This document shows positions 1 to 64,000 of a DNA stretch of 64,000 nt, one piece after another. Numbering within the stretch: position 1 is the first letter of the stretch; every line of letters starts with the position of its first letter. Made by a program: the position numbers and the translations under genes. The notes beneath the pieces were generated by a model. That model saw only the letters and a program-made list of their open reading frames with translations. It was not told the origin of the DNA and made no database searches. The stretch is from an uncultured Gammaproteobacteria bacterium (GTDB lineage Bacteria; Patescibacteriota; Microgenomatia; Levybacterales; UBA12049). The stretch is from contig CAYQEJ010000001.1 of the NCBI GenBank assembly GCA_964416505.1, positions 1,692 through 65,691 of the forward strand, in the 5' to 3' direction.

Positions 1-432
1 ACACCTGACAGGTATAAAGCAGTAGCTATTGTTTCAGGATCAATTGGTGGAAAAGTTTATAAAAAAATTCCTCCATATATTATTCCTAATCCGAAAAAAC
101 CAATTTCAGTTTTGGTTATCCACGGCATGAAAGACAGCAGAATTCCCTATGAGGGCGGTTTGAATACCAAGAAGGATGGTTCTTTTAAATCATTTGAGGA
201 TTCTAAAGAGCTTTGGAAAAAAATAAATGAATGTTCAAATTCTATAAATTCTGAAAATAATTTAGTAATTCATGAATCTTCTCCAGACTGCAAAGACGGT
301 GTTAAATCAGAATTTTATTCAGTAAAAAGTGGTGGACATGTTTGGCCAGGAAGTGTTTTAGAAATAGTGAAAAAAATAAAGAATCAAAGTTTTCCTGCGA
401 CAGATGTTATCTGGAATTTTTTTAGATCATAA
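1..432 (+). CDS. alpha/beta-hydrolase, esterase/PHB-depolymerase-like (5'-partial, reading frame continues from the window edge)
   Basis: Frame 1 is open from base 1 (TPDRYKAVAIVSGSIGG...). The C-terminus carries 'VLVIHGMKD...P' and 'GGHVWPG', as in LpqC/PHB-depolymerase esterases. Confidence 0.4.
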   Translation, partial: TPDRYKAVAIVSGSIGGKVYKKIPPYIIPNPKKPISVLVIHGMKDSRIPYEGGLNTKKDGSFKSFEDSKELWKKINECSNSINSENNLVIHESSPDCKDGVKSEFYSVKSGGHVWPGSVLEIVKKIKNQSFPATDVIWNFFRS

Positions 433-457
433 TTTCTGAATAAATCTATCTTCACCT

Positions 458-486
458 AGCCTCGCAAGGCCTGGCCTTGCGAGGCT
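458..486. repeat. 29-bp perfect GC-rich palindrome AGCCTCGCAAGGCCTGGCCTTGCGAGGCT (copy 1)
   Basis: Exact inverted-repeat arms of 14 bp around a central T. Recurs six times in the window. Confidence 0.9.
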
Positions 487-528
487 ATTGATTCTCCTAG
501 CAAAATTGATTAAAATTTAGCGGTTAAT

Positions 529-942
529 ATGGGAAGAAGACATGTCGAAAATGGATTTTCACTACCGCATGGCCCGAATAATGGAGAACAAAGGCCTTTA
601 ACTCCCTTGCAAAGACTTTTAGCTTACCAATATGATATTGGACATAGAGAGGCTAGTGTTGGTTTGGGGCAAGGAGGATTCCATGGGACATCTGTGCGGG
701 CAGCAACTGCTTCTGAAGTTTCAACAGTGCTAAATGGAGGAAATCATCAGCCAATTGACTCCTCGCTTCCTAAAGCTTTCCGGCTAAGTCATGGAGATTA
801 TGCTAGAGCAGCCAAACAAAGATATGCTGTTCCAGATCAGCCACCGGTTCCTTTTGAAGCAGATTTCGCAGCTCAGAAAGCAGATAGAGAGAGAAGGAAG
901 CTTGCGGAAAGAGATCGCAAGAAGCAAAGAAGAACAGGCTAA
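529..942 (+). CDS. hypothetical protein with GC-richer, atypical composition, lying between palindrome copies 1 and 2
   Basis: Complete ORF of 137 aa, rich in R/P/G/A, unlike the K/I/N-rich backbone proteins. A TTGATT-17-TAAAAT promoter lies just upstream. Confidence 0.45.
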   Translation: MGRRHVENGFSLPHGPNNGEQRPLTPLQRLLAYQYDIGHREASVGLGQGGFHGTSVRAATASEVSTVLNGGNHQPIDSSLPKAFRLSHGDYARAAKQRYAVPDQPPVPFEADFAAQKADRERRKLAERDRKKQRRTG

Positions 943-955
943 TTAAAAAAAGATT

Positions 956-984
956 AGCCTCGCAAGGCCTGGCCTTGCGAGGCT
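956..984. repeat. 29-bp palindrome (copy 2)
   Basis: Identical to copy 1. Confidence 0.9.
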
Positions 985-1020
985 GGAACTTACTACGGAT
1001 TTCTGTTAAAATCCACGTTT

Positions 1021-1704
1021 ATGTTAGAGATTGGTTATTTTCCAGATGTAAGCTTTACGTCTTTACCTCCTAGGCCGGAGCCTGAGGTAAATAAAGATAG
1101 AGCAAATTTACTAAAAGCAGATACCAGTAGAAAATCAGATGTAGAATGTGAAGTTGTTCTCTCCAGATTCAAAGGCGTTTTACATAATATGAGCGCTGAA
1201 ATGGGAGTAGCACTACCTTTAGATGGACGAAACATTTATTTTTTACCTGAAGAAACATTTATGCAAGTGGTCGATCAAGGTAGCCTTAGAGGAAGATATA
1301 GCGAATACATAATTAATAGTATTGTAGGATATACGAGGAGATTTCCCGATGGAACTTTTGATACTTACATTTTAGGTTCTGGTGAAGGCAGGGTCCCAAA
1401 TGAAGATCAAGCGATAATAACTTTGGGACATGAATATGGTCATACTATTGGTCCTTTTCTCGGTCCCCTTGAGGAGGAAGTGAAAGCTTATGCATTTCAG
1501 GCAATGTTCCTAAAACATGCATTTAGAGGAAATCCGCATAATTTAGATCAGGGTTTGTATCCAACCAGAATTCACGATGTTGCCAAGAATAGAATCGCAC
1601 AGTTAAGATCGAGAGATTTTCCCATGGAAGCAGTGATTGCTCATTTAAATGGCCAAAATTTTGGAAATTACAGACCTGATAGTAACATGAGTCTTCCCCA
1701 TTAA
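1021..1704 (+). CDS. hypothetical protein with HExxH (HEYGH) zinc-metallopeptidase-like motif
   Basis: 'ITLGHEYGHTIG' motif. Intermediate GC. Starts 37 bp after palindrome copy 2, with a TAAAAT hexamer 8 nt before the ATG. Confidence 0.45.
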   Translation: MLEIGYFPDVSFTSLPPRPEPEVNKDRANLLKADTSRKSDVECEVVLSRFKGVLHNMSAEMGVALPLDGRNIYFLPEETFMQVVDQGSLRGRYSEYIINSIVGYTRRFPDGTFDTYILGSGEGRVPNEDQAIITLGHEYGHTIGPFLGPLEEEVKAYAFQAMFLKHAFRGNPHNLDQGLYPTRIHDVAKNRIAQLRSRDFPMEAVIAHLNGQNFGNYRPDSNMSLPH

Positions 1705-1721
1705 TTTGCTATACTAAATTT

Positions 1722-1946
1722 ATGTTTCTCTTGACTCTTCCCATGAAGATCTTTGGTTTGACGGGAACCATAGTGCTTGCTGTAATTTTGTATTGGCTTT
1801 TTATCGGAACTGGCATGAATATAGATAGAGGTAAAAACTGTACGGCTTTTATGGCTCAATCTGCTAAAAATCCGGTTTCAGGAAAAACTAAAATTTTCGG
1901 GTCTATGTGTGAGGTGCCTATTGGTTGGCAAAAAGTTACCAAGTAA
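1722..1946 (+). CDS. small hypothetical membrane protein
   Basis: 74-aa ORF with one hydrophobic segment. TGcTATACT sits 6 nt upstream of the ATG. Confidence 0.3.
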   Translation: MFLLTLPMKIFGLTGTIVLAVILYWLFIGTGMNIDRGKNCTAFMAQSAKNPVSGKTKIFGSMCEVPIGWQKVTK

Positions 1947-2519
1947 TTATTTTTTTTCTACAGAATCCAAAAGTAATACGCTAGCTTCTGTAAATGATCC
2001 CGCAATACCGTCATCAAGTTTTATGTCTGATCCTTCAAGATCAATTCCCATTACTCTTCCAAGCTCAACGTTATCCATGATTCTTACTTTTCCTTTAAGA
2101 TGTACATTTTCAAGTTCTCCGATTCCTAGCTCTTTGCCTTCGGTATCCTTAGGAAGTTCAAAATTTCTAGGTGCGACCACGATTAATTGTCTACCGCCTC
2201 CGAGTAAGCTTGTATTATTTCCAACTGTGAATACTCTTTTTGTAATCCAGTCAGTAACTTTTGAATCAACTTCAACAGTAAGACCGTCATAAACAAGTGG
2301 ATCACTCATGATATTTGCCACAGGAATGAGCGCTTTATTAGCTACGATTGGGGTTCTGGAATTGCTTTGTTTATTCGTATTTGATACAACAGGCTGAATT
2401 CGGCTTAAAATGAAAAGCACGATAAAAACGACTATAAATAGTACGACACCGATGGTTATAAGAATTTCTCTACGTCCCATAGTATTGCATATTATAGGGT
2501 ATTTTTTAAAAAAAATCAA
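1947..2519 (-). CDS. hypothetical membrane-anchored protein (start possibly at internal Met 2480)
   Basis: N-terminal TM helix followed by a soluble domain. No family recognised. Confidence 0.4.
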   Translation of the reverse strand: MIFFKKYPIICNTMGRREILITIGVVLFIVVFIVLFILSRIQPVVSNTNKQSNSRTPIVANKALIPVANIMSDPLVYDGLTVEVDSKVTDWITKRVFTVGNNTSLLGGGRQLIVVAPRNFELPKDTEGKELGIGELENVHLKGKVRIMDNVELGRVMGIDLEGSDIKLDDGIAGSFTEASVLLLDSVEKK

Positions 2520-2548
2520 GTCCCGGTAATAGATGGTATAATGATTTT

Positions 2549-2998
2549 ATGTCAGAATTAACGCCAGACTTAGTTAGCTCACCTGTGCAAGAGCCAAGAG
2601 CAACTGTCCAGCCTCAGGTGTTTTATGATTCGGAAAATGGTCAAACAACACAGAGACCAGATCATGTAGGTGATTTTTCAGTTTTAATTAATCATGGAAA
2701 ATCGCCTGAACCTGAAGGGTATTTATTTGCAACTTTCATGGAAGATTTAAGAACAGTTAGAATCCAAGTCATTAGTGTAGACGAGCAAGAAAACCGCGGA
2801 AAAGGTTATGGCACTCAATTAGTTAGATCTGCAGAAGGAATAGCAAGAGAAATTGGCGCAAGTGAAATTGAGGGATTTATTGTACCAAATCCTGGGAATT
2901 CAAGGCCATTTTTCGAAAAAATGGGTTACACTATTACACAAGATAAAAGATCTGGGAGTATGAATTATCGAGTTTCAAAGGTTTTAGAAAGGAGGTGA
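2549..2998 (+). CDS. GNAT-family N-acetyltransferase
   Basis: 'ENRGKGYGTQLV' resembles the Q/RxxGxG/A acetyl-CoA motif, and 'FFEKMGY' is also typical. A TATAAT lies 6 nt before the ATG, so the transcript is leaderless. Confidence 0.5.
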   Translation: MSELTPDLVSSPVQEPRATVQPQVFYDSENGQTTQRPDHVGDFSVLINHGKSPEPEGYLFATFMEDLRTVRIQVISVDEQENRGKGYGTQLVRSAEGIAREIGASEIEGFIVPNPGNSRPFFEKMGYTITQDKRSGSMNYRVSKVLERR

Positions 2999-3001
2999 AT
3001 T

Positions 3002-3244
3002 ATGGGTATAATTTCTTGGATTATAGTTGGTCTTTTAGCAGGATGGATAGCCTCAATTATAATGAAGACAAATGAGGAGCAAGGTTTTATAAAAGACATT
3101 GTTTTTGGTGTAATCGGAGCATTTGTTGGAGGGTTTATAATGAATTTTCTGGGATATAGTGGAGTGACTGGACTTAACGTTTATAGCATAGGTGTGGCAA
3201 CTCTGGGAGCTGTTATAGTTATTTTTATCGGAAGAAGATTTTAA
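3002..3244 (+). CDS. GlsB/YeaQ/YmgE-family transglycosylase-associated membrane protein
   Basis: 80 aa with a G-rich double-TM pattern ('GIISWIIVGLLAGWIAS', 'GVIGAFVGGF'). SD AGGAGGTG upstream. Confidence 0.7.
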   Translation: MGIISWIIVGLLAGWIASIIMKTNEEQGFIKDIVFGVIGAFVGGFIMNFLGYSGVTGLNVYSIGVATLGAVIVIFIGRRF

Positions 3245-3246
3245 TT

Positions 3247-4416
3247 TTAAATCCTCTTTTTTATAAAAGACGTGATTTTCCTAACTTTTTTGGTTTTTCC
3301 TTCTTCGTAGTTTGGAATTTCAAATTCATCTTTTATATCTCCTACTAGGCTCTCAACTAGATCTTCAAGTGTTATAAGACCAACAGTTTTATTTTTATCA
3401 TTTTTTACAATTGCCATATGAACTCTTTTTTCTCGAAGAAGAATCATGGCATCATCTATTTTTTTGTTTTCAGAAATCTTGGGAATTTCTCTTATGATGT
3501 TCATTTTTGATAGCTTTCTATCTCTGTTTCTGGTTAAAAAATTTAAATAAATTTCTCTAAAACTTTCAAATTTACTTTGAGTGAATAAATTTTTATAGAC
3601 GTCTTTGACATGAATAAATCCGATAATATTGTCTATATCTTCTACGAATACCGGGAATCTACTATGTGGATGTTTTTGGAAAACTTTAATTAGATTCTTT
3701 AGTTCTGTTCCCTTTTCGAAAGAGATTATTTTGCTTCTTGGGATCATAATTTTACTTACAGGTGTGTCCCCTAGTTTTAAAACGCTATAAACCATTTCTG
3801 CTTCATTTTTTTCGATTGCACCCTCTTGTGCGCTTTCAGCCAGTATCATTTTTATCTCCTCCTCTGAGTGAACTAAGGAGTGTCCCGATGGAGCATTGAA
3901 GCCTACGAGTTTGAGAACTAAGATTCCTGCGCCATTAAGAACGAAAATAAATGGTTTAAATATTTTTGCGAAAAGAATAAGAGGCCTTATTATTAACAGA
4001 GATGTTTTTTCAGCTTTTTGAAGCGCTATGGATTTAGGAGCAAGTTCTCCTAAAACAATATGAAGAAATGTAATAATCGAAAATGCTACTCCAAATGCTG
4101 CAGCATGAGCGGAAATAAAAGCTAAATTTTTACTTAAAAAATTGCTAAAATATTTTTCAAAAAAATGTGCTAAAAAAGGTTCCCCTACCCATCCTAAAGC
4201 TAAGCTTGCAAGAGTGATCCCAAGCTGAGTTGCGGAAATATAAGTTTCAATATCATTTAAAGCTTTTTGGACGAGAAATGCTGATTTATTTCCTTTTTTA
4301 ACTAGTTCATCTATTCTGGTTTTTCTTATGGCAACTAACGCAAATTCAGAAGCAACAAAAAATCCGTTGAGGAATACCAAAAGAGCTATTAAAGCTAATT
4401 GAGGAATTATTTCCAT
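3247..4416 (-). CDS. CNNM (DUF21) transmembrane domain plus CBS pair; HlyC/CorC (TlyC)-type transporter
   Basis: N-terminal 4-TM DUF21 ('LNGFFVASEFALVA'), then tandem CBS-like segments. Confidence 0.7.
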   Translation of the reverse strand: MEIIPQLALIALLVFLNGFFVASEFALVAIRKTRIDELVKKGNKSAFLVQKALNDIETYISATQLGITLASLALGWVGEPFLAHFFEKYFSNFLSKNLAFISAHAAAFGVAFSIITFLHIVLGELAPKSIALQKAEKTSLLIIRPLILFAKIFKPFIFVLNGAGILVLKLVGFNAPSGHSLVHSEEEIKMILAESAQEGAIEKNEAEMVYSVLKLGDTPVSKIMIPRSKIISFEKGTELKNLIKVFQKHPHSRFPVFVEDIDNIIGFIHVKDVYKNLFTQSKFESFREIYLNFLTRNRDRKLSKMNIIREIPKISENKKIDDAMILLREKRVHMAIVKNDKNKTVGLITLEDLVESLVGDIKDEFEIPNYEEGKTKKVRKITSFIKKRI

Positions 4417-4500
4417 TAATCCAAGAGTATAGCATATTTTCGTAATTTAACCTCAAAACCCCCATTTTTCAGGGAGTTTTGAGAACTTGATGGATTTAAA

Positions 4501-5010
4501 TTACCTTGGTCCATGAGGACCTCCATATTTCATAAATTTACCTCCCATGAGATAATTTATGTCTATTCCATTTTCTTTTGCCCAAGCTTCAAGATCAGTT
4601 TTTTCTTTTTCCATTTGAGTTTTCATCTCTTCTGGAGTTTTATTTTTAAAACTGTCTTTATTGGCTTCATGCTTTTCTTTTAGCTCTTTCTGCTTATTTA
4701 TTATTAGTGTTTTTTGAGCTTCTGTGATCTTGCTATCTTTGACTAATTGATTTAGTTTTTCTTCCTGCTTTTTTTGCATTTCAGCCTGCCTAGCTGATCT
4801 TTCTTCATCAAATACTTTTTGAACCTCATCCTTATTGAGTCCAAATTTATCTGCTATTTTCTGAACGATTGCATCATGTGGATTTGATGAATCTGCAGCG
4901 GAAGCGTTTGTAACTGTCAGGAGCCCTCCGGCGAGAACAGCAAGCGCCATTACTGGAAAAATTAGTTTTTTGTTTTTAATATTATTCACCTCCTTTCCAT
5001 GTTTTATCAT
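4501..5010 (-). CDS. secreted coiled-coil hypothetical protein
   Basis: Signal peptide 'LIFPVMALAVLAGGLLTVTNASA', followed by a K/E-rich heptad region. Confidence 0.45.
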   Translation of the reverse strand: MIKHGKEVNNIKNKKLIFPVMALAVLAGGLLTVTNASAADSSNPHDAIVQKIADKFGLNKDEVQKVFDEERSARQAEMQKKQEEKLNQLVKDSKITEAQKTLIINKQKELKEKHEANKDSFKNKTPEEMKTQMEKEKTDLEAWAKENGIDINYLMGGKFMKYGGPHGPR

Positions 5011-5070
5011 AAAACCATATTAGTAGGTTAATCTGAAAAATGGCTTATCATGCATATCCTATAATATTTT

Positions 5071-5099
5071 AGCCTCGCAAGGCCTGGCCTTGCGAGGCT
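5071..5099. repeat. 29-bp palindrome (copy 3)
   Basis: Identical to copy 1. Preceded by 'ATCCTATAATATTTT'. Its right arm TTGCGA sits 17 nt from TAGAAT and 6 nt before the ATG of the 5125 ORF. Confidence 0.9.
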
Positions 5100-5124
5100 A
5101 AATGGTTTTTGCTAGAATCTGCAC

Positions 5125-5460
5125 ATGGTAGAACATGAAGGACATCATGAGGAGGGACAAGACCCAAGATTTAGAGGTAGGTTTGCTGGAGCTGAAAGAT
5201 TGACTCCTCCTCAAATCGACGCACCCGTCAGCGGTAGCTCCTTTTATGGAAATCCAGTTTCAGAACTTCCACACCCAGCACTTCCTGATGTTTTTAGATT
5301 TAATTTAAGAGATATGAAAACATTAATAGCTTCATGGAATGTTCTTGGCGCTATGTCTATTTTATCGAATGCTCAAGCTAGTGGAGAAGTAAATATTCAA
5401 AGAGTAGTTGTAGTTGGAGCACTAGCTGTAGCATCGATTTTCGTAGCCTCTGATAGATAA
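5125..5460 (+). CDS. hypothetical protein, atypical composition (inside palindrome-bounded cassette)
   Basis: 111 aa; His/Glu-rich N-terminus and GC-richer codons. Confidence 0.35.
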   Translation: MVEHEGHHEEGQDPRFRGRFAGAERLTPPQIDAPVSGSSFYGNPVSELPHPALPDVFRFNLRDMKTLIASWNVLGAMSILSNAQASGEVNIQRVVVVGALAVASIFVASDR

Positions 5461-5462
5461 AT

Positions 5463-6134
5463 TTACTGGATATCTGTTTCAATTGAAACCACACCGTTTA
5501 TCGTAGCTCTTTGTACTATAGTTGAGTCCCCTTCTATACCTACTCTTTGAAAATATGGAAGATTAGGATCATTTACATAATCAGGAGTTAAGTTAGTTAT
5601 TTCTTCTGGTATTAGAAAATAATCATTCATTGCATGTAATAAAAAATCAGGCTGAAATGTATAGGAAAAAAGAATAGATTCTTGTTGAGGATTGGTAAGT
5701 TTTCCTTCTTCATTGAAGTTTAGAGATAAAGATGTCCGTAGTCTTCCCGGATTTAATTCAGCAGAATCTTCTACTATTAAAAAAACAGACCAGTCATTAG
5801 GCGTGCTTGCGGAAATTGGCTTTTGACCATATAAATATCTATGAACCGGAGCTTGATCTAGGGGAGCGCCTGGATCTTTAAAGAGGTCATGGGAGAAATA
5901 ATCTTGTGGCTTATCAATAAGTCTTTGTCTAAAAGTAGCCCAGAATTCAGGTTCCTGAGATTTGTCAACCAATTGATCTATAGCATCAACAAGAATTTGA
6001 TATTCAGGCCTTATGCTTTCTCCTTTTGAAGATTGTTCAGGGGAAGGATGAGGTTCATTAGCAGAAACAGCAACTGGAACTCCAAGCATCGTGAATGCTA
6101 TACCTAGAGCAGCTGATCTTTCTTTCCAGCCCAC
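5463..6134 (-). CDS. secreted hypothetical protein, atypical composition (inside palindrome-bounded cassette)
   Basis: Sec-type signal 'AALGIAFTMLGVPVAVSANEP'. Convergent with the 5125 ORF. Confidence 0.4.
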   Translation of the reverse strand: MGWKERSAALGIAFTMLGVPVAVSANEPHPSPEQSSKGESIRPEYQILVDAIDQLVDKSQEPEFWATFRQRLIDKPQDYFSHDLFKDPGAPLDQAPVHRYLYGQKPISASTPNDWSVFLIVEDSAELNPGRLRTSLSLNFNEEGKLTNPQQESILFSYTFQPDFLLHAMNDYFLIPEEITNLTPDYVNDPNLPYFQRVGIEGDSTIVQRATINGVVSIETDIQ

Positions 6135-6196
6135 GGTAAGATTATATTTAATAATTGATATCTGTCAAGCGTGAATAATGGATCTTATAGTTCGCT

Positions 6197-6225
6197 AGCC
6201 TTGCAAGGCCAGGCCTTGCGAGGCT
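6197..6225. repeat. 29-bp palindrome (copy 4, 2-nt variant AGCCTTGCAAGGCCAGGCCTTGCGAGGCT)
   Basis: Same element with TCG->TTG and CCTGG->CCAGG. Confidence 0.85.
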
Positions 6226-6238
6226 AAGAATATAGGTC

Positions 6239-7267
6239 TTAGCCTTTTAGAGGAAAACTAACTATGAATTTGGATCCTTCTTCCAGTTTACTTTCTACTG
6301 AGATTGAGCCATTGTGGAGGTCGGTAATTTTTTTTGCAATCGAAAGGCCAAGTCCATATCCTTTTTCATTTCTTGATTTGTCACTTCTGTAAAATCTATC
6401 AAAAATATGTGGTAAATCCTTTTCTGAAATACCAATCCCTTGATCTATTATTTGAATCTGTGCTCTTCCCTTTTCCGTGTCTGAATTAATTTTTATGGTT
6501 TGGCCGTTTTTTGAATACTTTATAGCATTGTCAATTAAGATTACAAATAATTCGGTTAATCTGTCACTTACTCCAATTATTTTTGTATTCTTAATATTTT
6601 TTTCCAATTTAATATTTTTTTTCTTTGCAAAAATTTCTGTTTTTTTAATTGCTATTTCTAGTATTTCTTTTATAGATATTTCTTTTAAGTTATTTTTATT
6701 AACTAATTTTCCATTCTGGGCTAGCTCTAGAAGATTATTGGATAATGTTTGAAGTCCAATAGTTTCTTCGAGATTACTTTTTAATACGCTTTTTGATTGT
6801 TTTAAAGACAGATTTTTATTTCTTAAAGCTACTTCTATTTCTGTTCTTAGAGTTGCAATGGGAGTTCTAAGTTCGTGTGAGGAATCAGAAATAAATCTCT
6901 TTTGCTCATCCATCATTTCTTTTATGGGTTTTAATGTTCTCCCAGCCAAGAAATATCCTGAAATTCCTGCAATTGCTAGAATTGATAGATTAATAAAACC
7001 AAGCATTATTAGGAATCTTTCTCGGGCCTTTTGGATTGTATCGGAGTCATCTTGTGTAAAAATAATAAAATCTTTTCTATGATTTTCATTAGGTGGAAGC
7101 ATGAATAACTTTTTTTGATAATCTTTACTTATTCTATCTTCCATTCTTTCAAATCTATCAAATTCCATATTTGCACTTTGATAAATTACCAAGCTAAAAA
7201 GCAGGCTGATAGACATTATTATTACTAAGTACCAAGCAGTTAATTTAATTCTAGCTTTCTCAAACAT
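6239..7267 (-). CDS. sensor histidine kinase
   Basis: Two N-terminal TM segments, an H-box 'SHELRTPIATL', and a G-box 'GYGLGLSIAKKITDLHNGSISVES'. Confidence 0.85.
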   Translation of the reverse strand: MFEKARIKLTAWYLVIIMSISLLFSLVIYQSANMEFDRFERMEDRISKDYQKKLFMLPPNENHRKDFIIFTQDDSDTIQKARERFLIMLGFINLSILAIAGISGYFLAGRTLKPIKEMMDEQKRFISDSSHELRTPIATLRTEIEVALRNKNLSLKQSKSVLKSNLEETIGLQTLSNNLLELAQNGKLVNKNNLKEISIKEILEIAIKKTEIFAKKKNIKLEKNIKNTKIIGVSDRLTELFVILIDNAIKYSKNGQTIKINSDTEKGRAQIQIIDQGIGISEKDLPHIFDRFYRSDKSRNEKGYGLGLSIAKKITDLHNGSISVESKLEEGSKFIVSFPLKG

Positions 7268-7268
7268 A

Positions 7269-7928
7269 CTATGATTCTATTTTATATCCGAATCCCCTTA
7301 TTGTTTTAATGATTTCGGATTCATTCAATTTATCTCTCAAATGTTTTATGTATACTTCTACTGAATTAGGTAAAACATTACTTTCATAGTTCCAGACATG
7401 TGCGATGATCTGTTCTTTTTTGATTGTTTGATTCGGATGCCTCATGAGATATTCCAAAAGTGAAAATTCTTTATTTGATAGGTCAATTATTTTTCCTTTT
7501 TTTCTAACCTCAAAACTTACTGGATTTAGCTCTATATCTCTTATCTTCAGGACTGATCCGTTTGAATTTTTAGGTCTACGGGTTAAGGCGCGAATTCTAG
7601 CTAAAAGTTCGGTGAAGGCAAAAGGCTTAATCAGGTAATCATCTGCTCCGCTATCAAGACCTGTTATTTTATCTTCGATTTCACCTTTTGCTGTTAGGAA
7701 AAGAACGGGGGTGTGATTTTGTTTTTCTCTTATTTTTTTAAGGGTTTCAATTCCGTCAATTTTAGGAAGCATTCGGTCTAAAATTATAGCGTCGTATTCT
7801 TCTCCAAGGGCAAGATCTAAGCCCTCCTCCCCGTCATAAGCCACATCCACTGCGTATTTTTCTTGGGTTAAGCCTTGTTTTAGAGAGTTTGCAATTTTAT
7901 GTTCATCTTCTATTACAAGTATTCTCAT
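7269..7928 (-). CDS. OmpR-family response regulator
   Basis: Receiver 'MRILVIEDE...DAIILDRMLPKIDG' plus a winged-helix C-terminus. Adjacent to the kinase with a 1-nt gap. Confidence 0.9.
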   Translation of the reverse strand: MRILVIEDEHKIANSLKQGLTQEKYAVDVAYDGEEGLDLALGEEYDAIILDRMLPKIDGIETLKKIREKQNHTPVLFLTAKGEIEDKITGLDSGADDYLIKPFAFTELLARIRALTRRPKNSNGSVLKIRDIELNPVSFEVRKKGKIIDLSNKEFSLLEYLMRHPNQTIKKEQIIAHVWNYESNVLPNSVEVYIKHLRDKLNESEIIKTIRGFGYKIES

Positions 7929-7990
7929 GAGGCTAGATTATATCACTTTTCTGAAATTTCCCTGAAAATTTTATTTGATACAATATAAAT

Positions 7991-8449
7991 ATGTCAGATA
8001 TAGGTCCAGAATCAAGAAGTCGCGATTTATCTACAGTTACTATGCCGGAAGTTCCAGATCCCCAGAGGCTTACTTATGGCCAGTTTAAGAAAATGGATAT
8101 GTCGGAAGTTCAGCCTGGAGCAATCATAGGAGAGATAAGTCCCTCGAAATTATTTGCTAGTCAAACTTGGGTGGATTCGCAAAAGTTAGTTACTGCTTCA
8201 AATGCTGAAATGGGAGAAAGCCTGGATGTCCCAGTTTGGATTGGTGAGATTCCTATTAAAGACAGGCCAGGTCAATTTCAGAGAATAGTCGTATTGGGTG
8301 ATATGCATCATAGGACATTGAAAGCATGGCAGTTAGGATTAAAGGTAAATGGACATGTTATGGGAGTATTGCCAAAAGGACAAAGAGTAATTCCTTTTTC
8401 TACATTTAGAGTTAAGACAGGTGATCCTTTCGCTGGAATGCCCGAATAG
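7991..8449 (+). CDS. hypothetical protein, atypical composition
   Basis: 152 aa, no family recognised. TACAAT 6 nt before the ATG. Confidence 0.4.
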   Translation: MSDIGPESRSRDLSTVTMPEVPDPQRLTYGQFKKMDMSEVQPGAIIGEISPSKLFASQTWVDSQKLVTASNAEMGESLDVPVWIGEIPIKDRPGQFQRIVVLGDMHHRTLKAWQLGLKVNGHVMGVLPKGQRVIPFSTFRVKTGDPFAGMPE

Positions 8450-9616
8450 TTATTTCCTAACAAATAAAATTGCGTTTGGTATTGCTCGACCTGGACCTAC
8501 TCTATATCCTCCACTCCAAAGCGCAGTTGAGCCTCCACTATCTAGGTTAAGAGCATTTTGGATTCCCATGATTTGTAATACTCGAGCCATTTGCGCCGCA
8601 TTTACATTATGAACCACTCCTATGTATGCAGTTGACCCGCTTGATCCTACAAAGCTTCTTGATCCAGCTCCGGCTCTTTTAACCTCATCATCTCCTCCAA
8701 AAACTACTTGTCCAGCGGAAACCAAAAGAGGTTGATTTGCTAAAACAGAATCGATCCCAGTGTCTCTTCCCCATTGCGAACTAGCTCCGACAAATCTTGC
8801 AGAATTTCCTGAGAAAATTACAGCCGGAACATTTGAATAAATATTATTATCAGAATTAAAATATTTTTTATTTTTATTCATAAGAAGCGTATCAAATGAA
8901 TTTGTTTTTCCTGCGCAGGATGGGTATGATGCGGGACAGAAATATGATCCGTTTACACCGGCATAAGCTCCGCTTCTCCCTACATAATCTCCTAGATTTA
9001 GAACTGGACAATTGTCTTTGCAGTCTTCATCAGACGCAGTATCCACAATTACCCGTGTTGAATTTAGATCCGCTGCCACGATATCAACAACAAACTCTCC
9101 AAAATCAGTTTTAACTTTTTGCCTCGAATAGCCCGATCCTGGAGCGGTGTTGTTAACTACTACATTTGTAGTGTTTCCTACGGTATTTGAAGGCGCTGAT
9201 TTAGCAATGTCAGAATCAATTTTTGAATTTAACTTAGTTAAATCCGCTGAAGCAGATGAATAATTTCGATTAGATAATAGGCTCAAAATGCCTGCTAACG
9301 ATTTGTCATAATCAGACGTATTCTTTTTTTGATCCCTTAAGTCAACAACTTTTTCATAAGTCTTAATGGCGTCTTTATAAGTTTTTTCAATATTTTTAAT
9401 ATTTACTTCAAGAGTTTGATTTTTCTTGTATTGGTCTTCAGATTTAATTTTATTTAACTCTGAAACAGTTCTAATATTTAAATTTTTTTGGTTTTGTAAA
9501 TTCTTATATAAGACTGCGACCGAAATCACTGAAAGAGTCAGAAGCGCTATGGGAATTAGTATTAGTTTATTTGCGATTAAAGATTTAGGAAGATTTATAT
9601 TTAATTTTCCTGTCAT
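8450..9616 (-). CDS. phosphodiester glycosidase (NAGPA/DUF2233)-family protein, membrane-anchored
   Basis: N-terminal TM. 'NGSYF' and 'ALNLDSGGSTALW' resemble the NAGPA core 'NGGFF' and 'NLDGGGS'. Confidence 0.5.
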   Translation of the reverse strand: MTGKLNINLPKSLIANKLILIPIALLTLSVISVAVLYKNLQNQKNLNIRTVSELNKIKSEDQYKKNQTLEVNIKNIEKTYKDAIKTYEKVVDLRDQKKNTSDYDKSLAGILSLLSNRNYSSASADLTKLNSKIDSDIAKSAPSNTVGNTTNVVVNNTAPGSGYSRQKVKTDFGEFVVDIVAADLNSTRVIVDTASDEDCKDNCPVLNLGDYVGRSGAYAGVNGSYFCPASYPSCAGKTNSFDTLLMNKNKKYFNSDNNIYSNVPAVIFSGNSARFVGASSQWGRDTGIDSVLANQPLLVSAGQVVFGGDDEVKRAGAGSRSFVGSSGSTAYIGVVHNVNAAQMARVLQIMGIQNALNLDSGGSTALWSGGYRVGPGRAIPNAILFVRK

Positions 9617-9942
9617 TTCTTTTTATGAGAATCTTCAATATCTTTATGGAGCTCTTTTTTCAAATCATCTGCAGTTTTTTTAATTTTATCTTCAATGTGA
9701 TCCACCCTTTCAGTTAAAAGTTTCCAGATTTTTTCTTGATCATCTTCTGCTAGGAGTACTAAGAATTCCTGTTTGTCTTTTTCAGAAAGTTCCGATAAAA
9801 CTGAGTCTAGAATGGCATGATGAAGATTCTCTTGAGCAAGCTCAATGAGGTGTTTTCTTTCTTCTTGAGTAAGTTCCATCTCGGCCAGTGCAAGACTTAT
9901 TGATGAAGTTTCTACTACATGTGAATAAAAATGTGATTTCAT
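9613..9942 (-). CDS. hypothetical acidic helical protein
   Basis: 109 aa, E/K-rich. Confidence 0.35.
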   Translation of the reverse strand: MKSHFYSHVVETSSISLALAEMELTQEERKHLIELAQENLHHAILDSVLSELSEKDKQEFLVLLAEDDQEKIWKLLTERVDHIEDKIKKTADDLKKELHKDIEDSHKKK

Positions 9943-9948
9943 ATTAGT

Positions 9949-10857
9949 TTATTGTAACGTTTCTATGGGTCCTAAGGGAATAACATCATTTGGATCATCT
10001 AGAAAAAAATAAAGAACAGGTCCCCGCGCTGAACCATCTACTCTTTCAAGGTAGTTCATTACTTCTGGAGAACCACCAAGATGTTTTCCTGTCCATTCAG
10101 CTGGTCCTGCATCTCCGATCACTGCTACAACTGCTTTACCGTTTTGCGGATTTACGACTAGCATTTTTCTAAATTTAAAAAAATCTCTATATTCGGCAAC
10201 TCTAGAATTAAAATCCGGAGCAAGAAATGTTTGAACAGCTATATAATACTTTTCTCTTTCTGTGTCTTCTTCAGTCAAATTTGCCCGAGAAGTTGCAAAA
10301 TATCCCCACGCGCCCAGACCTGGTGCCATTCCCGAAGAATAATATTTCGAAGCTTCATCTTGATTTCCGTCGAAATGCGAACTCATATTGTCTCCGGGAT
10401 ATCTTGCTAAGTGCTGTTCTGCGCCAATCAGTCCATAACTTCTGTTGAGCCTAAGCCCATTTATTTCGGGTTTTACAGTTACGCCAAAGGTTTTCGAAAG
10501 AGTTGCGCTAATAGAAGCCTCTTCGTCTCCGGTTAAAGGTCTTACTAAATCTGGGAGTTCTTTGGAAAGATTCGACATAAGAAATACTCTATTGTTGATT
10601 TTTTGAGCTTCCTGGCTTGCGACAACTGCGCCTCCTGCGCTATCTTTTTTAATTGGAGAAGTTAGAAGGATAAGACTTCCTAACGAGCCTACTGCTAATT
10701 GCTTGGAATTATCCGCAAGCCATTTAAATGAGTCTTTATGTTTTTTAGCAATTCCTTCTGTGAGATCTCTGTGTCTGCTGGTCCATTTATCTTTAAGAAA
10801 TTGATAGTTGGGAGATTGCATATAAAAATTGTAGCAAAAAAGTGAACCTGCAAGCAA
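9949..10857 (-). CDS. RlpA-like double-psi beta-barrel domain protein (putative cell-wall binding/lytic)
   Basis: C-terminal 'MLVVNPQNGKAVVAVIGDAGPAE...GSPEV' matches the RlpA/expansin DPBB pattern. N-terminal hydrophobic segment. Confidence 0.4.
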   Translation of the reverse strand: MLAGSLFCYNFYMQSPNYQFLKDKWTSRHRDLTEGIAKKHKDSFKWLADNSKQLAVGSLGSLILLTSPIKKDSAGGAVVASQEAQKINNRVFLMSNLSKELPDLVRPLTGDEEASISATLSKTFGVTVKPEINGLRLNRSYGLIGAEQHLARYPGDNMSSHFDGNQDEASKYYSSGMAPGLGAWGYFATSRANLTEEDTEREKYYIAVQTFLAPDFNSRVAEYRDFFKFRKMLVVNPQNGKAVVAVIGDAGPAEWTGKHLGGSPEVMNYLERVDGSARGPVLYFFLDDPNDVIPLGPIETLQ

Positions 10858-11096
10858 TTTGCTATAATAGGTTTATGAAGGAGAGATTATTTGAAGTAGC
10901 GCTTTTCTTAGTGGGATTAATTGGACTTTTGATTTTATTTACTGTGCTATATAAAGGTCCTCGTTTTATTTTGAGTTTTATTCTTCGATACTTTAATATT
11001 TCCTAAAACATAACCTCACCCTTTTTAAATACAAGATTAAATCCTATCAAAAAGAGTGAGGTTAATAAGTGCTTATTTAGTAAGACTTAGATTGGC

Positions 11097-11327
11097 TTAC
11101 TTTTTGGACATATTCATCCACCAATCATAGAAAAGCCATAATCCGGCTGCTCCTACTAATATATACACGACCCATTCTACTTGTGGCATAGAACCTAGAA
11201 CCATATTAACTACGTTCCAGTTTGCTCCCATGAATCCACCAAGTCCTACGAGTCCCCAGTTAAGCGCACCTACTACTACAAGGAGGGTTGCTACTAGTTC
11301 TACCCATTTCATTGTGTCTTTACTCAT
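11097..11327 (-). CDS. DUF378-family small membrane protein
   Basis: 'VGALNWGLVGLGG...' two-TM signature. Confidence 0.6.
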   Translation of the reverse strand: MSKDTMKWVELVATLLVVVGALNWGLVGLGGFMGANWNVVNMVLGSMPQVEWVVYILVGAAGLWLFYDWWMNMSKK

Positions 11328-11531
11328 TTAATCTCACCTCCTTTACAAATAAAATAGCTTATATATCTAGTTAGGCATATAGCAAATTGCGTGTCAAGTG
11401 TCTCTCAAAAATGAATCTATTTGAATAATATTGTTCTACTTTTATTCTATTGATTTGCGTATAATTTTCTCGTATATTATTAATATGCAACTGCCCAAAT
11501 TCTTCAAAAAAGTTCTCCATATGTATGCTTT

Positions 11532-12800
11532 TTGGTTTTTGTTATGAGGGAAAAAGTTATACTTCATATAGATTTTGATTCTTTTTTCGCTTCATGCGAA
11601 CAACAGTTTAACCCTTCTTATAGAAATAGACCAATTGGTGTTACAGCCACAAACGGTAGAACTTGCATAATTGCGGCTTCCAGAGAGGCAAAGAAATTCG
11701 GAGTTAAAAATGTGACCAGGGTATGGGAAGCTAAGAAATTATGTCCTCAAATTATTCCGGTTCCTGCACATTTTACGAGATATTGGGAGATAACCCAGAA
11801 GTTCTTGAATATCTGTAAAGATTACTCTCCTTATGTAGAGCTTTTTTCTCTTGACGAAGTATTCATGGATATTTCATCAACAGAGCATTTGTTTGGTGGG
11901 CGTATGAAGATTATTGAAATCATTAAGAAAAGAATACGGGAGGAAATTGGCGAATACATTACCGTGTCAGTGGGCCTTTCTTATAATAAGCTTCTTGCGA
12001 AACTTGGATCAGGAATGAATAAGCCAAATGGATTTACCCATATTAAAAAAGATCAAGTTGAAGAAATTTATTCAAAGATTAAGCTTACTGATTTTTGCGG
12101 AATCGGAGAAAGAGTTGAGAAAAGATTAAATAAAATTGGAATTTTTACTCCACTTCAGCTTAGATCTGCATCTCTAGACATTCTAATTGAAGAGTTTAAA
12201 GATGTAGAAGGACATTTTTTAAAAAACTTAGGACTTGGTGAAGATGAACGTGATGTAATTCCCTATTATTTGCCTCAGGAGACAAAGTCGGTTGGTAGAA
12301 ATTATTGTATGCCGAAAAACGAATTTGATCAAAGAATAATTCTTCAAAATGTTTATGAACTTTGTGAGGAAATAGGAATAAAGCTAAGGCGTCTTAATAA
12401 GAAAGCCAGAACGATTGGTCTTTATCTAGGTGGAGCGCATACTTTTCATGGTAGAAAAACTTTAAGTTATCATATAGATAAAGGATCAGACATTTTTTCT
12501 CTTTGTAAAATTCTTTATGATTCATGGGGTTTAGCTAAGCTGCCCTACGAAGAAGGAATGGTTAGGCAAATTAGTGTTTGGGCTGGAAATTTAGAAGATA
12601 GTATAAATTTGACTCTTTCTCTTTTTGATACTCAGATAAAAACTTCTAAAATTCAACCGACAATTGATGCTTTAAATAAAAAGTTTGGACATAACACTAT
12701 AAGAAATGGTTTTGTGATGGATGGTCCAAATCTTAAAACAGTTCCAAATGGATTTATGGCAGATAGATTTGAACGAGCAAAATTAGTAGGAGTGATTTAG
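11532..12800 (+). CDS. dinB: DNA polymerase IV (Y-family)
   Basis: 'ILHIDFDSFFASCEQ' catalytic motif, 'FSLDEVFMD', and little-finger region. Confidence 0.85.
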   Translation: MVFVMREKVILHIDFDSFFASCEQQFNPSYRNRPIGVTATNGRTCIIAASREAKKFGVKNVTRVWEAKKLCPQIIPVPAHFTRYWEITQKFLNICKDYSPYVELFSLDEVFMDISSTEHLFGGRMKIIEIIKKRIREEIGEYITVSVGLSYNKLLAKLGSGMNKPNGFTHIKKDQVEEIYSKIKLTDFCGIGERVEKRLNKIGIFTPLQLRSASLDILIEEFKDVEGHFLKNLGLGEDERDVIPYYLPQETKSVGRNYCMPKNEFDQRIILQNVYELCEEIGIKLRRLNKKARTIGLYLGGAHTFHGRKTLSYHIDKGSDIFSLCKILYDSWGLAKLPYEEGMVRQISVWAGNLEDSINLTLSLFDTQIKTSKIQPTIDALNKKFGHNTIRNGFVMDGPNLKTVPNGFMADRFERAKLVGVI

Positions 12801-13606
12801 ATCAGGCAGACTTTTTTAGCTTCTGAAATTATATCGTCTCTTTTATTAAGAGGGATAGAGATTTGATTTAGGATTTCTGGATTTTCGCAAATACTTTTAA
12901 CCAAGACAACATTTTTGGCCAACAATTCTTGTTTTTGAGGCATAGAAAGAAATGATAATGCAGTTACAGGATAAAGCTTAAACTTTTCCACGAGTTCTCT
13001 CATGCTCTCTCCTTCCGGATGTTCCCAGCTTAAAACTTTTATACTTTGGCAGTCTGAGTACGCGAGTGCGTCAACTGTAACTTTTGTATTAGTAGCGAGC
13101 ATAACATCTGTAAATCCATGTTTTTCTTTCAGATCATCAAATCGGGCTTTTGTATAAAGAGCAACCTGAACATCTGATCTGGATCCGGGTCTATTGTGGA
13201 ATTTGCACTCAACCATTATTTTTTGAGTTTTATTTTTTGCAATAATATCTACTTCATGACTTACGCATTTGCCCATTAAGATTTCACCAACTTGTGTTTC
13301 ATATCCCTGAGCTTTTAAAATTTCTGCAACATATGCTTCGAATGGAAACCCCGTAGGCCCTAAATCCATGAGAGCGCGTTTTAAGGAGTATTTATTTTTA
13401 TAATAAGGGCTTTTTGTGTGTCCTAGATATTCTTCTAGATGGTAGTAGATTTCATGAGTTGGAATGTTTTCATAAAGATTTGATTTAATGTGCTCTAGAA
13501 CTTCTTCTTCAAGGTTTGCTGGAATCCCCGCTCGTCTAATTGAATCAATTAACTTTTTTTCGCTAAAATCTTCTGGTTGTCCATTTGCTTTTATAACAGT
13601 GGGCAT
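12797..13606 (-). CDS. ATP-cone domain fused to Mrr-type restriction-endonuclease-like domain
   Basis: N-terminal 'VIKANGQPEDFSEKKLIDSIRRAG' is NrdR-like ATP-cone. The central region has the Mrr_cat pattern (acidic/Lys residues 'HEVDIIAK...ECK'). Confidence 0.5.
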   Translation of the reverse strand: MPTVIKANGQPEDFSEKKLIDSIRRAGIPANLEEEVLEHIKSNLYENIPTHEIYYHLEEYLGHTKSPYYKNKYSLKRALMDLGPTGFPFEAYVAEILKAQGYETQVGEILMGKCVSHEVDIIAKNKTQKIMVECKFHNRPGSRSDVQVALYTKARFDDLKEKHGFTDVMLATNTKVTVDALAYSDCQSIKVLSWEHPEGESMRELVEKFKLYPVTALSFLSMPQKQELLAKNVVLVKSICENPEILNQISIPLNKRDDIISEAKKVCLI

Positions 13607-13618
13607 AAATTTATAATA

Positions 13619-15046
13619 TCAGGAAGAAACTTTTTTGAACATAAAGAAATTGCCTTCATTTTTTATTAGTGAAAAGTTAGGATTTTTCTTGATTTCTTCA
13701 AGTAGCATTTTTTCATCATCCTTTGTCGTATTTGTTATGAGAAATAAGACAAAGTCTGAATTTTCGATTCCTTGAGGGACTACGAAGATATTTTTTCTGT
13801 GAGAGAGATGAGAACCTAAATTATTTGAAGAGCTAACTAATGCTTCTTCAGGAATAGTTTTTAACATTTCATCAATGACGAGTCTTTCAGCCAAAGGTTT
13901 TTGGAACATATCTATATTTGGTTTTTTAGCAAATGGAAGTGGACCATAAGTATAAGAAGAAATTAAAGTTGTAATCAAAATCATAGGAATAAGCATATTG
14001 AAGGTAATTTCTGGAAAATATTTTTTAATTCCGAAAATTGCAAAAATTGCGGAAATGAAAATAAAAGGCGTAACTGTTGAGGAATATTGATAGTAAATTT
14101 GATGAAGAGGCGGGTTCTCACTTAATAAGCTTATTACTAAATCTGGTCCAGTAAATATTAAGTAAATTGGAGCAAGAAAAGAAAGATAAGAAAGAGGCAT
14201 AAATAATTGTTTGATGTAGCCCACCCTATCAGGTAAAAGAAGTGTTTCAATTGTTCTAACTGGATTTAAGAAAATATTTTTAATAATATTTCCAGGTGAA
14301 TCTCCGAAATCAGAATAATATTCAAGAGCAAAATGTGCAGATCCTAAAGAGCTTGGTATAGCAATCCAAACAAGGTAGTAAAACAAGAAACACGAGATGC
14401 TAAAAAGTAAAACTCCAAGTAGTTTCTTCTTATGAAAGAAGATTAAATAAAGCCCAAATAAAGAATTAATAAACCAAACTTGCTCTTTAGTAAGTCCTGA
14501 TAAAATGAGAAAAAATATACCAAGTGCGTAATTTTTTTTAATAAAAAAGTAAAAAGCACCTAGAATAAAAGTTGTTGCAAGCGAGACTGCATGAAAGTCA
14601 TACAGATTTACATAGTTAACTGCAGGATTTAGAAAATAGCACAAAGAAAGCGCAAGTGATAAAGTACGATTTTTTAAAATTTCTTTTGAGATAAGATAAA
14701 CAAACACTCCTCCCATTGAAAGGGTAATTGTCTGAATGAGTAAAAGCATTTTTGGATTTTCCCAAATCAAGTAAAATGGAGAAAGAAAAGCTAAGATAAA
14801 ATCTGCATGAAATGCAAGACGTGACACTTCGCGAATTCCGTTGGGGTCAGTCATTTTAAATATATTTCCATGCGCTGTGTTCCAAACAGTCTGGGCCATA
14901 TTTCCAAGGTCAAATCTTCCGGTGTAATAATTGTCGTATCTTAGAAAGCTAGCAACACTAAAATACACAGCATAAATAGCAGAAGCTAAGATTAGAATTA
15001 TCTCTTGCCAGTATAAGTTTATTTTTTTAATTTTAAATTTCTCCAT
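13619..15046 (-). CDS. DUF2079-family polytopic membrane protein (putative envelope glycosyltransferase-like)
   Basis: 'RFDLGNMAQTVWNTAHG...LAFHADFILAFLSPFY' matches the DUF2079 N-terminal motif. Paralog of the 51799 ORF. Confidence 0.5.
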   Translation of the reverse strand: MEKFKIKKINLYWQEIILILASAIYAVYFSVASFLRYDNYYTGRFDLGNMAQTVWNTAHGNIFKMTDPNGIREVSRLAFHADFILAFLSPFYLIWENPKMLLLIQTITLSMGGVFVYLISKEILKNRTLSLALSLCYFLNPAVNYVNLYDFHAVSLATTFILGAFYFFIKKNYALGIFFLILSGLTKEQVWFINSLFGLYLIFFHKKKLLGVLLFSISCFLFYYLVWIAIPSSLGSAHFALEYYSDFGDSPGNIIKNIFLNPVRTIETLLLPDRVGYIKQLFMPLSYLSFLAPIYLIFTGPDLVISLLSENPPLHQIYYQYSSTVTPFIFISAIFAIFGIKKYFPEITFNMLIPMILITTLISSYTYGPLPFAKKPNIDMFQKPLAERLVIDEMLKTIPEEALVSSSNNLGSHLSHRKNIFVVPQGIENSDFVLFLITNTTKDDEKMLLEEIKKNPNFSLIKNEGNFFMFKKVSS

Positions 15047-15951
15047 ATAATAATGATTAATAGAAAAGAAAGTTCAGAAATTATCAAAACAATTCTTGTA
15101 AAGATTGACATCGCTGCAGCATCAGATGTGCTAATAGCTTGAGATAAGCCTAGGATTACTATCAGTTCTCTAATTCCAAGCCCGGTTGGTGCTATAAAGG
15201 ATAGGTAGCCAACTAAAAGCGCAAAAGTGAACAGCGATGGTAAAACAACAATTTCTGGTTTATGAAATCCGAAAATGGAGGCAAAAACTACGTAATTTGC
15301 TAGTCCAAATATTGCATAAGTTATCAATGAGGTTAGTATTAGTTGAATTTTTCCATTTTTATTAAATCCTGGAAGAACTAAAGATGATAATATGCCTTTA
15401 TCTTTTGCATACCTATTTCTATAGAAAAAACCCGTTGCCAAAAAATAAATGGCTACGGCAATCATGCTTAATGGCACAAAAGCTTTAAGCTGACTCCAGT
15501 ATGTTGTGTTTCCAAGTATTACATAAATTATTAAAGTGGAAACTATGCCGCATCCTATTATGACTAGCTGTATGTCTGCGATTAACGCTGCTCCCAAAGA
15601 TTTATTATCTACTCCCAACTGCTTGAATAAAGCACCCCTACTTAAAAATGACCAAATATTCCCGGGCGTGTATCTTTTAACTTCAGACAAAGAAAATCTA
15701 TAGGTATTATCTAAGAAATTTATTTTATTTCCTTTTAGTTCTAAAGACCTTCTCCAGAGAACAGATCTCATCAAAAAATAAACAAAGAATAGAAAAACAC
15801 CAATGATTACGACGTATGGATTCACATCAGAGATATTAATATTTAACTTAGACTTTTGGTCTGCAATCAGCTTAATTACAAAAAATATTGAAACAATGGA
15901 AAGTGGCCAGCCAATTAAAAATTTTCCCCAGGAAATAATTCGCGAATTCAT
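15019..15951 (-). CDS. lysylphosphatidylglycerol-synthase TM-region (flippase-like, MprF/YbhN family) protein
   Basis: About 8 TM segments with the 'RYTPGNIWSFLSRG' and 'APTGLGIRE' motifs of UPF0104. Confidence 0.6.
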   Translation of the reverse strand: MNSRIISWGKFLIGWPLSIVSIFFVIKLIADQKSKLNINISDVNPYVVIIGVFLFFVYFLMRSVLWRRSLELKGNKINFLDNTYRFSLSEVKRYTPGNIWSFLSRGALFKQLGVDNKSLGAALIADIQLVIIGCGIVSTLIIYVILGNTTYWSQLKAFVPLSMIAVAIYFLATGFFYRNRYAKDKGILSSLVLPGFNKNGKIQLILTSLITYAIFGLANYVVFASIFGFHKPEIVVLPSLFTFALLVGYLSFIAPTGLGIRELIVILGLSQAISTSDAAAMSIFTRIVLIISELSFLLIIIIWRNLKLKK

Positions 15952-15999
15952 CTAACTAAATTATATCTAAAGTACTTTGCAAAACCAATCTTTTTGAAT

Positions 16000-16695
16000 T
16001 TAATTTCCAGTTTCTCCTTCGCTTCGGAATCTAAGATCAGCGCGTCTAATTTGTAAATATGGACTTTCTGAGTTATTTGCGAGAAAAGACATTACAGCTT
16101 TTCTAGCTGTTTTTAGGTTATGCCATAGCGCATGATGAGTGGTTATGTCACTTCCAAGTCTATCTAAATCACCAAGAATAAAATCTGTTGTTTGAAGTCT
16201 TCTGTTGTAAATAAAGAAGTAAGCATCACTTGGGATTAATATATTGTGATCTGCTGCCAATTTGGCATGTTGAATAATCGAATCTGTTAATGTTGATGGT
16301 ATGGCCTCGTCTTTTATTTGAGGCAGCCCGAGTTCAAATAAAGTTCTGTTGTTACTCAATGCTATTGCGGAATCTGCATTTCCATCTGTCATAAGTATGC
16401 TTGTTCTGTCTCCGCTAATTCTATATGTGGGAAATACCTTAAGACCAGCTTTTTTTGCTCTTCGATAATTATTAAATGCTCTTTCTGCACCTTGTTTTGC
16501 TCGAGTAGGGTCTCCTAAAAATTTTTTTACAATAAATCTTCTAGGACGACCAAGAACTAATGTTTCTGTTTGATAAATTCTTCCGTAAGCTCCCCCTCCG
16601 GGAATATACTTTTCACTAACGACCTGAATCCACGAAGGCGTATTGTCATATTTAGTATATTTAGCTGATTTTCCAGGTGTTAGTGTCTCAGACAT
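16000..16695 (-). CDS. hypothetical protein with protein-kinase-like motifs, atypical composition
   Basis: G-loop-like 'GGGAYGRIY', 'VKKF' lysine, and 'GDLDRLG' (DFG-like). Promoter TCCTATAG-TTGATT-17-TATAAT, with the -10 8 nt before the ATG. Confidence 0.35.
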   Translation of the reverse strand: MSETLTPGKSAKYTKYDNTPSWIQVVSEKYIPGGGAYGRIYQTETLVLGRPRRFIVKKFLGDPTRAKQGAERAFNNYRRAKKAGLKVFPTYRISGDRTSILMTDGNADSAIALSNNRTLFELGLPQIKDEAIPSTLTDSIIQHAKLAADHNILIPSDAYFFIYNRRLQTTDFILGDLDRLGSDITTHHALWHNLKTARKAVMSFLANNSESPYLQIRRADLRFRSEGETGN

Positions 16696-16703
16696 AGAGA
16701 ATG

Positions 16704-16741
16704 ATTATAAGCTATTTTAAGATCTAAATCAAACTATAGGA
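16704..16741 (-). promoter_or_regulatory. sigma70-type promoter with TCCTATAG upstream box for the 16000..16695 gene
   Basis: On the minus strand: tcctatagTTGATT-17nt-TATAAT-8nt-ATG. Confidence 0.55.
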
Positions 16742-16784
16742 TATAATTAATCCAATTTGAATATTGTTTTTAGGCATAGATTGG

Positions 16785-16825
16785 TCCTATAGTTAGTTGT
16801 AAGTACGTTTGATTTGTACTACAAT
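16785..16825 (+). promoter_or_regulatory. sigma70-type promoter with TCCTATAG box for the deacetylase gene
   Basis: tcctatagttagTTGTAA-17nt-TACAAT-7nt-ATG (16833). Confidence 0.5.
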
Positions 16826-16832
16826 ACGCATT

Positions 16833-17492
16833 ATGGAAAAATTAGCCAAATATGATCCTACAAAAGATAAACCAAGGATAGCTATTTCTTCTGATGACGG
16901 TCCGTACCCCAAAACTATAGAAGGGCTTTTGGGTGTACTGCATGATAAAAAAGTTCCGGCTACTCTCTTCTGGATTGCAGAAAACGCTAAAAGATTTCAA
17001 AAACAAGATCCTGTATGGTTTGAAAAAGTACTTTATCAGATAAACGACGAAGGACATGAGATAGGTCTTCATGGACCGAGCGATTATGAGCCGAGCGCCT
17101 GGACCAGAGCGGTTACCGCTCATGGACCACGTGAAATTAGACGTGCATATTGGGATCTGGAAGCAATGACTGGAATGGAGGTAAGGTATTTTAGACCACA
17201 TATTCTTCTCCAGCCGTTGGCGGTAGCCGCAGCAAGAATGCTCGGACTTCGAACTCCAATTCCTGATGCAGCTAACTATGCAGATGGTGCTGCTCCGGTC
17301 GATGAACAAGTTAGAAAATTTTCAGGTGGACATGAAGGAAGTATATTGGTATTTCATGACGGAATAAGTAAATATAGGCAGACCACGAATGCAGTTGCCG
17401 CTCTTCCTTTGGTAATTGATATTTTAAGAGCTAGAGGACTTGAACCAACAAATATATCAGGTCTTCCCCACGGATCCTACAGATCAATCTAA
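16833..17492 (+). CDS. polysaccharide deacetylase (NodB homology domain)
   Basis: 'IAISSDDGPY' (motif 1), 'EIGLHG' (motif 2) and 'RPH' (motif 3). The ORF-track start at 16809 is a TTG extension; the first ATG is at 16833. Confidence 0.65.
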   Translation: MEKLAKYDPTKDKPRIAISSDDGPYPKTIEGLLGVLHDKKVPATLFWIAENAKRFQKQDPVWFEKVLYQINDEGHEIGLHGPSDYEPSAWTRAVTAHGPREIRRAYWDLEAMTGMEVRYFRPHILLQPLAVAAARMLGLRTPIPDAANYADGAAPVDEQVRKFSGGHEGSILVFHDGISKYRQTTNAVAALPLVIDILRARGLEPTNISGLPHGSYRSI

Positions 17493-17530
17493 TTTGCTGT
17501 ATAATTTTATTTTGAAAGGGGGTGAATTAT

Positions 17531-17947
17531 ATGGCAAAATTAAATCCTTATTTGCATTTTAAAGATAATACTCGTGAAGCTATGAATTTTTATAAATCTA
17601 TATTTGGAGGAGAGCTCACGATGAGTACTTTCAGAGAAGGTATGAATGATAATGGTCCTGCGGCTGATAACATCATGCATGCGCAGCTTACTATTGGTCC
17701 TGAAATGACACTTATGGGATCTGATACTCCACCTGGTATGGAGATTAATCCGGGTTCAAGCGTAGGAATGTCTTTAAGCGGAGAAGCAAGTGATGAAGAG
17801 AAATTAAAAGGTTACTGGGAAGGATTATCAAACGGGGCGAATATAACTGTTCCTTTGGCTAGTTCTCCATGGGGAGATACTTTTGGAATGCTAACAGATA
17901 AATTTGGAATGGAATGGATGGTAAATATCGCTGGTAAGAAGGAATAA
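17531..17947 (+). CDS. VOC-superfamily PhnB-like protein (glyoxalase/bleomycin-resistance fold)
   Basis: 'YLHFKDNTREAMNFYKSIFGG'. SD GGGGGTG 6 nt before the ATG at 17531; the track start at 17522 is GTG. Confidence 0.55.
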   Translation: MAKLNPYLHFKDNTREAMNFYKSIFGGELTMSTFREGMNDNGPAADNIMHAQLTIGPEMTLMGSDTPPGMEINPGSSVGMSLSGEASDEEKLKGYWEGLSNGANITVPLASSPWGDTFGMLTDKFGMEWMVNIAGKKE

Positions 17948-18002
17948 TCCTTCAGTGGAAATTCTTAAAAGCTCATTTTCCGTGAGCTTTTTTGATGGGA
18001 AA

Positions 18003-18746
18003 TTAAACTTTTGCTTCTTCTGATCTAGGAAGATCAATATTTTTTAAAATATCCCTAATTCTAAATGGTCTTCCTGCCAATGCTGGTGCAGCTGATCGTA
18101 CAGGGAGAGCCAAAGCTATTTGAATTAGATTAAGATCCATATAATCTTCAGCAGCATCAATCTGGTAGCCTGGCGCATTTACGGGTGAGTTGTGTTTGTA
18201 AGGCTCAAAAGACATGGACATTATTCCATAAGGTAAAAGTCTTTCATATGGAGTAGCAAAGCGTTCAAGAGTATCTACGAGAGCCATTCCTTTTAAAGCA
18301 AGAAATCTAATTTCTTCAGGATCTACTTCGTCTTCACCTTCTGCCATTTTTGTTTCAACTACAAGCCCCTTGTCTTTAGTTGATATTCTAATAGAATTTA
18401 CTTCAGGAGCTCTTTGATCCTCAGGAATAACAATTAAGCCATTATTAGAAATACGTACAGCGCTTTTATCTTTAAAAGCTATTGCTGATAAATTTAATAT
18501 TGCTTCGTATCTAGCGAAATACATTACTGATTCGAATTCTTGCTGAAGCATTTCTCCGGATGATGAGTTTATTCTTACGACACCGTATCTTCCATCACTT
18601 AAATTACCAGTAACGATATAATGAGATGCAACATATCTTCTATTTTCCCTATCGCTTGAATTGTAAAGTCCTACTCGCACATCTGGATGCGCTTCTAGGA
18701 TTGCTTCTACTGGTGTTAATGAAGGACCTTCTATAACTCTCGACAT
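18003..18746 (-). CDS. hypothetical protein, atypical composition
   Basis: The ORF-track start at 18764 is a TTG extension; the first ATG is at 18746. It is preceded by tcctatagTTGAAA-17-TAAAAT-8-ATG. Confidence 0.45.
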   Translation of the reverse strand: MSRVIEGPSLTPVEAILEAHPDVRVGLYNSSDRENRRYVASHYIVTGNLSDGRYGVVRINSSSGEMLQQEFESVMYFARYEAILNLSAIAFKDKSAVRISNNGLIVIPEDQRAPEVNSIRISTKDKGLVVETKMAEGEDEVDPEEIRFLALKGMALVDTLERFATPYERLLPYGIMSMSFEPYKHNSPVNAPGYQIDAAEDYMDLNLIQIALALPVRSAAPALAGRPFRIRDILKNIDLPRSEEAKV

Positions 18747-18754
18747 AGATGGGA

Positions 18755-18790
18755 ATTTTACCAAAATAAGAGGTTATTTTCAACTATAGG
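18755..18790 (-). promoter_or_regulatory. TCCTATAG-box sigma70 promoter immediately downstream of tRNA-Lys(CTT)
   Basis: Minus-strand sequence tcctatagTTGAAAataacctcttattttggTAAAAT. Confidence 0.5.
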
Positions 18791-18796
18791 ACTAAG

Positions 18797-18868
18797 TGAG
18801 CCGCCAGAGACTCGAACTCTGAACCGATTCCTTAAGAGGGAATTGCTCTACCATTGAGCTAGCGGCCC
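18797..18868 (-). tRNA. tRNA-Lys (anticodon CTT)
   Basis: Cloverleaf readable: acceptor GGGCCGC/GCGGCTC, D-loop GCTCAATGGTAGAGC, anticodon stem ATTCC/GGAAT with loop CTCTTAA, T-arm GGTTCGAGTCT. No encoded CCA. Confidence 0.8.
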
Positions 18869-18914
18869 TAAAAAATTGTTCGCATTTTTTCAGGGTAAAC
18901 CCGAATTAATGCAT

Positions 18915-19169
18915 TTATTTTGTTAATTTAGCAATCAATTTCAATTTATATTCTTTTTTCCATTTTTTGATCGCTGCTTCTCTTTTCCTGGCTTCAGACT
19001 GGTTTGTATACAATTCCGAATATACTAAACTTACTGGTCTTTTGCCTCGAAGTGATTTCGCACCTCGATTACTTGTATTATGTTCTAAGACACGTCTATT
19101 TATATCTGTTGTTATGCCTGTATATAAACTTTCGTCGCTACATTTTACTATATAAACGTGCCAATTCAT
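18915..19169 (-). CDS. GIY-YIG nuclease-family protein (standalone, about 84 aa)
   Basis: 'WHVYIVKCSDESLYTGITTDINRRVLEHN...GAKSLRG...LVYSE' is a canonical GIY-YIG core. The long ORF-track form overlaps tRNA-Arg, so I trimmed it to the internal ATG at 19169. Confidence 0.7.
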   Translation of the reverse strand: MNWHVYIVKCSDESLYTGITTDINRRVLEHNTSNRGAKSLRGKRPVSLVYSELYTNQSEARKREAAIKKWKKEYKLKLIAKLTK

Positions 19170-19227
19170 AATCAACAAATGTTTGCCCTGATGTTTGCAC
19201 TGAAAAATTTCGCTAAATTTTTTAGTG

Positions 19228-19300
19228 CGCGTCTGACAGGAGTCGAACCCGCAACCCCCTGGTCCGAAGCCAGGTGCTCTATCCATTGAGCTACAGACGC
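19228..19300 (-). tRNA. tRNA-Arg (anticodon TCG, tentative)
   Basis: Acceptor GCGTCTG/CAGACGC, D-loop AGCTCAATGGATAGAGC, anticodon stem CCTGG/CCAGG with loop CTTCGGA, T-arm GGTTCGACTCC. Confidence 0.65.
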
Positions 19301-19345
19301 AGATCAATTTTATCAAATCGTCTTGTAGTACTCAAATGAGGAGTA

Positions 19346-20959
19346 TTATGATTTCAGGAGTTTCTGAGCTGTTTTTCCAGGCACTAGAACAGCATTTATT
19401 CCCTCAACGGCTCCAATCAATCTACCCTCAGAATAAACACTTACTGCCCCTTCTATTCCTCTTTTTCCTTCGCTTTTTGAAAATGAATGGTATTCTATTC
19501 CGTCCCCAGCTTTTACTCTTTCGCTCGTGAATTCTACTCTTCCTAATCTTGTAAATAATGGCACTTTACTTCCTTCATCATCTACTTGAGAAATTCCTAC
19601 TGTTTGAGCCGCCCCTTCTATTAGTTGATCTTCCAAAAGAGTATCATTCTCATCTCCTTCAAGGGGTTTTGTTTTTAGTCCAATTATTCTTGTTAATCTT
19701 TCACCTGTATCAATATTTGAAATCGTAACATTATATGCTCCATCAAGTCTTACGCCAACAGAAACAGCTATTGTTTTGCTTCCGTCAGCGGGAATTACAC
19801 CAAAAAATTCTGCGCTTTCCAAACCAGCAAGTCTTAATCTTCCATCAATTCTTCCAAGTGTTCTTTCCATTTTTTCAATAGTTTCTAAAGCGGCTCTAAT
19901 TTGCTTATGTCCTGGAAGTATTTTTGGTAATCCGTTCTCATCTGAAAAATGCCCCTCAGCGTGATCCGGTGATACATGTGAGATTCCTACCCAGGTTCTA
20001 TGATTTGGTTTTAAATCATCAATTAATTCAGGTTCTTCCCCTCTTGTAGCTTGACTAAAAGAAGCAATTGCTCTGCCTATGGTTTCTTGAACACCACCGA
20101 TTTCTACCAATCTTTGTAATGTATTTACATAAACTTGAGGTGTATCGTAAATTGTTTCAAGAGCAGTTTGTGCATCCGAAACTCCATCAAAAAATTCTGT
20201 GTATCCGCTTTTGATATCAGGATTAGATATTAAGCTAACAACTTTATTACCGACTTGCTCTGGTGTAACTTCATTTGGGAGACCTAATTTATTTGTAACT
20301 TGAGCATGTTGCGTCTCAGCGCTTGAATCTATACCATGTGCAAACCTAACGTTGTAAGTCCCGGCAACTATAGGTGGGCAAACTTCCAAGAATCTAATTC
20401 CTCTATCTTTCATCTCGGGAATTCTTCTTCTAAGAGCTTTTACATCTGGGTGTTTGCTTGCAGCTACTGCATTGTATTGTTGAAGTGAAAATGCTCTTTC
20501 AAGTTGAGGCATAAAATGCCCTGGAACACTTTGCATCCTAATCACTGTTCCTCCACTTCTCATGTGGGGTAATGCTTGATCTAAAAGATCTTGAGAAGCT
20601 TCCTGATTTAGAGCTGGGGTGGGTCCAGATGTACTAAGAATTAAGAAATCAACTTCTCCACCAAGAGTTGCTAAAGCTCCATTAAAAAAATCACTTCTAC
20701 CTTCAGGAGTTGAGATGTCTGCAGCAACTGCATGTGCTTCTCCACCGGCCTCCGCAACAGAGTCCAAAACTTTTTGTGCCCTTTTAGGTTTATCTTTATA
20801 TGAAAATACTACTCTTACTCCTTCTCTTGTAAGAGATTGAACTATAGCACCACCTACGTCTCTGCTTCCTCCTGTAAGAATTGCAGTCTTGCCTGCTAGA
20901 GGTCTATCTGCTGATCTTAAAATGTTAGGGTCTGTAGTGCCTATATGTTCTACTGCCAT
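19346..20959 (-). CDS. short-chain dehydrogenase/reductase-like N-terminal domain fused to a large unknown C-terminal region, atypical composition
   Basis: Rossmann 'GKTAILTGGSRDVGGAIV'. 537 aa. Promoter TTGACA-18-TATAAT, with the -10 7 nt before the ATG. Confidence 0.5.
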   Translation of the reverse strand: MAVEHIGTTDPNILRSADRPLAGKTAILTGGSRDVGGAIVQSLTREGVRVVFSYKDKPKRAQKVLDSVAEAGGEAHAVAADISTPEGRSDFFNGALATLGGEVDFLILSTSGPTPALNQEASQDLLDQALPHMRSGGTVIRMQSVPGHFMPQLERAFSLQQYNAVAASKHPDVKALRRRIPEMKDRGIRFLEVCPPIVAGTYNVRFAHGIDSSAETQHAQVTNKLGLPNEVTPEQVGNKVVSLISNPDIKSGYTEFFDGVSDAQTALETIYDTPQVYVNTLQRLVEIGGVQETIGRAIASFSQATRGEEPELIDDLKPNHRTWVGISHVSPDHAEGHFSDENGLPKILPGHKQIRAALETIEKMERTLGRIDGRLRLAGLESAEFFGVIPADGSKTIAVSVGVRLDGAYNVTISNIDTGERLTRIIGLKTKPLEGDENDTLLEDQLIEGAAQTVGISQVDDEGSKVPLFTRLGRVEFTSERVKAGDGIEYHSFSKSEGKRGIEGAVSVYSEGRLIGAVEGINAVLVPGKTAQKLLKS

Positions 20960-20966
20960 GTCGCGA

Positions 20967-20996
20967 ATTATAGGCTAATTTGCTGGGTTATGTCAA
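20967..20996 (-). promoter_or_regulatory. consensus sigma70 promoter for the 19346..20959 gene (leaderless spacing)
   Basis: Minus strand: TTGACA-18nt-TATAAT-tcgcgac-ATG. Confidence 0.55.
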
Positions 20997-21072
20997 TTCA
21001 AGAAAATTTATTCTTGCGCTATTATTACTTATTTTTAATCTAATAAATAAATTTTCTTTTGATAATAAATTC

Positions 21073-21468
21073 ATGTTAGAAGCGTTTCCCATGGGTGGCG
21101 CTTCATCTTTAGAAGATCAAGCTGCCCCAGAAGAATCAGATCCTGGCACTATTATCACAAGAGAAGAAGCGGAAATTCATGTCAGAAAAATACGAAATGG
21201 TTTTTGGGCTGATATGCGACCAGGAGATAGGAGAATTGCAAATGCTCATGCAAGGATGGCGATAGCAGATGTGGCTTTTGAAATTTTAGGAAGGGAAGAT
21301 TTAGATCCTACCCAGATAGTCCGCTCGACTTATCTTTTGATCGATGCCAGAGATAGGCTTATTCATTCAACATATGGGCATTTTGGAAGAGCTCAAGATT
21401 TGTGGGCTGATAAGGTCGCTGAAGTTGTAAGAATAAGATTATTATCTTCACAGAAGCCTAATGAATAA
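21073..21468 (+). CDS. hypothetical protein, atypical composition
   Basis: The ORF-track start at 20980 is a TTG extension that overlaps the divergent promoter; the first ATG is at 21073 (MLEAFPMGG...). Confidence 0.35.
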   Translation: MLEAFPMGGASSLEDQAAPEESDPGTIITREEAEIHVRKIRNGFWADMRPGDRRIANAHARMAIADVAFEILGREDLDPTQIVRSTYLLIDARDRLIHSTYGHFGRAQDLWADKVAEVVRIRLLSSQKPNE

Positions 21469-22066
21469 ATGCAGTTCTATGATGATCGCAGATTCCAAAC
21501 TTTTTAATTGCGATTCTGTGTTCGAGTGTTCCATATCCTTTATTTTGCGCGAAATTATAATCTGGAAATTTATCATGAAGTTTTGTCATGAGACTGTCTC
21601 TATGAACTTTAGCAATTATAGAAGCTGCAGCGATTGAAATCGATTTGGAATCCCCTTTTATAATAGTTTTTTGGTTTGGTAATCTTAAATCAAACCCATC
21701 TACCAAAATAAAATGGTTGGATAATTTTGGAATTAATTTTTTTAAAATTCTACTAAAGACTTCGAAATTTGCTTTCCCAATCCCCTCTCGATTTATAAAA
21801 TCTAATTCTACTTCAGCAATTTCCCAAATAGAATTTTGTTTGATTAATTCGGAAAGTTTCTCTCTTAGTTTTGGTTTAAGTAGTTTAGAATCATTTATTT
21901 CATCTAGGAAGTTATGTCGAAAATTTGGCTTAAAAATTACACCGGCAGCAACAATCGGGCCTGCAAAAGCTCCACGTCCCACTTCATCAAGTCCAATTAC
22001 ATTTTCAATTCCCCGGTTCCAGTGAATTAGCTCTTCAGTAAATGTTGGTTTGTTCTGAATTTTCAT
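21458..22066 (-). CDS. rnhB: ribonuclease HII
   Basis: 'GLDEVGRGAFAGPIVAAGVIF' has the catalytic DEVGRG motif, and 'ASIIAKVHRD' is also typical. Confidence 0.85.
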   Translation of the reverse strand: MKIQNKPTFTEELIHWNRGIENVIGLDEVGRGAFAGPIVAAGVIFKPNFRHNFLDEINDSKLLKPKLREKLSELIKQNSIWEIAEVELDFINREGIGKANFEVFSRILKKLIPKLSNHFILVDGFDLRLPNQKTIIKGDSKSISIAAASIIAKVHRDSLMTKLHDKFPDYNFAQNKGYGTLEHRIAIKKFGICDHHRTAFIH

Positions 22067-23168
22067 CAGTTAAAAGTGGTGTTTCTATTTCTTCAAGTTC
22101 TGGAAGATTGGAGACGTTAGTTTTTAGTTCTCCGTAAAAGTTGGTCATATTGATATCAAGTTTTTTAATCAAGTCTTCCTGTTTTTTCCATCTAAGAGTT
22201 GTGGCTCTTTGGTCAGCTTGAAGAGAGGCGCGAAGTGCATTTACATTATCAAAATGACTTTGCATTCTATGTTTGAAAGCGTCACTCATCATGTAGTCTC
22301 TTATTTTTCCCCATTCTTCTTCTGTGTGATTTGCTCCCGATTTGGCATGTGACACACTGGTAATGAGGAATCTGACGTATCTACAAATACTAAGAGCATG
22401 CTCATAAGTGGTTATCCAGACTCCGTCAATTCTGTCAAAGGAGCTTGAATCTTGAGGGAGCACTTGTGAAACTATTATGGCTTCCGTTGCTGAAATTTTT
22501 CCTGCATCTTCTTTAAGTTTTGTAAGCCAACCTTTACTCCATGCTTTTGTTCTTTTTGTTTCCCAGATTATAGATCCAACCACTTTTCCGTTAAACTTAA
22601 CCTTCTGCCAGATATCTCCGCCTTCAACGCCTTTTGGAATAGGAGTAAATTCATCATTTGGAAATGTTTCTTTTAGTTTTTCTTCGAGATTTAATTCAAG
22701 TGCTTCTCCTTGAAGCTGTTGTGATCCTTGCTCAAGCTTTTTCTTTAGATCTTCATTTGCGCGCCTTAAGTCTTCTGCAAGGCGTTTGATCTGGTCCATT
22801 TGAATATCTTTTTCTTTTAATTTCAGTGCCTGAGATTCTTGCGCTTCTTTTTGAGCCTGTTTCATCGCTTCTTCTTTTATTTTTTCTTCAGCCTTCTCGC
22901 GCTCAGCTTGCTCTTTTTCCAGTTTTTCTAAAAGTTCTTCTTGTTTTCTCTTTGCTAATAATAGAGCGTCTGAATTTTCCTTAGCTTCTTTTTGAAACTC
23001 TTCTCTAAGTTCTTTTTCCCTTTTAGCAGCTTCTTTGGCTTTTTCTTCTTCAAATTGGGCTTTAAGTTTTTTGCTTTCCTCGTCTCTAACTTGTGCTTGA
23101 AGTTCATGTACTATAGCTTCGGAAAGTTCTACTTGTTTACCGCAATGAGGACATTTAACTGAATCCAT
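22035..23168 (-). CDS. DUF2130-family protein (N-terminal zinc ribbon, long coiled coil, C-terminal globular domain)
   Basis: Begins 'MDSVKCPHCGKQVELSEA', then E/K-rich coiled coil. Overlaps rnhB by 32 nt. Confidence 0.55.
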   Translation of the reverse strand: MDSVKCPHCGKQVELSEAIVHELQAQVRDEESKKLKAQFEEEKAKEAAKREKELREEFQKEAKENSDALLLAKRKQEELLEKLEKEQAEREKAEEKIKEEAMKQAQKEAQESQALKLKEKDIQMDQIKRLAEDLRRANEDLKKKLEQGSQQLQGEALELNLEEKLKETFPNDEFTPIPKGVEGGDIWQKVKFNGKVVGSIIWETKRTKAWSKGWLTKLKEDAGKISATEAIIVSQVLPQDSSSFDRIDGVWITTYEHALSICRYVRFLITSVSHAKSGANHTEEEWGKIRDYMMSDAFKHRMQSHFDNVNALRASLQADQRATTLRWKKQEDLIKKLDINMTNFYGELKTNVSNLPELEEIETPLLTDENSEQTNIY

Positions 23169-23230
23169 AATTCTACCTATGATACGCGCCTGAGCTTTTC
23201 ATTTCAAGTCTAATTTGTTAGGATTTAGTT

Positions 23231-23635
23231 ATGCATGGAATTTTAAGAAATATAACGTTTAATTCTATTTCACTTTTTCTTCTCGCAGAAATAATCTCAG
23301 GCGTAAAAATAATGGGAGGATATCAGGCGATCATAGCTGCTGGGATAATTCTTACTATTCTAAATATGGTAGTAAAGCCAATTATAAATATTTTCTCAAT
23401 TCCTTTTAATATGGTAACTCTGGGTCTTTTCTCTTTTCTTACAAATGCAATAGTTTTGTATCTTCTAACAATTTTTGCGCCAAATATTTCTGTGTCAGCT
23501 TTTACATTTAGTGGTTATACTTGGGCTGGGTTTGTAATTCCTGCTATGAAATTTAATACTTTATTTGCTTTTATAGTATCGGCTGCAGTTTTATCTATAA
23601 TCATTCATTTCTTCAAGTGGCTCACTAAAGAATAA
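23231..23635 (+). CDS. DUF360 / phage-holin-superfamily-IV-like 4-TM membrane protein
   Basis: 'GGYQAIIAAGIILTILNMVVKPII' pattern. Confidence 0.5.
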   Translation: MHGILRNITFNSISLFLLAEIISGVKIMGGYQAIIAAGIILTILNMVVKPIINIFSIPFNMVTLGLFSFLTNAIVLYLLTIFAPNISVSAFTFSGYTWAGFVIPAMKFNTLFAFIVSAAVLSIIIHFFKWLTKE

Positions 23636-23637
23636 AT

Positions 23638-24132
23638 TTATCTTCTAAATCCAAAAGAATCCATTCCTTCATAATAAATTCCGTATGCAAATTCACTTAC
23701 ATCTTCCTCAACATCTTCGCTTGGCATACTTCCTCTTAATTTGTCGAATCGAATTATTATTCTTTGAAGTTGAAAAGGTGTAAGGACTCCAAATTTTATA
23801 GCAAAGTAAAAATCATTTGAAATTATATCTTTAACTACTGAAGTATCTATGGCATCATTTTCTACATTGGCTGAAAACTTTCTATGCGCTTTTTCTGCAT
23901 CAGCCTTGGCTTTTTCAATTGCTTGCTGGTCATTTACGAGAGCATCTCTAACTTTCCCCAAGTCATATCCAAGTGAAAAGTTCTCTATAGCCATATGTAT
24001 TCCTTGTGCTGTGACAGAAGCTGGACACCTCATGCTTGCTCTCACAAACATCCCAAGTCCTACATTTGCTAAAGTTCCCCTTGTTTCGGGTGGCTGTGGG
24101 ATTCCATATAATAGTGGTCTGTCTGGGCTCAT
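23638..24132 (-). CDS. hypothetical protein, atypical composition
   Basis: 164 aa. Promoter TTGCAA-17-TAGAAT-8-ATG shares the palindromic ATTTGCAAAT with the divergent secG promoter. Confidence 0.4.
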   Translation of the reverse strand: MSPDRPLLYGIPQPPETRGTLANVGLGMFVRASMRCPASVTAQGIHMAIENFSLGYDLGKVRDALVNDQQAIEKAKADAEKAHRKFSANVENDAIDTSVVKDIISNDFYFAIKFGVLTPFQLQRIIIRFDKLRGSMPSEDVEEDVSEFAYGIYYEGMDSFGFRR

Positions 24133-24199
24133 GACGGGTTATTCTACAGATTTCCAAATTTATTTGCAAATGAAGAGCATTTGAAGGTATAATAGCCTC

Positions 24200-24409
24200 A
24201 TGATCTTATCTATTCTTGAAGCAGTAGTTGCAGTACTTCTTATAGCAGTTATTCTTTTACAGGTTCAGGGTTCAGGGCTCTCAGCAAGTTTTGGTGGAAG
24301 TGGAGAATCTTTCCGAAGTAGAAGAAGTGTTGAAAAACTGCTGGTTTATTTAACAATAATTTTAGCAATAATTTTCGCATTCTTATCACTTTTACTTCTA
24401 CTCTCCTAA
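24200..24409 (+). CDS. secG: preprotein translocase subunit SecG
   Basis: 'LLIAVILLQ..GSGL...FGGSGES...RRS.EK' two-TM pattern typical of SecG. Confidence 0.7.
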   Translation: MILSILEAVVAVLLIAVILLQVQGSGLSASFGGSGESFRSRRSVEKLLVYLTIILAIIFAFLSLLLLLS

Positions 24410-24418
24410 GTAGGCTTT

Positions 24419-25789
24419 ATGATTTTTTTAAAAAGAAAAAGATTGATCCTTTGGCTTCTAAAAGCTTATTTGAAAAAGTGGGGAAAAACTATTTTAACTT
24501 CATTTGTTCTCGGATTTGGTGTAATTTTAATTTTATTTTTAAATCGTAATTTTTTAATTTCTTTCATTCCTAATCTAAATGAAGAGACTGTTGGAATTGC
24601 AGGGATTTATTCAAGAAGAGATCTTCCAAATAATCTACCAGAAGTTATTCAGTCAGAAGCCTCTAGAGGACTTACTAAAGTAAATGAAAAAGGAGAAGTA
24701 AAACCTGATCTGGCGAAGTCTTGGGAAGTAAAAGATGATGGGAAAACTTTTGTTTTTTATATAAAAGAAAATGAAACTTTTTCTGATGGGCGTGAAGTGG
24801 ATTCAAAATCTATAAATTATAACTTCGCAGATGTAACTATTGAGCGTCCTGCAAAGCATGTAATCGTATTCAAATTAAAAGTTAAATATTCTCCTTTCCT
24901 AGTTACTCTTTCAAATTATAAAGTTTATAAGAAGAATCTGGTGGGAGTTTCAGACTATAAAATAAATGATATCACTACAAACGGTGACTTTATAAGAAGC
25001 ATAGAACTTCTAAATGTTAAAAATAAGAAAAAAATAAAATATGTTTTCTACGATACGCAGGAAGCTTTAAAGAATGCATATGTTTTAGGAGAAGTGACCT
25101 CGATTATTGATATAAATGATTTGTCTTATCACAGAGGAGTTAACTTAGGTTCATTTAAAAATACAAATGTTTTAAAAAATACTAATTCTAATAAAATTGT
25201 GACATTATTTTTTAATACAACTGATTCAGTAGTCTCAGATAAAAAAATTAGAAAAGCTTTAGCATACTCCTTACCAGATAATTTTAAAGACGGTAAGAGA
25301 ACGCATACGCCATATAAAGAAGAATATTGGTTTAATAATTCAGAAGAAAAATATCAAAGAGATTTGGAATATGTAAAAATTCAATTGGAGCAAACTGATG
25401 CTTCAAAAAGCGGAGGCCTTACGCTAAATATAAAAGCTTTACCGCAATATGAATCTTTAGCTAAAGAGATTTCTAAATACTGGAAAGAAATTGGAATCAA
25501 AACAAAAATTGAAGTAGTTGCTGGAGTTCCATCTGATTTTCAAATATTCTTAGGAGAACTTCCGGTTCTTAAAGATCCTGATCAATATACGATTTGGCAT
25601 ACTGGTCAGGATAGTAATATCACAAATTATAAAAACTTGAGAATTGATAAACTTCTTGAAGATGGAAGGCAAACATATGCGTTTGAAGAAAGAAAAAAAA
25701 TCTATGAAGATTTCCAGAAATATCTTATTGATGACATGCCTGCAGCTTTCCTCTTCTACCCTTATACTTATACACTAGTAAGAAAATAA
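24419..25789 (+). CDS. solute-binding protein family 5 (peptide/nickel-type) like, membrane-anchored
   Basis: 'LAKSWEVKDDGKTFVFYIKENETFSDGREV' resembles the SBP_bac_5 signature. N-terminal TM. Confidence 0.4.
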   Translation: MIFLKRKRLILWLLKAYLKKWGKTILTSFVLGFGVILILFLNRNFLISFIPNLNEETVGIAGIYSRRDLPNNLPEVIQSEASRGLTKVNEKGEVKPDLAKSWEVKDDGKTFVFYIKENETFSDGREVDSKSINYNFADVTIERPAKHVIVFKLKVKYSPFLVTLSNYKVYKKNLVGVSDYKINDITTNGDFIRSIELLNVKNKKKIKYVFYDTQEALKNAYVLGEVTSIIDINDLSYHRGVNLGSFKNTNVLKNTNSNKIVTLFFNTTDSVVSDKKIRKALAYSLPDNFKDGKRTHTPYKEEYWFNNSEEKYQRDLEYVKIQLEQTDASKSGGLTLNIKALPQYESLAKEISKYWKEIGIKTKIEVVAGVPSDFQIFLGELPVLKDPDQYTIWHTGQDSNITNYKNLRIDKLLEDGRQTYAFEERKKIYEDFQKYLIDDMPAAFLFYPYTYTLVRK

Positions 25790-27085
25790 TTATTTTAGAG
25801 TGTTGTTTAGAAAATATTTTGCTCTTAATTTCTTGTGATATGTAATTGCGAATCTGTGAGCTTCATCTCTAATTCTTCTAACAAGAGTTAAACCTCCTGA
25901 AGTTCTCGGAAGCCTAATCACATTAAAATCAGAAGTTATGAGAAGCTCTTCTCTTTTTGCAATTCCTATTAGAGGAATTTCCAGATTCATTTCAAATAAG
26001 GCCTTTTTAGCTGAAGAGATTTGTCCTTTTCCTCCATCCACTATTACTAAATCTGGAAAAGGCCATTCAGAGTGGGAAAATCTTCTTTTAATTACTTCTC
26101 TCATCATGGCAAAATCGTTTGGTACAACGCGCGGAGGTCGTTTGATCTGAAATCTCCTGTATTCCGAAGAATCTTTCTCACCGTTTATAAAAACTACCAT
26201 AGATCCTGTAGCAAATTTTCCAGAGATATTTGAAATATCATAACATTCAATTCTTTCTAATTTTTTTAATTTTAATCCGTTTGCATTTAAAGCATCTATG
26301 AGTTCATTTGTTTCAGCTGATCTGATGTCTGCTCTTAGGTTTGGATTTTGCTCATATTCAAAAGCGCTTCTTCTAGGAGTTGTGATTAAAACTATTGAAT
26401 CAATTTTCTTTTGAATTTCGGAGGCTTTTTCAAAATTTTCATTTTTACTTTCATTGTCTCTTTCCTTTTCTAATTCCTTAATTATTTTTTTTGACTCTCC
26501 GCTAAAAAATTGAACTATATGTTTTATATTTTTTCTATATTCTTTAAATTCATCTTCTGTTTTAAACATCGGTGGACAAGGACAAAGTCCTATGTGATAG
26601 TAAAGGCAATGTCTATTTGGATGATTTAAAACTGACTGGTACGGGAAAATCTTTCTGATTAGTTTTAGAACAATTTTTAAATCATTCGAAGATGGAAAAG
26701 GACCGAAAAAAATTGCATTTTTATCTTCTTCACGTCTAGCTAATAAAATCTTAGGAGCTTTATCTTTTATTGTAATTTTTGCTCTGATATAACTCTTTCC
26801 GTCCGTGAGTCTTATATTGTATTTGGGATTATATTTTTTAATTAAATTTGCTTCAAGAAGAAGCGATTCAAGCTCAGAAGAAGTGTTTATGGTTTTAATT
26901 TTCTTAATTTTTTCAACAAGAGCTTGGGTTTTGGGACCTAAATCTTTATTTAGAAAATAAGAGGAAACTCTTTTTTTAAGGTTTTTGGCTTTTCCCACAT
27001 AAATGACTTCCCCCTTTTCGTCAAGAAATAGGTATACGCCTTCTTTTGTAGATAAAGATTGATATGATAAGCGTGAACGTTCCAA
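25790..27085 (-). CDS. uvrC: excinuclease ABC subunit C, short form lacking C-terminal HhH
   Basis: GIY-YIG 'GVYLFLDEKGEVIYVGKAKNLKKR' and endonuclease-domain 'IRDEAHRFAI'. Only 431 aa. Confidence 0.75.
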   Translation of the reverse strand: MERSRLSYQSLSTKEGVYLFLDEKGEVIYVGKAKNLKKRVSSYFLNKDLGPKTQALVEKIKKIKTINTSSELESLLLEANLIKKYNPKYNIRLTDGKSYIRAKITIKDKAPKILLARREEDKNAIFFGPFPSSNDLKIVLKLIRKIFPYQSVLNHPNRHCLYYHIGLCPCPPMFKTEDEFKEYRKNIKHIVQFFSGESKKIIKELEKERDNESKNENFEKASEIQKKIDSIVLITTPRRSAFEYEQNPNLRADIRSAETNELIDALNANGLKLKKLERIECYDISNISGKFATGSMVVFINGEKDSSEYRRFQIKRPPRVVPNDFAMMREVIKRRFSHSEWPFPDLVIVDGGKGQISSAKKALFEMNLEIPLIGIAKREELLITSDFNVIRLPRTSGGLTLVRRIRDEAHRFAITYHKKLRAKYFLNNTLK

Positions 27086-28850
27086 CTGTAATAACTCCTC
27101 CTAAAATAAAAGTGAAAAATATATGTCGGTAAAAAGGAAGCACTTCAAGATTTTTTTCAATTGAGCTTCTACCGATCGATATTTTAATAGTATCAGTTTC
27201 ATTTGTCAAAAGTGGTTTGGAATTAAAACTTACCGGAATTACTTTTTTACCATATGGAGGGATTCTGTCGAAATATAAGTTTTGAGGAACAGGTGACATA
27301 TTATTTGATGTTATATTTACTGTTTGATTAGGAGCTATAACCCCTGAATTATTTGCAATAACTATTTCTCCTTTTATTGGAAGCCCACCTAGGTATTTTT
27401 CAGAGAAATTTGTAGATATAGAAAGAGATGGTAAAACTTTTTCAAAATTTGATTTTGTTTCTACTAATACATCTTGTGTGCTTTTTTGTCCAGCTATCTT
27501 GTATCCTCCCGCTGGAATTGGATATTCGCTGTCGCTTCCCTTTATGACAAATGCAAAATGATCAAAGTCGAAAGTATTAAAATAATCAATTCCTTCTGTA
27601 GTATTCTCCCATGTTGGATCAATCATTATCCATGCTCCCCTCTTGAAATCATAGTACTCTGGCCAGGAGTGCAATACGTCTTTAAGAAGTGAAAGTGGAC
27701 GTTTTGCTGAATTGCTGGTGTTTGCATATCCTTCTACAGCTCGGGCTGGAATTCCTGCTGCTCTGGAAAGTGCGACAAATAGATCTGTGAATTCTAAGCA
27801 AACCGCTGATTTTTTATTTGCTAAAACTCCGCTTGCGCCGGCTCTTTCTTGAGTTTCTTTAACTCTTTCTGAATCATAAGTAAGATTACTGACAACATAT
27901 TTGTAAATTGCCTCTGGAGTTTTAAGTTCTTTCGCAAGCTTTTTTACTTCCGGGTCGTTAACTTCCCAGTATTTTTGAGGTTTTAAATAATTATTTTTTT
28001 GATTTTCATTTAGTGCCTCTTTCTTGGGAATATAATTTATTTTTCCTTCACCCTTAACGATAACATTGTAATCTTCAGATGGTAAAAGTCTGTATTTTGC
28101 AAGCCAATTTCCGTCGCGATCTATATAAACATCCAAAGGTTTTGGATTCATATCAGTAATTTTTATTTCCTGATAATTATTATTTGATGGAATTGCTATT
28201 TCTGTAACAACAGGATAAAGGTTACCGTTTCTTAAATGATATGTTAAGTCAAATTTATAAATTTGGTTTTCCCCATATGCAATTGATACTCCGGAATTTC
28301 CAAGATCTTTTTTACTGAATTTTATAGAGTTGGTTGATATTTGAGCATCTGTAGTACTAGGTTTAATTATTGTTGGTTTTCCAAATGATGGGGGTACATT
28401 TACAGTTGTATTAAATGATTGATATGCATTCTGTTTATCGATACCAGGAATATTTACTTCCCAAATATTTCCAAACTTTTTTGATATTTCCTTTGTTTCA
28501 AAACTAACGCTAAAATTTTGAACTTTATTTATTCCCACAGCTTTATTATTGAATTCCATTGAAAGTTCGATTCCTTTATTGTTTTTGGTTTTGTTCACTA
28601 AAATTTGCCCGCCCGAATCCTTTGCTGATGCATTCTCAATGTCTTTATAACCTAGCTGAATCCTATAAGAGGAAGCATAAAAATTTGTAGATAAATTCTT
28701 AAGACTTATATCAAATGTTACTTTTGTATTTTCGTTTTCTTGGACTTGATAAGTGACATTGTAGCTTGTGGCAAAATTATCTGCTGCGTATGATGCTTTT
28801 GGAAAAATTAAAAAAATTAAAAAAAGGAAAAGGGACAGGATTTTTTTCAT
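27021..28850 (-). CDS. transglutaminase-like domain protein with signal peptide and C-terminal TM
   Basis: 'SAVCLEFTDLFVALSRAAGIPARAVEGY' (Cys-containing core). C-terminal hydrophobic helix followed by KRRR. Confidence 0.6.
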   Translation of the reverse strand: MKKILSLFLFLIFLIFPKASYAADNFATSYNVTYQVQENENTKVTFDISLKNLSTNFYASSYRIQLGYKDIENASAKDSGGQILVNKTKNNKGIELSMEFNNKAVGINKVQNFSVSFETKEISKKFGNIWEVNIPGIDKQNAYQSFNTTVNVPPSFGKPTIIKPSTTDAQISTNSIKFSKKDLGNSGVSIAYGENQIYKFDLTYHLRNGNLYPVVTEIAIPSNNNYQEIKITDMNPKPLDVYIDRDGNWLAKYRLLPSEDYNVIVKGEGKINYIPKKEALNENQKNNYLKPQKYWEVNDPEVKKLAKELKTPEAIYKYVVSNLTYDSERVKETQERAGASGVLANKKSAVCLEFTDLFVALSRAAGIPARAVEGYANTSNSAKRPLSLLKDVLHSWPEYYDFKRGAWIMIDPTWENTTEGIDYFNTFDFDHFAFVIKGSDSEYPIPAGGYKIAGQKSTQDVLVETKSNFEKVLPSLSISTNFSEKYLGGLPIKGEIVIANNSGVIAPNQTVNITSNNMSPVPQNLYFDRIPPYGKKVIPVSFNSKPLLTNETDTIKISIGRSSIEKNLEVLPFYRHIFFTFILGGVITVGTFTLIISIFIYKRRRIPIS

Positions 28851-31724
28851 TTAAAGTATTTTTTTGAGAAACGCTCCAGTGTGAGATCTTGGATTATCGG
28901 CAATTTCCCGTGGGGTTCCTGTTGCAACTATATTTCCTCCGCCTTCTCCACCTTCTGGTCCTAAATCTATTATATAATCTGCGTTTTTAATAATATCAAG
29001 GTTATGTTCAATAACGATCACGCTATTTCCAATATCTACCAATTTTCTAAGAACGTGAAGTAATTTTTCTAGATCTGCAAAATGTAATCCTGATGTTGGT
29101 TCATCCAAAAGATAGAGTGATTTCGCTCCTCTTTTGGAAAGTTCGGATGCTAATTTTACTCGCTGTGCTTCTCCTCCTGAAAGAGTTGGGGCGGGTTGAC
29201 CGAGTTTTACATATGAAAGCCCTACGTCATTTAAAGTTAAGAGTCTATTTGATAAGGAAGGAATGAAGTTGAAGAATTCTGCAGCTTCTAAAACGCTCAT
29301 ATCTAATACATCGGCAATGTTTTTTCCATTAAACATTACTTCCAATGCTTCTTTGTTATATTGCTTTCCTTCACAAACTTCGCATGTTATATAAACATCT
29401 GGTAAGAATTGCATTTCAATTTTGATTTGGCCTTCTCCCTCGCAAGCTTCACATCTTCCACCTTTTACATTGAAGGAAAATCTGCCGGGTGCATATCCTT
29501 TAAGTCTAGCGTCCTTTGTTTTTGCAAAAATATCCCTGATGTAATTAAACGATCCGGTATATGTTGCCGGATTACTCCTAGGGGTTCTTCCAATTGGAGA
29601 TTGATCAATTGAGTAAATGTGTTTTATATGCTCATATCCTTGAATACTTGTGTGTTTTCCTGGTTTTTCTCTGTGGAAAGGATCTTCTAATTGTTTTAAA
29701 CCATGGTATAAAATATCGTTAATCAAAGTTGATTTTCCGCTTCCTGAAACGCCTGTCACTACGATTAATTTTCCTAGTGGAAATTCTACATCTATATTTT
29801 TTAGATTATGCTCACTTGCTCCTCTTATGATTAGTTTTTCATTTATTCCATTTTCCATTTTTTTCTCTACTTTTATTTTTCTTTTTTTGGAAAGATATGC
29901 ACCTGTTAGGGAAGCTTCATCTTTTTTAATTTCATCTATTGTTCCTTCAAATATAATATTTCCTCCACCCTCTCCTGCCTGAGGACCAAAGTCTACAATG
30001 TAATCTGACGCTTCCATCGTCTCTTCATCATGTTCAACAACAAGAACTGTATTTCCTAAATTCTTGAGCTTTATCAAGGTTTCTATAAGTTTTTTATTAT
30101 CTCTTTGATGAAGTCCTATCGAAGGTTCATCCAAAACATATAGAACTCCAGTAAGTCCCGAGCCAATTTGAGATGCTAGCCTAATGCGTTGTGCTTCTCC
30201 TCCGGCTAAGGTATCCGCTCCACGAGAAAGAGTAAGGTAATCAAGTCCAACATTTGTTAAGAAGGTAAGACGCTGTATTATTTCTTTGAGAATTAATCTT
30301 CCGATTGTCTCTTCACGAGATGAGATGCTTGCTGGGAGTGTCTCAAAAAATTTTAGAGCTTTATCAATAGAAACATCCGAAATTTCCATGATCGACTTTC
30401 CATTTATTGTTACCATGAGTGCCTCTTTCCTAAGGCGTGAGCCTTTACAGGATGGACAGGTTTCATATTTCATGAATTTTTCAATTTGGGATTTGAAAAA
30501 AGTTGATTCTGTATTCTGATATCTATTTGTAAGTTCCTGAAGAATTCCCGGAAATTTTTCTGAAATTGTCGTATTTCTTCCCCACCTGTTTTCTCCGTGA
30601 ACAAAATATTCTCTATCCCCCGTTCCTTCTAGAAGTATTTGTTTTTTCTCAGGAGAAATTTCTGATAGCCTTTGGCTAAGTGGAATCCCATTGTTTTCAG
30701 CAAATGTCTTAAAAGTTCTAGTAAACCATGTATCATGAGATAAAAGATTTGAGAATGGAAGAACCCCACCTTCTAGAATTGTAAGATTATTATTGAATAC
30801 AAGTTCTTTATCTACTGTAAGAATGTTACCCAAGCCATCGCAGGTGGGACATGCTCCATGTGGAGTATTAAAAGAAAAGATGCGTGGTTCTACTTCTGCT
30901 ATAGAAATATTACATACAGGACAGGCAAATTTAGTGGAATATAAATTATCTTCCATTTTTTTTGGTTTATCTGGAATTTCAAATCCTGGGTCTTTAATAA
31001 TTGTTAGTATTATTTCCCCGTCACCAAATTTGAGTGCTTGTTCTACGTCACTTGATACTCTTGAGCGATCAGTTTTATCTGAGAGCATGAGCTTATCAAT
31101 TATTACTTCGATTGAGTGTTTATTAGTTTTTATAAGCACTAGATCATCAGATAAGTCAAATATATGACCATCAACTCTAACCTGCTTGTAGCCTCTTTTT
31201 CTTAAATCTTCAAAAAGATCACGATATTCACCCTTTCTGTCTTTAACCATTGGAGAAAGGATCATTGCTTTTGTTTGTTTGGAATTTTGCATTGCTGAAA
31301 AATTCATTATCATGTCTGTAATTTGATCAGGCGATACACGAGAAATTTCTCTTCCGCAGTTAGGGCAATGTGGGTGCCCTATACGAGCAAATAGAAGTCT
31401 TAAATAATCATAGATTTCAGTGACGGTTCCAACTGTTGATCTGGGATTTCTGGATGTTGATTTTTGATCAATTGAAATTGCAGGAGAGAGCCCTTCTATG
31501 AGATCCACATCTGGTTTTTTCATTACGCCTAAGAATTGTCTTGCGTAAGAAGATAGAGATTCTACATATCTTCGTTGACCTTCTGCGTAAATGGTGTCAA
31601 AGGCCAATGAAGATTTTCCACTACCTGACAGACCGGTAAAAACGACCAGTTTATTTTTAGGAATTTTAAGATCAATATTTTTGAGGTTATGCTCTCTAGC
31701 GCCTTTTACAATAATTTCGTCCAT
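28851..31724 (-). CDS. uvrA: excinuclease ABC subunit A
   Basis: Two ABC ATPase modules ('GLSGSGKSSLAFDTIYAEGQRRY', 'GVSGSGKSTL') and zinc-finger Cys clusters. 957 aa. Confidence 0.95.
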   Translation of the reverse strand: MDEIIVKGAREHNLKNIDLKIPKNKLVVFTGLSGSGKSSLAFDTIYAEGQRRYVESLSSYARQFLGVMKKPDVDLIEGLSPAISIDQKSTSRNPRSTVGTVTEIYDYLRLLFARIGHPHCPNCGREISRVSPDQITDMIMNFSAMQNSKQTKAMILSPMVKDRKGEYRDLFEDLRKRGYKQVRVDGHIFDLSDDLVLIKTNKHSIEVIIDKLMLSDKTDRSRVSSDVEQALKFGDGEIILTIIKDPGFEIPDKPKKMEDNLYSTKFACPVCNISIAEVEPRIFSFNTPHGACPTCDGLGNILTVDKELVFNNNLTILEGGVLPFSNLLSHDTWFTRTFKTFAENNGIPLSQRLSEISPEKKQILLEGTGDREYFVHGENRWGRNTTISEKFPGILQELTNRYQNTESTFFKSQIEKFMKYETCPSCKGSRLRKEALMVTINGKSIMEISDVSIDKALKFFETLPASISSREETIGRLILKEIIQRLTFLTNVGLDYLTLSRGADTLAGGEAQRIRLASQIGSGLTGVLYVLDEPSIGLHQRDNKKLIETLIKLKNLGNTVLVVEHDEETMEASDYIVDFGPQAGEGGGNIIFEGTIDEIKKDEASLTGAYLSKKRKIKVEKKMENGINEKLIIRGASEHNLKNIDVEFPLGKLIVVTGVSGSGKSTLINDILYHGLKQLEDPFHREKPGKHTSIQGYEHIKHIYSIDQSPIGRTPRSNPATYTGSFNYIRDIFAKTKDARLKGYAPGRFSFNVKGGRCEACEGEGQIKIEMQFLPDVYITCEVCEGKQYNKEALEVMFNGKNIADVLDMSVLEAAEFFNFIPSLSNRLLTLNDVGLSYVKLGQPAPTLSGGEAQRVKLASELSKRGAKSLYLLDEPTSGLHFADLEKLLHVLRKLVDIGNSVIVIEHNLDIIKNADYIIDLGPEGGEGGGNIVATGTPREIADNPRSHTGAFLKKIL

Positions 31725-31767
31725 TTTGATGAGCTACTATTATAAAGGAAATTTTTACTTATAACAA

Positions 31768-32442
31768 TCATGGACGCCAGGCTTCATAAGCATAGTAGTC
31801 TCCACTTTTTCCAACACATGCATAAGGAGTATCTTTAAGCATGTTTGCATGATGTCCTGGAGAATCAATCCAGCCTTGTACAATTTTTGTAATATCTCCA
31901 CCCATTGCTATGTTTTCTACAACCTCACGATAAGAAGGATATGGAAGTGATTTTGAATTAACTCTGTTCGAGAATCCATCATGATTAAAGCCATTTACGA
32001 TTTCACCTGCTCTTGTAATTGCGAAGCCACATGTATATGGATCCGAGGATACACTAGAAAGACCATTTGATGCCCGAAAATTATTAATTTCATTTAAAAG
32101 TTCGCTTTCCCCGCCAGAGTATGAGCTGGGAGGGTTGTTATTTGTAGAATTTTCTGATGGAGCTTTGGTCGGTTCGGGTTTTGGTGTTGGTGAAGGAGTA
32201 ATCGAGATTGGTTTGGTAGGGATAAGTGTTATAGTTCTGTTAGCAACTCTACTAGAAACTACAGAATAATTTGAAGCTTCATTTGTGTTTAGTGTGACCG
32301 TTTTTGGACTTTCAATTGTGGTTTTTTGGTAGCTATTTTTTTTCTGAATATCGAATATTAGAAGTACATCTAGAATTAATAAGCAACTTATCAAAAAGGT
32401 TCGATTGATAGTCCAAAACACACATTGATAATAACAAATCAA
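31768..32442 (-). CDS. CAP (SCP/PR-1/YkwD-like) domain secreted protein
   Basis: 'GWIDSPGHHANML' and 'NFRASNGL' are CAP-domain motifs. N-terminal hydrophobic anchor and a P/T-rich linker. Confidence 0.65.
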   Translation of the reverse strand: MICYYQCVFWTINRTFLISCLLILDVLLIFDIQKKNSYQKTTIESPKTVTLNTNEASNYSVVSSRVANRTITLIPTKPISITPSPTPKPEPTKAPSENSTNNNPPSSYSGGESELLNEINNFRASNGLSSVSSDPYTCGFAITRAGEIVNGFNHDGFSNRVNSKSLPYPSYREVVENIAMGGDITKIVQGWIDSPGHHANMLKDTPYACVGKSGDYYAYEAWRP

Positions 32443-32508
32443 TATTAATTTTCAACACCTAAAATGACATTTATAGGATTTGTTTTTAATTGATATATTT
32501 TGTGCATA

Positions 32509-32537
32509 TTGACTTGAAATTTTTCACAGCATAATAT
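32509..32537 (+). promoter_or_regulatory. sigma70 promoter of the 32780 repeat-protein gene (start of an ~235-nt leader)
   Basis: TTGACT-17-TAATAT. Confidence 0.45.
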
Positions 32538-32654
32538 CTTAAAATAATCAAAAATTCTTGATTGTCGAGTATTAACAACATAATCAAGAAAAGTTCTGAC
32601 CGCAAACGGAAGAATGAAATTAACTGTCCAAATTAATTTAGACTATTAGAGAAA

Positions 32655-32687
32655 AGCCTAGTATAGAAATATACGGGCTTTTTTTGT
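32655..32687 (+). terminator. leader-internal intrinsic terminator (GAAA tetraloop hairpin plus U7), putative attenuator
   Basis: AGCCtaGTATA-GAAA-TATACGGGCT followed by TTTTTTT, about 95 nt upstream of the SD/ATG. Confidence 0.5.
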
Positions 32688-32779
32688 GCTTTTACGGTTG
32701 CAATTGCTGATTAATTTGGAAACACCGGTTGGAAAAAGCTGCCCTTTTTCTAACCACATCATGAAAGGAGGTGAATAAA

Positions 32780-33382
32780 ATGATAAGTTATACAAAAAAA
32801 TTAGGAACAGCATTTGCTACTGCAACATTAATTGCTTCAGTATTTGCTCCTATTGCAAGCGCAGATACAAATGTTACTGTAAGCGATAATGGTCATGCTT
32901 CAAATAATACAGTTAATGTTACAAATAACAATACTGTTAACGTAACCCAATCAAACGTAATGACTGTGGGTTTGAACATAAATTCTTCTGCAAATACAGG
33001 AGGAAATAGTGCAAATGGTAACACGGGTGGAAATGTAACAATTTCTACCGGGAATGCTACAAGCAATGTAACCGTTGCTGTCGAAGGAGGATCAAACACA
33101 GCTGATCTATCAAACTGTGGATGTGGAACTACCAACGATACTGTAGAAATAAAAGATAACGGAGGCAAATCTAAGAATAAAGTTACTATAAATAACAAAA
33201 ATTCTAAGAAGGTAACTCAAACAAGCGTAGTTACTGTTTCCGCAGGTGTAAATTCTAAAGCAAAGACAGGATACAATAAAGCGAACAAAAACACTCAGGG
33301 AAATGTAAATGTCACAACTGGTGACTCTGAGTCTACTGTTGATGTTTTGGTGAGTGCACCATCTAATGATGTTAGTCTCTAA
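32780..33382 (+). CDS. secreted Asn/Thr/Gly-rich modular repeat protein (family member 1 of 4)
   Basis: Signal peptide, then repeated 'NTGGNSANGNTGGNVTISTGNATSNVTV' modules with a 'NCGCG' Cys pair. SD AAAGGAGG 7 nt upstream; the track start at 32771 is GTG. Confidence 0.55.
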   Translation: MISYTKKLGTAFATATLIASVFAPIASADTNVTVSDNGHASNNTVNVTNNNTVNVTQSNVMTVGLNINSSANTGGNSANGNTGGNVTISTGNATSNVTVAVEGGSNTADLSNCGCGTTNDTVEIKDNGGKSKNKVTINNKNSKKVTQTSVVTVSAGVNSKAKTGYNKANKNTQGNVNVTTGDSESTVDVLVSAPSNDVSL

Positions 33383-33400
33383 AAAGGGATTGCATTTTCA

Positions 33401-33430
33401 AAAACCCTGCCCTGTGCAGGGTTTTTGGGT
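33401..33430 (+). terminator. rho-independent terminator
   Basis: AAAACCCTGCcctgtGCAGGGTTTTTGGGTTTT. Confidence 0.6.
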
Positions 33431-33440
33431 TTTAAGAAGA

Positions 33441-33483
33441 TTTTGCAAAGACGAGTAGGCGTTTGAATGAAGTTCCGATTGGC
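33441..33483. repeat. 43-bp direct repeat A: displaced copy of the sortase 3' coding end (5 mismatches)
   Basis: The reverse complement encodes PIGTSFKRLLVFAK, matching the sortase C-terminus PIGTSFKRLLIFAKPV encoded at 34333..34375. Confidence 0.8.
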
Positions 33484-33594
33484 ACGCCCGCAACTGCTCG
33501 CAGTTTTGCATTTCGGGCGAGACAGTTATTAACAAAGACTTACTTTTCAGGTGAAGTAAATATTAAAATTATTTTGAATGGGGTTTCTACTCAG

Positions 33595-33632
33595 TCCTAT
33601 AGTTTGACATTTTTAGCCTCGATTGATATACT
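33595..33632 (+). promoter_or_regulatory. TCCTATAG-box consensus promoter of the cassette gene
   Basis: tcctatagtTTGACA-17nt-TATACT-11nt-ATG (33644). Confidence 0.55.
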
Positions 33633-33643
33633 TTCGGACTATT

Positions 33644-34321
33644 ATGACAAGAAAAGAAGTTTTGTCTGGAGAATCCGTTGTTGAAGGACGAGAATCAGTA
33701 CCAGATGATAGACTAATTGCCTTATGGCAAAAGTTAAATTACGGGTCTCATATAGCTGGTGAAGTTGCAAATAGAAATTTATTTACCCATGCGTTTAGGC
33801 ATTCAGGATATAGTATAGAGGGAAAAAAAGTATCAATATCTTTTGGATATAAACGACCTGGAGTCATTTATAGATTACTAGACACTTATGGATATAAATA
33901 TACTCTCAAACCAGGAGTTGTTCTTGATGCAAGACAGACTGCTGCTTTTTACCAAGGAGTTGCTGGAATAAGCATTATAGAGCAAGTAGATGAATTATCG
34001 GAGCGAAGACTAGATTTAGCTGTTAGAAGAGATGGGCAGATCATAGAATCTGCTGTCGCTGAATCTACGCATGGGTTAAGTACTCAGGGCGTAGGCTTGG
34101 TAACATCTCTATGGCAAGAAAATGATTATTATAGAGACTTGTTAGATGGAGATTGCGAAGGTAGGATAGATGCGCAAACTCATGCTTTTGTAGCAAGACG
34201 AGGTATTACGTTAAGTGAAATAGAGCCTGCGGAAAGATATTTAGGTGCGATTGTTGGATATCTCCAAGGTTTACGCCGTGGTCCTCAACCATTTTTTCCA
34301 GTATCCCCTTCTGTTAAATAA
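33644..34321 (+). CDS. hypothetical protein (cassette passenger), atypical composition
   Basis: The ORF-track start at 33623 is a TTG that overlaps the -10; the first ATG is at 33644 (MTRKEVLSGES...). No family recognised. Confidence 0.45.
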   Translation: MTRKEVLSGESVVEGRESVPDDRLIALWQKLNYGSHIAGEVANRNLFTHAFRHSGYSIEGKKVSISFGYKRPGVIYRLLDTYGYKYTLKPGVVLDARQTAAFYQGVAGISIIEQVDELSERRLDLAVRRDGQIIESAVAESTHGLSTQGVGLVTSLWQENDYYRDLLDGDCEGRIDAQTHAFVARRGITLSEIEPAERYLGAIVGYLQGLRRGPQPFFPVSPSVK

Positions 34322-34323
34322 GT

Positions 34324-34899
34324 TTACACGGGTTTTGCAAAGATTAGGAGGCGTTTGAATGAAGTTCCGATGGGCCAGCATGTTTGGATAATTAATTGAT
34401 CTTTCGTTTCTTTTAGATACTTAACTTCTGAAGGAGAAACAATTTTTTTTTCAAAAACTTTATACTTAAATTCTTTTCCGTCCTTTTTAATAATTATTTG
34501 ATCATTTTTATTTAATTCTCCAAGACGTAGGAAAATTGTATTATATCTTGTGATTTCTAAAGGATTTCCTGATGAGTGTGCAAAAACAAATATACTCCCC
34601 TTTTCTCCAGGTTTTGCTGTTCCTTTGGCTTGGGCCACACCTGTTTTTAAAACTTCCTGATAAACCTTTTCGTTAAAAGGGTCTACATCCATTTTCAATG
34701 GAGCTTGAGCATTTATTTTGGGAATCGTTATAAATGATCCATTTAGCTCATTTTGAGATTTAATTTTTGGAGGAAAAAGATAAGTAGAAATAACTGGAGT
34801 AAAAATAATAAATAGTAAGAAAAGAGATGTGATAATTAAAAAATTTCCTACATGGTAGGAAAGATTTTTTTGTTTTTTTTGAATTTTCTTCTTTTTCAC
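34324..34899 (-). CDS. sortase (transpeptidase)
   Basis: N-terminal TM, 'FVFAHSSGN' (His), 'LIIQTCWP' (TLxTC Cys) and a conserved Arg near the C-terminus. Adjacent to an LPXTG substrate. The last 14 codons coincide with direct repeat B. Confidence 0.8.
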   Translation of the reverse strand: MKKKKIQKKQKNLSYHVGNFLIITSLFLLFIIFTPVISTYLFPPKIKSQNELNGSFITIPKINAQAPLKMDVDPFNEKVYQEVLKTGVAQAKGTAKPGEKGSIFVFAHSSGNPLEITRYNTIFLRLGELNKNDQIIIKKDGKEFKYKVFEKKIVSPSEVKYLKETKDQLIIQTCWPIGTSFKRLLIFAKPV

Positions 34900-34917
34900 G
34901 AGGAGAATTCTACCAGA

Positions 34918-36024
34918 TTACCTGGCAAATAGATAGTTTGGAGATCTTCCAGACCGTAGCCGCAAGTACCCACCCATAAAAAGCATTACTATATTTCCAA
35001 TTAGTAGGAAAAGAAGAGAAAAGTTACCTGTTATTGGAAGTATTTGTCCTGTGGTAGTTCCTGCTGTAGTTCCCCCTGATCCTCCTCCGTTATTACCATT
35101 TCCATTATTGTTGTTGCCGTTGTTTGAAGATGGTGGTGGAGTTGAGTCTGGTGGATTTTTTGTCGGGTCTTCATGGCAGCAGTCAACGTCTACAATTCCT
35201 CCGTTTATGTCTTTATTATCGATGGTTGTTGTGAGATAAATATCTCCTGTATTTATGTCTACGTTCCCATTGTTGTTATTTGCGCTGTTTTTTCCAGTAT
35301 TTAAATCCCAGTTAGAATTATTTACGATATTTGCGCTACTTTCGATATTTATATTTAGTGGATTCGAGTTGCTGTAGTTAACTTGATTATCAGATTTTGC
35401 TCCGTTTCCTTTTATAACTATATACGCACTTGCCCCGCTTGGATTTCCTGCGTGAACATTATAGATATTTATTCCTGAATTATTAATTATATCTGTTACG
35501 TAAATACTTCCTGTGTTTATGCTTACATTCCCAAGATTATTATTTGCACTATTGTAGCCGGTATTTGCTTTTCCTTTTACGTTGTTAGTTATGTTTGCAT
35601 TATTTGATACGTTTACATTTGTCGTTGAATTGGAATTAAAGTTAATCGAATTATCAGAATATGTCCCATTACCGGAAATATTGAATGTTTGATCATTCGT
35701 ACAGCAACCAAGCTCAACTGAGCTTTGATTTATATTTTCATTGTTAATTTGGGAATTTACTGTTGCATTTCCGGTATTTATATTTGTTTCTCCTGAGTTA
35801 TTGTTCGCGCTGTTTCCACCAGTATTAGCGGTGGTATTTACAGTATTAGTTATATTTGCATTATTTTCTTGATTTACAGTAGTAGTTTGAGTAGACGTGA
35901 CCGAAACATTGTTATCTGCTCCAGATCCATTATTTTCAATTACAATTGTCTCTGCAAATACTTTATATGGATTTGCAAGCAAAACTACAGATAAAAGACC
36001 CAATAAAATTTTTTTGTTTAACAT
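34918..36024 (-). CDS. LPXTG-anchored Asn/Thr/Gly-rich repeat surface protein (family member 2)
   Basis: Signal peptide. C-terminus 'LPITGNFSLLFLLIGNIVMLFMGGYLRLRSGR' has LPxTG, a hydrophobic stretch and a basic tail. Cys pairs 'GCC' and 'DCCHED'. Gly/Asn-rich pre-anchor spacer. Confidence 0.7.
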   Translation of the reverse strand: MLNKKILLGLLSVVLLANPYKVFAETIVIENNGSGADNNVSVTSTQTTTVNQENNANITNTVNTTANTGGNSANNNSGETNINTGNATVNSQINNENINQSSVELGCCTNDQTFNISGNGTYSDNSINFNSNSTTNVNVSNNANITNNVKGKANTGYNSANNNLGNVSINTGSIYVTDIINNSGINIYNVHAGNPSGASAYIVIKGNGAKSDNQVNYSNSNPLNINIESSANIVNNSNWDLNTGKNSANNNNGNVDINTGDIYLTTTIDNKDINGGIVDVDCCHEDPTKNPPDSTPPPSSNNGNNNNGNGNNGGGSGGTTAGTTTGQILPITGNFSLLFLLIGNIVMLFMGGYLRLRSGRSPNYLFAR

Positions 36025-36071
36025 AACTATATTTAGGCAGGAATTTACTAAATCCGAGGCAGAGGATTTAA

Positions 36072-38246
36072 TTAGACAGATTTAACTTTAATATATAATT
36101 TTCGACTTATTATAAATATTGCTAAAACAGGTAGTGCTAAGATAGCCCATGCTAAATTGACTGTTGGTTTTCCTGAATCATTTATTCCTTTTGTAAGTGA
36201 TCCCATTATTTTTGCTGTGTTTGCTCCTGCAACTTTTATATCTACATTTGGAGTAAATCCGTTTGAAGTAAATGTTGCAACTCCACCATTTGATCCACCC
36301 ACTGCTGCCACAGTTGTTGATTTAGTTGTATTTGTGCTTTCTGTTGATGAGTTATTGTTGCTAGAGTTATTTGATCCGGTTCCGCCCTGAGCGAGCACTT
36401 CATTGTTTTCTTTATGTTCTTTTGAGCTTCCTGGAGTAATAAAGTCTCCAATCCAGCTTCCAAAAACATTTACAACAGTTACTACTAATTTTCCATTTCC
36501 TACAATATTGTTGTTTACGAAATTCACTAAGTTAGCTACGATATTTGCATCTCCAGTTGTAATATTTGAATTTCCTCCTGTGTTGTAGTTAGTGGTGTTG
36601 TTTCCTGTGTTTGCTGACAAATTGAGAGTGTTATTTATGTCTGCAGTATTTGTTTGAGTGGTCGTATTATTAACTGTAGTTGATCCGTTAGCTACGTTGG
36701 TAGAATCTGCTCCATTTCCTGAATTTGTTGCAGTTATGCTTCCGGTTACAGGATTTATTAAGAATTGGAATAGTGGAGAACCAGCGAAGTTATTTCCATC
36801 TTGAGATCCAAACAATTTTCCAACCCAGTTTCCTGCTTCGTTCACTATTACTAACCACATGGTTCCTCCCATAAGATTCATGTTTGCAATATTTAAGATG
36901 TTTGCATCAATGTTTGAAGATCCGGTAGATATATTGTTGTCTCCACCAGTATTGAATTTGGAATCATTGTTTCCTGTATTTGCATCAAGTACTAATGTGT
37001 TTGTGATGTTGGCATCATTTGATTGGAATGTGTTGTTGTTAATAGTCGAATCAGAATTTGTTGTATTGCTCGATCCTGCTCCGTTTCCTGTATTTGAAAG
37101 CATTGTTGTGTCTCCACAGCTTCCTCCACAGATTGCATCCATCATTTCTTGGGTTAATATAATGTCTCCGACTAAATTTCCAAAAATATTTACTACGCCG
37201 TAAATTACGTTGCCCGCGATATTGTTGTTGGCAAATGTAACTGCATTTGCTGAAACATTTGCGTCACCAGTAGTGATGTTTGAGTCTCCACCTGTATTAA
37301 AGCTTGCTCCGTTGTTTCCGCTATTTGATGCAAGATTTAAGTTATTCCCTACAGTTGCGCTGTTGGTTTGATTTGTGTTGTTGTTTACTGTTGAGTCATT
37401 GGTTGCTTCATTGTAGGAGAATGCTCCATTTGCATCATTTTCTAAAGCTAGGCTTTGTCCACATCCTGCGATGCATCCTGCGTTGAAGTCCAAGATTATG
37501 TCTCCTTGATGGTCGTCTACTATATTGAACTCAGCTACAGCTACTCCATCCACGTTTGTATTTACAGATGTAACTACTGTTCCAGTTGTATTTGCGTCGC
37601 CTGTTGTTATTGAAGAATTCCCTACGTTAAATGAAGAATCATTATTTCCTGTAACGGTTGAGGAATTCATATTGTTGGATACGTTTGCGCTATTTCCCTG
37701 ATTTGTATTATTGTTTGTTGTTGATGAAGAATCGCCAATATTTGTTGAACCTGCACCATTTTCTGAATTAGAAATTGAAGTGCTTCCTCCACCACAGCAT
37801 CCGCTTGATGAAGTATTATTATTTCCGGTCGTTATTATTGATGAAGAATTGCTTCCATCCCCTGTGTTTATAGATGTATCTCCAACATTTCCATTTGAAG
37901 AGGTTCCTGTTCCTGATGAAGTAGGAGTTTGAGTTGTATCTGTTGTATTTGATGAAGCTGCTGGTGTAGGAGCTGGTTTTTCTTTTGGTTTATAGTTATC
38001 TGGATTCCAGGTTGGAGCTGTTGGTGCAGTAGGTGCAGTTGGCGCTGTAGGAGCCGTAGGAGCACTTGGTGCAGTTGGCGCTGTAGGAGCAACCGGTTCT
38101 TGTGGAGCAGTAGGTTCAGGAGTAGGTTGTACGGATGATGTATCGGCTGGAGTGGATTCTTCTGCAAGAACTGCAAAAGATGTACCCATTCTTCCGAAGA
38201 GCATAATTCCTATTAATAATATTGCGATTGATTTTTTAATTTTCAT
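36072..38246 (-). CDS. large secreted Asn/Thr/Gly-rich repeat protein with Pro-rich (TAP)n linker and C-terminal TM anchor (family member 3)
   Basis: Signal peptide; 'APTAPTAPSAPTAPTAPTAPTAPTAPT'; about 8 repeat modules with CC/CG Cys pairs; C-terminus 'LAWAILALPVLAIFIISRK'. Confidence 0.6.
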   Translation of the reverse strand: MKIKKSIAILLIGIMLFGRMGTSFAVLAEESTPADTSSVQPTPEPTAPQEPVAPTAPTAPSAPTAPTAPTAPTAPTAPTWNPDNYKPKEKPAPTPAASSNTTDTTQTPTSSGTGTSSNGNVGDTSINTGDGSNSSSIITTGNNNTSSSGCCGGGSTSISNSENGAGSTNIGDSSSTTNNNTNQGNSANVSNNMNSSTVTGNNDSSFNVGNSSITTGDANTTGTVVTSVNTNVDGVAVAEFNIVDDHQGDIILDFNAGCIAGCGQSLALENDANGAFSYNEATNDSTVNNNTNQTNSATVGNNLNLASNSGNNGASFNTGGDSNITTGDANVSANAVTFANNNIAGNVIYGVVNIFGNLVGDIILTQEMMDAICGGSCGDTTMLSNTGNGAGSSNTTNSDSTINNNTFQSNDANITNTLVLDANTGNNDSKFNTGGDNNISTGSSNIDANILNIANMNLMGGTMWLVIVNEAGNWVGKLFGSQDGNNFAGSPLFQFLINPVTGSITATNSGNGADSTNVANGSTTVNNTTTQTNTADINNTLNLSANTGNNTTNYNTGGNSNITTGDANIVANLVNFVNNNIVGNGKLVVTVVNVFGSWIGDFITPGSSKEHKENNEVLAQGGTGSNNSSNNNSSTESTNTTKSTTVAAVGGSNGGVATFTSNGFTPNVDIKVAGANTAKIMGSLTKGINDSGKPTVNLAWAILALPVLAIFIISRKLYIKVKSV

Positions 38247-38351
38247 TTTTTTTATTTTTAGTTTTAATTTTAATTTTTTCCTTATTTAGTTTATGTTTGG
38301 TGGCAGGGGTTCTTGTTGAAGTGCTAACAAGAGCGCCCCTACCGCCTTACA

Positions 38352-39617
38352 TTAGAATGACATTCCGAAGAAAGCCATCATTGCTGCGAAATTGAAAGAA
38401 AAATCAACTTCTGGCATTGTTGGCCATTCCCATGTTGGCATGTCACCAACGACGTTAACGTTGCCTGAGTTCGAAACTCCTGAATTTACAGTAGCATCTC
38501 CTGTCACGATGGAAGGATCTGTTTCTGGTGTTCCAGTGTTTGAATCAGCACCGTTATAGCCGGTTTTTGCGTTTAAATCACCGAGATCATTGTAAAGACC
38601 TGCATTATTTCCTTGTCCAACAGCTTGAACGCTATCGAGATTTAAAGTAATAATGTTGTCTGCATGATTGTGGTGTTTGTAGTGATGTGATGATGCATCA
38701 GCTCCGTTTCCAGAGATTTTTGCAGTAACATCCCATACACATCCGCAGTCAACATCTGCAAAGTTGAAGTTAACTGAATTGTCAACGTCAGCATTTACAG
38801 TTGCATTTCCAGTGTCGATCATTACATCTCCACCTGTGTTGAAGTTTGCATCGTTTCCACCTGTCTTTGCGTCTGCATCGACGTCGTTAGAAACGCTTGC
38901 ATTGTTCGACTGGCCTACTGTTGTAGTTTTAGCTAAGTCAGCGGTAATATAATTATCGCTTCCTGCGCCGTTACCAGAAATGATGAAGGATGCTGATGGA
39001 TTTGATCCACCATGATTCGAGCTAACTCTTGCGGAGTTAACGTTTGCTACAGTTGAAACGCTAACGTTTGATTTAGCATTTCCAGTGACGATTGAAACAT
39101 CTCCACCTGTATTCTTATAAGCATCGTTACCACCTGTTTTTGCGTTAGCATCAACATTGTTGTTAACATTTGCGTTATTAGATTGATTTACTGCTGTAAC
39201 TGTTCCCTGATTTAACTGGACACCATTGTCAGAATAAGCTCCGTTTCCAGAGATATTAACTGTGGTATTTCCAGATTGGCAACAATTAACTTCAGCTTGG
39301 TTAGAGTTGAGAACGTTAGTCACTGTTGTATTTGTTGTAGCATTACCTGTAGAAATAGTTGTATTTCCACCGGTATTGAAATTTGCATTATTTCCGCCTG
39401 TTGAAGCGTTTGAAGTAACGTTATTGTTAACGCTAGCTGTATTGTTCTGATTTACAACTGTTGTAGTGTTTTGTGAAACATTAGCCCAATTATCAGATCC
39501 TGCTCCATTGCCGGAAATTTCGATTGTTGTACCTGCGAAAGCTACTGGTGCGAAACCATTAGCTAATATTGCTACGGTTGCAATTGCTGTACCTAATCTT
39601 TTTTTGTAATCTGTCAT
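38352..39617 (-). CDS. secreted Asn/Thr/Gly-rich repeat protein (family member 4)
   Basis: Signal peptide. About 5 modules '[I]SGNGA.SDN...NTGGN.AN.NTGG...I.TGNA' with Cys pairs 'NCCQ' and 'DCGC'. SD GGGGGTG. Confidence 0.6.
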   Translation of the reverse strand: MTDYKKRLGTAIATVAILANGFAPVAFAGTTIEISGNGAGSDNWANVSQNTTTVVNQNNTASVNNNVTSNASTGGNNANFNTGGNTTISTGNATTNTTVTNVLNSNQAEVNCCQSGNTTVNISGNGAYSDNGVQLNQGTVTAVNQSNNANVNNNVDANAKTGGNDAYKNTGGDVSIVTGNAKSNVSVSTVANVNSARVSSNHGGSNPSASFIISGNGAGSDNYITADLAKTTTVGQSNNASVSNDVDADAKTGGNDANFNTGGDVMIDTGNATVNADVDNSVNFNFADVDCGCVWDVTAKISGNGADASSHHYKHHNHADNIITLNLDSVQAVGQGNNAGLYNDLGDLNAKTGYNGADSNTGTPETDPSIVTGDATVNSGVSNSGNVNVVGDMPTWEWPTMPEVDFSFNFAAMMAFFGMSF

Positions 39618-39696
39618 AAATATTTCACCCCCTCTCTTTTATAGGATCCGCTCGCCTAGGCGAACGCACTTCTAGTTCCCGCCTGTTTTCTTTTCG

Positions 39697-39746
39697 AAAA
39701 AAAACGGAGGCCTTCCCACATCAATACTGATGTGAAAAAGCCTCCG
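39697..39746 (-). terminator. leader-internal intrinsic terminator, putative attenuator, of the 38352 gene
   Basis: Minus strand: CGGAGGC-[27-nt loop with its own hairpin]-GCCTCCG followed by TTTTTTTT, about 80 nt upstream of the ATG and downstream of TTGACA-16-TATATC. Confidence 0.5.
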
Positions 39747-39802
39747 TTTGCGGTCAGCTTGCTAGTTGTTAGTACAACGATATAACACTAAATAGCTTGT
39801 TG

Positions 39803-40018
39803 TCAATACTTAAAATTTAGGTTTATACCGGATCCTGAACCTTTTCGAATAATCGTTCCTGAAAATTGTTTTGTAGGTTTTGGAGTAAGATTAGTTTTTT
39901 TAATTATTCTTGTGGAGATTTGTGTTACTTCACCATTTTGTACGATAACTTCAACACTTCCGAAGGTGATATTATCAATTGCCTGACTGATTTCTTCAAT
40001 TATGGTTTTGTCTGCCAT
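39803..40018 (-). CDS. YezD/DUF2292-family small protein
   Basis: 'IIEEISQAIDNITFGSVEVIVQNGEVTQI' resembles B. subtilis YezD '...LKYGSVVITVHDGQVVQIE'. Confidence 0.55.
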   Translation of the reverse strand: MADKTIIEEISQAIDNITFGSVEVIVQNGEVTQISTRIIKKTNLTPKPTKQFSGTIIRKGSGSGINLNFKY

Positions 40019-40021
40019 GAA

Positions 40022-40672
40022 TTATCTTTTTAAGTCGAGCGCAACGACTTCTTTTTTACCTTGTAGTTCTCCGATTAAAAGAACAATGTTTTTATCAGTA
40101 TCATTTATAGGAAGTCCGATTCTTGTGTATTTTGTGGATTTTGCTTGGATTTGAACAGGATCATTGTGAATTTCAGGAGCTAGCTGTTCGCTTGATCCGT
40201 TGACTTTTACTCTGACATAATCCTTTGCATTTACTTCAATTGTCTTTGTATAAGGGTTTGTGATTTTAAGATTAAAAATTAAGAAAGTTCTTCCTTGAAC
40301 TGCAGTTGCCAATTTTCCTTGATAAATAAATGAATCCTGAATATTTGCAGATTCAATTAGATAAGAAATATTTGCAACTGTTTTATTTTTGTCATCTTTA
40401 AGTGGAAATTCAAATTTCTTGTTTAATTCTTGAGTTGCGATTGGACTTGGTGCTGTGGTTCTAACATCAGAACTTGAGCCTTTGAAAAATATAGCCTTAG
40501 CTAAAAGAGTACCTAATACTAAAATTACCAATACGCCAAGAATTATTAAATAGTTTTTCTTTAAAGGAAGATTGATTTTTCGGGTTGTTAAGTTCTGTCT
40601 AAAAGTTGCAGTTTTTCCCTGCACTACTTCGAAAGATCTGGTGTAATAATTTGTAAATTGTTGTCTGCTCAT
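40022..40672 (-). CDS. membrane-anchored beta-sandwich protein (DUF4352-like)
   Basis: N-terminal TM, then a soluble domain of about 150 aa. Weak resemblance only. Confidence 0.3.
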   Translation of the reverse strand: MSRQQFTNYYTRSFEVVQGKTATFRQNLTTRKINLPLKKNYLIILGVLVILVLGTLLAKAIFFKGSSSDVRTTAPSPIATQELNKKFEFPLKDDKNKTVANISYLIESANIQDSFIYQGKLATAVQGRTFLIFNLKITNPYTKTIEVNAKDYVRVKVNGSSEQLAPEIHNDPVQIQAKSTKYTRIGLPINDTDKNIVLLIGELQGKKEVVALDLKR

Positions 40673-40803
40673 TTAATAAAAAAGCCCCTAAAACGGGGCA
40701 AGTTTTTTCTTTCGAAGATATTAACAAATGAACGAAATGAATGTCAATAGGAAAATTGTAAGAATTTTCAAAGTTTAATACTCTGCTATAATGAGCTCGA
40801 AAA

Positions 40804-42276
40804 ATGATTAAAAAAATAAAAATATTTCCTATTCTATTAAGTCTAATTTTGTTTTCGGCCGTATTTATCGGGTCTCTTTTTCCTCCATCAGACCCGGATT
40901 TGGGATGGCATTTAAAATATGGTCAGTACTTTTTCGAAAATAAAAGTGTATTAAAAGATAATACTTTTTCGCGACTTATGCCGGATTATAAATGGAATAA
41001 TTCTTCTTGGGGAACAGATCTTATTACCTTTAAATCTTATGATCTAGCTGGCTTTTTAGGTATTTCAATAGTTGGCGCTTTTGTTGTTACGCTTAGCTTT
41101 TATTTTATTACAAAATCAGCAAAATATGATTTATTTGAAAAATCCATTCTTTTCCCTATTCTTCTATTTTTAACTCTTCCGGTAAATCAAGTGTCTTTTA
41201 GAGGGCAAATTTTGAGCTTACTTTTGATGTCTATGATGTATTACTTTCTAACAAAATACGAAGAAAATGATAGAAGAATTTTATTATTAATTCCTTTTTT
41301 CACTCTCTGGGCTAATTTACATGGAGAATTTGTAATGGGTCTTGGATTATTTCTTTTATGGATAATTATTTATCTTATCAAAGAGTGGTATTTAAATTAC
41401 CAGAAAAAATTTAAAGAATTGTTTGTTAATAATAAATATTTATTTTTAACTTTTTTTGGTTCAGTAATTTCTTCAGTAATTAGTCCATTTGGGATTGGAG
41501 TTTATGAAGAGTCATTTGGACATTTTAGTGATCCTTTGCAGGCATCAATCGTAGAGTTTCTCCCACCTCAATCTTTTTCTCATGTATGGTGGCATCAGTT
41601 AATTATAGGAGTTGTGATTTCAATGGGAATTGTTATGGTAGGGTTATCTAAAAAGAATTTTGATTTGGCACCTTTTTCACTCCCCTCTTTTCTCCTTTTT
41701 ATTTTCTCTCTCTGGATCAGAAGATACATTTGGCCATTTTACTATAGTGCAATCTTTCTCATAAAACCTGTAATCAGCTTTTTAAAACCTCCCAGCAGAA
41801 AACATCAAGAAATTGTTGCTTTAGCTTTAAGTCTGGTATTTTTATTTGCAACAATATATCTAAAAAAAGATACTCTTATTAAAATTAAAAATATGACCTG
41901 GGAAGATTATTGTCAGATATCAGTATCCTGTTCTGCTAAATCTGTAGAATTTATCACTAAAAATAAATTGAACAATGAAAAGCTTTTAACGATTTATGAT
42001 TATGGTGGATGGATCATTTGGAATTATCCAGAAATTAAACCTACAATTGATGGAAGAATGCATTTATGGAGAAATGAAAAAAATTATAGCGCATTTGAAT
42101 ATTACTATCCCATTGAGCAAAACGAAAAAGGAGCAGATATAAATAAAACTTCCTTTGATTCTGTTTTAACCTCCAGACAAAAACCAATTTATTTTAAGCT
42201 CAATAATCTAGTAGCACAAGGATTATGGAAAAAGGTTTATGAAGATGCTAACTCTTCTGTCTTTATTAGAAATTAA
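40804..42276 (+). CDS. large polytopic membrane protein (possible GT-C-type glycosyltransferase)
   Basis: About 11 TM segments; 'DPDLGWHLKYGQYF' periplasmic-loop motif. Confidence 0.35.
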   Translation: MIKKIKIFPILLSLILFSAVFIGSLFPPSDPDLGWHLKYGQYFFENKSVLKDNTFSRLMPDYKWNNSSWGTDLITFKSYDLAGFLGISIVGAFVVTLSFYFITKSAKYDLFEKSILFPILLFLTLPVNQVSFRGQILSLLLMSMMYYFLTKYEENDRRILLLIPFFTLWANLHGEFVMGLGLFLLWIIIYLIKEWYLNYQKKFKELFVNNKYLFLTFFGSVISSVISPFGIGVYEESFGHFSDPLQASIVEFLPPQSFSHVWWHQLIIGVVISMGIVMVGLSKKNFDLAPFSLPSFLLFIFSLWIRRYIWPFYYSAIFLIKPVISFLKPPSRKHQEIVALALSLVFLFATIYLKKDTLIKIKNMTWEDYCQISVSCSAKSVEFITKNKLNNEKLLTIYDYGGWIIWNYPEIKPTIDGRMHLWRNEKNYSAFEYYYPIEQNEKGADINKTSFDSVLTSRQKPIYFKLNNLVAQGLWKKVYEDANSSVFIRN

Positions 42277-42316
42277 GTATTGAAATAACAATTTTTAAAA
42301 TGCCATACTAATTCTT

Positions 42317-43726
42317 ATGGCGCTTAAACCACTTGACGTAAAAGAACTTCCCCCACCCCCATCTTTTAAAAAATTAATAGGACCAAGTTTTATATTTTTA
42401 GGTTTGGGACTTGGAAGCGGGGAAATTATTCTCTGGCCATATCTTACAGCCAATTATGGCATGGGAATAATTTGGGCTGCAATCTTAGGAGTTACTTTTC
42501 AATTCTTCATGAATATGGAAATTGAAAGATATGCTCTTGTGCATGGGGAAAGTGTTTTTGTAGGGCTAGCTAGAAAAGTAAAACTCATCCCTTATTGGTT
42601 TCTTTTATCAACATTTATTCCATGGATTTGGCCTGGAATTGTAGCTTCTTCAGCAAAATTGTTCGGATCTACGATTGGGATCACAGACACAACTTATTTA
42701 ACGATTGGACTTCTGGTTCTTATTGGACTAATTCTTTCTTTTGGACCAGTTCTTTATAAAACTGTCGAAAACTTCCAGAAAGTTTTGGTACTTATCGGTG
42801 TTCCATCAATATTTATATTTACATTCGTAGTTTCAAAGTTTTCGGATTATCATGCTCTCGCACGAGGTGCAGTAGGTTTAGGAGAAAACTATTTTCTTTT
42901 TCCAGAAGGGATAATTATGGCATCTTTCCTAGCTGCATTTGCGTATGCTGGAGCCGGAGGTAATCTTAATTTAGCTCAGTCATTCTATGTGAGAGAAAAA
43001 GGATATGGAATGGGTAAATATGCTGGAAGAATTACCAGTCTTTTTATGAAAAAAGATGAAAGCATGAGTCTAACAGGCGCAAGATTTGAAGTAAATGAAT
43101 TAAGTTTAAATAATTTTAAAATTTGGTGGAAACATATAAATATAGAGCATCTAATAATTTTCTGGCTGCTGGGTGGTTTTACAATTGCATTTTTAGGACT
43201 TCTTGCTTACGCTTCTTCTTTTGGTAGAGAAAATATCCAAGGAATAGGATTTGTTCTGAATGAAGGAAAAGCTATAGGAGAAGCGTTATTTCCTTTTGCT
43301 GGGACTTTTTTTCTGATTATTGCAGGACTTATGCTTTTTGGAACTCAACTTACTGTTTTTGATGCGACATCCAGAATATTGTCCGAAAATATTGTACTCG
43401 CGGGTCATCAAAAGTTGTCTGAAAAGCATATTCCGAAAACATATTATTTTGTTTTATGGATTCAGATAATTGCGGGAATTTTCATTTTGCTTCTTGGTTT
43501 TACAGAACCATTAGCGCTTCTAACTACGGCTGCGATACTTAATGCTGTAGCCATGTTTGCCCATATAGGATTGACTCTCTGGCTCAACTCTACAAGTCTT
43601 CATAAGTTACTTAGGCCAAGTTTGTTAAGAAAAGTTGTAATGCTTGCAGCCTTTACTTTTTATGGTGGATTTAGTGCTTTTGTTGTTTTCGATAGGTTCA
43701 TAAAATCTTTTTTCCTAACCCAATAA
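42317..43726 (+). CDS. Nramp/MntH-related transporter, divergent (lacks DPGN and MPH motifs)
   Basis: Topology and N-terminus 'GPSFIFLGLGLGSGEIILW' align to Nramp TM1, but DPGN is GSGE and the TM6 MPH is MFAH. Confidence 0.4.
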   Translation: MALKPLDVKELPPPPSFKKLIGPSFIFLGLGLGSGEIILWPYLTANYGMGIIWAAILGVTFQFFMNMEIERYALVHGESVFVGLARKVKLIPYWFLLSTFIPWIWPGIVASSAKLFGSTIGITDTTYLTIGLLVLIGLILSFGPVLYKTVENFQKVLVLIGVPSIFIFTFVVSKFSDYHALARGAVGLGENYFLFPEGIIMASFLAAFAYAGAGGNLNLAQSFYVREKGYGMGKYAGRITSLFMKKDESMSLTGARFEVNELSLNNFKIWWKHINIEHLIIFWLLGGFTIAFLGLLAYASSFGRENIQGIGFVLNEGKAIGEALFPFAGTFFLIIAGLMLFGTQLTVFDATSRILSENIVLAGHQKLSEKHIPKTYYFVLWIQIIAGIFILLLGFTEPLALLTTAAILNAVAMFAHIGLTLWLNSTSLHKLLRPSLLRKVVMLAAFTFYGGFSAFVVFDRFIKSFFLTQ

Positions 43727-43768
43727 GACTTATAGTAATTTAAGTAAATTTATAGTATAATTCCCCAA

Positions 43769-44635
43769 ATGAAAGAATCACCAAGAAATCAGGGGTTAGA
43801 ACCTGTTTCGCAAAGATTATCAAGACGTTGGGAAACCGTTCGTAGAAGAGCCGGAGCTTCTGTGCTGTCAACAGCATTAGCGCTTACAGCTGTCGGATGT
43901 GCTCCATCTGATCCTGTTCCGACAGCGGAACCAACCCCTCGAGTAATTGATTTTGAAAGAGTTACAATCCCGGATTTAGGAATATCTTTAGAAACTCAAA
44001 AAGATTTAAAAATTGAAGATACTCCCCTATCAAAAGAAAATGTAAGAGAAGGCATAGTTTCAGTTTTAACTTTTCCACAAAAATCACCTGAATTACAACT
44101 ATTGGTAGGTCAGGGAAAAAGAATTGTGAAATTCAAAGCTAGTCTCGTTCCCTTAATAGATATAGATCATAATATTGTTATTACTGAATCAAGTGAAGTA
44201 AGTTCTCAATTGGCAGATTATCAAACATCTGTAGATGCGTTTACAGTTATGTCAGATGCTGATAGTAGAACAAGCTTTATTTCTCCAGTAGGTGAAGGGC
44301 AAGGAAGATACAAAGTTCCAGTGAACAGGGATCAATATAATCTAAGCGTAGAATTATGTAATAATTTTATAGCTATAGTGCCCGTAGGTGGAGCTAAGGA
44401 TGCTTTAAATCTTACTTTTGGTGAAGAGCAAAGAGACGGAGCGTTAACATGGGAATTAATTGGAAATGAAGTAGTGTGTAATTCATATGCTTTAGCAGTT
44501 GCTTCAAAAAAAGAAGGAGTAACATATGAAGATTATGCAGAGGCAGCCAGAGCAGAAAGTCTTCAAGATTTTGCATCACGCGGATTTTATGTTCCTTTTG
44601 TAGTTTTTCCTCAGGAAATCTGGTCTACTTTGTAA
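43769..44635 (+). CDS. putative lipoprotein with Tat-like signal, atypical composition
   Basis: 'RRRAGASVLSTALALTAVGC' has a twin Arg and an AVGC lipobox. TATAAT 7 nt before the ATG. Confidence 0.4.
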   Translation: MKESPRNQGLEPVSQRLSRRWETVRRRAGASVLSTALALTAVGCAPSDPVPTAEPTPRVIDFERVTIPDLGISLETQKDLKIEDTPLSKENVREGIVSVLTFPQKSPELQLLVGQGKRIVKFKASLVPLIDIDHNIVITESSEVSSQLADYQTSVDAFTVMSDADSRTSFISPVGEGQGRYKVPVNRDQYNLSVELCNNFIAIVPVGGAKDALNLTFGEEQRDGALTWELIGNEVVCNSYALAVASKKEGVTYEDYAEAARAESLQDFASRGFYVPFVVFPQEIWSTL

Positions 44636-45767
44636 AAGCTTCAGGGTGTCTTTCTTTTGCTCTCTGAATGATTCTCTCATACATCTTGTAACTAAGAACT
44701 TCTTGTGAAGTTGTTTCTGGTTCCCCCAAAGCTTTACTAGATAAAAAAGGTCCTCTATTTACTTCAAGTAAGACAAAGCTTCCATCCGATCTTTGCATAA
44801 AATCTATTCCCATGAAAGGAATGCCGGCTCTTAAAGCTAACCCAATCTTAGATGCTGCTTCAGTTAATTCTATTGGAATTACAGGAAGATCTGGATTTAT
44901 TCCCAGAGCTTTCAAGATATCTCTTTCTTCCTCTTCACTTTTTGGATCTCCATCAAGAAGCACCCTTCTTTTATCAGATGGGTTATTTGATACTATGCTC
45001 TTAGAATTTAAGAAAAACGGGCTTCTAGGGTCAGTTAATAAAATTGTTTTCTCGTCAGGTGAAGTAGGATTTATATCTTGAAGAGGCTTAGTCGGTTCAA
45101 TAGTAAGTCTTTTTTTATCTAATTTTCTGCGACCAGATCTAACAACTAGTCCATAATGAATTGCTCCATAAGCATCGACCAAGACTCTAAATGATGAATA
45201 TTGATCTCCAGGGGTTTCTACAAATTCTTCAAAAATCCATGATCTATTCCAATTAGGATTTGCGCCAGTATTTAGATAAAAATGTCCTGAAGAAGTTTCT
45301 CTTATAAGCTTTTCAATATAGTCTTGATCATGAAGTCTACCTTCGCTAAATCTTTGAATATATAGCATCCATGCCGAGAAACGAATTCTTTGTTCATGGG
45401 TTTCGAGGAAAAATTTATTTTTACCATTATTTTCAAAAGTATCTTTAGCAACAACTGGAATTCCTGAGTTAACCGCATCTCCAAGTTGAAAATTATGAGG
45501 TAAAGGTACTCCGGATACTGCTTCGGCAATTTGTCTTCTTTCCAACGCTGTAGGAATCTTGTGGGAAGTAAATGAATCAATTGATAATTCAAGCTGATTT
45601 TGTAAATTATGTCTTCCTCCTACTACTAAGCTATATCCATTTCTAAAAAATAAATTCTGAATTCCATCATGATCAAATTCTTCAAACCTATCATGTACTC
45701 TTAAAACTGGTACAGGAGATTTATGTAAATCTTCAGGCCTAACTGGAGGCCCCCATCTGTCTTGCAT
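44625..45767 (-). CDS. ATP-grasp-fold protein, atypical composition
   Basis: C-terminal 'GIPFMGIDFMQRSDGSFVLLEVNRGPF' matches the ATP-grasp motif (DF...vlEVN.sP). Confidence 0.45.
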   Translation of the reverse strand: MQDRWGPPVRPEDLHKSPVPVLRVHDRFEEFDHDGIQNLFFRNGYSLVVGGRHNLQNQLELSIDSFTSHKIPTALERRQIAEAVSGVPLPHNFQLGDAVNSGIPVVAKDTFENNGKNKFFLETHEQRIRFSAWMLYIQRFSEGRLHDQDYIEKLIRETSSGHFYLNTGANPNWNRSWIFEEFVETPGDQYSSFRVLVDAYGAIHYGLVVRSGRRKLDKKRLTIEPTKPLQDINPTSPDEKTILLTDPRSPFFLNSKSIVSNNPSDKRRVLLDGDPKSEEEERDILKALGINPDLPVIPIELTEAASKIGLALRAGIPFMGIDFMQRSDGSFVLLEVNRGPFLSSKALGEPETTSQEVLSYKMYERIIQRAKERHPEAFTK

Positions 45768-45809
45768 AGCCTCGTATTATAGGGTTAATTAAGATAGCAG
45801 TCAATTAAA

Positions 45810-46502
45810 TTATTTGATGCTTTTTATGAAGCCTTCTATCTGATCCAGGAATCCTGATTCTCTTATATCATGAAGGTGCCATTTGTGATTGTATTTATTT
45901 GTTGTGAAAATCTGAGCATTTGGAAGCAGTTTTAAAACATTTTCTCCCATTTTAGAAGATGCCATTCTGTCTTTTGAAGAGTAATAAAGCAATACTGGAA
46001 TATCTATTTTAGAAAAATTAATTTTATTAATGAATTTGAATTCACTTAGTGCCTTTGAAATATTAAGCTTATTAACTACCGGAAATCTCAATACATTTAC
46101 AGCTTTTCGAAAACCGAAGAAATGTGGCATTCCTGCAATTATTATTCCTTTTGTTTTTTCAGGATATTTTAAATAGTATTTTAGGGATAAAAGTCCTCCA
46201 TAGCTTGTTCCAAATAAGACAAATTTTCTACCATTGGATGAAGATTCTATTATCTGAGCTATATATTCAACACGATCTTTTTTAAAATCTTTCATTACAC
46301 CAAATCCAGGAAGATCAAAAGCTATTACACAGTAATTTTTCATAAGATGACGGGGCGGCAAATCTCCTATGTAATCAGAAAAACCATTAAAGTATCCATG
46401 AATAAAATAAATTAATGGGTTTTTAGGATCTCCATAAATCCAGATAGGAATTTCTCTTCCCCAGAGATTTAAATATTTTGTTTCTTTCTCGTCAGAAATC
46501 AT
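45810..46502 (-). CDS. alpha/beta hydrolase
   Basis: 'HGYFNG' oxyanion region and 'FGTSYGG' GxSxG nucleophile elbow. Confidence 0.6.
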   Translation of the reverse strand: MISDEKETKYLNLWGREIPIWIYGDPKNPLIYFIHGYFNGFSDYIGDLPPRHLMKNYCVIAFDLPGFGVMKDFKKDRVEYIAQIIESSSNGRKFVLFGTSYGGLLSLKYYLKYPEKTKGIIIAGMPHFFGFRKAVNVLRFPVVNKLNISKALSEFKFINKINFSKIDIPVLLYYSSKDRMASSKMGENVLKLLPNAQIFTTNKYNHKWHLHDIRESGFLDQIEGFIKSIK

Positions 46503-46542
46503 ATGTTGATTATAACAATTATATTTGTGCTATATTTAATTT

Positions 46543-46740
46543 ATGGCAAAGAATTGGAAATATATTTTATTTGTAATTTTACTTTTAATTGGAATTTATA
46601 TGCTTACCGATCATTATCCTCCACTTCCTTTTAATCATGAGCAAATGGGACTGGGTGCAAATCATATGGCTCACCGAGGAGTAGGAATATTATTTATACT
46701 TGCCTCAATTTTCGTTTTCTGGAAACGAAAAAAAGCCTAG
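46543..46740 (+). CDS. small 2-TM membrane protein
   Basis: 65 aa with two hydrophobic helices. Confidence 0.3.
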   Translation: MAKNWKYILFVILLLIGIYMLTDHYPPLPFNHEQMGLGANHMAHRGVGILFILASIFVFWKRKKA

Positions 46741-47489
46741 GAATTTTGGATAATTCGTGATTTTCTGCCTAGTATAGGTAATTCAGGAATTCCAGGAATT
46801 CTATCAATTCTTAAAAGTCCGTATTTATTTCCAAAATCTGTTATGGATTCATACTCAGGAATATGGGTAAATGGTACTCCTTGCATAACCAATTCTTCCA
46901 ACCACCTATCTATAGGTACTCCAAAATTTTTTAAAACAGAAGCTGGTGGAATTTGAACCAGCATAGGTCTGTAGTCTTTAAGTAAGCCGTATGCTTCGTT
47001 TAATGCCTGATAGCCAAATACGCCTTCAGTAGGAACATAATAAAGACCTGCTAAAGCTCTAGATATGACAAGATCTGCATCATTTCCTTCAAGTTCGGTT
47101 CTTAATCTTTGCCAAGTGCTCATGTCTCTTATATCTCCGGCTACCATTTTTATTCCCAAGGCATCATCTCTATCCTTACGGAATCCAAATCTATTATCAT
47201 GATTTCCGACGGCTACAAATTTTCCTGGTTTGCGCTGAAGTTCTCTTACGTGAAGGTCTTGGAGCATGCCCGTAGATGCCATAACATCAACTACCACAGG
47301 AAAATCAGATCCACGTAAAATATCTAGTATTTCTCCATCGTACTCTTCGAGCGGGTTAAGATCTTCCATATAGTGAGGAAGTCTTGTTTCGTAAGCTCCC
47401 CATGCGCCGCCTCCAGGACTAGTAAAATGACGATCTTGATATCTATCAAGCCTTCTACCATCTTTTGTAAAAGTTATTTTTTCTTGCAT
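46737..47489 (-). CDS. hypothetical protein (weak metallophosphoesterase-like 'GNHD'), atypical composition
   Basis: 'FVAVGNHDNRFG'. The other MPE motifs are not evident. Confidence 0.3.
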   Translation of the reverse strand: MQEKITFTKDGRRLDRYQDRHFTSPGGGAWGAYETRLPHYMEDLNPLEEYDGEILDILRGSDFPVVVDVMASTGMLQDLHVRELQRKPGKFVAVGNHDNRFGFRKDRDDALGIKMVAGDIRDMSTWQRLRTELEGNDADLVISRALAGLYYVPTEGVFGYQALNEAYGLLKDYRPMLVQIPPASVLKNFGVPIDRWLEELVMQGVPFTHIPEYESITDFGNKYGLLRIDRIPGIPELPILGRKSRIIQNS

Positions 47490-47576
47490 TGCGGTATTAT
47501 ACTATAAGTCTAAAATTAGTTCAAAGTTGTATTTATTTTTGAATAAGACTAAAATGATTGCGTAATTTAAAAAAAT

Positions 47577-48167
47577 ATGGAAAGAGCACCAATCTCCGTC
47601 CCGATTGGTGGGCAAACGAAAACCCCGGGCGGAGAATTAATAAGAGTAGACTTCGTAAACAGAAAAGTCGCCAGAAGAGACAGCGCGATTGTAAAGGATG
47701 TTCATGATCATGAAGCGCATCATGCTGGAGTAGCCTTAGCTACAGATACGAGAGTGCTTCATTTAACAACCATAAGAGACGGTAATACCTTAGGTTCAGT
47801 AACTACAGATCAGGCAAATAAGCATGTAGCTGCTGTGACTTGGGGTAGACCAGGAGCTGGAAGTGATGAATTTAAAACCATGCTTATGGGTGGAGATGAA
47901 GCTACTGCTATGGCTGCAAGAAGCATAGCCTCAAGTGTTTCAGATGGGATCAGTGAAATTGCAAAAGCTGCTGCAGTACAAGGTGAGCTCAGTGAGCGAG
48001 AAGTTACTGAAGCTTTTGAGGATGGTATAAAAGGTCGAGAGATTGTGGTTTATACTACAAATCAAGATGGATCAGTTACGCAGGAAAGAAAACGAACTAA
48101 AGGAAAATTTGTTGAAGTTATTCCCCTTTTTCCCGGTATCGAGGAGGAAATCCCCGAGGCAGCATAA
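47577..48167 (+). CDS. hypothetical protein, atypical composition
   Basis: 196 aa, no family recognised. Confidence 0.4.
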   Translation: MERAPISVPIGGQTKTPGGELIRVDFVNRKVARRDSAIVKDVHDHEAHHAGVALATDTRVLHLTTIRDGNTLGSVTTDQANKHVAAVTWGRPGAGSDEFKTMLMGGDEATAMAARSIASSVSDGISEIAKAAAVQGELSEREVTEAFEDGIKGREIVVYTTNQDGSVTQERKRTKGKFVEVIPLFPGIEEEIPEAA

Positions 48168-48228
48168 TATTACTTTCTTCTTGCACAATTTTTAACAATT
48201 CTTAATTGCTAATCGTTAGTATGAATTT

Positions 48229-48408
48229 ATGCCGAAGTATGGAAAAGGTGCAGGAAAGAAAGTAGAGATGGCCATGCACGAGATGCATGAAGGAAAACTA
48301 AAAAGCGGAAAATCAGGAAAAAAAGTCACCAATCCAAAGCAAGCCATAGCAATCGGTCTGTCCGAAGCTAGAGAACGAGGCATAAAGGTTCCTAGAAAGA
48401 AAAAATAA
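48229..48408 (+). CDS. small basic protein (59 aa), absent from the ORF track
   Basis: ATG...TAA ORF: MPKYGKGAGKKVEMAMHEMHEGKLKSGKSGKKVTNPKQAIAIGLSEARERGIKVPRKKK. Confidence 0.4.
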   Translation: MPKYGKGAGKKVEMAMHEMHEGKLKSGKSGKKVTNPKQAIAIGLSEARERGIKVPRKKK

Positions 48409-48409
48409 T

Positions 48410-48760
48410 ATGAAAAATTCTAAAAATGAAAACGCACGGGACATACTTATAAAAGGAGCAGTGGGGGCTGCTACCGCTGCAGGGGTAGTAGCTGCTGGAG
48501 TGGCCCTTGCTGACAAAGATACTCGAAAAAAAATAATAAAAGGAGTGAAATCAGCAATTGATTCAATAGACGATGTTAAAAATAATATTAAAGATAGCGT
48601 GGCAGATAATTCTCCTGTATCTATGGATGAGGCGAAGAAGCTCCCCGAAAAAGCTAAAGACAAGTTAAAAGATGTAAAAGAAGATGCGAAGGTAGAAGTA
48701 AAAGAAAAGGTTGAGAAAGAATCCAAGGAAACCTCCAAATCATCTAAAGCCTCAAAATAA
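48410..48760 (+). CDS. hypothetical protein with Gly/Ala-rich hydrophobic N-terminus and Lys/Glu-rich tail (YtxH-like?)
   Basis: 'GAVGAATAAGVVAAGVALA', then a charged helical region. Confidence 0.35.
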   Translation: MKNSKNENARDILIKGAVGAATAAGVVAAGVALADKDTRKKIIKGVKSAIDSIDDVKNNIKDSVADNSPVSMDEAKKLPEKAKDKLKDVKEDAKVEVKEKVEKESKETSKSSKASK

Positions 48761-48784
48761 ATCTCTAACTGCTATACTCTTCTT

Positions 48785-49537
48785 ATGTCACTTTCAGCTA
48801 AAGAACCTTTACGGTCTCCTGAAAATCCCTTTAATAAAGCAGTAATTGATTCGTTAAGAAGCGTTGATCAGGTCCTTTCTCCGAGAGATAAATCCCCTCT
48901 TTCATTTGATCAAAACGGCGTATCTCTTATGTCAGGAGGAAGTCCTCTAGCGCGAATTACTTCTTCAGATTTAGTAATAGCAGGGGAAAGTTTTCAGAAA
49001 AGAATCGCATCTGATCCAGGTGCAATTCCTAAGATGAAAGGAAATTTTGGAGCATTTTTGACGGAGCTTGGAGACGATTTAAAAGCTCTTAATCATCTTG
49101 GTATAAGTTACTTTGATCCAAATCTCGAGCAAGAACACAAAAATCTAATGCATGCAGTGGACGATGCAGGCATAGAAGCTCATGTGGATCCAGATGCGCC
49201 TGAAGGTCAAGAATGGATATTCTTAGGCCATGTTGATGATTGGCGCTCTCCTCTTTTTGAAATGGTTCTTAATCAAGGAGAAGCCGATCCATCTGATTTT
49301 TGGAGACCTCATTTTCAGATAGATTTGGATACTCATCTTCCCTGGGATCAGCTCAAAGCGCTAACAGAAAAGCATTTTGGAGATGATTTTTTCCAGTGGA
49401 CTTTGGATGTTCCTGAAGTGGGGGTAGTTGTGGGGATGGGAGTAATTGGAAAAGTAGGAGATTCCAAAATTGCTTTAGGCTTGGGGCCAACTAAGAGAAA
49501 TACCGAATATCACCGCCGCAGCCTCCAAAGTCATTAG
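48785..49537 (+). CDS. hypothetical protein, atypical composition
   Basis: 250 aa with a Ser/Pro-rich N-terminus. TATACT 6 nt before the ATG. Confidence 0.4.
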   Translation: MSLSAKEPLRSPENPFNKAVIDSLRSVDQVLSPRDKSPLSFDQNGVSLMSGGSPLARITSSDLVIAGESFQKRIASDPGAIPKMKGNFGAFLTELGDDLKALNHLGISYFDPNLEQEHKNLMHAVDDAGIEAHVDPDAPEGQEWIFLGHVDDWRSPLFEMVLNQGEADPSDFWRPHFQIDLDTHLPWDQLKALTEKHFGDDFFQWTLDVPEVGVVVGMGVIGKVGDSKIALGLGPTKRNTEYHRRSLQSH

Positions 49538-49538
49538 C

Positions 49539-50024
49539 TTACTGAATAGGGCTTAAGATAAATGCATGATGGTGGACTACTGTTCCTTTATATTCTATGG
49601 TTTCTAATCCAGTTGTAACATGTGTTTGAGGATATTCTCCTGTGATTCTGTAATCATATTGCCAGTCTCCATCAGGATCCGGCCTGCAATCTGATGTGAG
49701 TCTAGTCTTTTCAGCTAATTCAGAAATTTTTTTGATAAGATATTTTCCTACATCGTTGGTTGTAATACCTAAAGCGGAGAGTGTTGGTTCATCTGGAGTT
49801 CCACCTGCATATAATCGAGTAAATGAAAGATCTCCTACTTTAACTAGCTCTTGTCCTCCGCCCGAATGAGTCGCAAACCATTCATCGTGATAAATTTCTC
49901 CATCAGGTAGTGAGACGTGACTAGAGTTTCCACTAAATCCTCCACGATCCACCCTATCGATTGTTCCGCCGGCATATCCAGCTAAGAGTCCTTGCGTGAG
50001 TGCTGATTCAATTTTTTTATTCAT
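49539..50024 (-). CDS. hypothetical protein, atypical composition
   Basis: 161 aa. Ends 20 bp from tRNA-Lys(TTT). Confidence 0.4.
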   Translation of the reverse strand: MNKKIESALTQGLLAGYAGGTIDRVDRGGFSGNSSHVSLPDGEIYHDEWFATHSGGGQELVKVGDLSFTRLYAGGTPDEPTLSALGITTNDVGKYLIKKISELAEKTRLTSDCRPDPDGDWQYDYRITGEYPQTHVTTGLETIEYKGTVVHHHAFILSPIQ

Positions 50025-50044
50025 AGAAGATTAGGAAGTTTTTG

Positions 50045-50116
50045 TGAGCCGGCAGGGGATCGAACCCTGGACCAAGAGCTTAAAAGGCTCCTGCTCTACC
50101 GCTGAGCTACCGGCCC
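50045..50116 (-). tRNA. tRNA-Lys (anticodon TTT)
   Basis: Acceptor GGGCCGG/CCGGCTC, D-loop AGCTCAGCGGTAGAGC, anticodon stem GGAGC/GCTCT with loop CTTTTAA, T-arm GGTTCGATCCC. Confidence 0.8.
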
Positions 50117-50255
50117 TGAACAATTTCTTTAGAAATTTTCAGGGCAAACCCTATATTTCTAATGAGCCTATTATATAGGATTAGGCGTGAGGTTGACAAG
50201 TTAAACCTTTTCTAACAAAATTTGCAATTTTTTTATCCTGTAGTATAATCCAGCC

Positions 50256-50978
50256 ATGGGAATTGAGGATGAAATCAGGAAAATTAGAGCGCAGGCTGCT
50301 CACAGAGAAAGAGTGGCTAGGAATCTTGTAGCTAAGGCACAGAGAGAAAAGGATGCAGTTGTAAACCAGGAGCTTAAGGAAAAACTTGAAAGAGAAGCTA
50401 AAGAAAGAGCTAGAGAATTTGCTAATCAGAGATTTTACGATGCTTACATGTCAGGTGTAATGCTCCCTCTAATGTTGAGAGCGCTAGATGAACTAAATGG
50501 TTATAGTGACGCTGGAGGAGGATGGAGAATGACGAAAGTCTCGGGTACTGAAAGTTATCCGACAGGAGAATTTGAGGATACAGGATATGATAACACTCCA
50601 TCGAGGATATATGCATCTGCTAGCTATAAGGGCTTTGCTCTAGAAAGGCCAGAAATAGATTTTCTGGGAATTGCTAAAAGCCAATTTGGAGATTTAATCT
50701 TTGCTGGAGAGATAAATGGTTCGTTTACTGTCGTGCAGGTAGGAGGTAAAAGAAAACCAGGTATTTTAGGACATTTTATGCCTATGACTCCAAATGTTAG
50801 TAGACTTGTTTCATCATCAAAAATTTTAACTCCTTATGTTTCCCCAGAAAGTATAGCTGGAATATTAAATGATTTAGGAAATTCTGAATCAGCGCTTTTT
50901 ACTGATTTAAAAAATGTAACTGAAAAAGCTATGGTTGGAGCGGTAGCATCTCTTCCTGAATATAGAATTGCTAAATAA
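50256..50978 (+). CDS. hypothetical protein, atypical composition
   Basis: 240 aa. TTGCAA-16-TATAAT-6-ATG. Confidence 0.4.
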   Translation: MGIEDEIRKIRAQAAHRERVARNLVAKAQREKDAVVNQELKEKLEREAKERAREFANQRFYDAYMSGVMLPLMLRALDELNGYSDAGGGWRMTKVSGTESYPTGEFEDTGYDNTPSRIYASASYKGFALERPEIDFLGIAKSQFGDLIFAGEINGSFTVVQVGGKRKPGILGHFMPMTPNVSRLVSSSKILTPYVSPESIAGILNDLGNSESALFTDLKNVTEKAMVGAVASLPEYRIAK

Positions 50979-51020
50979 AACTTGCCTTGAAAATCAGTTT
51001 TAAGCTATAATATAGGGTAC

Positions 51021-51094
51021 GCCGTGTTCGTCTAGTGGCCTAGGACACCTGGTTTTCAGCCAGGGAATCAGGGGTTCGACTCCCCTACACGGTA
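51021..51094 (+). tRNA. tRNA-Glu (anticodon TTC)
   Basis: D-arm TCGTCTAGTGGCCTAGGACA (tRNA-Glu-type), anticodon stem CCTGG/CCAGG with loop TTTTCAG, T-arm GGGGTTCGACTCCCC, acceptor GCCGTGT/ACACGGT. Confidence 0.8.
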
Positions 51095-51099
51095 CTAAT

Positions 51100-51741
51100 T
51101 TACCAACCCCCGGAATTCCAAGACTCATATCTTGATGGATCTTCATCGGTATTTATTGGATGGCTTACCACATATGTTGATGGTTTTCTGAAATTTCTTT
51201 CTATGGCGGCATCAACTTTTAGTACATTTCTCGCATCAGAAGGTTTTAAAATTCTATCACCTAGCATAACTGATCCATCTTCTAATCCATATGCAATAAT
51301 TGCATCATACCAATCCTCATAACTTTTCATGTCATTTGATAATACATCTACTTGGATTGGTATATCAGATAGTAACGCACACAAGCGTGATCCTTCTCTT
51401 CTTAAAGAAAGACCTAGCTCTTGAGACAATTGTCCTAGTAAATTTGGAACTTCGCTTGTATCAAGTGCTTCATTTCTCAATCTCGCTTTTTCTGCTTCTA
51501 GCACAGCTTGCCTTGTAGCTTCTGCTTGCATCGTTTCTTGCTGTAACCTTCTGGCATCATCTTCAATTCTTGCTCTTTCTTTTCTTTCAGTCTCATTTTT
51601 TTCTATATCTTTGAGTCTTTGTGCTTCCTCGATAGCTCTTTGTTCTCTCAATCTGGGTAAGAAATTTCCATCACCAATATATCCATCTGGCCCAGATCTA
51701 ATTATATGCCGTAAGCCTTTTCTTATGTATTCCATGCGCAA
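51100..51741 (-). CDS. hypothetical protein with central coiled coil, atypical composition
   Basis: 213 aa, R/E-rich helix 'EAQRLKDIEKNETERKERARIEDDARRLQQE'. Confidence 0.4.
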   Translation of the reverse strand: MRMEYIRKGLRHIIRSGPDGYIGDGNFLPRLREQRAIEEAQRLKDIEKNETERKERARIEDDARRLQQETMQAEATRQAVLEAEKARLRNEALDTSEVPNLLGQLSQELGLSLRREGSRLCALLSDIPIQVDVLSNDMKSYEDWYDAIIAYGLEDGSVMLGDRILKPSDARNVLKVDAAIERNFRKPSTYVVSHPINTDEDPSRYESWNSGGW

Positions 51742-51798
51742 ATTATACTACAGGACATTTTTATAATCAAATAAAAATGATTCTATAGTAAATAAAAC

Positions 51799-53223
51799 AT
51801 GTATTTTGATAGAATCAGTTTAATGCTTAGCATTAGGAATTTATTAACGTTTTTTATTTATTCCACCTTTCTAGTTCTTTTCTTTCTGATTTCTCTTAAC
51901 CGTTATTTTTCATTTCAGATTTTTCAATACGACTTCGGGATATTTTCTTCAACCATTTATCAGCTCAGTCAATTTAAAATGGCTTATATTGAGCATATAA
52001 GCCTGGGAAATATAGCTTTTCTTGGAGATCATTTTCAGCCAAGCTTAGCTCTCCTATCTCCGCTATTTTGGATATTCAAAGATATTCGGATTCTGATATT
52101 TGAGCAGACTTTTAGTATTGTAGCGACTGGTTTTGTCATTCAAAGGATTGCTTTAAAAAAAGGACTCAAATTCTTGCCTAGTCTTTCAATTGCTATAATT
52201 TTTCTTTTGTATGCTGGTATTGAAAATCCGCTTGTCACGGATTGGCATCCTGAACCTACTGCAGGTCTTTTCCTAGTTCTTTTTGTTTATTTCTTTTTGT
52301 ATAGCAAGAAAAAATTCATTGCTCCAATTCTCGCTTTAGTATTTCTTGGATTTAAAGAAAGTAACGCTATTACTTTATCTTTTTTTCTATTCTCAAGCTT
52401 ATTTGTCTTACCTAAAAGAAGAAGAGAAATTACTATTTATTTAATTGGAGCTTTTGCATGGTTTTTTGCAACTATCAAACTTCTAATTCCACATTTTTCC
52501 GGAAGAGAATATTTTTATTCCCCCGAGCTTCCAAAAAGCATGCTTGATTTAAGACTTTCGCTCGAAAAAACAGCTAAATATGAATTTGTCTGGAAATCTT
52601 TATTTTCTTTTGGGTTATTGCCTCTTCTTGCCCGCTTTAGCCTCATTCCAATAGTAGGAGAAATTTTTATAAGAGTATTCCCTCTCCATTCATTCTTCGA
52701 AAGTTTTAATTTAAGCATGCACTACAATGTTTATCTTGGAATTTTCCTAGCTCTTGCTAGCATCGACGCACTACTCTTGGGTTTTAAAAAATTTAAATTT
52801 GAGAATATAGAAGTATTTGTCTCATTTGCTTTAATTTTATTTACTCTCTTCTTTGCTAAGAAATTTACAAATTCTCCTATAGTTTTAGCTACAAATCCTA
52901 CATTTTGGAAAGAGTTAAAACCCAGACAGGATCTCTTTAACAGTTTGAAATTTGTTCCAAAAAATGGCTTTTTAGCTTCCCAAAATAATTTACTTCCCTA
53001 TTTATCCTTGCGTGACGACAAGCTCATATCTATGAGTAAAGGTTATCGAATGAAAAATCCAGAAATAGTAGTTTTTGATCTTTCGGAAGGACAAAATCCA
53101 AATAACTTTTATCCAGAAAATTATCAATTTCTAGTTAAAGAGAAAACATTTTACGAAAAAAGTAAAAAATTTAAAAGGATTGATACGGGCAATAAAAACT
53201 TTTATGTATTTGTGAGGAACTAA
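51799..53223 (+). CDS. DUF2079-family polytopic membrane protein (paralog of the 13619 ORF)
   Basis: 'QYDFGIFSSTIYQ...GDHFQPSLALLSPLFW' parallels 'RFDLGNMAQTVW...HADFILAFLSPFY'. Confidence 0.5.
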   Translation: MYFDRISLMLSIRNLLTFFIYSTFLVLFFLISLNRYFSFQIFQYDFGIFSSTIYQLSQFKMAYIEHISLGNIAFLGDHFQPSLALLSPLFWIFKDIRILIFEQTFSIVATGFVIQRIALKKGLKFLPSLSIAIIFLLYAGIENPLVTDWHPEPTAGLFLVLFVYFFLYSKKKFIAPILALVFLGFKESNAITLSFFLFSSLFVLPKRRREITIYLIGAFAWFFATIKLLIPHFSGREYFYSPELPKSMLDLRLSLEKTAKYEFVWKSLFSFGLLPLLARFSLIPIVGEIFIRVFPLHSFFESFNLSMHYNVYLGIFLALASIDALLLGFKKFKFENIEVFVSFALILFTLFFAKKFTNSPIVLATNPTFWKELKPRQDLFNSLKFVPKNGFLASQNNLLPYLSLRDDKLISMSKGYRMKNPEIVVFDLSEGQNPNNFYPENYQFLVKEKTFYEKSKKFKRIDTGNKNFYVFVRN

Positions 53224-53789
53224 ACTTCGACGTCTTTATTTTCTTCTTCGCCTTCTGGCTCTGGAGGTAAAAATTCTTCTCCACCACTGTCATTTGATTC
53301 TTCTACTTTTTTATATTCTGGTTTTAACCACTCTACATAAGTGCATCCTGTGGCTTTCCTAGCTTCCCTATCCCAGCCTGCGGTAGAGCATTTTTTCATT
53401 CGCTTTCCTGCATTCGTAGTAAATAAAACAAGTGGGCTTCCGCACTCAGGGCAAGCTTCATCAAGTTTTTCAGTAGTGCCATTTATCCACTCTACATAGT
53501 CACATCCTTCAGATTTTTTTGTATCCTTATTCCAGACATTTGTAGAACACTTTTTCATTTTTTTACCAAATCTTGTTGTTTGAAGTATTAATGGGGATCC
53601 GCATTTAGGACACTTTTCATTTAGAGTCTCAGGAGGAGTTTCTAACCATTTTACATAGTCACATCCTTCATTTTGTTTGGTTTCTGGATTCCAGCTTCCA
53701 GTTGAGCACCTCTGTAGCCTCTTACCTGATGCTGTAGTTGTAACTTCTGCTAAAGGGCTTCCGCACTTAGGACAAATTTCTTCTGACAT
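53220..53789 (-). CDS. standalone protein with three tandem topoisomerase-type C4 zinc-ribbon repeats
   Basis: Three repeats of 'CP(K/E)CGSPL...(K/R)CST..W......GC.YVEWL'. Acidic tail. Confidence 0.5.
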   Translation of the reverse strand: MSEEICPKCGSPLAEVTTTASGKRLQRCSTGSWNPETKQNEGCDYVKWLETPPETLNEKCPKCGSPLILQTTRFGKKMKKCSTNVWNKDTKKSEGCDYVEWINGTTEKLDEACPECGSPLVLFTTNAGKRMKKCSTAGWDREARKATGCTYVEWLKPEYKKVEESNDSGGEEFLPPEPEGEEENKDVEV

Positions 53790-53844
53790 AAGATACTAGA
53801 ATAGCTCATTTATTTAAAATTGACAATATCTTATAATGCAAAGC

Positions 53845-54144
53845 ATGTTAGAAGCTGATGAAGTAAGAGATCCATTTAAATGTGCAGCTGTTCCGGATAT
53901 TGCAGTTGATCCTATTGATGGGCCAGGTGCGGAAGTAGGAATTTCTATAGTTTGTCTTCTTATTGAAGAGTGCGGTGCAAATCTCGAATTATCCACTACG
54001 GTTGTAGCTGAAGAAATAGAAACTCAGTTATCTTTTATAAGACATCAGTTGGCTCGTGAAGTTCCAAGAGTTTGTCTTGCTAATAAAGCCGCTCAGGAAG
54101 CAGGAGTATTGGAGAAATTTACTCCTCCCCCAGGGCTTTCCTAG
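53845..54144 (+). CDS. hypothetical protein, atypical composition
   Basis: The ORF-track ATG at 53836 lies inside the TATAAT hexamer; the second ATG at 53845 is more likely. TTTATT-17-TATAAT. Confidence 0.35.
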   Translation: MLEADEVRDPFKCAAVPDIAVDPIDGPGAEVGISIVCLLIEECGANLELSTTVVAEEIETQLSFIRHQLAREVPRVCLANKAAQEAGVLEKFTPPPGLS

Positions 54145-54348
54145 TATTGGTCTGGTTTGTTCTACTTTGTCTTATTGATCAGTTGATTAAATAGGTTTAT
54201 CATAGCTTTTACCCTTAATACGTAAGTATTAAATGGCAGGAACCTTTCGCAAGATAGGTACCCCGAAAGAACCCCAGCAATGGGGTTTTTTTGCGGCCGT
54301 TAATTCCTATATCCATTCCTTGGATGTCCTCTCCTATCCTATAACATT

Positions 54349-54377
54349 AGCCTCGCAAGGCCTGGCCTTGAGAGGCT
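54349..54377. repeat. 29-bp palindrome (copy 5, 1-nt variant ...CTTGAGAGGCT)
   Basis: Preceded by 'TCCTATCCTATAACATT'. Confidence 0.85.
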
Positions 54378-54413
54378 AGGTGAATTCAAACTTATCTTAT
54401 ATACCAAATACTA

Positions 54414-54452
54414 TCCTATAGTTTGACTTTTAGCTTCGTTTTTTGATAAAAT
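54414..54452 (+). promoter_or_regulatory. TCCTATAG-box promoter of the 54458 gene
   Basis: tcctatagtTTGACT-16nt-GATAAA-7nt-ATG. Confidence 0.5.
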
Positions 54453-54457
54453 AGCTT

Positions 54458-55594
54458 ATGCAAAATAGAGAAAAATCTCCAGCTCGAGTAAATCCAAGAG
54501 AAAATATGGTAAGTCTGCCTTTAGTGCCTTCGGAAAGACGAAGTCGGTTATCAAGTAGAAGAAATTTTTTTGCGGCATCAACACTAGGTCTAGCTGCATT
54601 AGGGGCTGTTTCTGGACAATTGTACTCAGATAATGCTCTTTTAATTCCTGAAATTGGACTGGAGCTACTTATGGATCAGGATTGTACAGTAATTCCTGAA
54701 TCTGCGAAAGAAAAAGTTATTTTAAATTTTGAATCTCCAAATAATCCACGTATGGATAGAATCTTAAAGCGTGCTGAGAGAGCAATTGATAGAGGAAATG
54801 AAGCAGGAATCCAAAGAGCTATAGGGCAAATTGAAGGATTCAGGATAGATATGGCGGAAAATTATGGACTGACTTTGCATGATCCTTCTCTAGCGCTTGA
54901 AGCAATTGATTCCGCAGATTCGTCAAGCGTTGTTTTTTCTGAGCTTCAGGGATATATGGAAGGTTTTGGAATAGCGCTTACAACAGAAAGAGATTTTATA
55001 AAAGATATGGCAGTTATAGGAGAAGCTTTAGATTTGGATAGTCTTCCTCCTGAAATATTTAGAATAGCTTCTAAAAATTTAATAACAATTTTTTCAAGAT
55101 TACCCGAAGAGCTAGTAAGTTTAGCCGACGTTAGAAGAATAGTTTTATGGAGTAGTATTTTTAACAATGAAAAAGTTGGAGGAACAAATAAATTTAATAA
55201 CACCATGCATCTTCCTGTCAGCATATTGATAGATCCTGAGGAGGGATCAAATACAGTCAATCATGAATTGGGGCACTCAATAGATAATGCTATTTGCGGA
55301 AGAATAGGAGCAACTAGAGATGCTGAGTATAGTGACTTAAATTCAGCGGAAACAACTTATGGAGCGCATAATTCATCGACAGATTTTATGTACTCATATG
55401 GAGGAGTTAGCGTTGAAGAGGATAAAGCAACTGTGTATGAATTTATGCTGGATTTGATTAGGAATCCACATGATTTAAGTCCAGTAGTACAAGAAAAACA
55501 GAAACTTCTTCTCGCAAGACTTGAAGCAAATATTCCAGTTATTTCTGACTATTTAAGAGCTGTAAGCAATTTTAGCTCAGAAGGAAATTCTTAG
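54458..55594 (+). CDS. Tat-signal secreted protein with HExxH (HELGH) zinc-metallopeptidase-like motif, atypical composition
   Basis: 'SSRRNFFAASTLGLAALGAVSG' is a twin-arginine signal. 'TVNHELGHSIDN'. Flanked by palindrome copies 5 and 6. Confidence 0.5.
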   Translation: MQNREKSPARVNPRENMVSLPLVPSERRSRLSSRRNFFAASTLGLAALGAVSGQLYSDNALLIPEIGLELLMDQDCTVIPESAKEKVILNFESPNNPRMDRILKRAERAIDRGNEAGIQRAIGQIEGFRIDMAENYGLTLHDPSLALEAIDSADSSSVVFSELQGYMEGFGIALTTERDFIKDMAVIGEALDLDSLPPEIFRIASKNLITIFSRLPEELVSLADVRRIVLWSSIFNNEKVGGTNKFNNTMHLPVSILIDPEEGSNTVNHELGHSIDNAICGRIGATRDAEYSDLNSAETTYGAHNSSTDFMYSYGGVSVEEDKATVYEFMLDLIRNPHDLSPVVQEKQKLLLARLEANIPVISDYLRAVSNFSSEGNS

Positions 55595-55606
55595 GCCTAT
55601 AACGCT

Positions 55607-55635
55607 AGCCTTGCAAGGCCTGGCCTTGCGAGGCT
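55607..55635. repeat. 29-bp palindrome (copy 6, variant AGCCTTGCAAGG...)
   Basis: Preceded by 'GCCTATAACGCT'. Confidence 0.85.
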
Positions 55636-55697
55636 AGATGAAGTCAATCTTTTTAAAAGCTAAAAATTGTTTGAATTTGGGTATTTATATATAATAG

Positions 55698-56837
55698 ATG
55701 TCCATGAAAAAAGTAATTTTTATACTTCTTTTTATTATTTTTAATTTTCTATTCATAAATAGAACAAAAGCTTCTTATGATCCCCTGTCTGTTCCGAATA
55801 ATAAAGTTGGGGTTCATATACTTTTTCCTGCAGAAATTGAAGATGCAAGCAGATTGGTAAATTCAAATGATGGAGATTGGGGATATGTTACTATTCCGAT
55901 CCAAGCTGGAGATAGAGACATTAAGAAATGGCAGGAATTTATGGATAAATGTAAAAAACTCCATATAAATCCACTCATCAGGCTTGCAACTCAAGGAGAT
56001 TATTTTAATAAGGCTTCCTGGCAGAAACCAACAGAAGAAGATATTGTTGATTTTTCGAATTTTCTAAATTCCCTAGAATGGCCTACAAAAAACAGGTACG
56101 TTATTGTATATAACGAGGTAAATCGATCAGATGAATGGGCTGGTGAAGCAAACCCTTCTGAATATGCTGAAATTCTTTCTTATGCAGTTACTGTTTTTAA
56201 ATCAAAAAACCAGGATTTTTTTATAATTTCCGGAGGCATGGATAATGCTTCAATCACTTCAAATGGCACCTACAATCAGTTTGATTTCTTTAGACTGATG
56301 AATCAAGCAGTACCAGGAATTTTTAATCAAATTGATGGGTATTCTTCTCATTCATATCCAAATCCAGCTTTCTCTTCCCCACCCGATGCAAATACGCCAA
56401 GAAGTATTTCAAGTTTTAAATATGAATTAGATGAAATATCCAGATTCTCAAATAAAAATCTTCCAGTTTTTATTACCGAAACAGGATGGAGTCAGGAAGA
56501 AATATCTAAAGTAGTCGTAGGAAATTATTTCAAAGAAGCATTTGAAAATGTTTGGAACGACTCACGAATCGTAGCTGTTACTCCATTTATTCTTACAGCT
56601 GGTCCTGGTTCATTTGAAAAGTTTTCTTTGACTAATGGAGGTAGTGAAAAAAATGAGGTTTATAAAGCCATCGAATCTATATCGAAAACAAATGGTTCCC
56701 CTAAGATAAATCCAATAAAAAAAGTATTGGGTGAAAAAGAAGAAGAAAAATTGCCAATTAAAGACTTTTCAAATAAAAAAAACAGAACCGATAAGGGCAC
56801 GAAAGCACTTATAAAATTATTATTCCTTGGTTTTTAG
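55698..56837 (+). CDS. secreted clan GH-A (TIM-barrel) glycoside hydrolase-like protein
   Basis: Signal peptide. 'VIVYNEVN' (acid/base Glu in NEx) and 'FITETGW' (nucleophile Glu). Confidence 0.5.
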   Translation: MSMKKVIFILLFIIFNFLFINRTKASYDPLSVPNNKVGVHILFPAEIEDASRLVNSNDGDWGYVTIPIQAGDRDIKKWQEFMDKCKKLHINPLIRLATQGDYFNKASWQKPTEEDIVDFSNFLNSLEWPTKNRYVIVYNEVNRSDEWAGEANPSEYAEILSYAVTVFKSKNQDFFIISGGMDNASITSNGTYNQFDFFRLMNQAVPGIFNQIDGYSSHSYPNPAFSSPPDANTPRSISSFKYELDEISRFSNKNLPVFITETGWSQEEISKVVVGNYFKEAFENVWNDSRIVAVTPFILTAGPGSFEKFSLTNGGSEKNEVYKAIESISKTNGSPKINPIKKVLGEKEEEKLPIKDFSNKKNRTDKGTKALIKLLFLGF

Positions 56838-56859
56838 TGTGTTATAATCTTCGAATCTG

Positions 56860-57381
56860 ATGGAAGCAGAAAACATAGATAATTTAAAATTTGAAAGCAT
56901 AACATTTGGTACATTATCAGCCTCTGAAGTTCTTACACAAATTAAAGATTTTTTAGAAGAAAAGCCAAATATGGAATACAGCCTCGTCATTGGAACAGAT
57001 TCTCATGAAGTTGAAGGATCAGATCTTAAAAACAGAAAAATTAAATTGATCACAGCTGTTTTGGTTCACAGAAAGGGATTTGGTGGAAGATATTTCTGGG
57101 TAAGAAGGCATGCTTCACAAATCCATTCCTTAAGAGAGAAAATTTATGCTGAAACATTGGTTTCATTAGATTTTGCGGCTTCTTTTGTGCCACTTCTTAA
57201 AAAAATCCTTGACGGAAACTCACTCAACTATAATTTAGAAATTCACATTGATGTCGGAGAGCATGGCGAAACTCGCGACATGATAAAAGAAGTAGTAGGA
57301 ATGGTCACGGGAAGTGGATATGTGGCAAAGACAAAACCATATGCATATGGAGCCAGTTATGTAGCTGATAAACACACATGA
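56860..57381 (+). CDS. YkuK/DUF458-family RNase H-like fold protein
   Basis: 'YSLVIGTDSHE' core. Confidence 0.4.
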   Translation: MEAENIDNLKFESITFGTLSASEVLTQIKDFLEEKPNMEYSLVIGTDSHEVEGSDLKNRKIKLITAVLVHRKGFGGRYFWVRRHASQIHSLREKIYAETLVSLDFAASFVPLLKKILDGNSLNYNLEIHIDVGEHGETRDMIKEVVGMVTGSGYVAKTKPYAYGASYVADKHT

Positions 57382-57785
57382 GAAGAAAAAAATCAGTAAA
57401 ACTTGAATGGGAAGAAGCATCAGATGTAAGATCTGAACTAGAAAATATTGTCAAAACATTAGATTTTGACCACATACTTCTTGATCGTGTTTTTTGCTAC
57501 AGAACAGAAGGAAGTAGCGCAAGAGCTTATGCTAGAACATGGATGATGCCCAAAATATTCCAGCATGCATTAGGAATCCAACCTGCATATGTTATAGAAG
57601 TTCTTTCGAAATATTATGACAAGCTAAATGACGATGAAAAATCTAAAGTTTTAATTCATGAACTCTTGCATATACCAAAAAATTTTTCAGGTGCTCTACT
57701 CTCTCATCGAGGAGTTGGAAGGCATATTGGACACGATTCAAACGATTTATTTAAAAAGTACAAAAAATTAAAAAAATCATGGTAA
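57378..57785 (+). CDS. putative SprT-like zinc metallopeptidase
   Basis: 'VLIHELLHI' HExxH. Small (135 aa). Confidence 0.45.
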   Translation: MRRKKSVKLEWEEASDVRSELENIVKTLDFDHILLDRVFCYRTEGSSARAYARTWMMPKIFQHALGIQPAYVIEVLSKYYDKLNDDEKSKVLIHELLHIPKNFSGALLSHRGVGRHIGHDSNDLFKKYKKLKKSW

Positions 57786-58447
57786 CTCTTATTCACGGAA
57801 ATGATACTTTAACTTCACGAAAGTTTTTTCAAGATCAAAAAGACAAAGACAGCCTTTCCTTTGATGCGGAAAACATAAATCTTGTTGAATTTGCTCAATC
57901 TCTTTCAGGATCATCTTTATTTGGTGAATCAAAAAAGGTTTTTATTGAAAATTGGTTTTCAAGGAAAGCAAAAAATTTAAAAGAAATTTCTGAAATTATA
58001 AATAACTCAGATAACGAGATTTTTTTATGGGCAGAAAAAGAGGTTGGAGTTAAAACTTTAGATTTAAAAAAAATTGAAAATAAAAATTTTAAAATCCCTC
58101 AAAATATTTGGAATTTTTTAGATTCAATTAGGCCAAATAATAAAAATAATGTACTTAATTTTCATAAAACTCTACCTGAATCGGATCCAGAAATTATCTT
58201 CGCAATGATTGTTCGTCAATTTAGATTGATGCTTGGAATAATAGAAGCATCTCAAGAGGCTATTGATGAAATTAAAAGAATTGCTCCATGGCAAAAAACA
58301 AAATTAACTAAACAAGCAAATTTATTTGGAATAGAAAATTTAAAGAAAATCTATAAAAAACTTTATAAAATCGATAAGAACATAAAAACTGGAAAAGGAA
58401 ATTTAAATCTCATCCAAAATATTGACATTCTTCTCCTTGAAATATAA
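57779..58447 (+). CDS. holA: DNA polymerase III delta subunit-like (short)
   Basis: N-terminal 'LIHGNDTL...' and 'SLFGESKKVFIEN' resemble the HolA N-domain. Confidence 0.45.
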   Translation: MVTLIHGNDTLTSRKFFQDQKDKDSLSFDAENINLVEFAQSLSGSSLFGESKKVFIENWFSRKAKNLKEISEIINNSDNEIFLWAEKEVGVKTLDLKKIENKNFKIPQNIWNFLDSIRPNNKNNVLNFHKTLPESDPEIIFAMIVRQFRLMLGIIEASQEAIDEIKRIAPWQKTKLTKQANLFGIENLKKIYKKLYKIDKNIKTGKGNLNLIQNIDILLLEI

Positions 58448-58458
58448 GATTACTGAGT

Positions 58459-59856
58459 ATGAATATCGATCCTGCAATTTTTAAATCTTACGATATTAGA
58501 GGAAGATACCCTGAAAAAATAAATGAAGATATAGCCTCAGAAATTGCAAAAGCTATACATGCTTTTTTTGCAAAAAAACTTGGAAAAGAAGATTTCACAA
58601 TTGCACTTTCAAGAGACATGAGACTCTCCTCCCCTGCTCTATTTGAATCCATAAAAGATGTTTTGGTTAATCGAGGTGCAAATGTAATTGATTTAGGTAT
58701 GTGCTCTACTCCTACCTTCTACTTTGCTGTTTCTTATTATAAATATGACGCCGGAATTCAAATTACTGCCTCACATAATCCTAAAGATGATAATGGAATA
58801 AAATTTGTGATGAATACTCCACAAGGACTTCTAAAAATAGGCAAACCCACAGGAATGGAAGAAGTTAGAGATATGACAATTTCTGGAGTAGCAGATAATA
58901 ACGCTCCAAAAGGAACTGTTTCCCAAAAAACAGGAATACTTGAAGATGAGGTAAAAAATGCACTTAACTTATTCGGCAACCCAGAAATCAAGAAATTTAA
59001 GATTGCCGCTGATACTGCGAATGCTATGGGTGCATTATACATAGAAGCTTTAGCAAAAGTACTTCCTATTGAGCTTGTAAAAATGAACTTTGAGCTAGAT
59101 GGAAGCTTCCCTGTCCATCAGGCTGATCCGATGCAGCCGGAAAATTTAGTAGACATTCAGAAAAAAGTTGTAGAAGTTGGTGCTGATTTAGGTCTTGCAC
59201 CAGATGGAGATGGAGACAGGCTTTTTATAATTAACGAAAAAGGAGAAGTTGTTCCACCACCACAGATAGTTGGAATGCTATCTAAAGAATTATTAAAAGA
59301 TTCCCCTGGATCAAAAATAGTAGTTGATCAAAAATATTTTCTCACAGCTAAAAAAATAGTTGAAGAATGTGGTGGTGAATTGGTCCTTTCAAAAACAGGA
59401 CATGCATACATTACAGAAACTATGACCAAAACGGGAGCAATTTTTGGTGGCGAAGCTTCAGCTCACTATTACTACAAAGCTACAGGAAATGCTGAATCAC
59501 AAGTTATGACAATAGTTGGTGTGCTTAAAGTGCTTACTGAGGAAGATAAACCTATTTCAGAAGTGGCTGAAGAATTCAGAAGGAGCTATGAATCCGGAGA
59601 ATTTAATTATGAAGTATCTAATACACCTGAAATCATGACTCATTTGAGAGAAGTTTACTCAGAAGGGCAACTTTCTGAATTGGATGGAATCGCTATTAAT
59701 TTTCCAGATTGGAGATTTAGCGCAAGATCATCAAATACAGAACCTCTCTTAAGGATAAATGTGGAAGGAACTACTCGAGAAAAAGTAGATGAAGAGACTA
59801 GAAAAATTAAAGAAGAAATTGAATCTGTTGCTCATATAGAAAATTCCTCTCATTAA
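58459..59856 (+). CDS. phosphoglucomutase/phosphomannomutase
   Basis: Active-site 'TASHNPKDDNGIK', metal loop 'APDGDGDR', sugar-binding 'GGEASAH'. Confidence 0.85.
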   Translation: MNIDPAIFKSYDIRGRYPEKINEDIASEIAKAIHAFFAKKLGKEDFTIALSRDMRLSSPALFESIKDVLVNRGANVIDLGMCSTPTFYFAVSYYKYDAGIQITASHNPKDDNGIKFVMNTPQGLLKIGKPTGMEEVRDMTISGVADNNAPKGTVSQKTGILEDEVKNALNLFGNPEIKKFKIAADTANAMGALYIEALAKVLPIELVKMNFELDGSFPVHQADPMQPENLVDIQKKVVEVGADLGLAPDGDGDRLFIINEKGEVVPPPQIVGMLSKELLKDSPGSKIVVDQKYFLTAKKIVEECGGELVLSKTGHAYITETMTKTGAIFGGEASAHYYYKATGNAESQVMTIVGVLKVLTEEDKPISEVAEEFRRSYESGEFNYEVSNTPEIMTHLREVYSEGQLSELDGIAINFPDWRFSARSSNTEPLLRINVEGTTREKVDEETRKIKEEIESVAHIENSSH

Positions 59857-59857
59857 A

Positions 59858-60601
59858 ATGGCAAGCTTGTTTGATATTGCATTCAAGGCCTCGCAAAATG
59901 GAGCATTAGAAGCATTAAAATATTTTGATACTTCACTTGAGATTAGTTATAAAAGCGACAATACTCCTGTAACAATTGCAGATAAAAACACCGAGAAAAT
60001 TATTAGAGACACAATTCTCTCATTTGATAAAAATGCTAAATTCGTAGGAGAAGAAGGCGGAGGGGATTTAAAAGAAAAAAACTTTTGGATAATAGATCCG
60101 ATTGATGGAACAAGGAGTTTCTCAAGAGGAATTCCTTTATGGAGAATTTTAATTGGATATATAGAAGATGGCAAACCAAAATTTGGACTTAGTTATGATC
60201 CAGTTTCGAAAAATTTACTTTGGGGAGAAAAGGGAAAAGGAGCATTTTTCAATGAAAAAAAATGCAAAGTATCGAATGTTTCTGATCTTTCAAAAGCATA
60301 TCTTTATTACGGAAATCCAAAATATTTTCCAAAATTTGAAAATTTGATAGAACTTATCAAATCTGTCCAAACAGCAAGAAGCACAGACATAGGAAACCAA
60401 TTACTAGCAACGGGTAAAATTGACGTGTTAATAGATCCTTATGGAAGATCTTGGGACATTGCTCCATATAAAGTAATCATTGAAGAATCAGGAGGAATGA
60501 TTACAAATAGAAATGGTGGGGAATGGAAATTTGATGATGTAGGGTGTGTTGCGAGCAATGGACTTTTTCATAAAGATGTGATAAAAATATTGAATAAATG
60601 A
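59858..60601 (+). CDS. inositol monophosphatase-family (SuhB/CysQ-like) phosphatase
   Basis: 'GEEGG' and 'WIIDPIDGT' motifs. Confidence 0.8.
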   Translation: MASLFDIAFKASQNGALEALKYFDTSLEISYKSDNTPVTIADKNTEKIIRDTILSFDKNAKFVGEEGGGDLKEKNFWIIDPIDGTRSFSRGIPLWRILIGYIEDGKPKFGLSYDPVSKNLLWGEKGKGAFFNEKKCKVSNVSDLSKAYLYYGNPKYFPKFENLIELIKSVQTARSTDIGNQLLATGKIDVLIDPYGRSWDIAPYKVIIEESGGMITNRNGGEWKFDDVGCVASNGLFHKDVIKILNK

Positions 60602-61608
60602 ATCCGAAAGATCCCTCAAATTTCAGGCAATTTATACTAGACACTCCTAATCAATTTAAAGTAGGATTTGAATTAGCAAAAAACGCAAAAGTAGAAGGAG
60701 AATTCGATTCCCTAACAGTTTCTGGAATGGGAGGCTCTGCTCTTCCCGTAAATCTTCTTCAATCTTATATAAATTCAATATCAGAAAATCCAATAAATAT
60801 TTTTATAAATAGAACTTACAATTTGCCTCCTCAGGCAAAGCAACCTGGATCATTAAATTTTGTTTCATCTTATTCTGGAACTACAGAAGAAACAATTTCA
60901 TCACTTGAAGAAATTCACTCTTTGGGAAAACCCTTTGTAGGATTTTCCAGTGCAGGAAATATTGAAGAATTGTGCGGTAAATATGGTATGCCACATGTAA
61001 AACTACCTATCCCCTATCCAAATTATCAACCAAGAATGGGAACAGGATACTTTTTCGCTTCCATGCTTAAAACTCTAATTAATCATAATATGGTGGAAGA
61101 TAAAACAGAAGATTTGTTAAAAGATGCACAAAGTTTTAATGAATTAATGCAAGGCTATGAAACAAAAGGTAAGGAGCTTGCTTCAAAGATCAAAGGAAAA
61201 ACACCTATTATTTACAGTTCTTCAAATCTCTCACCAGTAGCAATGGTTTGGAAAATTAAAATAAATGAAAATTCAAAAACTCCAGCATATTGGAATTATT
61301 TTCCTGAACTAAATCATAATGAAATGGTAGGCTATACTAATCCCCAGGCAAAATTTATTATAGTTATGCTTAGGGATCCAAAGGATCATCCAAGAAATCT
61401 AAAAAGATATGAGGTAACAGCAAAACTTTTGGAAAGCAAAGGAATAGAATCAGAGATTATTGATATTGATGGAGAAAGCACCTTCTCTAAAATGTTTTCA
61501 AGCATAACTCTTGCTGATTGGACATCATATTATTTAGCTTTAGAATACGACCAAGACCCTACTCCAGTTCATATGGTTGAGGAACTCAAGAAAATACTTG
61601 TTTCTTAA
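60598..61608 (+). CDS. bifunctional phosphoglucose/phosphomannose isomerase (SIS domain, archaeal-type)
   Basis: 'VSGMGGSALP'. Operonic with the PGM/PMM and IMPase genes. Confidence 0.65.
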   Translation: MNPKDPSNFRQFILDTPNQFKVGFELAKNAKVEGEFDSLTVSGMGGSALPVNLLQSYINSISENPINIFINRTYNLPPQAKQPGSLNFVSSYSGTTEETISSLEEIHSLGKPFVGFSSAGNIEELCGKYGMPHVKLPIPYPNYQPRMGTGYFFASMLKTLINHNMVEDKTEDLLKDAQSFNELMQGYETKGKELASKIKGKTPIIYSSSNLSPVAMVWKIKINENSKTPAYWNYFPELNHNEMVGYTNPQAKFIIVMLRDPKDHPRNLKRYEVTAKLLESKGIESEIIDIDGESTFSKMFSSITLADWTSYYLALEYDQDPTPVHMVEELKKILVS

Positions 61609-61677
61609 CTCTTTTTTATCTCTTACGTCAAGCATATTCTAGCTTTATATTTCTCCTTTAGAATAAATAAAAAGGAG

Positions 61678-61902
61678 GTGATTAAATTGGCTAGGGTTAT
61701 TGAAGATACAGGAGACACTCACATAATTCACGAACACACTGATGGAAGCGGATCCAACAGTCTTATGCTTATATTAGGACTTGTATTGTTGGCGATATTT
61801 GTCTTCATATTTTTCTATTATGGACTACCAGCGCTTAAAAGCACTATGAGTCCTCAGATAAATGTTCCAGGACAAGTTGACGTGAACGTAAACAGGAAGT
61901 AA
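61678..61902 (+). CDS. small membrane protein
   Basis: 74 aa, single TM. SD AAGGAGGTG. Confidence 0.35.
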   Translation: MIKLARVIEDTGDTHIIHEHTDGSGSNSLMLILGLVLLAIFVFIFFYYGLPALKSTMSPQINVPGQVDVNVNRK

Positions 61903-61942
61903 AGACTTGTAAAAAAACTTCCTAGGACCGATAATACAAATA

Positions 61943-64000
61943 ATGCCTGCGCGAAGTGTAGTTTGGTTTAAAGAAGTCGATAAGGAAGATATTCCTCTTG
62001 TTGGCGGAAAAGGAGCAAATCTTGGAGAAATGACCAGGGCGGGGTTTCCTGTACCTAATGGTTTTATAGTTACTGCTCATGCTTTCTTCGAATTCATAAA
62101 AGAAAATAATCTCGAGAAAAAAATAAAAAATATCCTCAATACGGTCAATTTTGATAATTCACACTCTTTGAAACAAGTTTCAGAACACATAAAGCGTGAA
62201 ATTATGTCTTCTAAGATGTCTGATGAGCTGATTAAAGAAATCTATCTATCCTATAAAGCGCTAGGCACAGTATCGGAGGACGCTTTAGTGGCTGTACGTT
62301 CTTCAGCAACGGCTGAAGATTTACCCAATGCCTCTTTCGCCGGACAACAAGAAACTTTTCTAAATGTTAGAGGCGAATCCAACCTTATTCTAAAAATTAA
62401 GGAGTGCTGGGCTTCTCTTTACGAAGAAAGAGCTATTTTTTACAGGCATGAAAACAAATTTGATGCTGTTAAAGTTGGTATCGCAGTTCCAGTTCAAAAA
62501 ATGGTTGAATCTGAAAAATCAGGAGTGATGTTTACAATCGACCCTGTTTCAAATGATAAAAATAAAATCGTAATTGAAGCAGTTTTCGGACTTGGGGAAA
62601 TGATTGTTCAGGGAATGGTTAAGCCGGATCATTATGAAGTTTCTAAATCTGACGATAAAATAATTTTGAAAGAAATTTCTTCACAAGCAAAAATGCTTAA
62701 AAAACATGGAGATGGAAATAAAGAAGTCAGAGTCCCCTTTTTAAAAAGAAAAAAACAAAAGATTACAGATAAGCAAATATTGGAGCTTTATAAGCTAGGA
62801 AGAAAACTTGAAAAACATTATTATTTTCCTCAAGATGTTGAGTGGGCAGTCTCAGGAGATGATGTCTATTTAGTTCAAACCCGTCCAATTACGACAATTA
62901 AAGAAGTTAAAACTTCTGACTCCAAACAAAACGTTAGAGTAGACTTCGGAGAGCTATTGGTAAAAGGCGATGGAGCGAGTCCGGGTATAATAACAGGCCC
63001 AGTAAAAATCATAAAAAGTGCGTCTCAAATCGGAGATGTAAAACCTGGAGATATTTTAGTTGCACCTCAAACTAACCCTGATTATGTTCCAGCTATGAAG
63101 AAAGCAAATGCAATAGTAACTGATTTAGGCGGAAGAACTTCGCATGCAGCTATTGTATCTAGAGAGATAGGAATTCCAGCTGTGGTGGGAACTGAAAAAG
63201 CTACAAAAGTTCTAAAAAATGGTCTAGTAGTTACAGTAAATGGTGCCACAGGAGAAATATTTAAAGGAGGAGACGTTTCTTTAAACGTTAAAGATGAAGC
63301 TTTCTCCGAAGATGAATCTATAAAAACAGCTACCAAAGTATATATGAATCTAGCGGAGCCGGATTTAGCAGCAAAACAGTCTCAAAGAAAAGCGGATGGA
63401 GTAGGACTACTTAGAGCTGAATTCATGATGGCTGGCATTGGAACTCATCCAAAAAAAATGATTAGAGATGGAAAGAAAAATGTATTCATAAAACAGTTAG
63501 CAGATAATCTTGAGGAATTCTGTAAATCATTTAACCCACGTCCAGTTGTATACAGAGCTTCAGATTTCAAAACAAATGAATACCGAAATTTAGTAGGAGG
63601 AAAAGAGTTTGAGCCTGTTGAGCCAAATCCAATGCTAGGTTACAGAGGTGCATTTAGATATATTCATGATTCTCAAGTTTTCAGGCTTGAATTAGAAGCT
63701 ATAAAACATGTGAGAGATATTAGAGGTTACAAAAATTTATGGCTAATGATTCCTTTTGTAAGAACTGTAAAGGAACTTCAAGATGTGAAAAAACTGATAG
63801 CCGAATCTGGTTTATCCCGCTCCCCTAGTTTCAAGCTTTGGATGATGGTCGAAATTCCAAGCAACGTAATTCTACTCGATAAATTCATTGAAACAGGAAT
63901 TGATGGAGTTTCTATTGGGACAAATGATTTAACCATGCTTATTCTAGGTACAGATCGAGACAATAATGAAGTTGCACATGAATATGATGAAAGAAATGAT
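61943..64000 (+). CDS. ppsA: phosphoenolpyruvate synthase / pyruvate,water dikinase (3'-partial, runs off the window end)
   Basis: N-terminal 'VVWFKEVDKEDIPLVGGKGANLGEMTRAGFPVPNGF' (PPDK_N), mobile His domain 'GGRTSHAAIVSREIGIPAVVG', open frame to base 64000. Confidence 0.8.
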   Translation, partial: MPARSVVWFKEVDKEDIPLVGGKGANLGEMTRAGFPVPNGFIVTAHAFFEFIKENNLEKKIKNILNTVNFDNSHSLKQVSEHIKREIMSSKMSDELIKEIYLSYKALGTVSEDALVAVRSSATAEDLPNASFAGQQETFLNVRGESNLILKIKECWASLYEERAIFYRHENKFDAVKVGIAVPVQKMVESEKSGVMFTIDPVSNDKNKIVIEAVFGLGEMIVQGMVKPDHYEVSKSDDKIILKEISSQAKMLKKHGDGNKEVRVPFLKRKKQKITDKQILELYKLGRKLEKHYYFPQDVEWAVSGDDVYLVQTRPITTIKEVKTSDSKQNVRVDFGELLVKGDGASPGIITGPVKIIKSASQIGDVKPGDILVAPQTNPDYVPAMKKANAIVTDLGGRTSHAAIVSREIGIPAVVGTEKATKVLKNGLVVTVNGATGEIFKGGDVSLNVKDEAFSEDESIKTATKVYMNLAEPDLAAKQSQRKADGVGLLRAEFMMAGIGTHPKKMIRDGKKNVFIKQLADNLEEFCKSFNPRPVVYRASDFKTNEYRNLVGGKEFEPVEPNPMLGYRGAFRYIHDSQVFRLELEAIKHVRDIRGYKNLWLMIPFVRTVKELQDVKKLIAESGLSRSPSFKLWMMVEIPSNVILLDKFIETGIDGVSIGTNDLTMLILGTDRDNNEVAHEYDERND

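Follow-up and report, generated by a model that had tools for sequence, protein, structure and literature searches.

Introduction

What does a member of the Microgenomates make with four related secreted proteins encoded beside a single sortase gene? These tiny bacteria make up a large share of the CPR that has not been cultured, and next to nothing is known of their cell-surface proteins. The question is raised by a 64-kb stretch of DNA (hereafter the window, meaning the whole stretch analyzed), in which a sequence-only reading had marked positions 32509-39800 as a sortase-dependent locus with four paralogs of an unfamiliar repeat family. Sortases were near-ubiquitous in Microgenomates in a 2019 survey, the available passages of which name no sortase substrates (PMC6744442). 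In this article I argue that the locus is a new variant of the sortase-linked surface systems and that, judging from sequence and conservation, the cluster to which it belongs probably builds a major cell-surface structure.

A conserved seven-gene cluster

The cluster comprises U216, DUF2292, D, C, B (the LPxTG protein) and the sortase gene, together with a convergent A, and it is syntenic in about 80 Microgenomates loci; these were drawn from 108 matching species-level genomes, with up to 83 loci compared, and the genomes are titled Levy-, Roizman-, Gottesman-, Woese-, Ames-, Davies- and Chisholmbacteria. That the locus is such a cluster, with an RNA leader of its own, had been missed before. 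Its features in the window are as follows.

40022..40672, minus strand: U216, first cluster gene; single-pass membrane protein with one transmembrane (TM) segment
39803..40018, minus strand: DUF2292 (YezD-like), second cluster gene; 71 aa, without a signal peptide
39618..39806, minus strand: D leader, conserved and non-coding, between DUF2292 and D
39806..39777, minus strand: promoter-like TTGACA/TATCGT of the D leader (sequence reading)
39758..39740, minus strand: 19-nt motif of the D leader, GCTGACCGCAAACGGAGGC, near-invariant
39748..39695, minus strand: terminator-like hairpin of the D leader, 20 bp with a U-run (hairpin detection)
39672..39667, minus strand: GAAGTG box of the D leader (sequence reading)
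about 39634..39625, minus strand: RBS of the D leader, GAGGGGGTGA (sequence reading)
38352..39617, minus strand: D, 421 aa; signal peptide (AFA/G), then four modules as two two-module units
36072..38246, minus strand: C, 724 aa; signal peptide, Pro-rich (xAPxAP)n stretch, half-module, four enlarged modules
34918..36024, minus strand: B, 368 aa; signal peptide, three modules, Pro/Gly/Asn-rich stalk, sorting signal
34324..34899, minus strand: sortase, 191 aa; N-terminal TM segment, His in VFAHSS, Cys in LIIQTC, Arg in FKRLL
32771..33382, plus strand: A, 203 aa from GTG at 32771 or 200 aa from ATG at 32780; convergent with the D-C-B-sortase operon
32595..32686, plus strand: A leader, with a diverged copy of the 19-nt motif, TCTGACCGCAAACGGAAGA, at 32595..32613 and a separate predicted hairpin with a T-run at about 32649..32686 (RNAfold)

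The four open reading frames (ORFs) that the sequence-only reading had listed (32780..33382, 34918..36024, 36072..38246 and 38352..39617) are all present, each is preceded by an RBS, and the long antisense ORFs that it had set aside as frame artefacts are mutually similar, as expected from repeated coding. Its interval fits less well, since it leaves out the genes at 39803..40018 and 40022..40672, which are conserved and lie upstream of D, and takes in an ORF at 33623..34321 without a counterpart at the locus in any other genome compared; this ORF, which also has no paralog in the window, was rejected as a cluster member. So was a 490-aa membrane protein at 40804..42276, considered as a core member, which has the cluster as its neighbor in just 14 of the 83 loci and belongs to no Pfam family.

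Across loci the genes keep their order and the anchoring modes form a fixed set; the parts list varies, B being short and without LPxTG in several lineages and A being absent from some loci. The link to the sortase goes beyond mere adjacency: D-C-B(LPxTG)-sortase, followed by a convergent A, is the gene order in about 80 loci spanning the Microgenomates. In the 20 loci carrying all six proteins, the identity of D to its orthologs ranges from 46.8 to 65.1%, and its median of 55% compares with 51% for the sortase, 50% for C and 39% for both B and A. D is thus the most conserved protein of the cluster, above even its enzyme, which fits a structural subunit under packing constraints.

An undescribed module

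The proposal that one module is shared by the four secreted proteins is borne out by an HMM, which matches all four of them, with 13 full copies and one half copy (per-copy E 1e-21 to 1e-33), and none of the other ORFs of the 64-kb window; the model was built from these same copies, and independent support comes from homologs elsewhere, the family counting at least 2,039 representatives (50% clustering) at E<=1e-10. The copies are 23-55% identical in pairs, and their period is not the 60-70 aa first proposed: A, B and D have one of about 88 aa, and C, whose enlarged copies carry a hydrophobic hairpin insert, has one of 110-123 aa. Other family members have from 2 to about 10 or more matched stretches, the commonest arrangement being a two-module unit whose linker holds exactly two Cys.

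Searches with Pfam and NCBIfam on A-D gave only noise far below the cutoffs, leaving chaplin, S-layer (SLH) and other described surface repeats unmatched, and Pfam on 56 A-family members gave noise only. Neither single-sequence (phmmer) nor profile searches matched the module to PDB sequences, Foldseek of the models (two against the PDB, and also against BFVD) returned no match at E<=0.001, and a PADLOC search was negative for placement in a known family. The repeat had been called unrecognized, and this judgment survives the profile search, which places the module nowhere in Pfam, NCBIfam or the PDB sequences; a literature search found no description of the module family or of the RNA leader. 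The module family is a previously undescribed one, all-beta and about 88 aa in length.

The proteins and their anchors

A, B, C and D all carry Sec-type signal peptides and contain 17-23% Asn, in a genome that is AT-rich (GC about 35%), and they differ in how they may be held at the surface: for B there is LPxTG, beside the sortase gene, for C a membrane anchor at the C-terminus and for D a short hydrophobic tail only, and A is without an anchor. B has what is expected of an LPXTG-type sortase substrate, namely a signal peptide, the pentapeptide LPITG (aa 329-333, DNA 35026..35040), a hydrophobic segment, NFSLLFLLIGNIVMLFMGGYL, and the basic tail RLRSGR, so that the canonical signal reported earlier can indeed be read in its translation. 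Among B orthologs L329 is kept in 100%, P330 in 90%, T332 in 98% and G333 in 96%, and in other lineages a GL(S/A)xT(S/A)G-type signal replaces LPxTG at the same position. The 48 orthologs compared retain the three modules and the two Cys pairs (CC107-108 and CC282-283), and no Lys is conserved in at least 85% of them. A, C and D have no C-terminal sorting signal, A ending in ...SNDVSL without a hydrophobic segment and C lacking LPxTG; the label "sortase-dependent" is therefore supported by sequence for B alone.

The gene with LIIQTC beside the LPITG protein is a sortase, as had been read (Pfam PF04203, E=5.5e-24, 84.7 bits with the cutoff at 26.6; TIGR01076, 56.5 bits, above its cutoff of 39.35). 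It is syntenic with B in most loci, and 42 of 56 cluster sortases have the motif (I/L/V)(L/V)(Q/M)TC. Among PDB sequences it comes closest to class C sortases (E=4e-7), and all class-specific NCBIfam models fall below cutoff, class C (NF033745) with 66.4 bits against 160 and D, E and F likewise, so that the sortase is assigned to no class.

D, with more than 1,213 homologs, keeps a length of about 410-430 aa and its four modules; it has the Cys pairs CC112-113 and C291-G-C293, a variable His-rich loop (306-321) and a short, hydrophobic, conserved C-terminal tail (FSFNFAAMMAFFGMSF) without a basic end. The Pro-rich stalk and the C-terminal TM anchor that had been noted on one protein both belong to C, whose N-terminal Pro-rich stretch is encoded by a DNA tandem repeat (38011..38111) and whose C-terminus comprises an S/T/N-rich linker, an INLAW-type motif (VNLAW in the window), the TM segment and a basic tail; C orthologs keep these N-terminal and C-terminal features, including the INLAW motif, the TM segment and the basic tail. 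A, whose 200-aa form (ATG 32780) matches the public record P0121, has a signal peptide (ASA/D), two modules forming one unit with C116-G-C118 in the linker, and no anchor, and an A-type gene lies convergent after the sortase in most complete loci.

Of the two genes upstream of D, U216 comes first, ahead of DUF2292, in nearly all of the 83 loci; its product has a variable cytoplasmic N-terminus and a conserved ectodomain (APEIHNDPVQIQAKSTKYTR in the window). Eleven of 36 U216 orthologs match Pfam DUF4352 (PF11611) weakly (best E=4.1e-5), the window protein itself has no match, and no relatives were found among PDB sequences. The ORF at 39803..40018 matches Pfam DUF2292 (PF10055) at E=2.1e-10 with 40.4 bits, above the cutoff of 22; the gene lies between U216 and D in most loci, and its orthologs are annotated PF10055.

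Paired cysteines and a predicted long hairpin

A Cys pair had been thought to punctuate every module, and the pairs instead come mostly at every second one, after modules 1 and 3 in D and B and after module 1 in A. In C they follow the half-module (CC150-151) and modules 1 and 2 (CxxxC at 258/262 and 373/377), with none after 3 or 4. They are strongly conserved, which upholds the earlier reading on this point, the four Cys being invariant in 31 D orthologs, kept at 90% or more in the A family and at 85-98% in B. Across the family, 878 inter-module junctions have two Cys, 515 have none and 2 have one, and the Cys totals per protein are mostly even. Inspection of N-termini for CxxC, with Pfam scans covering some of the ORFs, revealed no evident thiol-disulfide oxidoreductase in the 64-kb window. 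Anoxic groundwater is the habitat of many of these organisms, a setting that makes disulfides outside the cell a less obvious solution.

Within the module, residue couplings line up as antiparallel ladders (i+j about 106 and about 20), with some 26 residues to a strand. The earlier suggestion that the repeat is "beta-solenoid-like" is accordingly not supported in the usual sense, and a canonical solenoid with 22-aa rungs was rejected, the parallel ladder at i to i+~22 being absent. Couplings and AlphaFold2 concur in predicting a long antiparallel hairpin whose conserved residues fall at alternating positions, the model of A having a pLDDT of 75.7 with a pTM of only 0.50, and that of D, built with 31 close orthologs, being too poor to use (pLDDT 58). 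Strong couplings at 8-28, 28-42, 28-64 and 64-77 misfit the extended strands of the model unless they lie between modules. In two-module units the strongest couplings run from i to i+85 and cannot be told from the similarity of the repeats, so no conclusion on packing is drawn from them, although whole 88-aa modules might conceivably stack in register. The predicted picture is one of long hairpins, each with a conserved face of Val, Ala, Asn and Gln.

What the cluster may build

I would give about an even chance to a lineage-wide cell-envelope system, in which these paralogs would form one surface structure, anchored to the wall through B and to the membrane through C, and cross-linked through the Cys pairs. 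The sortase would attach B to peptidoglycan, C would be tethered in the membrane, and free D (the major component) and A (a minor one) would bind the anchored paralogs by module-to-module beta-sheet packing, burying the conserved hairpin face of Val, Ala, Asn and Gln against a partner. The odd or incomplete sets in B (three modules) and C (which starts with a half-module), set against the complete pairs in A (two) and D (four), suggest that the unpaired modules of B and C may draw in partner modules from D or A. The assembly would then be locked by the Cys pairs, either as disulfides made by CPR MdbA/VKOR-type machinery or through a shared metal ion, and the product might be a surface layer, a sheath or a fiber. 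In Actinomyces, pilus assembly has been tied to the disulfides that MdbA/VKOR forms, as cited in the survey named above (PMC6744442). Weighing against this reading are the strong couplings that misfit the model, the low pTM for A and pLDDT for D, the negative outcome for an oxidoreductase in the window, a parts list that varies between lineages and a sortase that fits no class.

Several other readings deserve to be weighed against this one. The proteins might be four independent adhesins, separate binding proteins for, say, a host cell or a mineral, which share a repeat by descent and do not co-assemble; an attached life on hosts is generally supposed for CPR bacteria, tandem-repeat surface proteins are typical adhesins, and the variation elsewhere in the family, from 2 to about 10 or more matched stretches, is what stalk-like adhesins would show. 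However, adhesins usually diverge quickly and vary in repeat number, whereas D keeps its length, its four modules and an identity higher than that of the sortase; the gene order and anchoring set are fixed, and the semi-apolar hairpin face would need a partner, so I regard independent adhesins as unlikely. I am considerably more doubtful still of a sortase-polymerized pilus, in which a class C enzyme would join B subunits, and perhaps others, head to tail by Thr-Lys isopeptide bonds in the manner of SpaA, with the other paralogs as tip or base pilins. As in SpaA/FimA pilus islands, several related secreted proteins lie beside one sortase, and the best NCBIfam model and best PDB relatives of that sortase are class C pilus enzymes. 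Yet the score of the class C model, 66 bits, is far from its cutoff of 160, the sorting signal is confined to B, Pfam and NCBIfam find no CnaA, CnaB or other pilin domain, and there is one sortase per cluster, while pilus islands usually use a separate housekeeping sortase for wall anchoring; the absence of a conserved Lys in B, which leaves no pilin-motif nucleophile, led me to reject a Lys-isopeptide pilin role for this protein. As for the suspicion that these are low-complexity artefacts or mis-called genes, chance Asn-rich ORFs in repetitive DNA, the AT-rich genome and the long antisense ORFs might encourage it, but it deserves practically no credence and is already refuted by conservation: there are thousands of homologs with conserved length, signal peptides, Cys, Gly/Asn positions and synteny, the residue couplings are strong, an RBS stands before each ORF, and the antisense ORFs are mutually similar by-products.

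A functional amyloid or cross-beta fiber is a further reading, and one I consider decidedly improbable. Here D and A would polymerize by in-register stacking, one layer per module, with wall-anchored B as nucleator, as in curli (CsgB/CsgA), Fap and the chaplins. Curli and Fap (FapC) share with these proteins Gln/Asn/Gly/Ala-rich imperfect repeats, beta strands and a possible nucleator-plus-major-subunit logic, the composition, the TGGNxA motif and the Q/N-rich alternating strands recall CsgA repeats, and the anchored and free paralogs parallel the long and short chaplins. The top Foldseek matches are the FapC and CsgA fibrils, although not significantly so (E>=0.02, TM about 0.1), and the i to i+85 couplings would be expected from in-register stacking, although as the expected echo of repeat similarity they prove nothing. 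Against this, neither Curlin_rpt (PF07012) nor chaplin Pfam models match the four proteins or the 56 A-family members even at E<=1, the profile finds 0 matches at E<=10 among PDB sequences that include CsgA and FapC, and AlphaFold2 shows hydrogen-bonded antiparallel hairpins rather than stacked arches. Curli rungs are about 22 aa and parallel, whereas the couplings here are antiparallel with about 26 residues per strand, I know of no functional-amyloid rung that approaches a layer of 88 aa, and curli subunits are not known to have paired Cys. The cluster also has no accessory Csg or Fap genes (no CsgE/F/G-like or FapF-like export genes), a weak point given that a single-membrane bacterium would not need them.

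Relation to known surface systems

Returning to the anchored multi-paralog structure, one of its closest analogies in organization may be the chaplins of Streptomyces, of which the long ChpA-C carry a sortase signal and the short ChpD-H are secreted, with hydrophobic domains of about 40 aa and, in most short chaplins, two conserved Cys. Both are paralog families with one secreted domain, in which some members are wall-anchored and others are free and thought to assemble onto them. Unlike chaplins, the proteins here have no Pfam match and an Asn/Thr/Gly-rich module of about 88 aa, and they are encoded in a cluster that holds the sortase gene too; one of their number is anchored in the membrane, and two further conserved genes belong to the set. 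In Ena fibers of Bacillus, which are built from single DUF3992 jellyroll subunits with an N-terminal Cys-rich connector and are not known to be sortase-linked, extracellular subunits are likewise locked to their neighbors by Cys in a connector and not in the domain core, but there is no relationship in sequence or architecture.

For the Microgenomates, B offers a conserved candidate sortase substrate, complete with partners, and the cluster a seven-gene target for study, while the module family is a sizeable addition to the domains that need a name and a structure. The strictly paired Cys at fixed junctions and the near-invariant RNA motif are concrete features, either of which could open up new biochemistry: cross-links formed outside the cell by organisms whose genomes are minimal, or a cis-regulatory RNA of a new kind.

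RNA leaders

The 19-nt motif precedes D in 75 of 81 loci. In an RNAalifold consensus of 30 D leaders there are 21 pairs, 8 of them with compensatory changes, and the lower 10 bp are invariant; the hairpin at 39748..39695 has the features of an intrinsic terminator (a 20-bp stem, a T8 run and covariation support), and termination is a prediction. Rfam over 31000..41000 gave no match at gathering thresholds, and at E<=10 only generic hairpins far below threshold. A sigma-70-type site is recognizable in 19 of 72 leaders, as against 4 in shuffled controls, and the idea that a promoter always precedes the leader motif was dropped on that count.

Transcription into D might be gated or stabilized by this hairpin leader. 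The RAT/terminator attenuators of BglG, SacY and LicT, in which a protein-stabilized hairpin prevents termination, resemble it in having a conserved short stem-loop directly 5' of an intrinsic terminator, whose 5' arm it overlaps, before the regulated gene; they differ in that bglG-cis-reg scores 15 bits here against a gathering score of 80, that no PRD-type antiterminator was identified, and that the invariant stem of the small hairpin is only 3 bp. A bolder picture, which I consider a long shot, would make the cluster the principal envelope lattice or sheath of Microgenomates, the surface layer seen on ultra-small groundwater cells, with a new beta-hairpin module fold paired across subunits and locked by Cys-pair cross-links, and with a new protein-responsive attenuator RNA for which the co-conserved cytoplasmic DUF2292 protein would be the RNA-binding factor and U216 a sensor of envelope status.

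Within the 64 kb the 19-nt motif has two matches, against 0.00 expected by chance, and in window and loci alike it lies upstream of D and A and essentially nowhere else. The arrangement of the A leader also precedes A-type genes in about 7 other loci.

The gene cluster and its products

The locus encodes four secreted paralogs (A to D) sharing one Asn/Thr/Gly-rich module, together with a sortase, a single-pass membrane protein (U216) and a small PF10055 protein (DUF2292), and the four open reading frames lie exactly where the sequence-only reading had put them:

32771/32780..33382, + strand: A, secreted module protein
34324..34899, - strand: sortase, 191 aa, between A and B
34918..36024, - strand: B, secreted module protein
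36072..38246, - strand: C, secreted module protein
38352..39617, - strand: D, secreted module protein
39803..40018: DUF2292 gene (PF10055, 40.4 bits against a cutoff of 22)
40022..40672: U216, single-pass membrane protein

A to D carry Sec-type signal peptides (ending ASA|D, VFA|E, VLA|E and AFA|G) and consist of 17-23% Asn. The features that had been read by eye also held: the sortase matches Pfam PF04203 at 84.7 bits against a cutoff of 26.6, scores above the TIGR01076 cutoff and has its His, LIIQTC and Arg residues in the expected order; the C-terminus of B runs from LPITG through a hydrophobic stretch to RLRSGR; and C is Pro-rich directly after its signal peptide and closes with a transmembrane (TM) segment and a basic tail. 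The Pro-rich stretch is a tandem repeat at the DNA level too. The nearest solved relatives of the sortase are class C enzymes, although its class C score, 66 bits against 160, is too low for assignment to that class. The ectodomain of U216 bears a weak likeness to DUF4352 in 11 of 36 orthologs.

Conservation across genomes

Scanned against species-representative genomes, the D alignment returned 108 relatives, whose informative titles name Levy-, Roizman-, Gottesman-, Woese-, Ames-, Davies- and Chisholmbacteria, Microgenomates or Patescibacteria, and in a single case Nealsonbacteria. Many 'binchicken' or species-representative MAGs with the cluster (L007, L008, L010-L014 and others among the 83 loci compared here) are titled 'uncultured Gammaproteobacteria', and these titles are probably generic or wrong, because the gene order is the same as in the named Levybacteria and Microgenomates records; two of the loci (L007 and L011) contain masked N-runs. 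When the window proteins were searched against the ORFs of the 83 loci, the order almost everywhere was U216, DUF2292, D, C, B, sortase and a convergent A-type gene, and by this comparison the locus is a conserved seven-gene cluster. Its best-conserved member is D, a secreted repeat protein; such conservation is typical of structural subunits and unusual among adhesins.

Median identity to the window proteins (20 loci with all six present)
D: 55%
Sortase: 51%
C: 50%
U216: 44%
B: 39%
A: 39%

The C-termini are conserved in distinct ways. In most lineages B ends in LP[AVITRM..]TG, a TM segment and a YLR(F/L)xSGxSP tail; in Woese-, Gottesman- and Amesbacteria it is short and ends not in LPxTG but in (V/I)(L/M)GL(S/A)xT(S/A)G followed by a TM segment and basic tail (L023, L028, L032, L038, L039, L046-L049 and L075), which may be a variant sorting signal in B's position that co-varies with the cluster sortase. 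Orthologs of C always combine a Pro-rich N-terminal stretch with an 'INLAW' motif, TM segment and basic tail (window aa 690-724), and those of D always have an FSFNFAAxxAFFG-like hydrophobic end (window aa 405-421). The 'INLAW' and 'FNFAA' ends have in common an N-(L/F)-A-(W/A) core, which may serve as a further C-terminal signal distinct from LPxTG or help C and D dock to each other.

The shared module and its cysteines

Cutting the proteins at their SGNGA, TGGN and TGNA landmarks and aligning the pieces defined one module common to A, B, C and D, at 23-55% pairwise identity; the resulting HMM finds each copy at E = 1e-21 to 1e-33 and matches no other ORF of the 64-kb window. In place of the 60-70 aa that had been proposed, modules recur every 88 aa or so in A, B and D and every 110-123 aa in C, where each one holds an extra hydrophobic hairpin-like insert. 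Nor does a Cys pair punctuate every module, as had been read: Cys-pair linkers follow only modules 1 and 3 of D and B and module 1 of A, and therefore the repeat unit consists of a pair of modules joined by a Cys-pair linker. By this measure A (two copies) and D (four) are built of complete pairs, B has three modules and so one unpaired, and C, with four copies and a C-terminal half copy, begins with a half-module and CC. Module 4 of D also contains a variable insert (aa 306-321, DNA about 38655..38702) in which His, Trp and basic residues abound: the window has HHYKHHNH, and orthologs have HHSKHRRHH or WWDWWWNK. The insert is a candidate binder of metal, cell wall or membrane.

The Cys pairs themselves are strictly kept. 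None of C112, C113, C291 and C293 varies among 31 D orthologs of 53-75% identity, the A-family pair is at least 90% conserved in varying form (CxC, CCxC or CCxxxxC), and the B pairs are 85-98% conserved. Of 1,428 module junctions counted in 588 family proteins, 515 have no Cys in the linker, 878 have two and only 2 have one, and Cys totals per protein are mostly even, from which it follows that selection acts on junction-placed pairs with free spacing (0-4 residues). Such a pattern is easier to reconcile with cross-linking between partners, which would use two disulfides or one shared metal, than with a specific small loop within one chain. CPR bacteria are reported (PMC6744442) to be enriched in an MdbA-like oxidoreductase, often adjoining VKOR; on CxxC inspection of N-termini, none is evident in the window.

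Profile searches place the module in no described family. A to D match nothing in Pfam or NCBIfam, Pfam gives only noise on 56 A-family members, neither phmmer nor a 73-sequence profile has a match at E<=10 in the PDB sequences, and literature searches returned no description of the module. Foldseek of the AlphaFold2 model of A likewise yields no match at E<=0.001 in PDB or BFVD; TM-scores are about 0.1 in PDB and at most 0.23 in BFVD. The nominal top matches (FapC fibrils, CsgA fibrils and beta-helices) most likely reflect local strand and composition likeness only. The module family thus appears to be new. It is also large: when 1.84 billion cluster representatives were searched exhaustively with HMMER, 2,039 proteins matched at E<=1e-10 and 1,104 at E<=1e-30, with lengths of 285-926 aa and up to 10 matched stretches among the matches listed. 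Full-length homologs of D number more than 1,213; none has a name beyond 'hypothetical', and the organism labels that a few of them carry read Levybacteria or Patescibacteria. As an observation the sequence-only reading was therefore right in everything except module size and Cys periodicity, and its interpretation is supported, since placement in a known family and loss of the Cys pairs among homologs were both looked for and neither was borne out.

A beta-solenoid-like architecture had been suggested. Mean-field direct-coupling analysis of 1,921 distinct module copies (effective number about 1,640) gives one long antiparallel ladder (i+j about 105-108, from pair 24-81 to pair 49-57) with the NTGG motif at its tip, a short N-terminal hairpin (3-16, 5-16, 3-18) and a GNG loop in contact with the NTGG tip. 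AlphaFold2, given 73 diverse sequences for A, returns an all-beta model (pLDDT 75.7, about 80 in the mature part; pTM 0.50; five models in agreement) in which a 31-residue strand pairs with a broken return strand, in agreement with the coupling layout. Because the layout is antiparallel and a parallel i to i+~22 ladder is absent from the couplings, a conventional short-rung solenoid is not supported. Conserved residues alternate on both strands (V26, Q28, N30, A32, V34, N36, V38, A40, A42 and their partners), and the predicted hairpin ribbon therefore has a single conserved semi-apolar face that must be buried. Couplings 8-28, 28-42, 28-64, 64-77 and 45-77, impossible within a single straight hairpin, would mean either a hairpin folded back on itself or inter-module contacts, and the i to i+85 couplings that dominate a two-module analysis are expected equally if they stem from repeat similarity or from modules packed face to face or in register.

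How the system may work

Taking together the clustered genes, common modules, complementary anchoring modes, strict Cys pairs and conserved B signal beside a conserved sortase, I propose that the sortase would link B to peptidoglycan and C would be tethered in the membrane, that D as the major and A as the minor subunit would join them through pairing of the conserved hairpin faces, and that the Cys pairs would fix the assembled proteins as a layer, sheath or fibre. Support is good for the anchoring part; the composite of anchoring, co-assembly and Cys-pair locking I regard as evenly balanced between right and wrong. That the anchored proteins B and C carry unpaired modules and the free proteins A and D complete pairs points to the same co-assembly. 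The lack of a conserved lysine makes B an unlikely Lys-isopeptide pilin. The system is an uncharacterised, lineage-wide variant of sortase-linked surface systems with a new module family and a conserved RNA element; it is not, as far as shown here, a new kind of biology, and it offers a well-defined and testable starting point for studying the envelope in a major uncultured group.

A conserved RNA leader

The leader between DUF2292 and D (39618..39806, - strand) holds a 20-bp hairpin followed by T8 (39748..39695) and, at the same place in 75 of 81 loci, the near-invariant 19-mer GCTGACCGCAAACGGAGGC, whose 3' half doubles as the hairpin's 5' arm; 3' of the motif come a variable-sequence stem, GCCTCCG and a U-run, and then a conserved GAAGTG box and the ribosome-binding site GGAGGTGAA. 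Among 30 aligned leaders, compensatory changes occur at 8 of 21 pairs, all in the upper stem, and the lower 10 bp never vary. In the 5' motif CCG and CGG are invariant around four bases (CAAA, TAAA, CCAA, CGAA or TACA), so that CCG-NNNN-CGG fits a small stem-loop overlapping the terminator arm. No Rfam family matches the leader.

A diverged motif copy lies upstream of A (32595..32613, in a leader at 32595..32686, + strand), followed by a separate hairpin with a T-run; the two matches in 64 kb compare with 0.00 expected. In about seven other loci from several lineages (L008, L009, L026, L038, L046, L047 and L055), a copy of the motif stands upstream of, or adjacent to, an A-type gene, a hint that both transcription units share one cis element. 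The strict pattern is essentially absent elsewhere in the loci. The design resembles RAT/terminator attenuators; however, only 19 of 72 leaders have a recognisable promoter upstream of the motif (4 in shuffled controls), and with promoters so sparse it is just as possible that the element controls read-through, or that it is no more than a conserved terminator separating DUF2292 from D. The leader core ACCGCAAACGGAG is similar to the DNA encoding the SGNG(A) motif of the module, TCCGGAAACGGAG... (e.g. L009 8094 and 8358), a likeness that is probably coincidence; the terminator 3' arm could in principle pair with the repeated SGNG(A) coding segments.

Neighbouring genes and inserts

The surroundings of the cluster contain several further genes:

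27021..28850, - strand: transglutaminase-like core protein, 609 aa, likely secreted (PF01841, E=4e-18)
31768..32442, - strand: CAP/YkwD-domain protein, 224 aa, likely secreted (PF00188, E=1.5e-9)
33623/33644..34321, + strand: insert ORF, 225-232 aa
40804..42276, + strand: multi-pass membrane protein, 490 aa, no Pfam family, divergent from U216

The convergent A and sortase genes are separated in the window by a 940-bp insert (33383..34323), compared with about 60 bp in L002. Its GC content is higher (up to 0.43), with strong G-skew, and it holds a near-consensus promoter (TTGACA-17-TATACT with TG, 33604..33632). The insert ORF matches nothing in Pfam, NCBIfam or PADLOC; it lacks a counterpart in any of the 83 loci and a paralog in the window. 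An identical protein was called in one other sequencing run, adjoining a 77-aa contig-end gene fragment at the place where the window has its sortase.

Many window ORFs, for example 529..942, 1021..1704, 2549..2998, 5125..5460, 7991..8449, 43769..45767, 46737..51741 and 54458..55594, have Arg/Gly/Pro/Glu-rich N-termini, as against the Lys/Ile/Asn-rich proteins typical of this 35%-GC genome; they are not paralogs of each other and may be real genes, foreign DNA or antisense artefacts. Homologs of the 490-aa protein adjoin the cluster only among close relatives (14 of 83 loci), which makes this protein a lineage-restricted neighbour and not a core member. Transglutaminase-like domains are associated with protein cross-linking or protease activity, and a CAP homolog lies near the cluster in five loci.

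Follow-up and report, generated by a model that had tools for sequence, protein, structure and literature searches.

Several described systems resemble the locus analysed herein. First, CIMEs of 1.2-13 kb with cargo and microCIMEs of 130-220 bp, which contain no genes, are decayed integrative elements that still have their att sites and occur in tandem at gene 3' ends, and their streptococcal targets are the 3' ends of rpmG, rpsI, fda and rplL (PMC7563491). Second, sequential displacement that left orphaned 3' regions is described for the T6SS effector-immunity arrays of V. cholerae and for Rhs and CDI loci with orphan C-terminal modules, a process attributed to homology-facilitated illegitimate recombination (PMC5361080). 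The present locus lies behind a sortase gene in a 64-kb stretch of DNA (the window, meaning the whole stretch that was analysed) from an uncultured bacterium of the candidate phyla radiation (CPR). CPR bacteria have tiny genomes, for which, to our knowledge, mobile elements and recombination hotspots have seldom been described.

Like CIMEs and microCIMEs, the locus contains integrase-less units between direct repeats of the 3' end of a protein-coding gene, including gene-less units of ~100-200 bp, tandem arrays and a target gene that is kept intact. Unlike those elements, the units are smaller (~0.8 kb and ~0.1 kb), the repeats are strongly divergent in one related locus (L014), and the cassette of another (L001) has no distal repeat. 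The resemblance to T6SS/Rhs/CDI displacement (PMC5361080) would consist of a conserved upstream gene part that acts as the anchor, of a new 3' end and cargo arriving from relatives while the old end becomes a downstream relic, and of mostly clean exchanges with a minority that leave relics, together with mosaic alleles in close relatives. The differences are that the gene concerned is a housekeeping-type sortase in which only 2-4 residues vary past the conserved block, that the relics are ~50 nt long and have no toxin or immunity function, that one convergent orphan gene, equipped with a promoter of its own, makes up the cargo, and that the host is an uncultured CPR bacterium.

Results

Anatomy of the sortase 3' end

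The sortase is the last gene of a conserved operon, following genes for a 724-aa and a 368-aa surface protein. An initial genome scan with the single sortase as query gave no matches; hundreds of homologues (55-69% identity) were found in Levybacteria and other Microgenomates, and the C-terminus, WPIGTSxKRLLxFAxPxx, is among the best conserved stretches of the protein. Across 78 related loci the upstream operon is conserved, whereas the gene 3' of the sortase varies widely. Read in the sortase sense, the window contains the functional sortase end, a cassette with the orphan gene ORF225, a decayed sortase end, a spacer, a hairpin, a distal copy of the sortase end and a terminator, as follows.

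34324..34899, minus strand: sortase CDS, 191 aa, last gene of the surface-protein operon (Pfam PF04203, E 5.5e-24)
34375-34324: functional sortase end
34333..34375, minus strand: functional 43-nt copy, codons PIGTSFKRLLIFA, then tail KPV*
34321-33593, antisense to the sortase: ORF225 cassette
33644..34321, plus strand: ORF225, orphan cargo gene, convergent with the sortase
33595..33632, plus strand: ORF225 promoter with TCCTATAG edge motif (TTGACA 33604-33609, 17-nt spacer, TATACT 33627-33632)
33540..33589, minus strand: third, decayed sortase 3' end, ..ETPFKIILIFTSPEK*, stop 33540-33542 (DNA local alignment)
33521..33539, minus strand: spacer homologous to the first post-stop bases of the L001, L014 and L072 sortases
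33481..33520, minus strand: conserved 40-nt hairpin element TCGCCCGAAATGCAAAACTGCGAGCAGTTGCGGGCGTGCC, stem CGCCCG/CGGGCG
33432..33483, minus strand: distal sortase-end relic, comprising the 43-mer 33441-33483, tail KSS and stop 33432-33434 (HMM E 2.4e-9)
33399..33427, both strands: bidirectional intrinsic terminator, perfect 12-nt inverted repeat I6 (terminator scan)
32771..33382, plus strand: convergent gene for an N/T/S/G-rich surface protein of 203 aa, bordering the variable interval on the right

The sortase operon shares its terminator with the convergent surface-protein gene, whose 203-aa product was matched, with an ATG start, by exact sequence look-up.

A preliminary description of this DNA had reported that extra DNA at the sortase 3' end is flanked by a duplication of the gene end while the gene stays intact, and this was confirmed. 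The copy at 34333-34375 forms the last codons of the sortase (PIGTSFKRLLIFA), the copy at 33441-33483 still encodes a sortase end on the minus strand (PIGTSFKRLLVFAKSS*), and the hairpin, the consensus promoter and the ORF at 33644-34321 are all present between them. The start-to-start spacing of the copies is 892 nt. Their identity required correction, 39/43 positions being identical instead of 38/43, and the four mismatches (sortase sense, read by eye) are c/a, c/a, a/c and a/g. The 43-mer had no further match with <=3 mismatches within the 64 kb and zero matches in 100 shuffles. Logan contig L006 (SRR12487045) covers both 43-nt copies and Logan contig L175 (DRR685535) covers the distal copy through the ORF start, each identical to the window; with two independent assemblies in exact agreement, the arrangement is unlikely to be an artefact of assembly. 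Apart from the existence of a repeat at a gene 3' end, nothing speaks for chance similarity, an artefact or the repeat pair of a diversity-generating retroelement: the shuffles argue against the first and the Logan contigs against the second, while the four mismatches are not adenine-specific and no reverse transcriptase family is among the families listed for the window ORFs. The probability of this group of explanations is negligible, and the retroelement and artefact readings are excluded. The same holds for an integron cassette, as no integrase family was found in the window, the ORF has no inverted-repeat site at its 3' end, and it has its own promoter.

A third, decayed sortase end between the cassette and the hairpin

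The 43-mer pair had been proposed to bracket the ORF cassette as attL and attR. This pairing did not hold, since a decayed third sortase end, missed in the preliminary description, lies at 33540-33589 as the actual distal neighbour of the cassette, and the distal 43-mer belongs to a separate module composed of the hairpin and a gene end. Aligned on the minus strand with the L001 sortase end and its post-stop bases, the middle copy scored 43 (maximum of 29 in 1000 shuffles, p<0.001), and the alignment was also significant against the sortase ends of L010, L072 and L014. It reads ..FKIILIFTSPEK* on the minus strand, and the copy resembles the SPEK* sortase ends of L001 and L010. In the MAFFT alignment, the middle copy lines up with the genuine L014 sortase end, and the whole of window 33383-33600 (minus strand) is collinear with the corresponding L014 stretch, which runs from the sortase end through the spacer, hairpin and copy to the terminator. 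The resemblance holds at the DNA level; the C-terminal protein HMM did not detect the middle copy. The distal repeat partner of the cassette is this decayed copy, not the 43-mer to which it had been assigned. On the explanation proposed below, the 39/43 identity of the outer copies reflects either the relatedness of the alleles involved or gene conversion, and does not mark a recent target duplication made by the cassette.

States of the interval in related loci

The arrangement is not common to all relatives. Neither unit is present in L008, L015, L037 and L168, the cassette alone is present in L001, the hairpin module alone in L014 and L012, and both in the window. The cassette and the repeat module are separate units, because all four combinations exist. 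L001 has the synteny of the window (UvrA, CAP, a 201-aa gene, ORF223 and the sortase; UvrA 87% identical to that of the window) and neither the distal copy nor the hairpin. In the four empty loci the sortase stop is directly followed by the terminator hairpin, so that the predicted empty sites with a single copy were found; the L168 sortase is 98% identical to that of the window. The L168 and window sequences share 97.4% identity over 651 nt up to window position 34337, at the end of the 43-mer, where homology stops, and the distal copy with the terminator start matches the L168 sortase end and terminator at 78% over 68 nt. The downstream gene of L168 is of a type unrelated to that of the window, and its right flank is a different allele.

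Close relatives differ in the same way. L001, L014, L008 and L072, with UvrA proteins that are 91-95% identical, present four states of the interval: the cassette, the hairpin module, an empty site and a PIN_12 gene, respectively. Other occupants include orphan ORFs in L170 and L174 and a lipoprotein-like ORF in L027, and IS200-like Y1_Tnp genes lie directly 3' of the sortase in seven loci (L020, L032, L053, L046, L013, L007 and L173). No gene-end repeats accompany the PIN_12 gene, the L170/L174 ORFs or the Y1_Tnp genes. The alleles are mosaic: the downstream surface-protein gene of L008 is of the L012 type (82% identity, vs ~43% to its own clade), and surface-protein allele types have been exchanged between lineages. 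Besides L012 and L014, further sortase-end relics were found in L079, where the relic has G/C-ending codons at places at which the gene has A/T-ending ones, and in L070, where the relic is preceded by a GC-rich hairpin.

These data bear on the main alternative, namely that a tyrosine or serine recombinase encoded elsewhere integrates elements site-specifically at the sortase 3' end, where they accrete in tandem. The ORF225 unit would then be a small CIME-like element, the spacer and hairpin a microCIME-like remnant, and the three gene-end copies attL, a hybrid att and attR. The geometry envisaged in the preliminary description is partly supported, and ORF225, which has no family match, is the only ORF between the repeats, with no recombination or transfer genes. 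The three direct copies begin at about the same codon and run to a stop, the duplicated segment begins at eight bases that form a palindrome in some lineages (CCTATAGG; CCAATTGG in L014), the conserved 40-nt element next to the distal copy may be an arm or recombinase-binding site, single-copy empty sites exist, and tandem arrays of CIMEs and microCIMEs are on record for the 3' ends of protein-coding genes (PMC7563491). What fails is the assignment of repeats to units: the same repeats do not delimit the same unit, given that L001 has the cassette without the distal repeat and that L014 and L012 have the module without the cassette. In addition, the two L014 copies are only ~64% identical in DNA (by-eye count), and other cargo at the site is without repeats. 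As noted before, the cassette and its surroundings have no recombinase gene: at E<=1e-4, the families listed for the window ORFs include no integrase, resolvase or transposase, none was found among the inspected ORFs adjoining the sortase in related loci, and neither an integrase-bearing relative nor an attP for the direct repeats appeared in the viral and metagenome scans or in the related loci. We know of no cognate integrase-bearing element for this site. Site-specific accretion is a serious but unlikely explanation, and the data fit recombination with an imprecise end no less well.

ORF225 and its promoter

ORF225 is a real gene under selection, since comparison with its L001 homologue gave a pN of 0.17 and a pS of 0.48 (pN/pS 0.35). 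Its homologues form one cluster (P0001, 69% identity) in 5.8e9 clusters. A HMMER profile search of 1.84e9 representatives revealed no true remote homologue; the search returned the homologue already known, a piece of that protein and a tenascin-like protein from a vertebrate, and the tenascin-like match is an artefact in which 13 weak fibronectin-repeat matches were summed. No match was obtained in Pfam, PHROG, NCBIfam or PADLOC, and a structure predicted from a 2-sequence alignment was unusable (pLDDT 38.8). The pS of 0.48 (0.39-0.58) is the lowest of seven locus genes compared between the window and L001, the others ranging over 0.63-0.73. Together with the patchy distribution of the gene, this value hints, by a modest margin, that lateral exchange may have occurred after the lineages split.

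The ORF had been described as GC-richer and of foreign composition. The higher GC content (0.38) was confirmed, and it comes from the amino-acid composition; the codon usage is not foreign, because the GC3 of 0.20 lies within the 0.17-0.30 of nearly all window genes. The promoter (TTGACA-17-TATACT) was likewise confirmed as the best sigma-70 match in 3.8 kb (11/12), and ~43/45 of its bases (by eye) agree with those of the promoter of ORF223 in L001. At its edge lies the GTCCTATAGTT(T)GA motif, which also precedes four other window genes as well as the unrelated cargo genes behind the sortase in L170, L174 and L027. Judged from these likenesses, ORF225 and its promoter look native rather than foreign, and the promoter type is typical of the lineage. 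The locus thus indicates a set of orphan genes that have one promoter motif in common (GTCCTATAGTTTGA promoters).

The ORF225 stop lies 2 nt from the sortase stop, and no terminator separates the two genes; the first terminator-like site on the ORF225 strand is at 34844-34862, inside the sortase 5' region. Because the genes are convergent and have no separating terminator, the ORF225 transcript probably runs antisense into the sortase, and antisense interference of this predicted transcript with the sortase is plausible.

The hairpin and distal-copy module

The 40-nt hairpin, which overlaps the nested hairpin of the preliminary description, has homologues in L014 (5563-5602) and L012 (5560-5599), with 39/40 identical positions between L012 and L014 and 34/40 between the window and L014. 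In all three loci the hairpin directly precedes the distal copy, and a stop codon and terminator follow the copy. A six-frame search for the sortase C-terminal peptide located the second copies of L012 and L014 ~60-70 nt past the sortase stop, with no ORF between. The two L014 copies are identical in 13/13 amino acids and differ at ~16/45 bases (counted by eye), and the last 33 nt of the two L012 copies are identical (by eye). The L012 and L014 sortases are ~61% identical and their flanks do not align, despite the 39/40 identity of the hairpin, which suggests that the element may be under selection or mobile. In a blastn-short search that covered the window and all loci, the hairpin matched the three known sites only, exact-pattern scans of viral contigs and JGI metagenomes returned no copy, and among the related loci no donor arrangement with a hairpin after the sortase and without the gene-end copy was found. 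A looser junction pattern matched 81 contigs, all by chance and mostly in high-GC sequence. Fold energies ranged from -16 to -20 kcal/mol (z -1.1 to -2.2), no compensatory pairs were observed in the covariation analysis, and an Rfam scan of 33300-34500 gave chance-level matches only (E>=1). Readings of the hairpin as tRNA-like or as a terminator only were considered and dropped.

A functional role has to be weighed against these findings, whereby the hairpin and distal copy would be a selected 3' UTR element of the operon. Its variants are a regulatory RNA, a protein-binding site or a spare gene end; in the spare-end variant, recombination between the repeats would delete the cassette and leave the sortase intact. 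The conservation of the hairpin between distant lineages, the open frame and family-invariant residues retained by the distal copies, and the identical end of the L012 copies, which suggests ongoing exchange between them, are in favour of such a role. However, the module is present in only 3, perhaps 4, of ~80 related loci, the fold energies are modest and lack covariation, no Rfam family is matched, and an origin from another sortase allele or gene conversion explains the amino-acid conservation equally. We consider a selected element improbable.

Mobilisation in trans by an HUH (IS200/IS605-type Y1) transposase, with the hairpin as the relic end of a PATE-like element, was considered in view of the Y1_Tnp genes, which are flanked by hairpins, immediately downstream of the sortase in the seven loci listed above. 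The locus resembles IS200/IS605 elements and PATEs in its small hairpin-bearing units and in the presence of Y1 genes in the same interval of seven relatives. It differs from them in that the relatives' Y1 elements have other hairpins (CACCTnnnAGGTG, GGTCCGACC) and no gene-end duplication, that the gene end is duplicated here, and that no Y1_Tnp is among the families listed for the window. The IS200/IS605 family makes no target duplication. Moreover, inverted-repeat analysis found no hairpins flanking ORF225, and the single hairpin of the window is one-sided. Such mobilisation is very improbable.

Discussion

In the present study, the sortase 3' end of the window was found to hold one functional and two further gene ends. 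Herein, we propose that the locus bears the scars of DNA having been replaced or inserted serially, with the conserved C-terminal coding block of the sortase as the anchor, an explanation to which we assign a probability of about one in two. According to this proposal, the interval between the sortase block ..WPIGTSxKRLLxFA and the terminator common with the convergent gene would be a hotspot in Levybacteria. Homology within the sortase end or upstream of it would anchor incoming DNA from related lineages; most events would be clean replacements of the downstream DNA, and some would end in an imprecise join on the far side, so that a new sortase end and cargo are installed and the old sortase end is displaced downstream as a relic. 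We infer both this imprecise end and the order of events: the window would record at least two, the older of which left the spacer, the 40-nt hairpin and the distal copy, and the later of which placed the present sortase end and the ORF225 cassette upstream and stranded the middle, decayed copy. ORF225 itself would be passive cargo, a real, selected and cytoplasmic orphan protein expressed from a strong lineage-native promoter.

Several observations favour serial replacement. First, all four combinations of the two units exist, and the window is collinear with L014. Second, close relatives differ in the state of the interval and their alleles are mosaic. Third, the relics resemble the alleles of other lineages. 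Fourth, cargo swaps are often clean and repeat-free. Fifth, no recombinase was found in the 64 kb or in the inspected ORFs adjoining related sortases, and no attP-like copy of the hairpin in the viral or metagenome collections. The layout also agrees with displacement as described elsewhere, with a conserved anchor on one side and non-homologous DNA on the other (97.4% identity to L168, then unrelated sequence) and with displaced gene fragments kept downstream, namely the middle and distal relics of the window and those of L012, L014, L070 and L079.

Other observations count against serial replacement. For the hairpin-module family, for the middle copy and for L070, the 5' boundaries of the relics are clustered at the P-I-G codons (CCNATNGG), and random illegitimate joins should scatter. 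This clustering could result from microhomology with the cassette edge or from instability of longer repeats; the edge, CTATAGG, resembles the sortase P-I-G codons CC(T/A)ATAGG, and decay obscures the join. The 39/40 conservation of the hairpin between L012 and L014, the better preservation of the relic in the oldest position relative to the middle one, and the failure to find a sortase-hairpin donor without the copy among the related loci likewise weigh against the proposal.

A more speculative idea is that the palindromic P-I-G codons (CCWATWGG) and the GTCCTATAG motif, which lies at the outer edge of every cargo promoter, are recombination sites of an undescribed CPR cassette system. If so, orphan genes with their promoters would be stacked behind the sortase by some enzyme acting in trans, and the 40-nt hairpin with its gene-end copy would be a miniature, non-autonomous form. 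We regard this idea as a long shot.

The locus adds an example from a CPR lineage to the known kinds of gene-end scars at variable loci, and on present evidence it reveals no new mobility mechanism. The conserved hairpin and the promoter motif of the cargo genes most deserve further study. Close relatives exchange small accessory genes at the end of the conserved operon for the surface proteins and the sortase, and these swaps leave datable gene-end relics, which offer a concrete handle on gene flow in uncultured Levybacteria.

Cargo behind the sortase gene in related loci

Several kinds of cargo were observed in the variable interval between the sortase gene end and the terminator shared with the convergent surface-protein gene. 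First, at seven related loci (L-numbers), the sortase gene is directly followed by a gene for an IS200-like Y1 (HUH) transposase.

IS200-like Y1 transposase genes
L020, 779-1552
L032, 5615-6301
L053, 611-1261
L046, 3309-3914
L013, 5834-6283
L007, 960-1214
L173, 3055-3729

Short hairpins, CACCTnnnAGGTG or GGTCCGACC, flank these genes where the flanks were read (L020, L032, L053 and L173). Among the 59 ORFs scanned in the window outside 28851-38246, no integrase, resolvase or transposase families were listed.

Second, the same interval is filled in L072, which is closely related to L001 and L014, by a PIN_12-domain gene (5635-6525) with its own promoter and a C-terminal zinc ribbon. Third, two convergent cargo ORFs are stacked behind the L170 sortase (661-1587 and 1640-1876); L170 agrees with the window in its sortase tail and in the 2-nt spacing at the stop-to-stop junction, whereas the cargo is different. 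The second of these ORFs looks like a homologue of L174 ORF284 (3646-4500) because a C-terminal stretch, aligned by eye, is common to both; no match between the two was found using tblastn.

Relic sortase ends, hairpins and allele exchange

Further relics, i.e. extra copies of the sortase 3' end, were observed in two loci.

L079, 5643-5709, relic sortase end, reads MIICQTCTPIGTAFKRLLVFADPVY*
L070, 5590-5650, relic sortase end, reads GPPDTDCKRFLIFAKPT*

The L079 relic has G/C-ending codons, unlike the L079 sortase gene itself, and a CCGCCtctGGCGG hairpin and GCGGGCC lie upstream of the L070 relic. In the window, the sortase 5' coding region contains a perfect 8-bp hairpin (34844-34862) that has T-runs on either strand. 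Downstream of the convergent orphan gene ORF225, no terminator-like site precedes this hairpin on the ORF225 strand.

The convergent surface-protein gene of L008 (5674-6255) shares 82% identity with that of the distant L012 (5773-6330), but only approximately 43% with the genes of its own clade, and this sequence relationship indicates an exchange of alleles at the sortase locus.

Gene composition and a promoter-edge motif

Two amino-acid composition classes, K/N/I-rich and R/A/G/P-rich, were observed among the window genes, with equally low GC3 in both; many of the R/A/G/P-rich genes apparently have no Pfam match. The ORFs outside 28851-38246 include two proteins placed from translated sequences.

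12797-13606, Mrr-type restriction endonuclease domain protein
18915-19316, small GIY-YIG protein

Five genes of the window, including ORF225, have the promoter-edge motif GTCCTATAGTT(T)GA upstream, and in relatives this motif was also observed at the head of unrelated cargo genes directly behind the sortase.

Promoter-edge motif sites
Window, 16740(-)
Window, 16786(+)
Window, 18790(-)
Window, 33596(+)
Window, 54415(+)
L001, 9953
L170, ~1625-1640
L174, ~4535-4550
L027, 5603

All five window genes encode products poor in K/N/I and rich in R/A/G/P. Of the four window genes with the motif besides ORF225, three were scanned and had no Pfam match (18003-18764 was not scanned separately), and the fourth appears to be the polysaccharide deacetylase match of the window. 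The motif could define a regulon or, alternatively, mark a class of variable genes.
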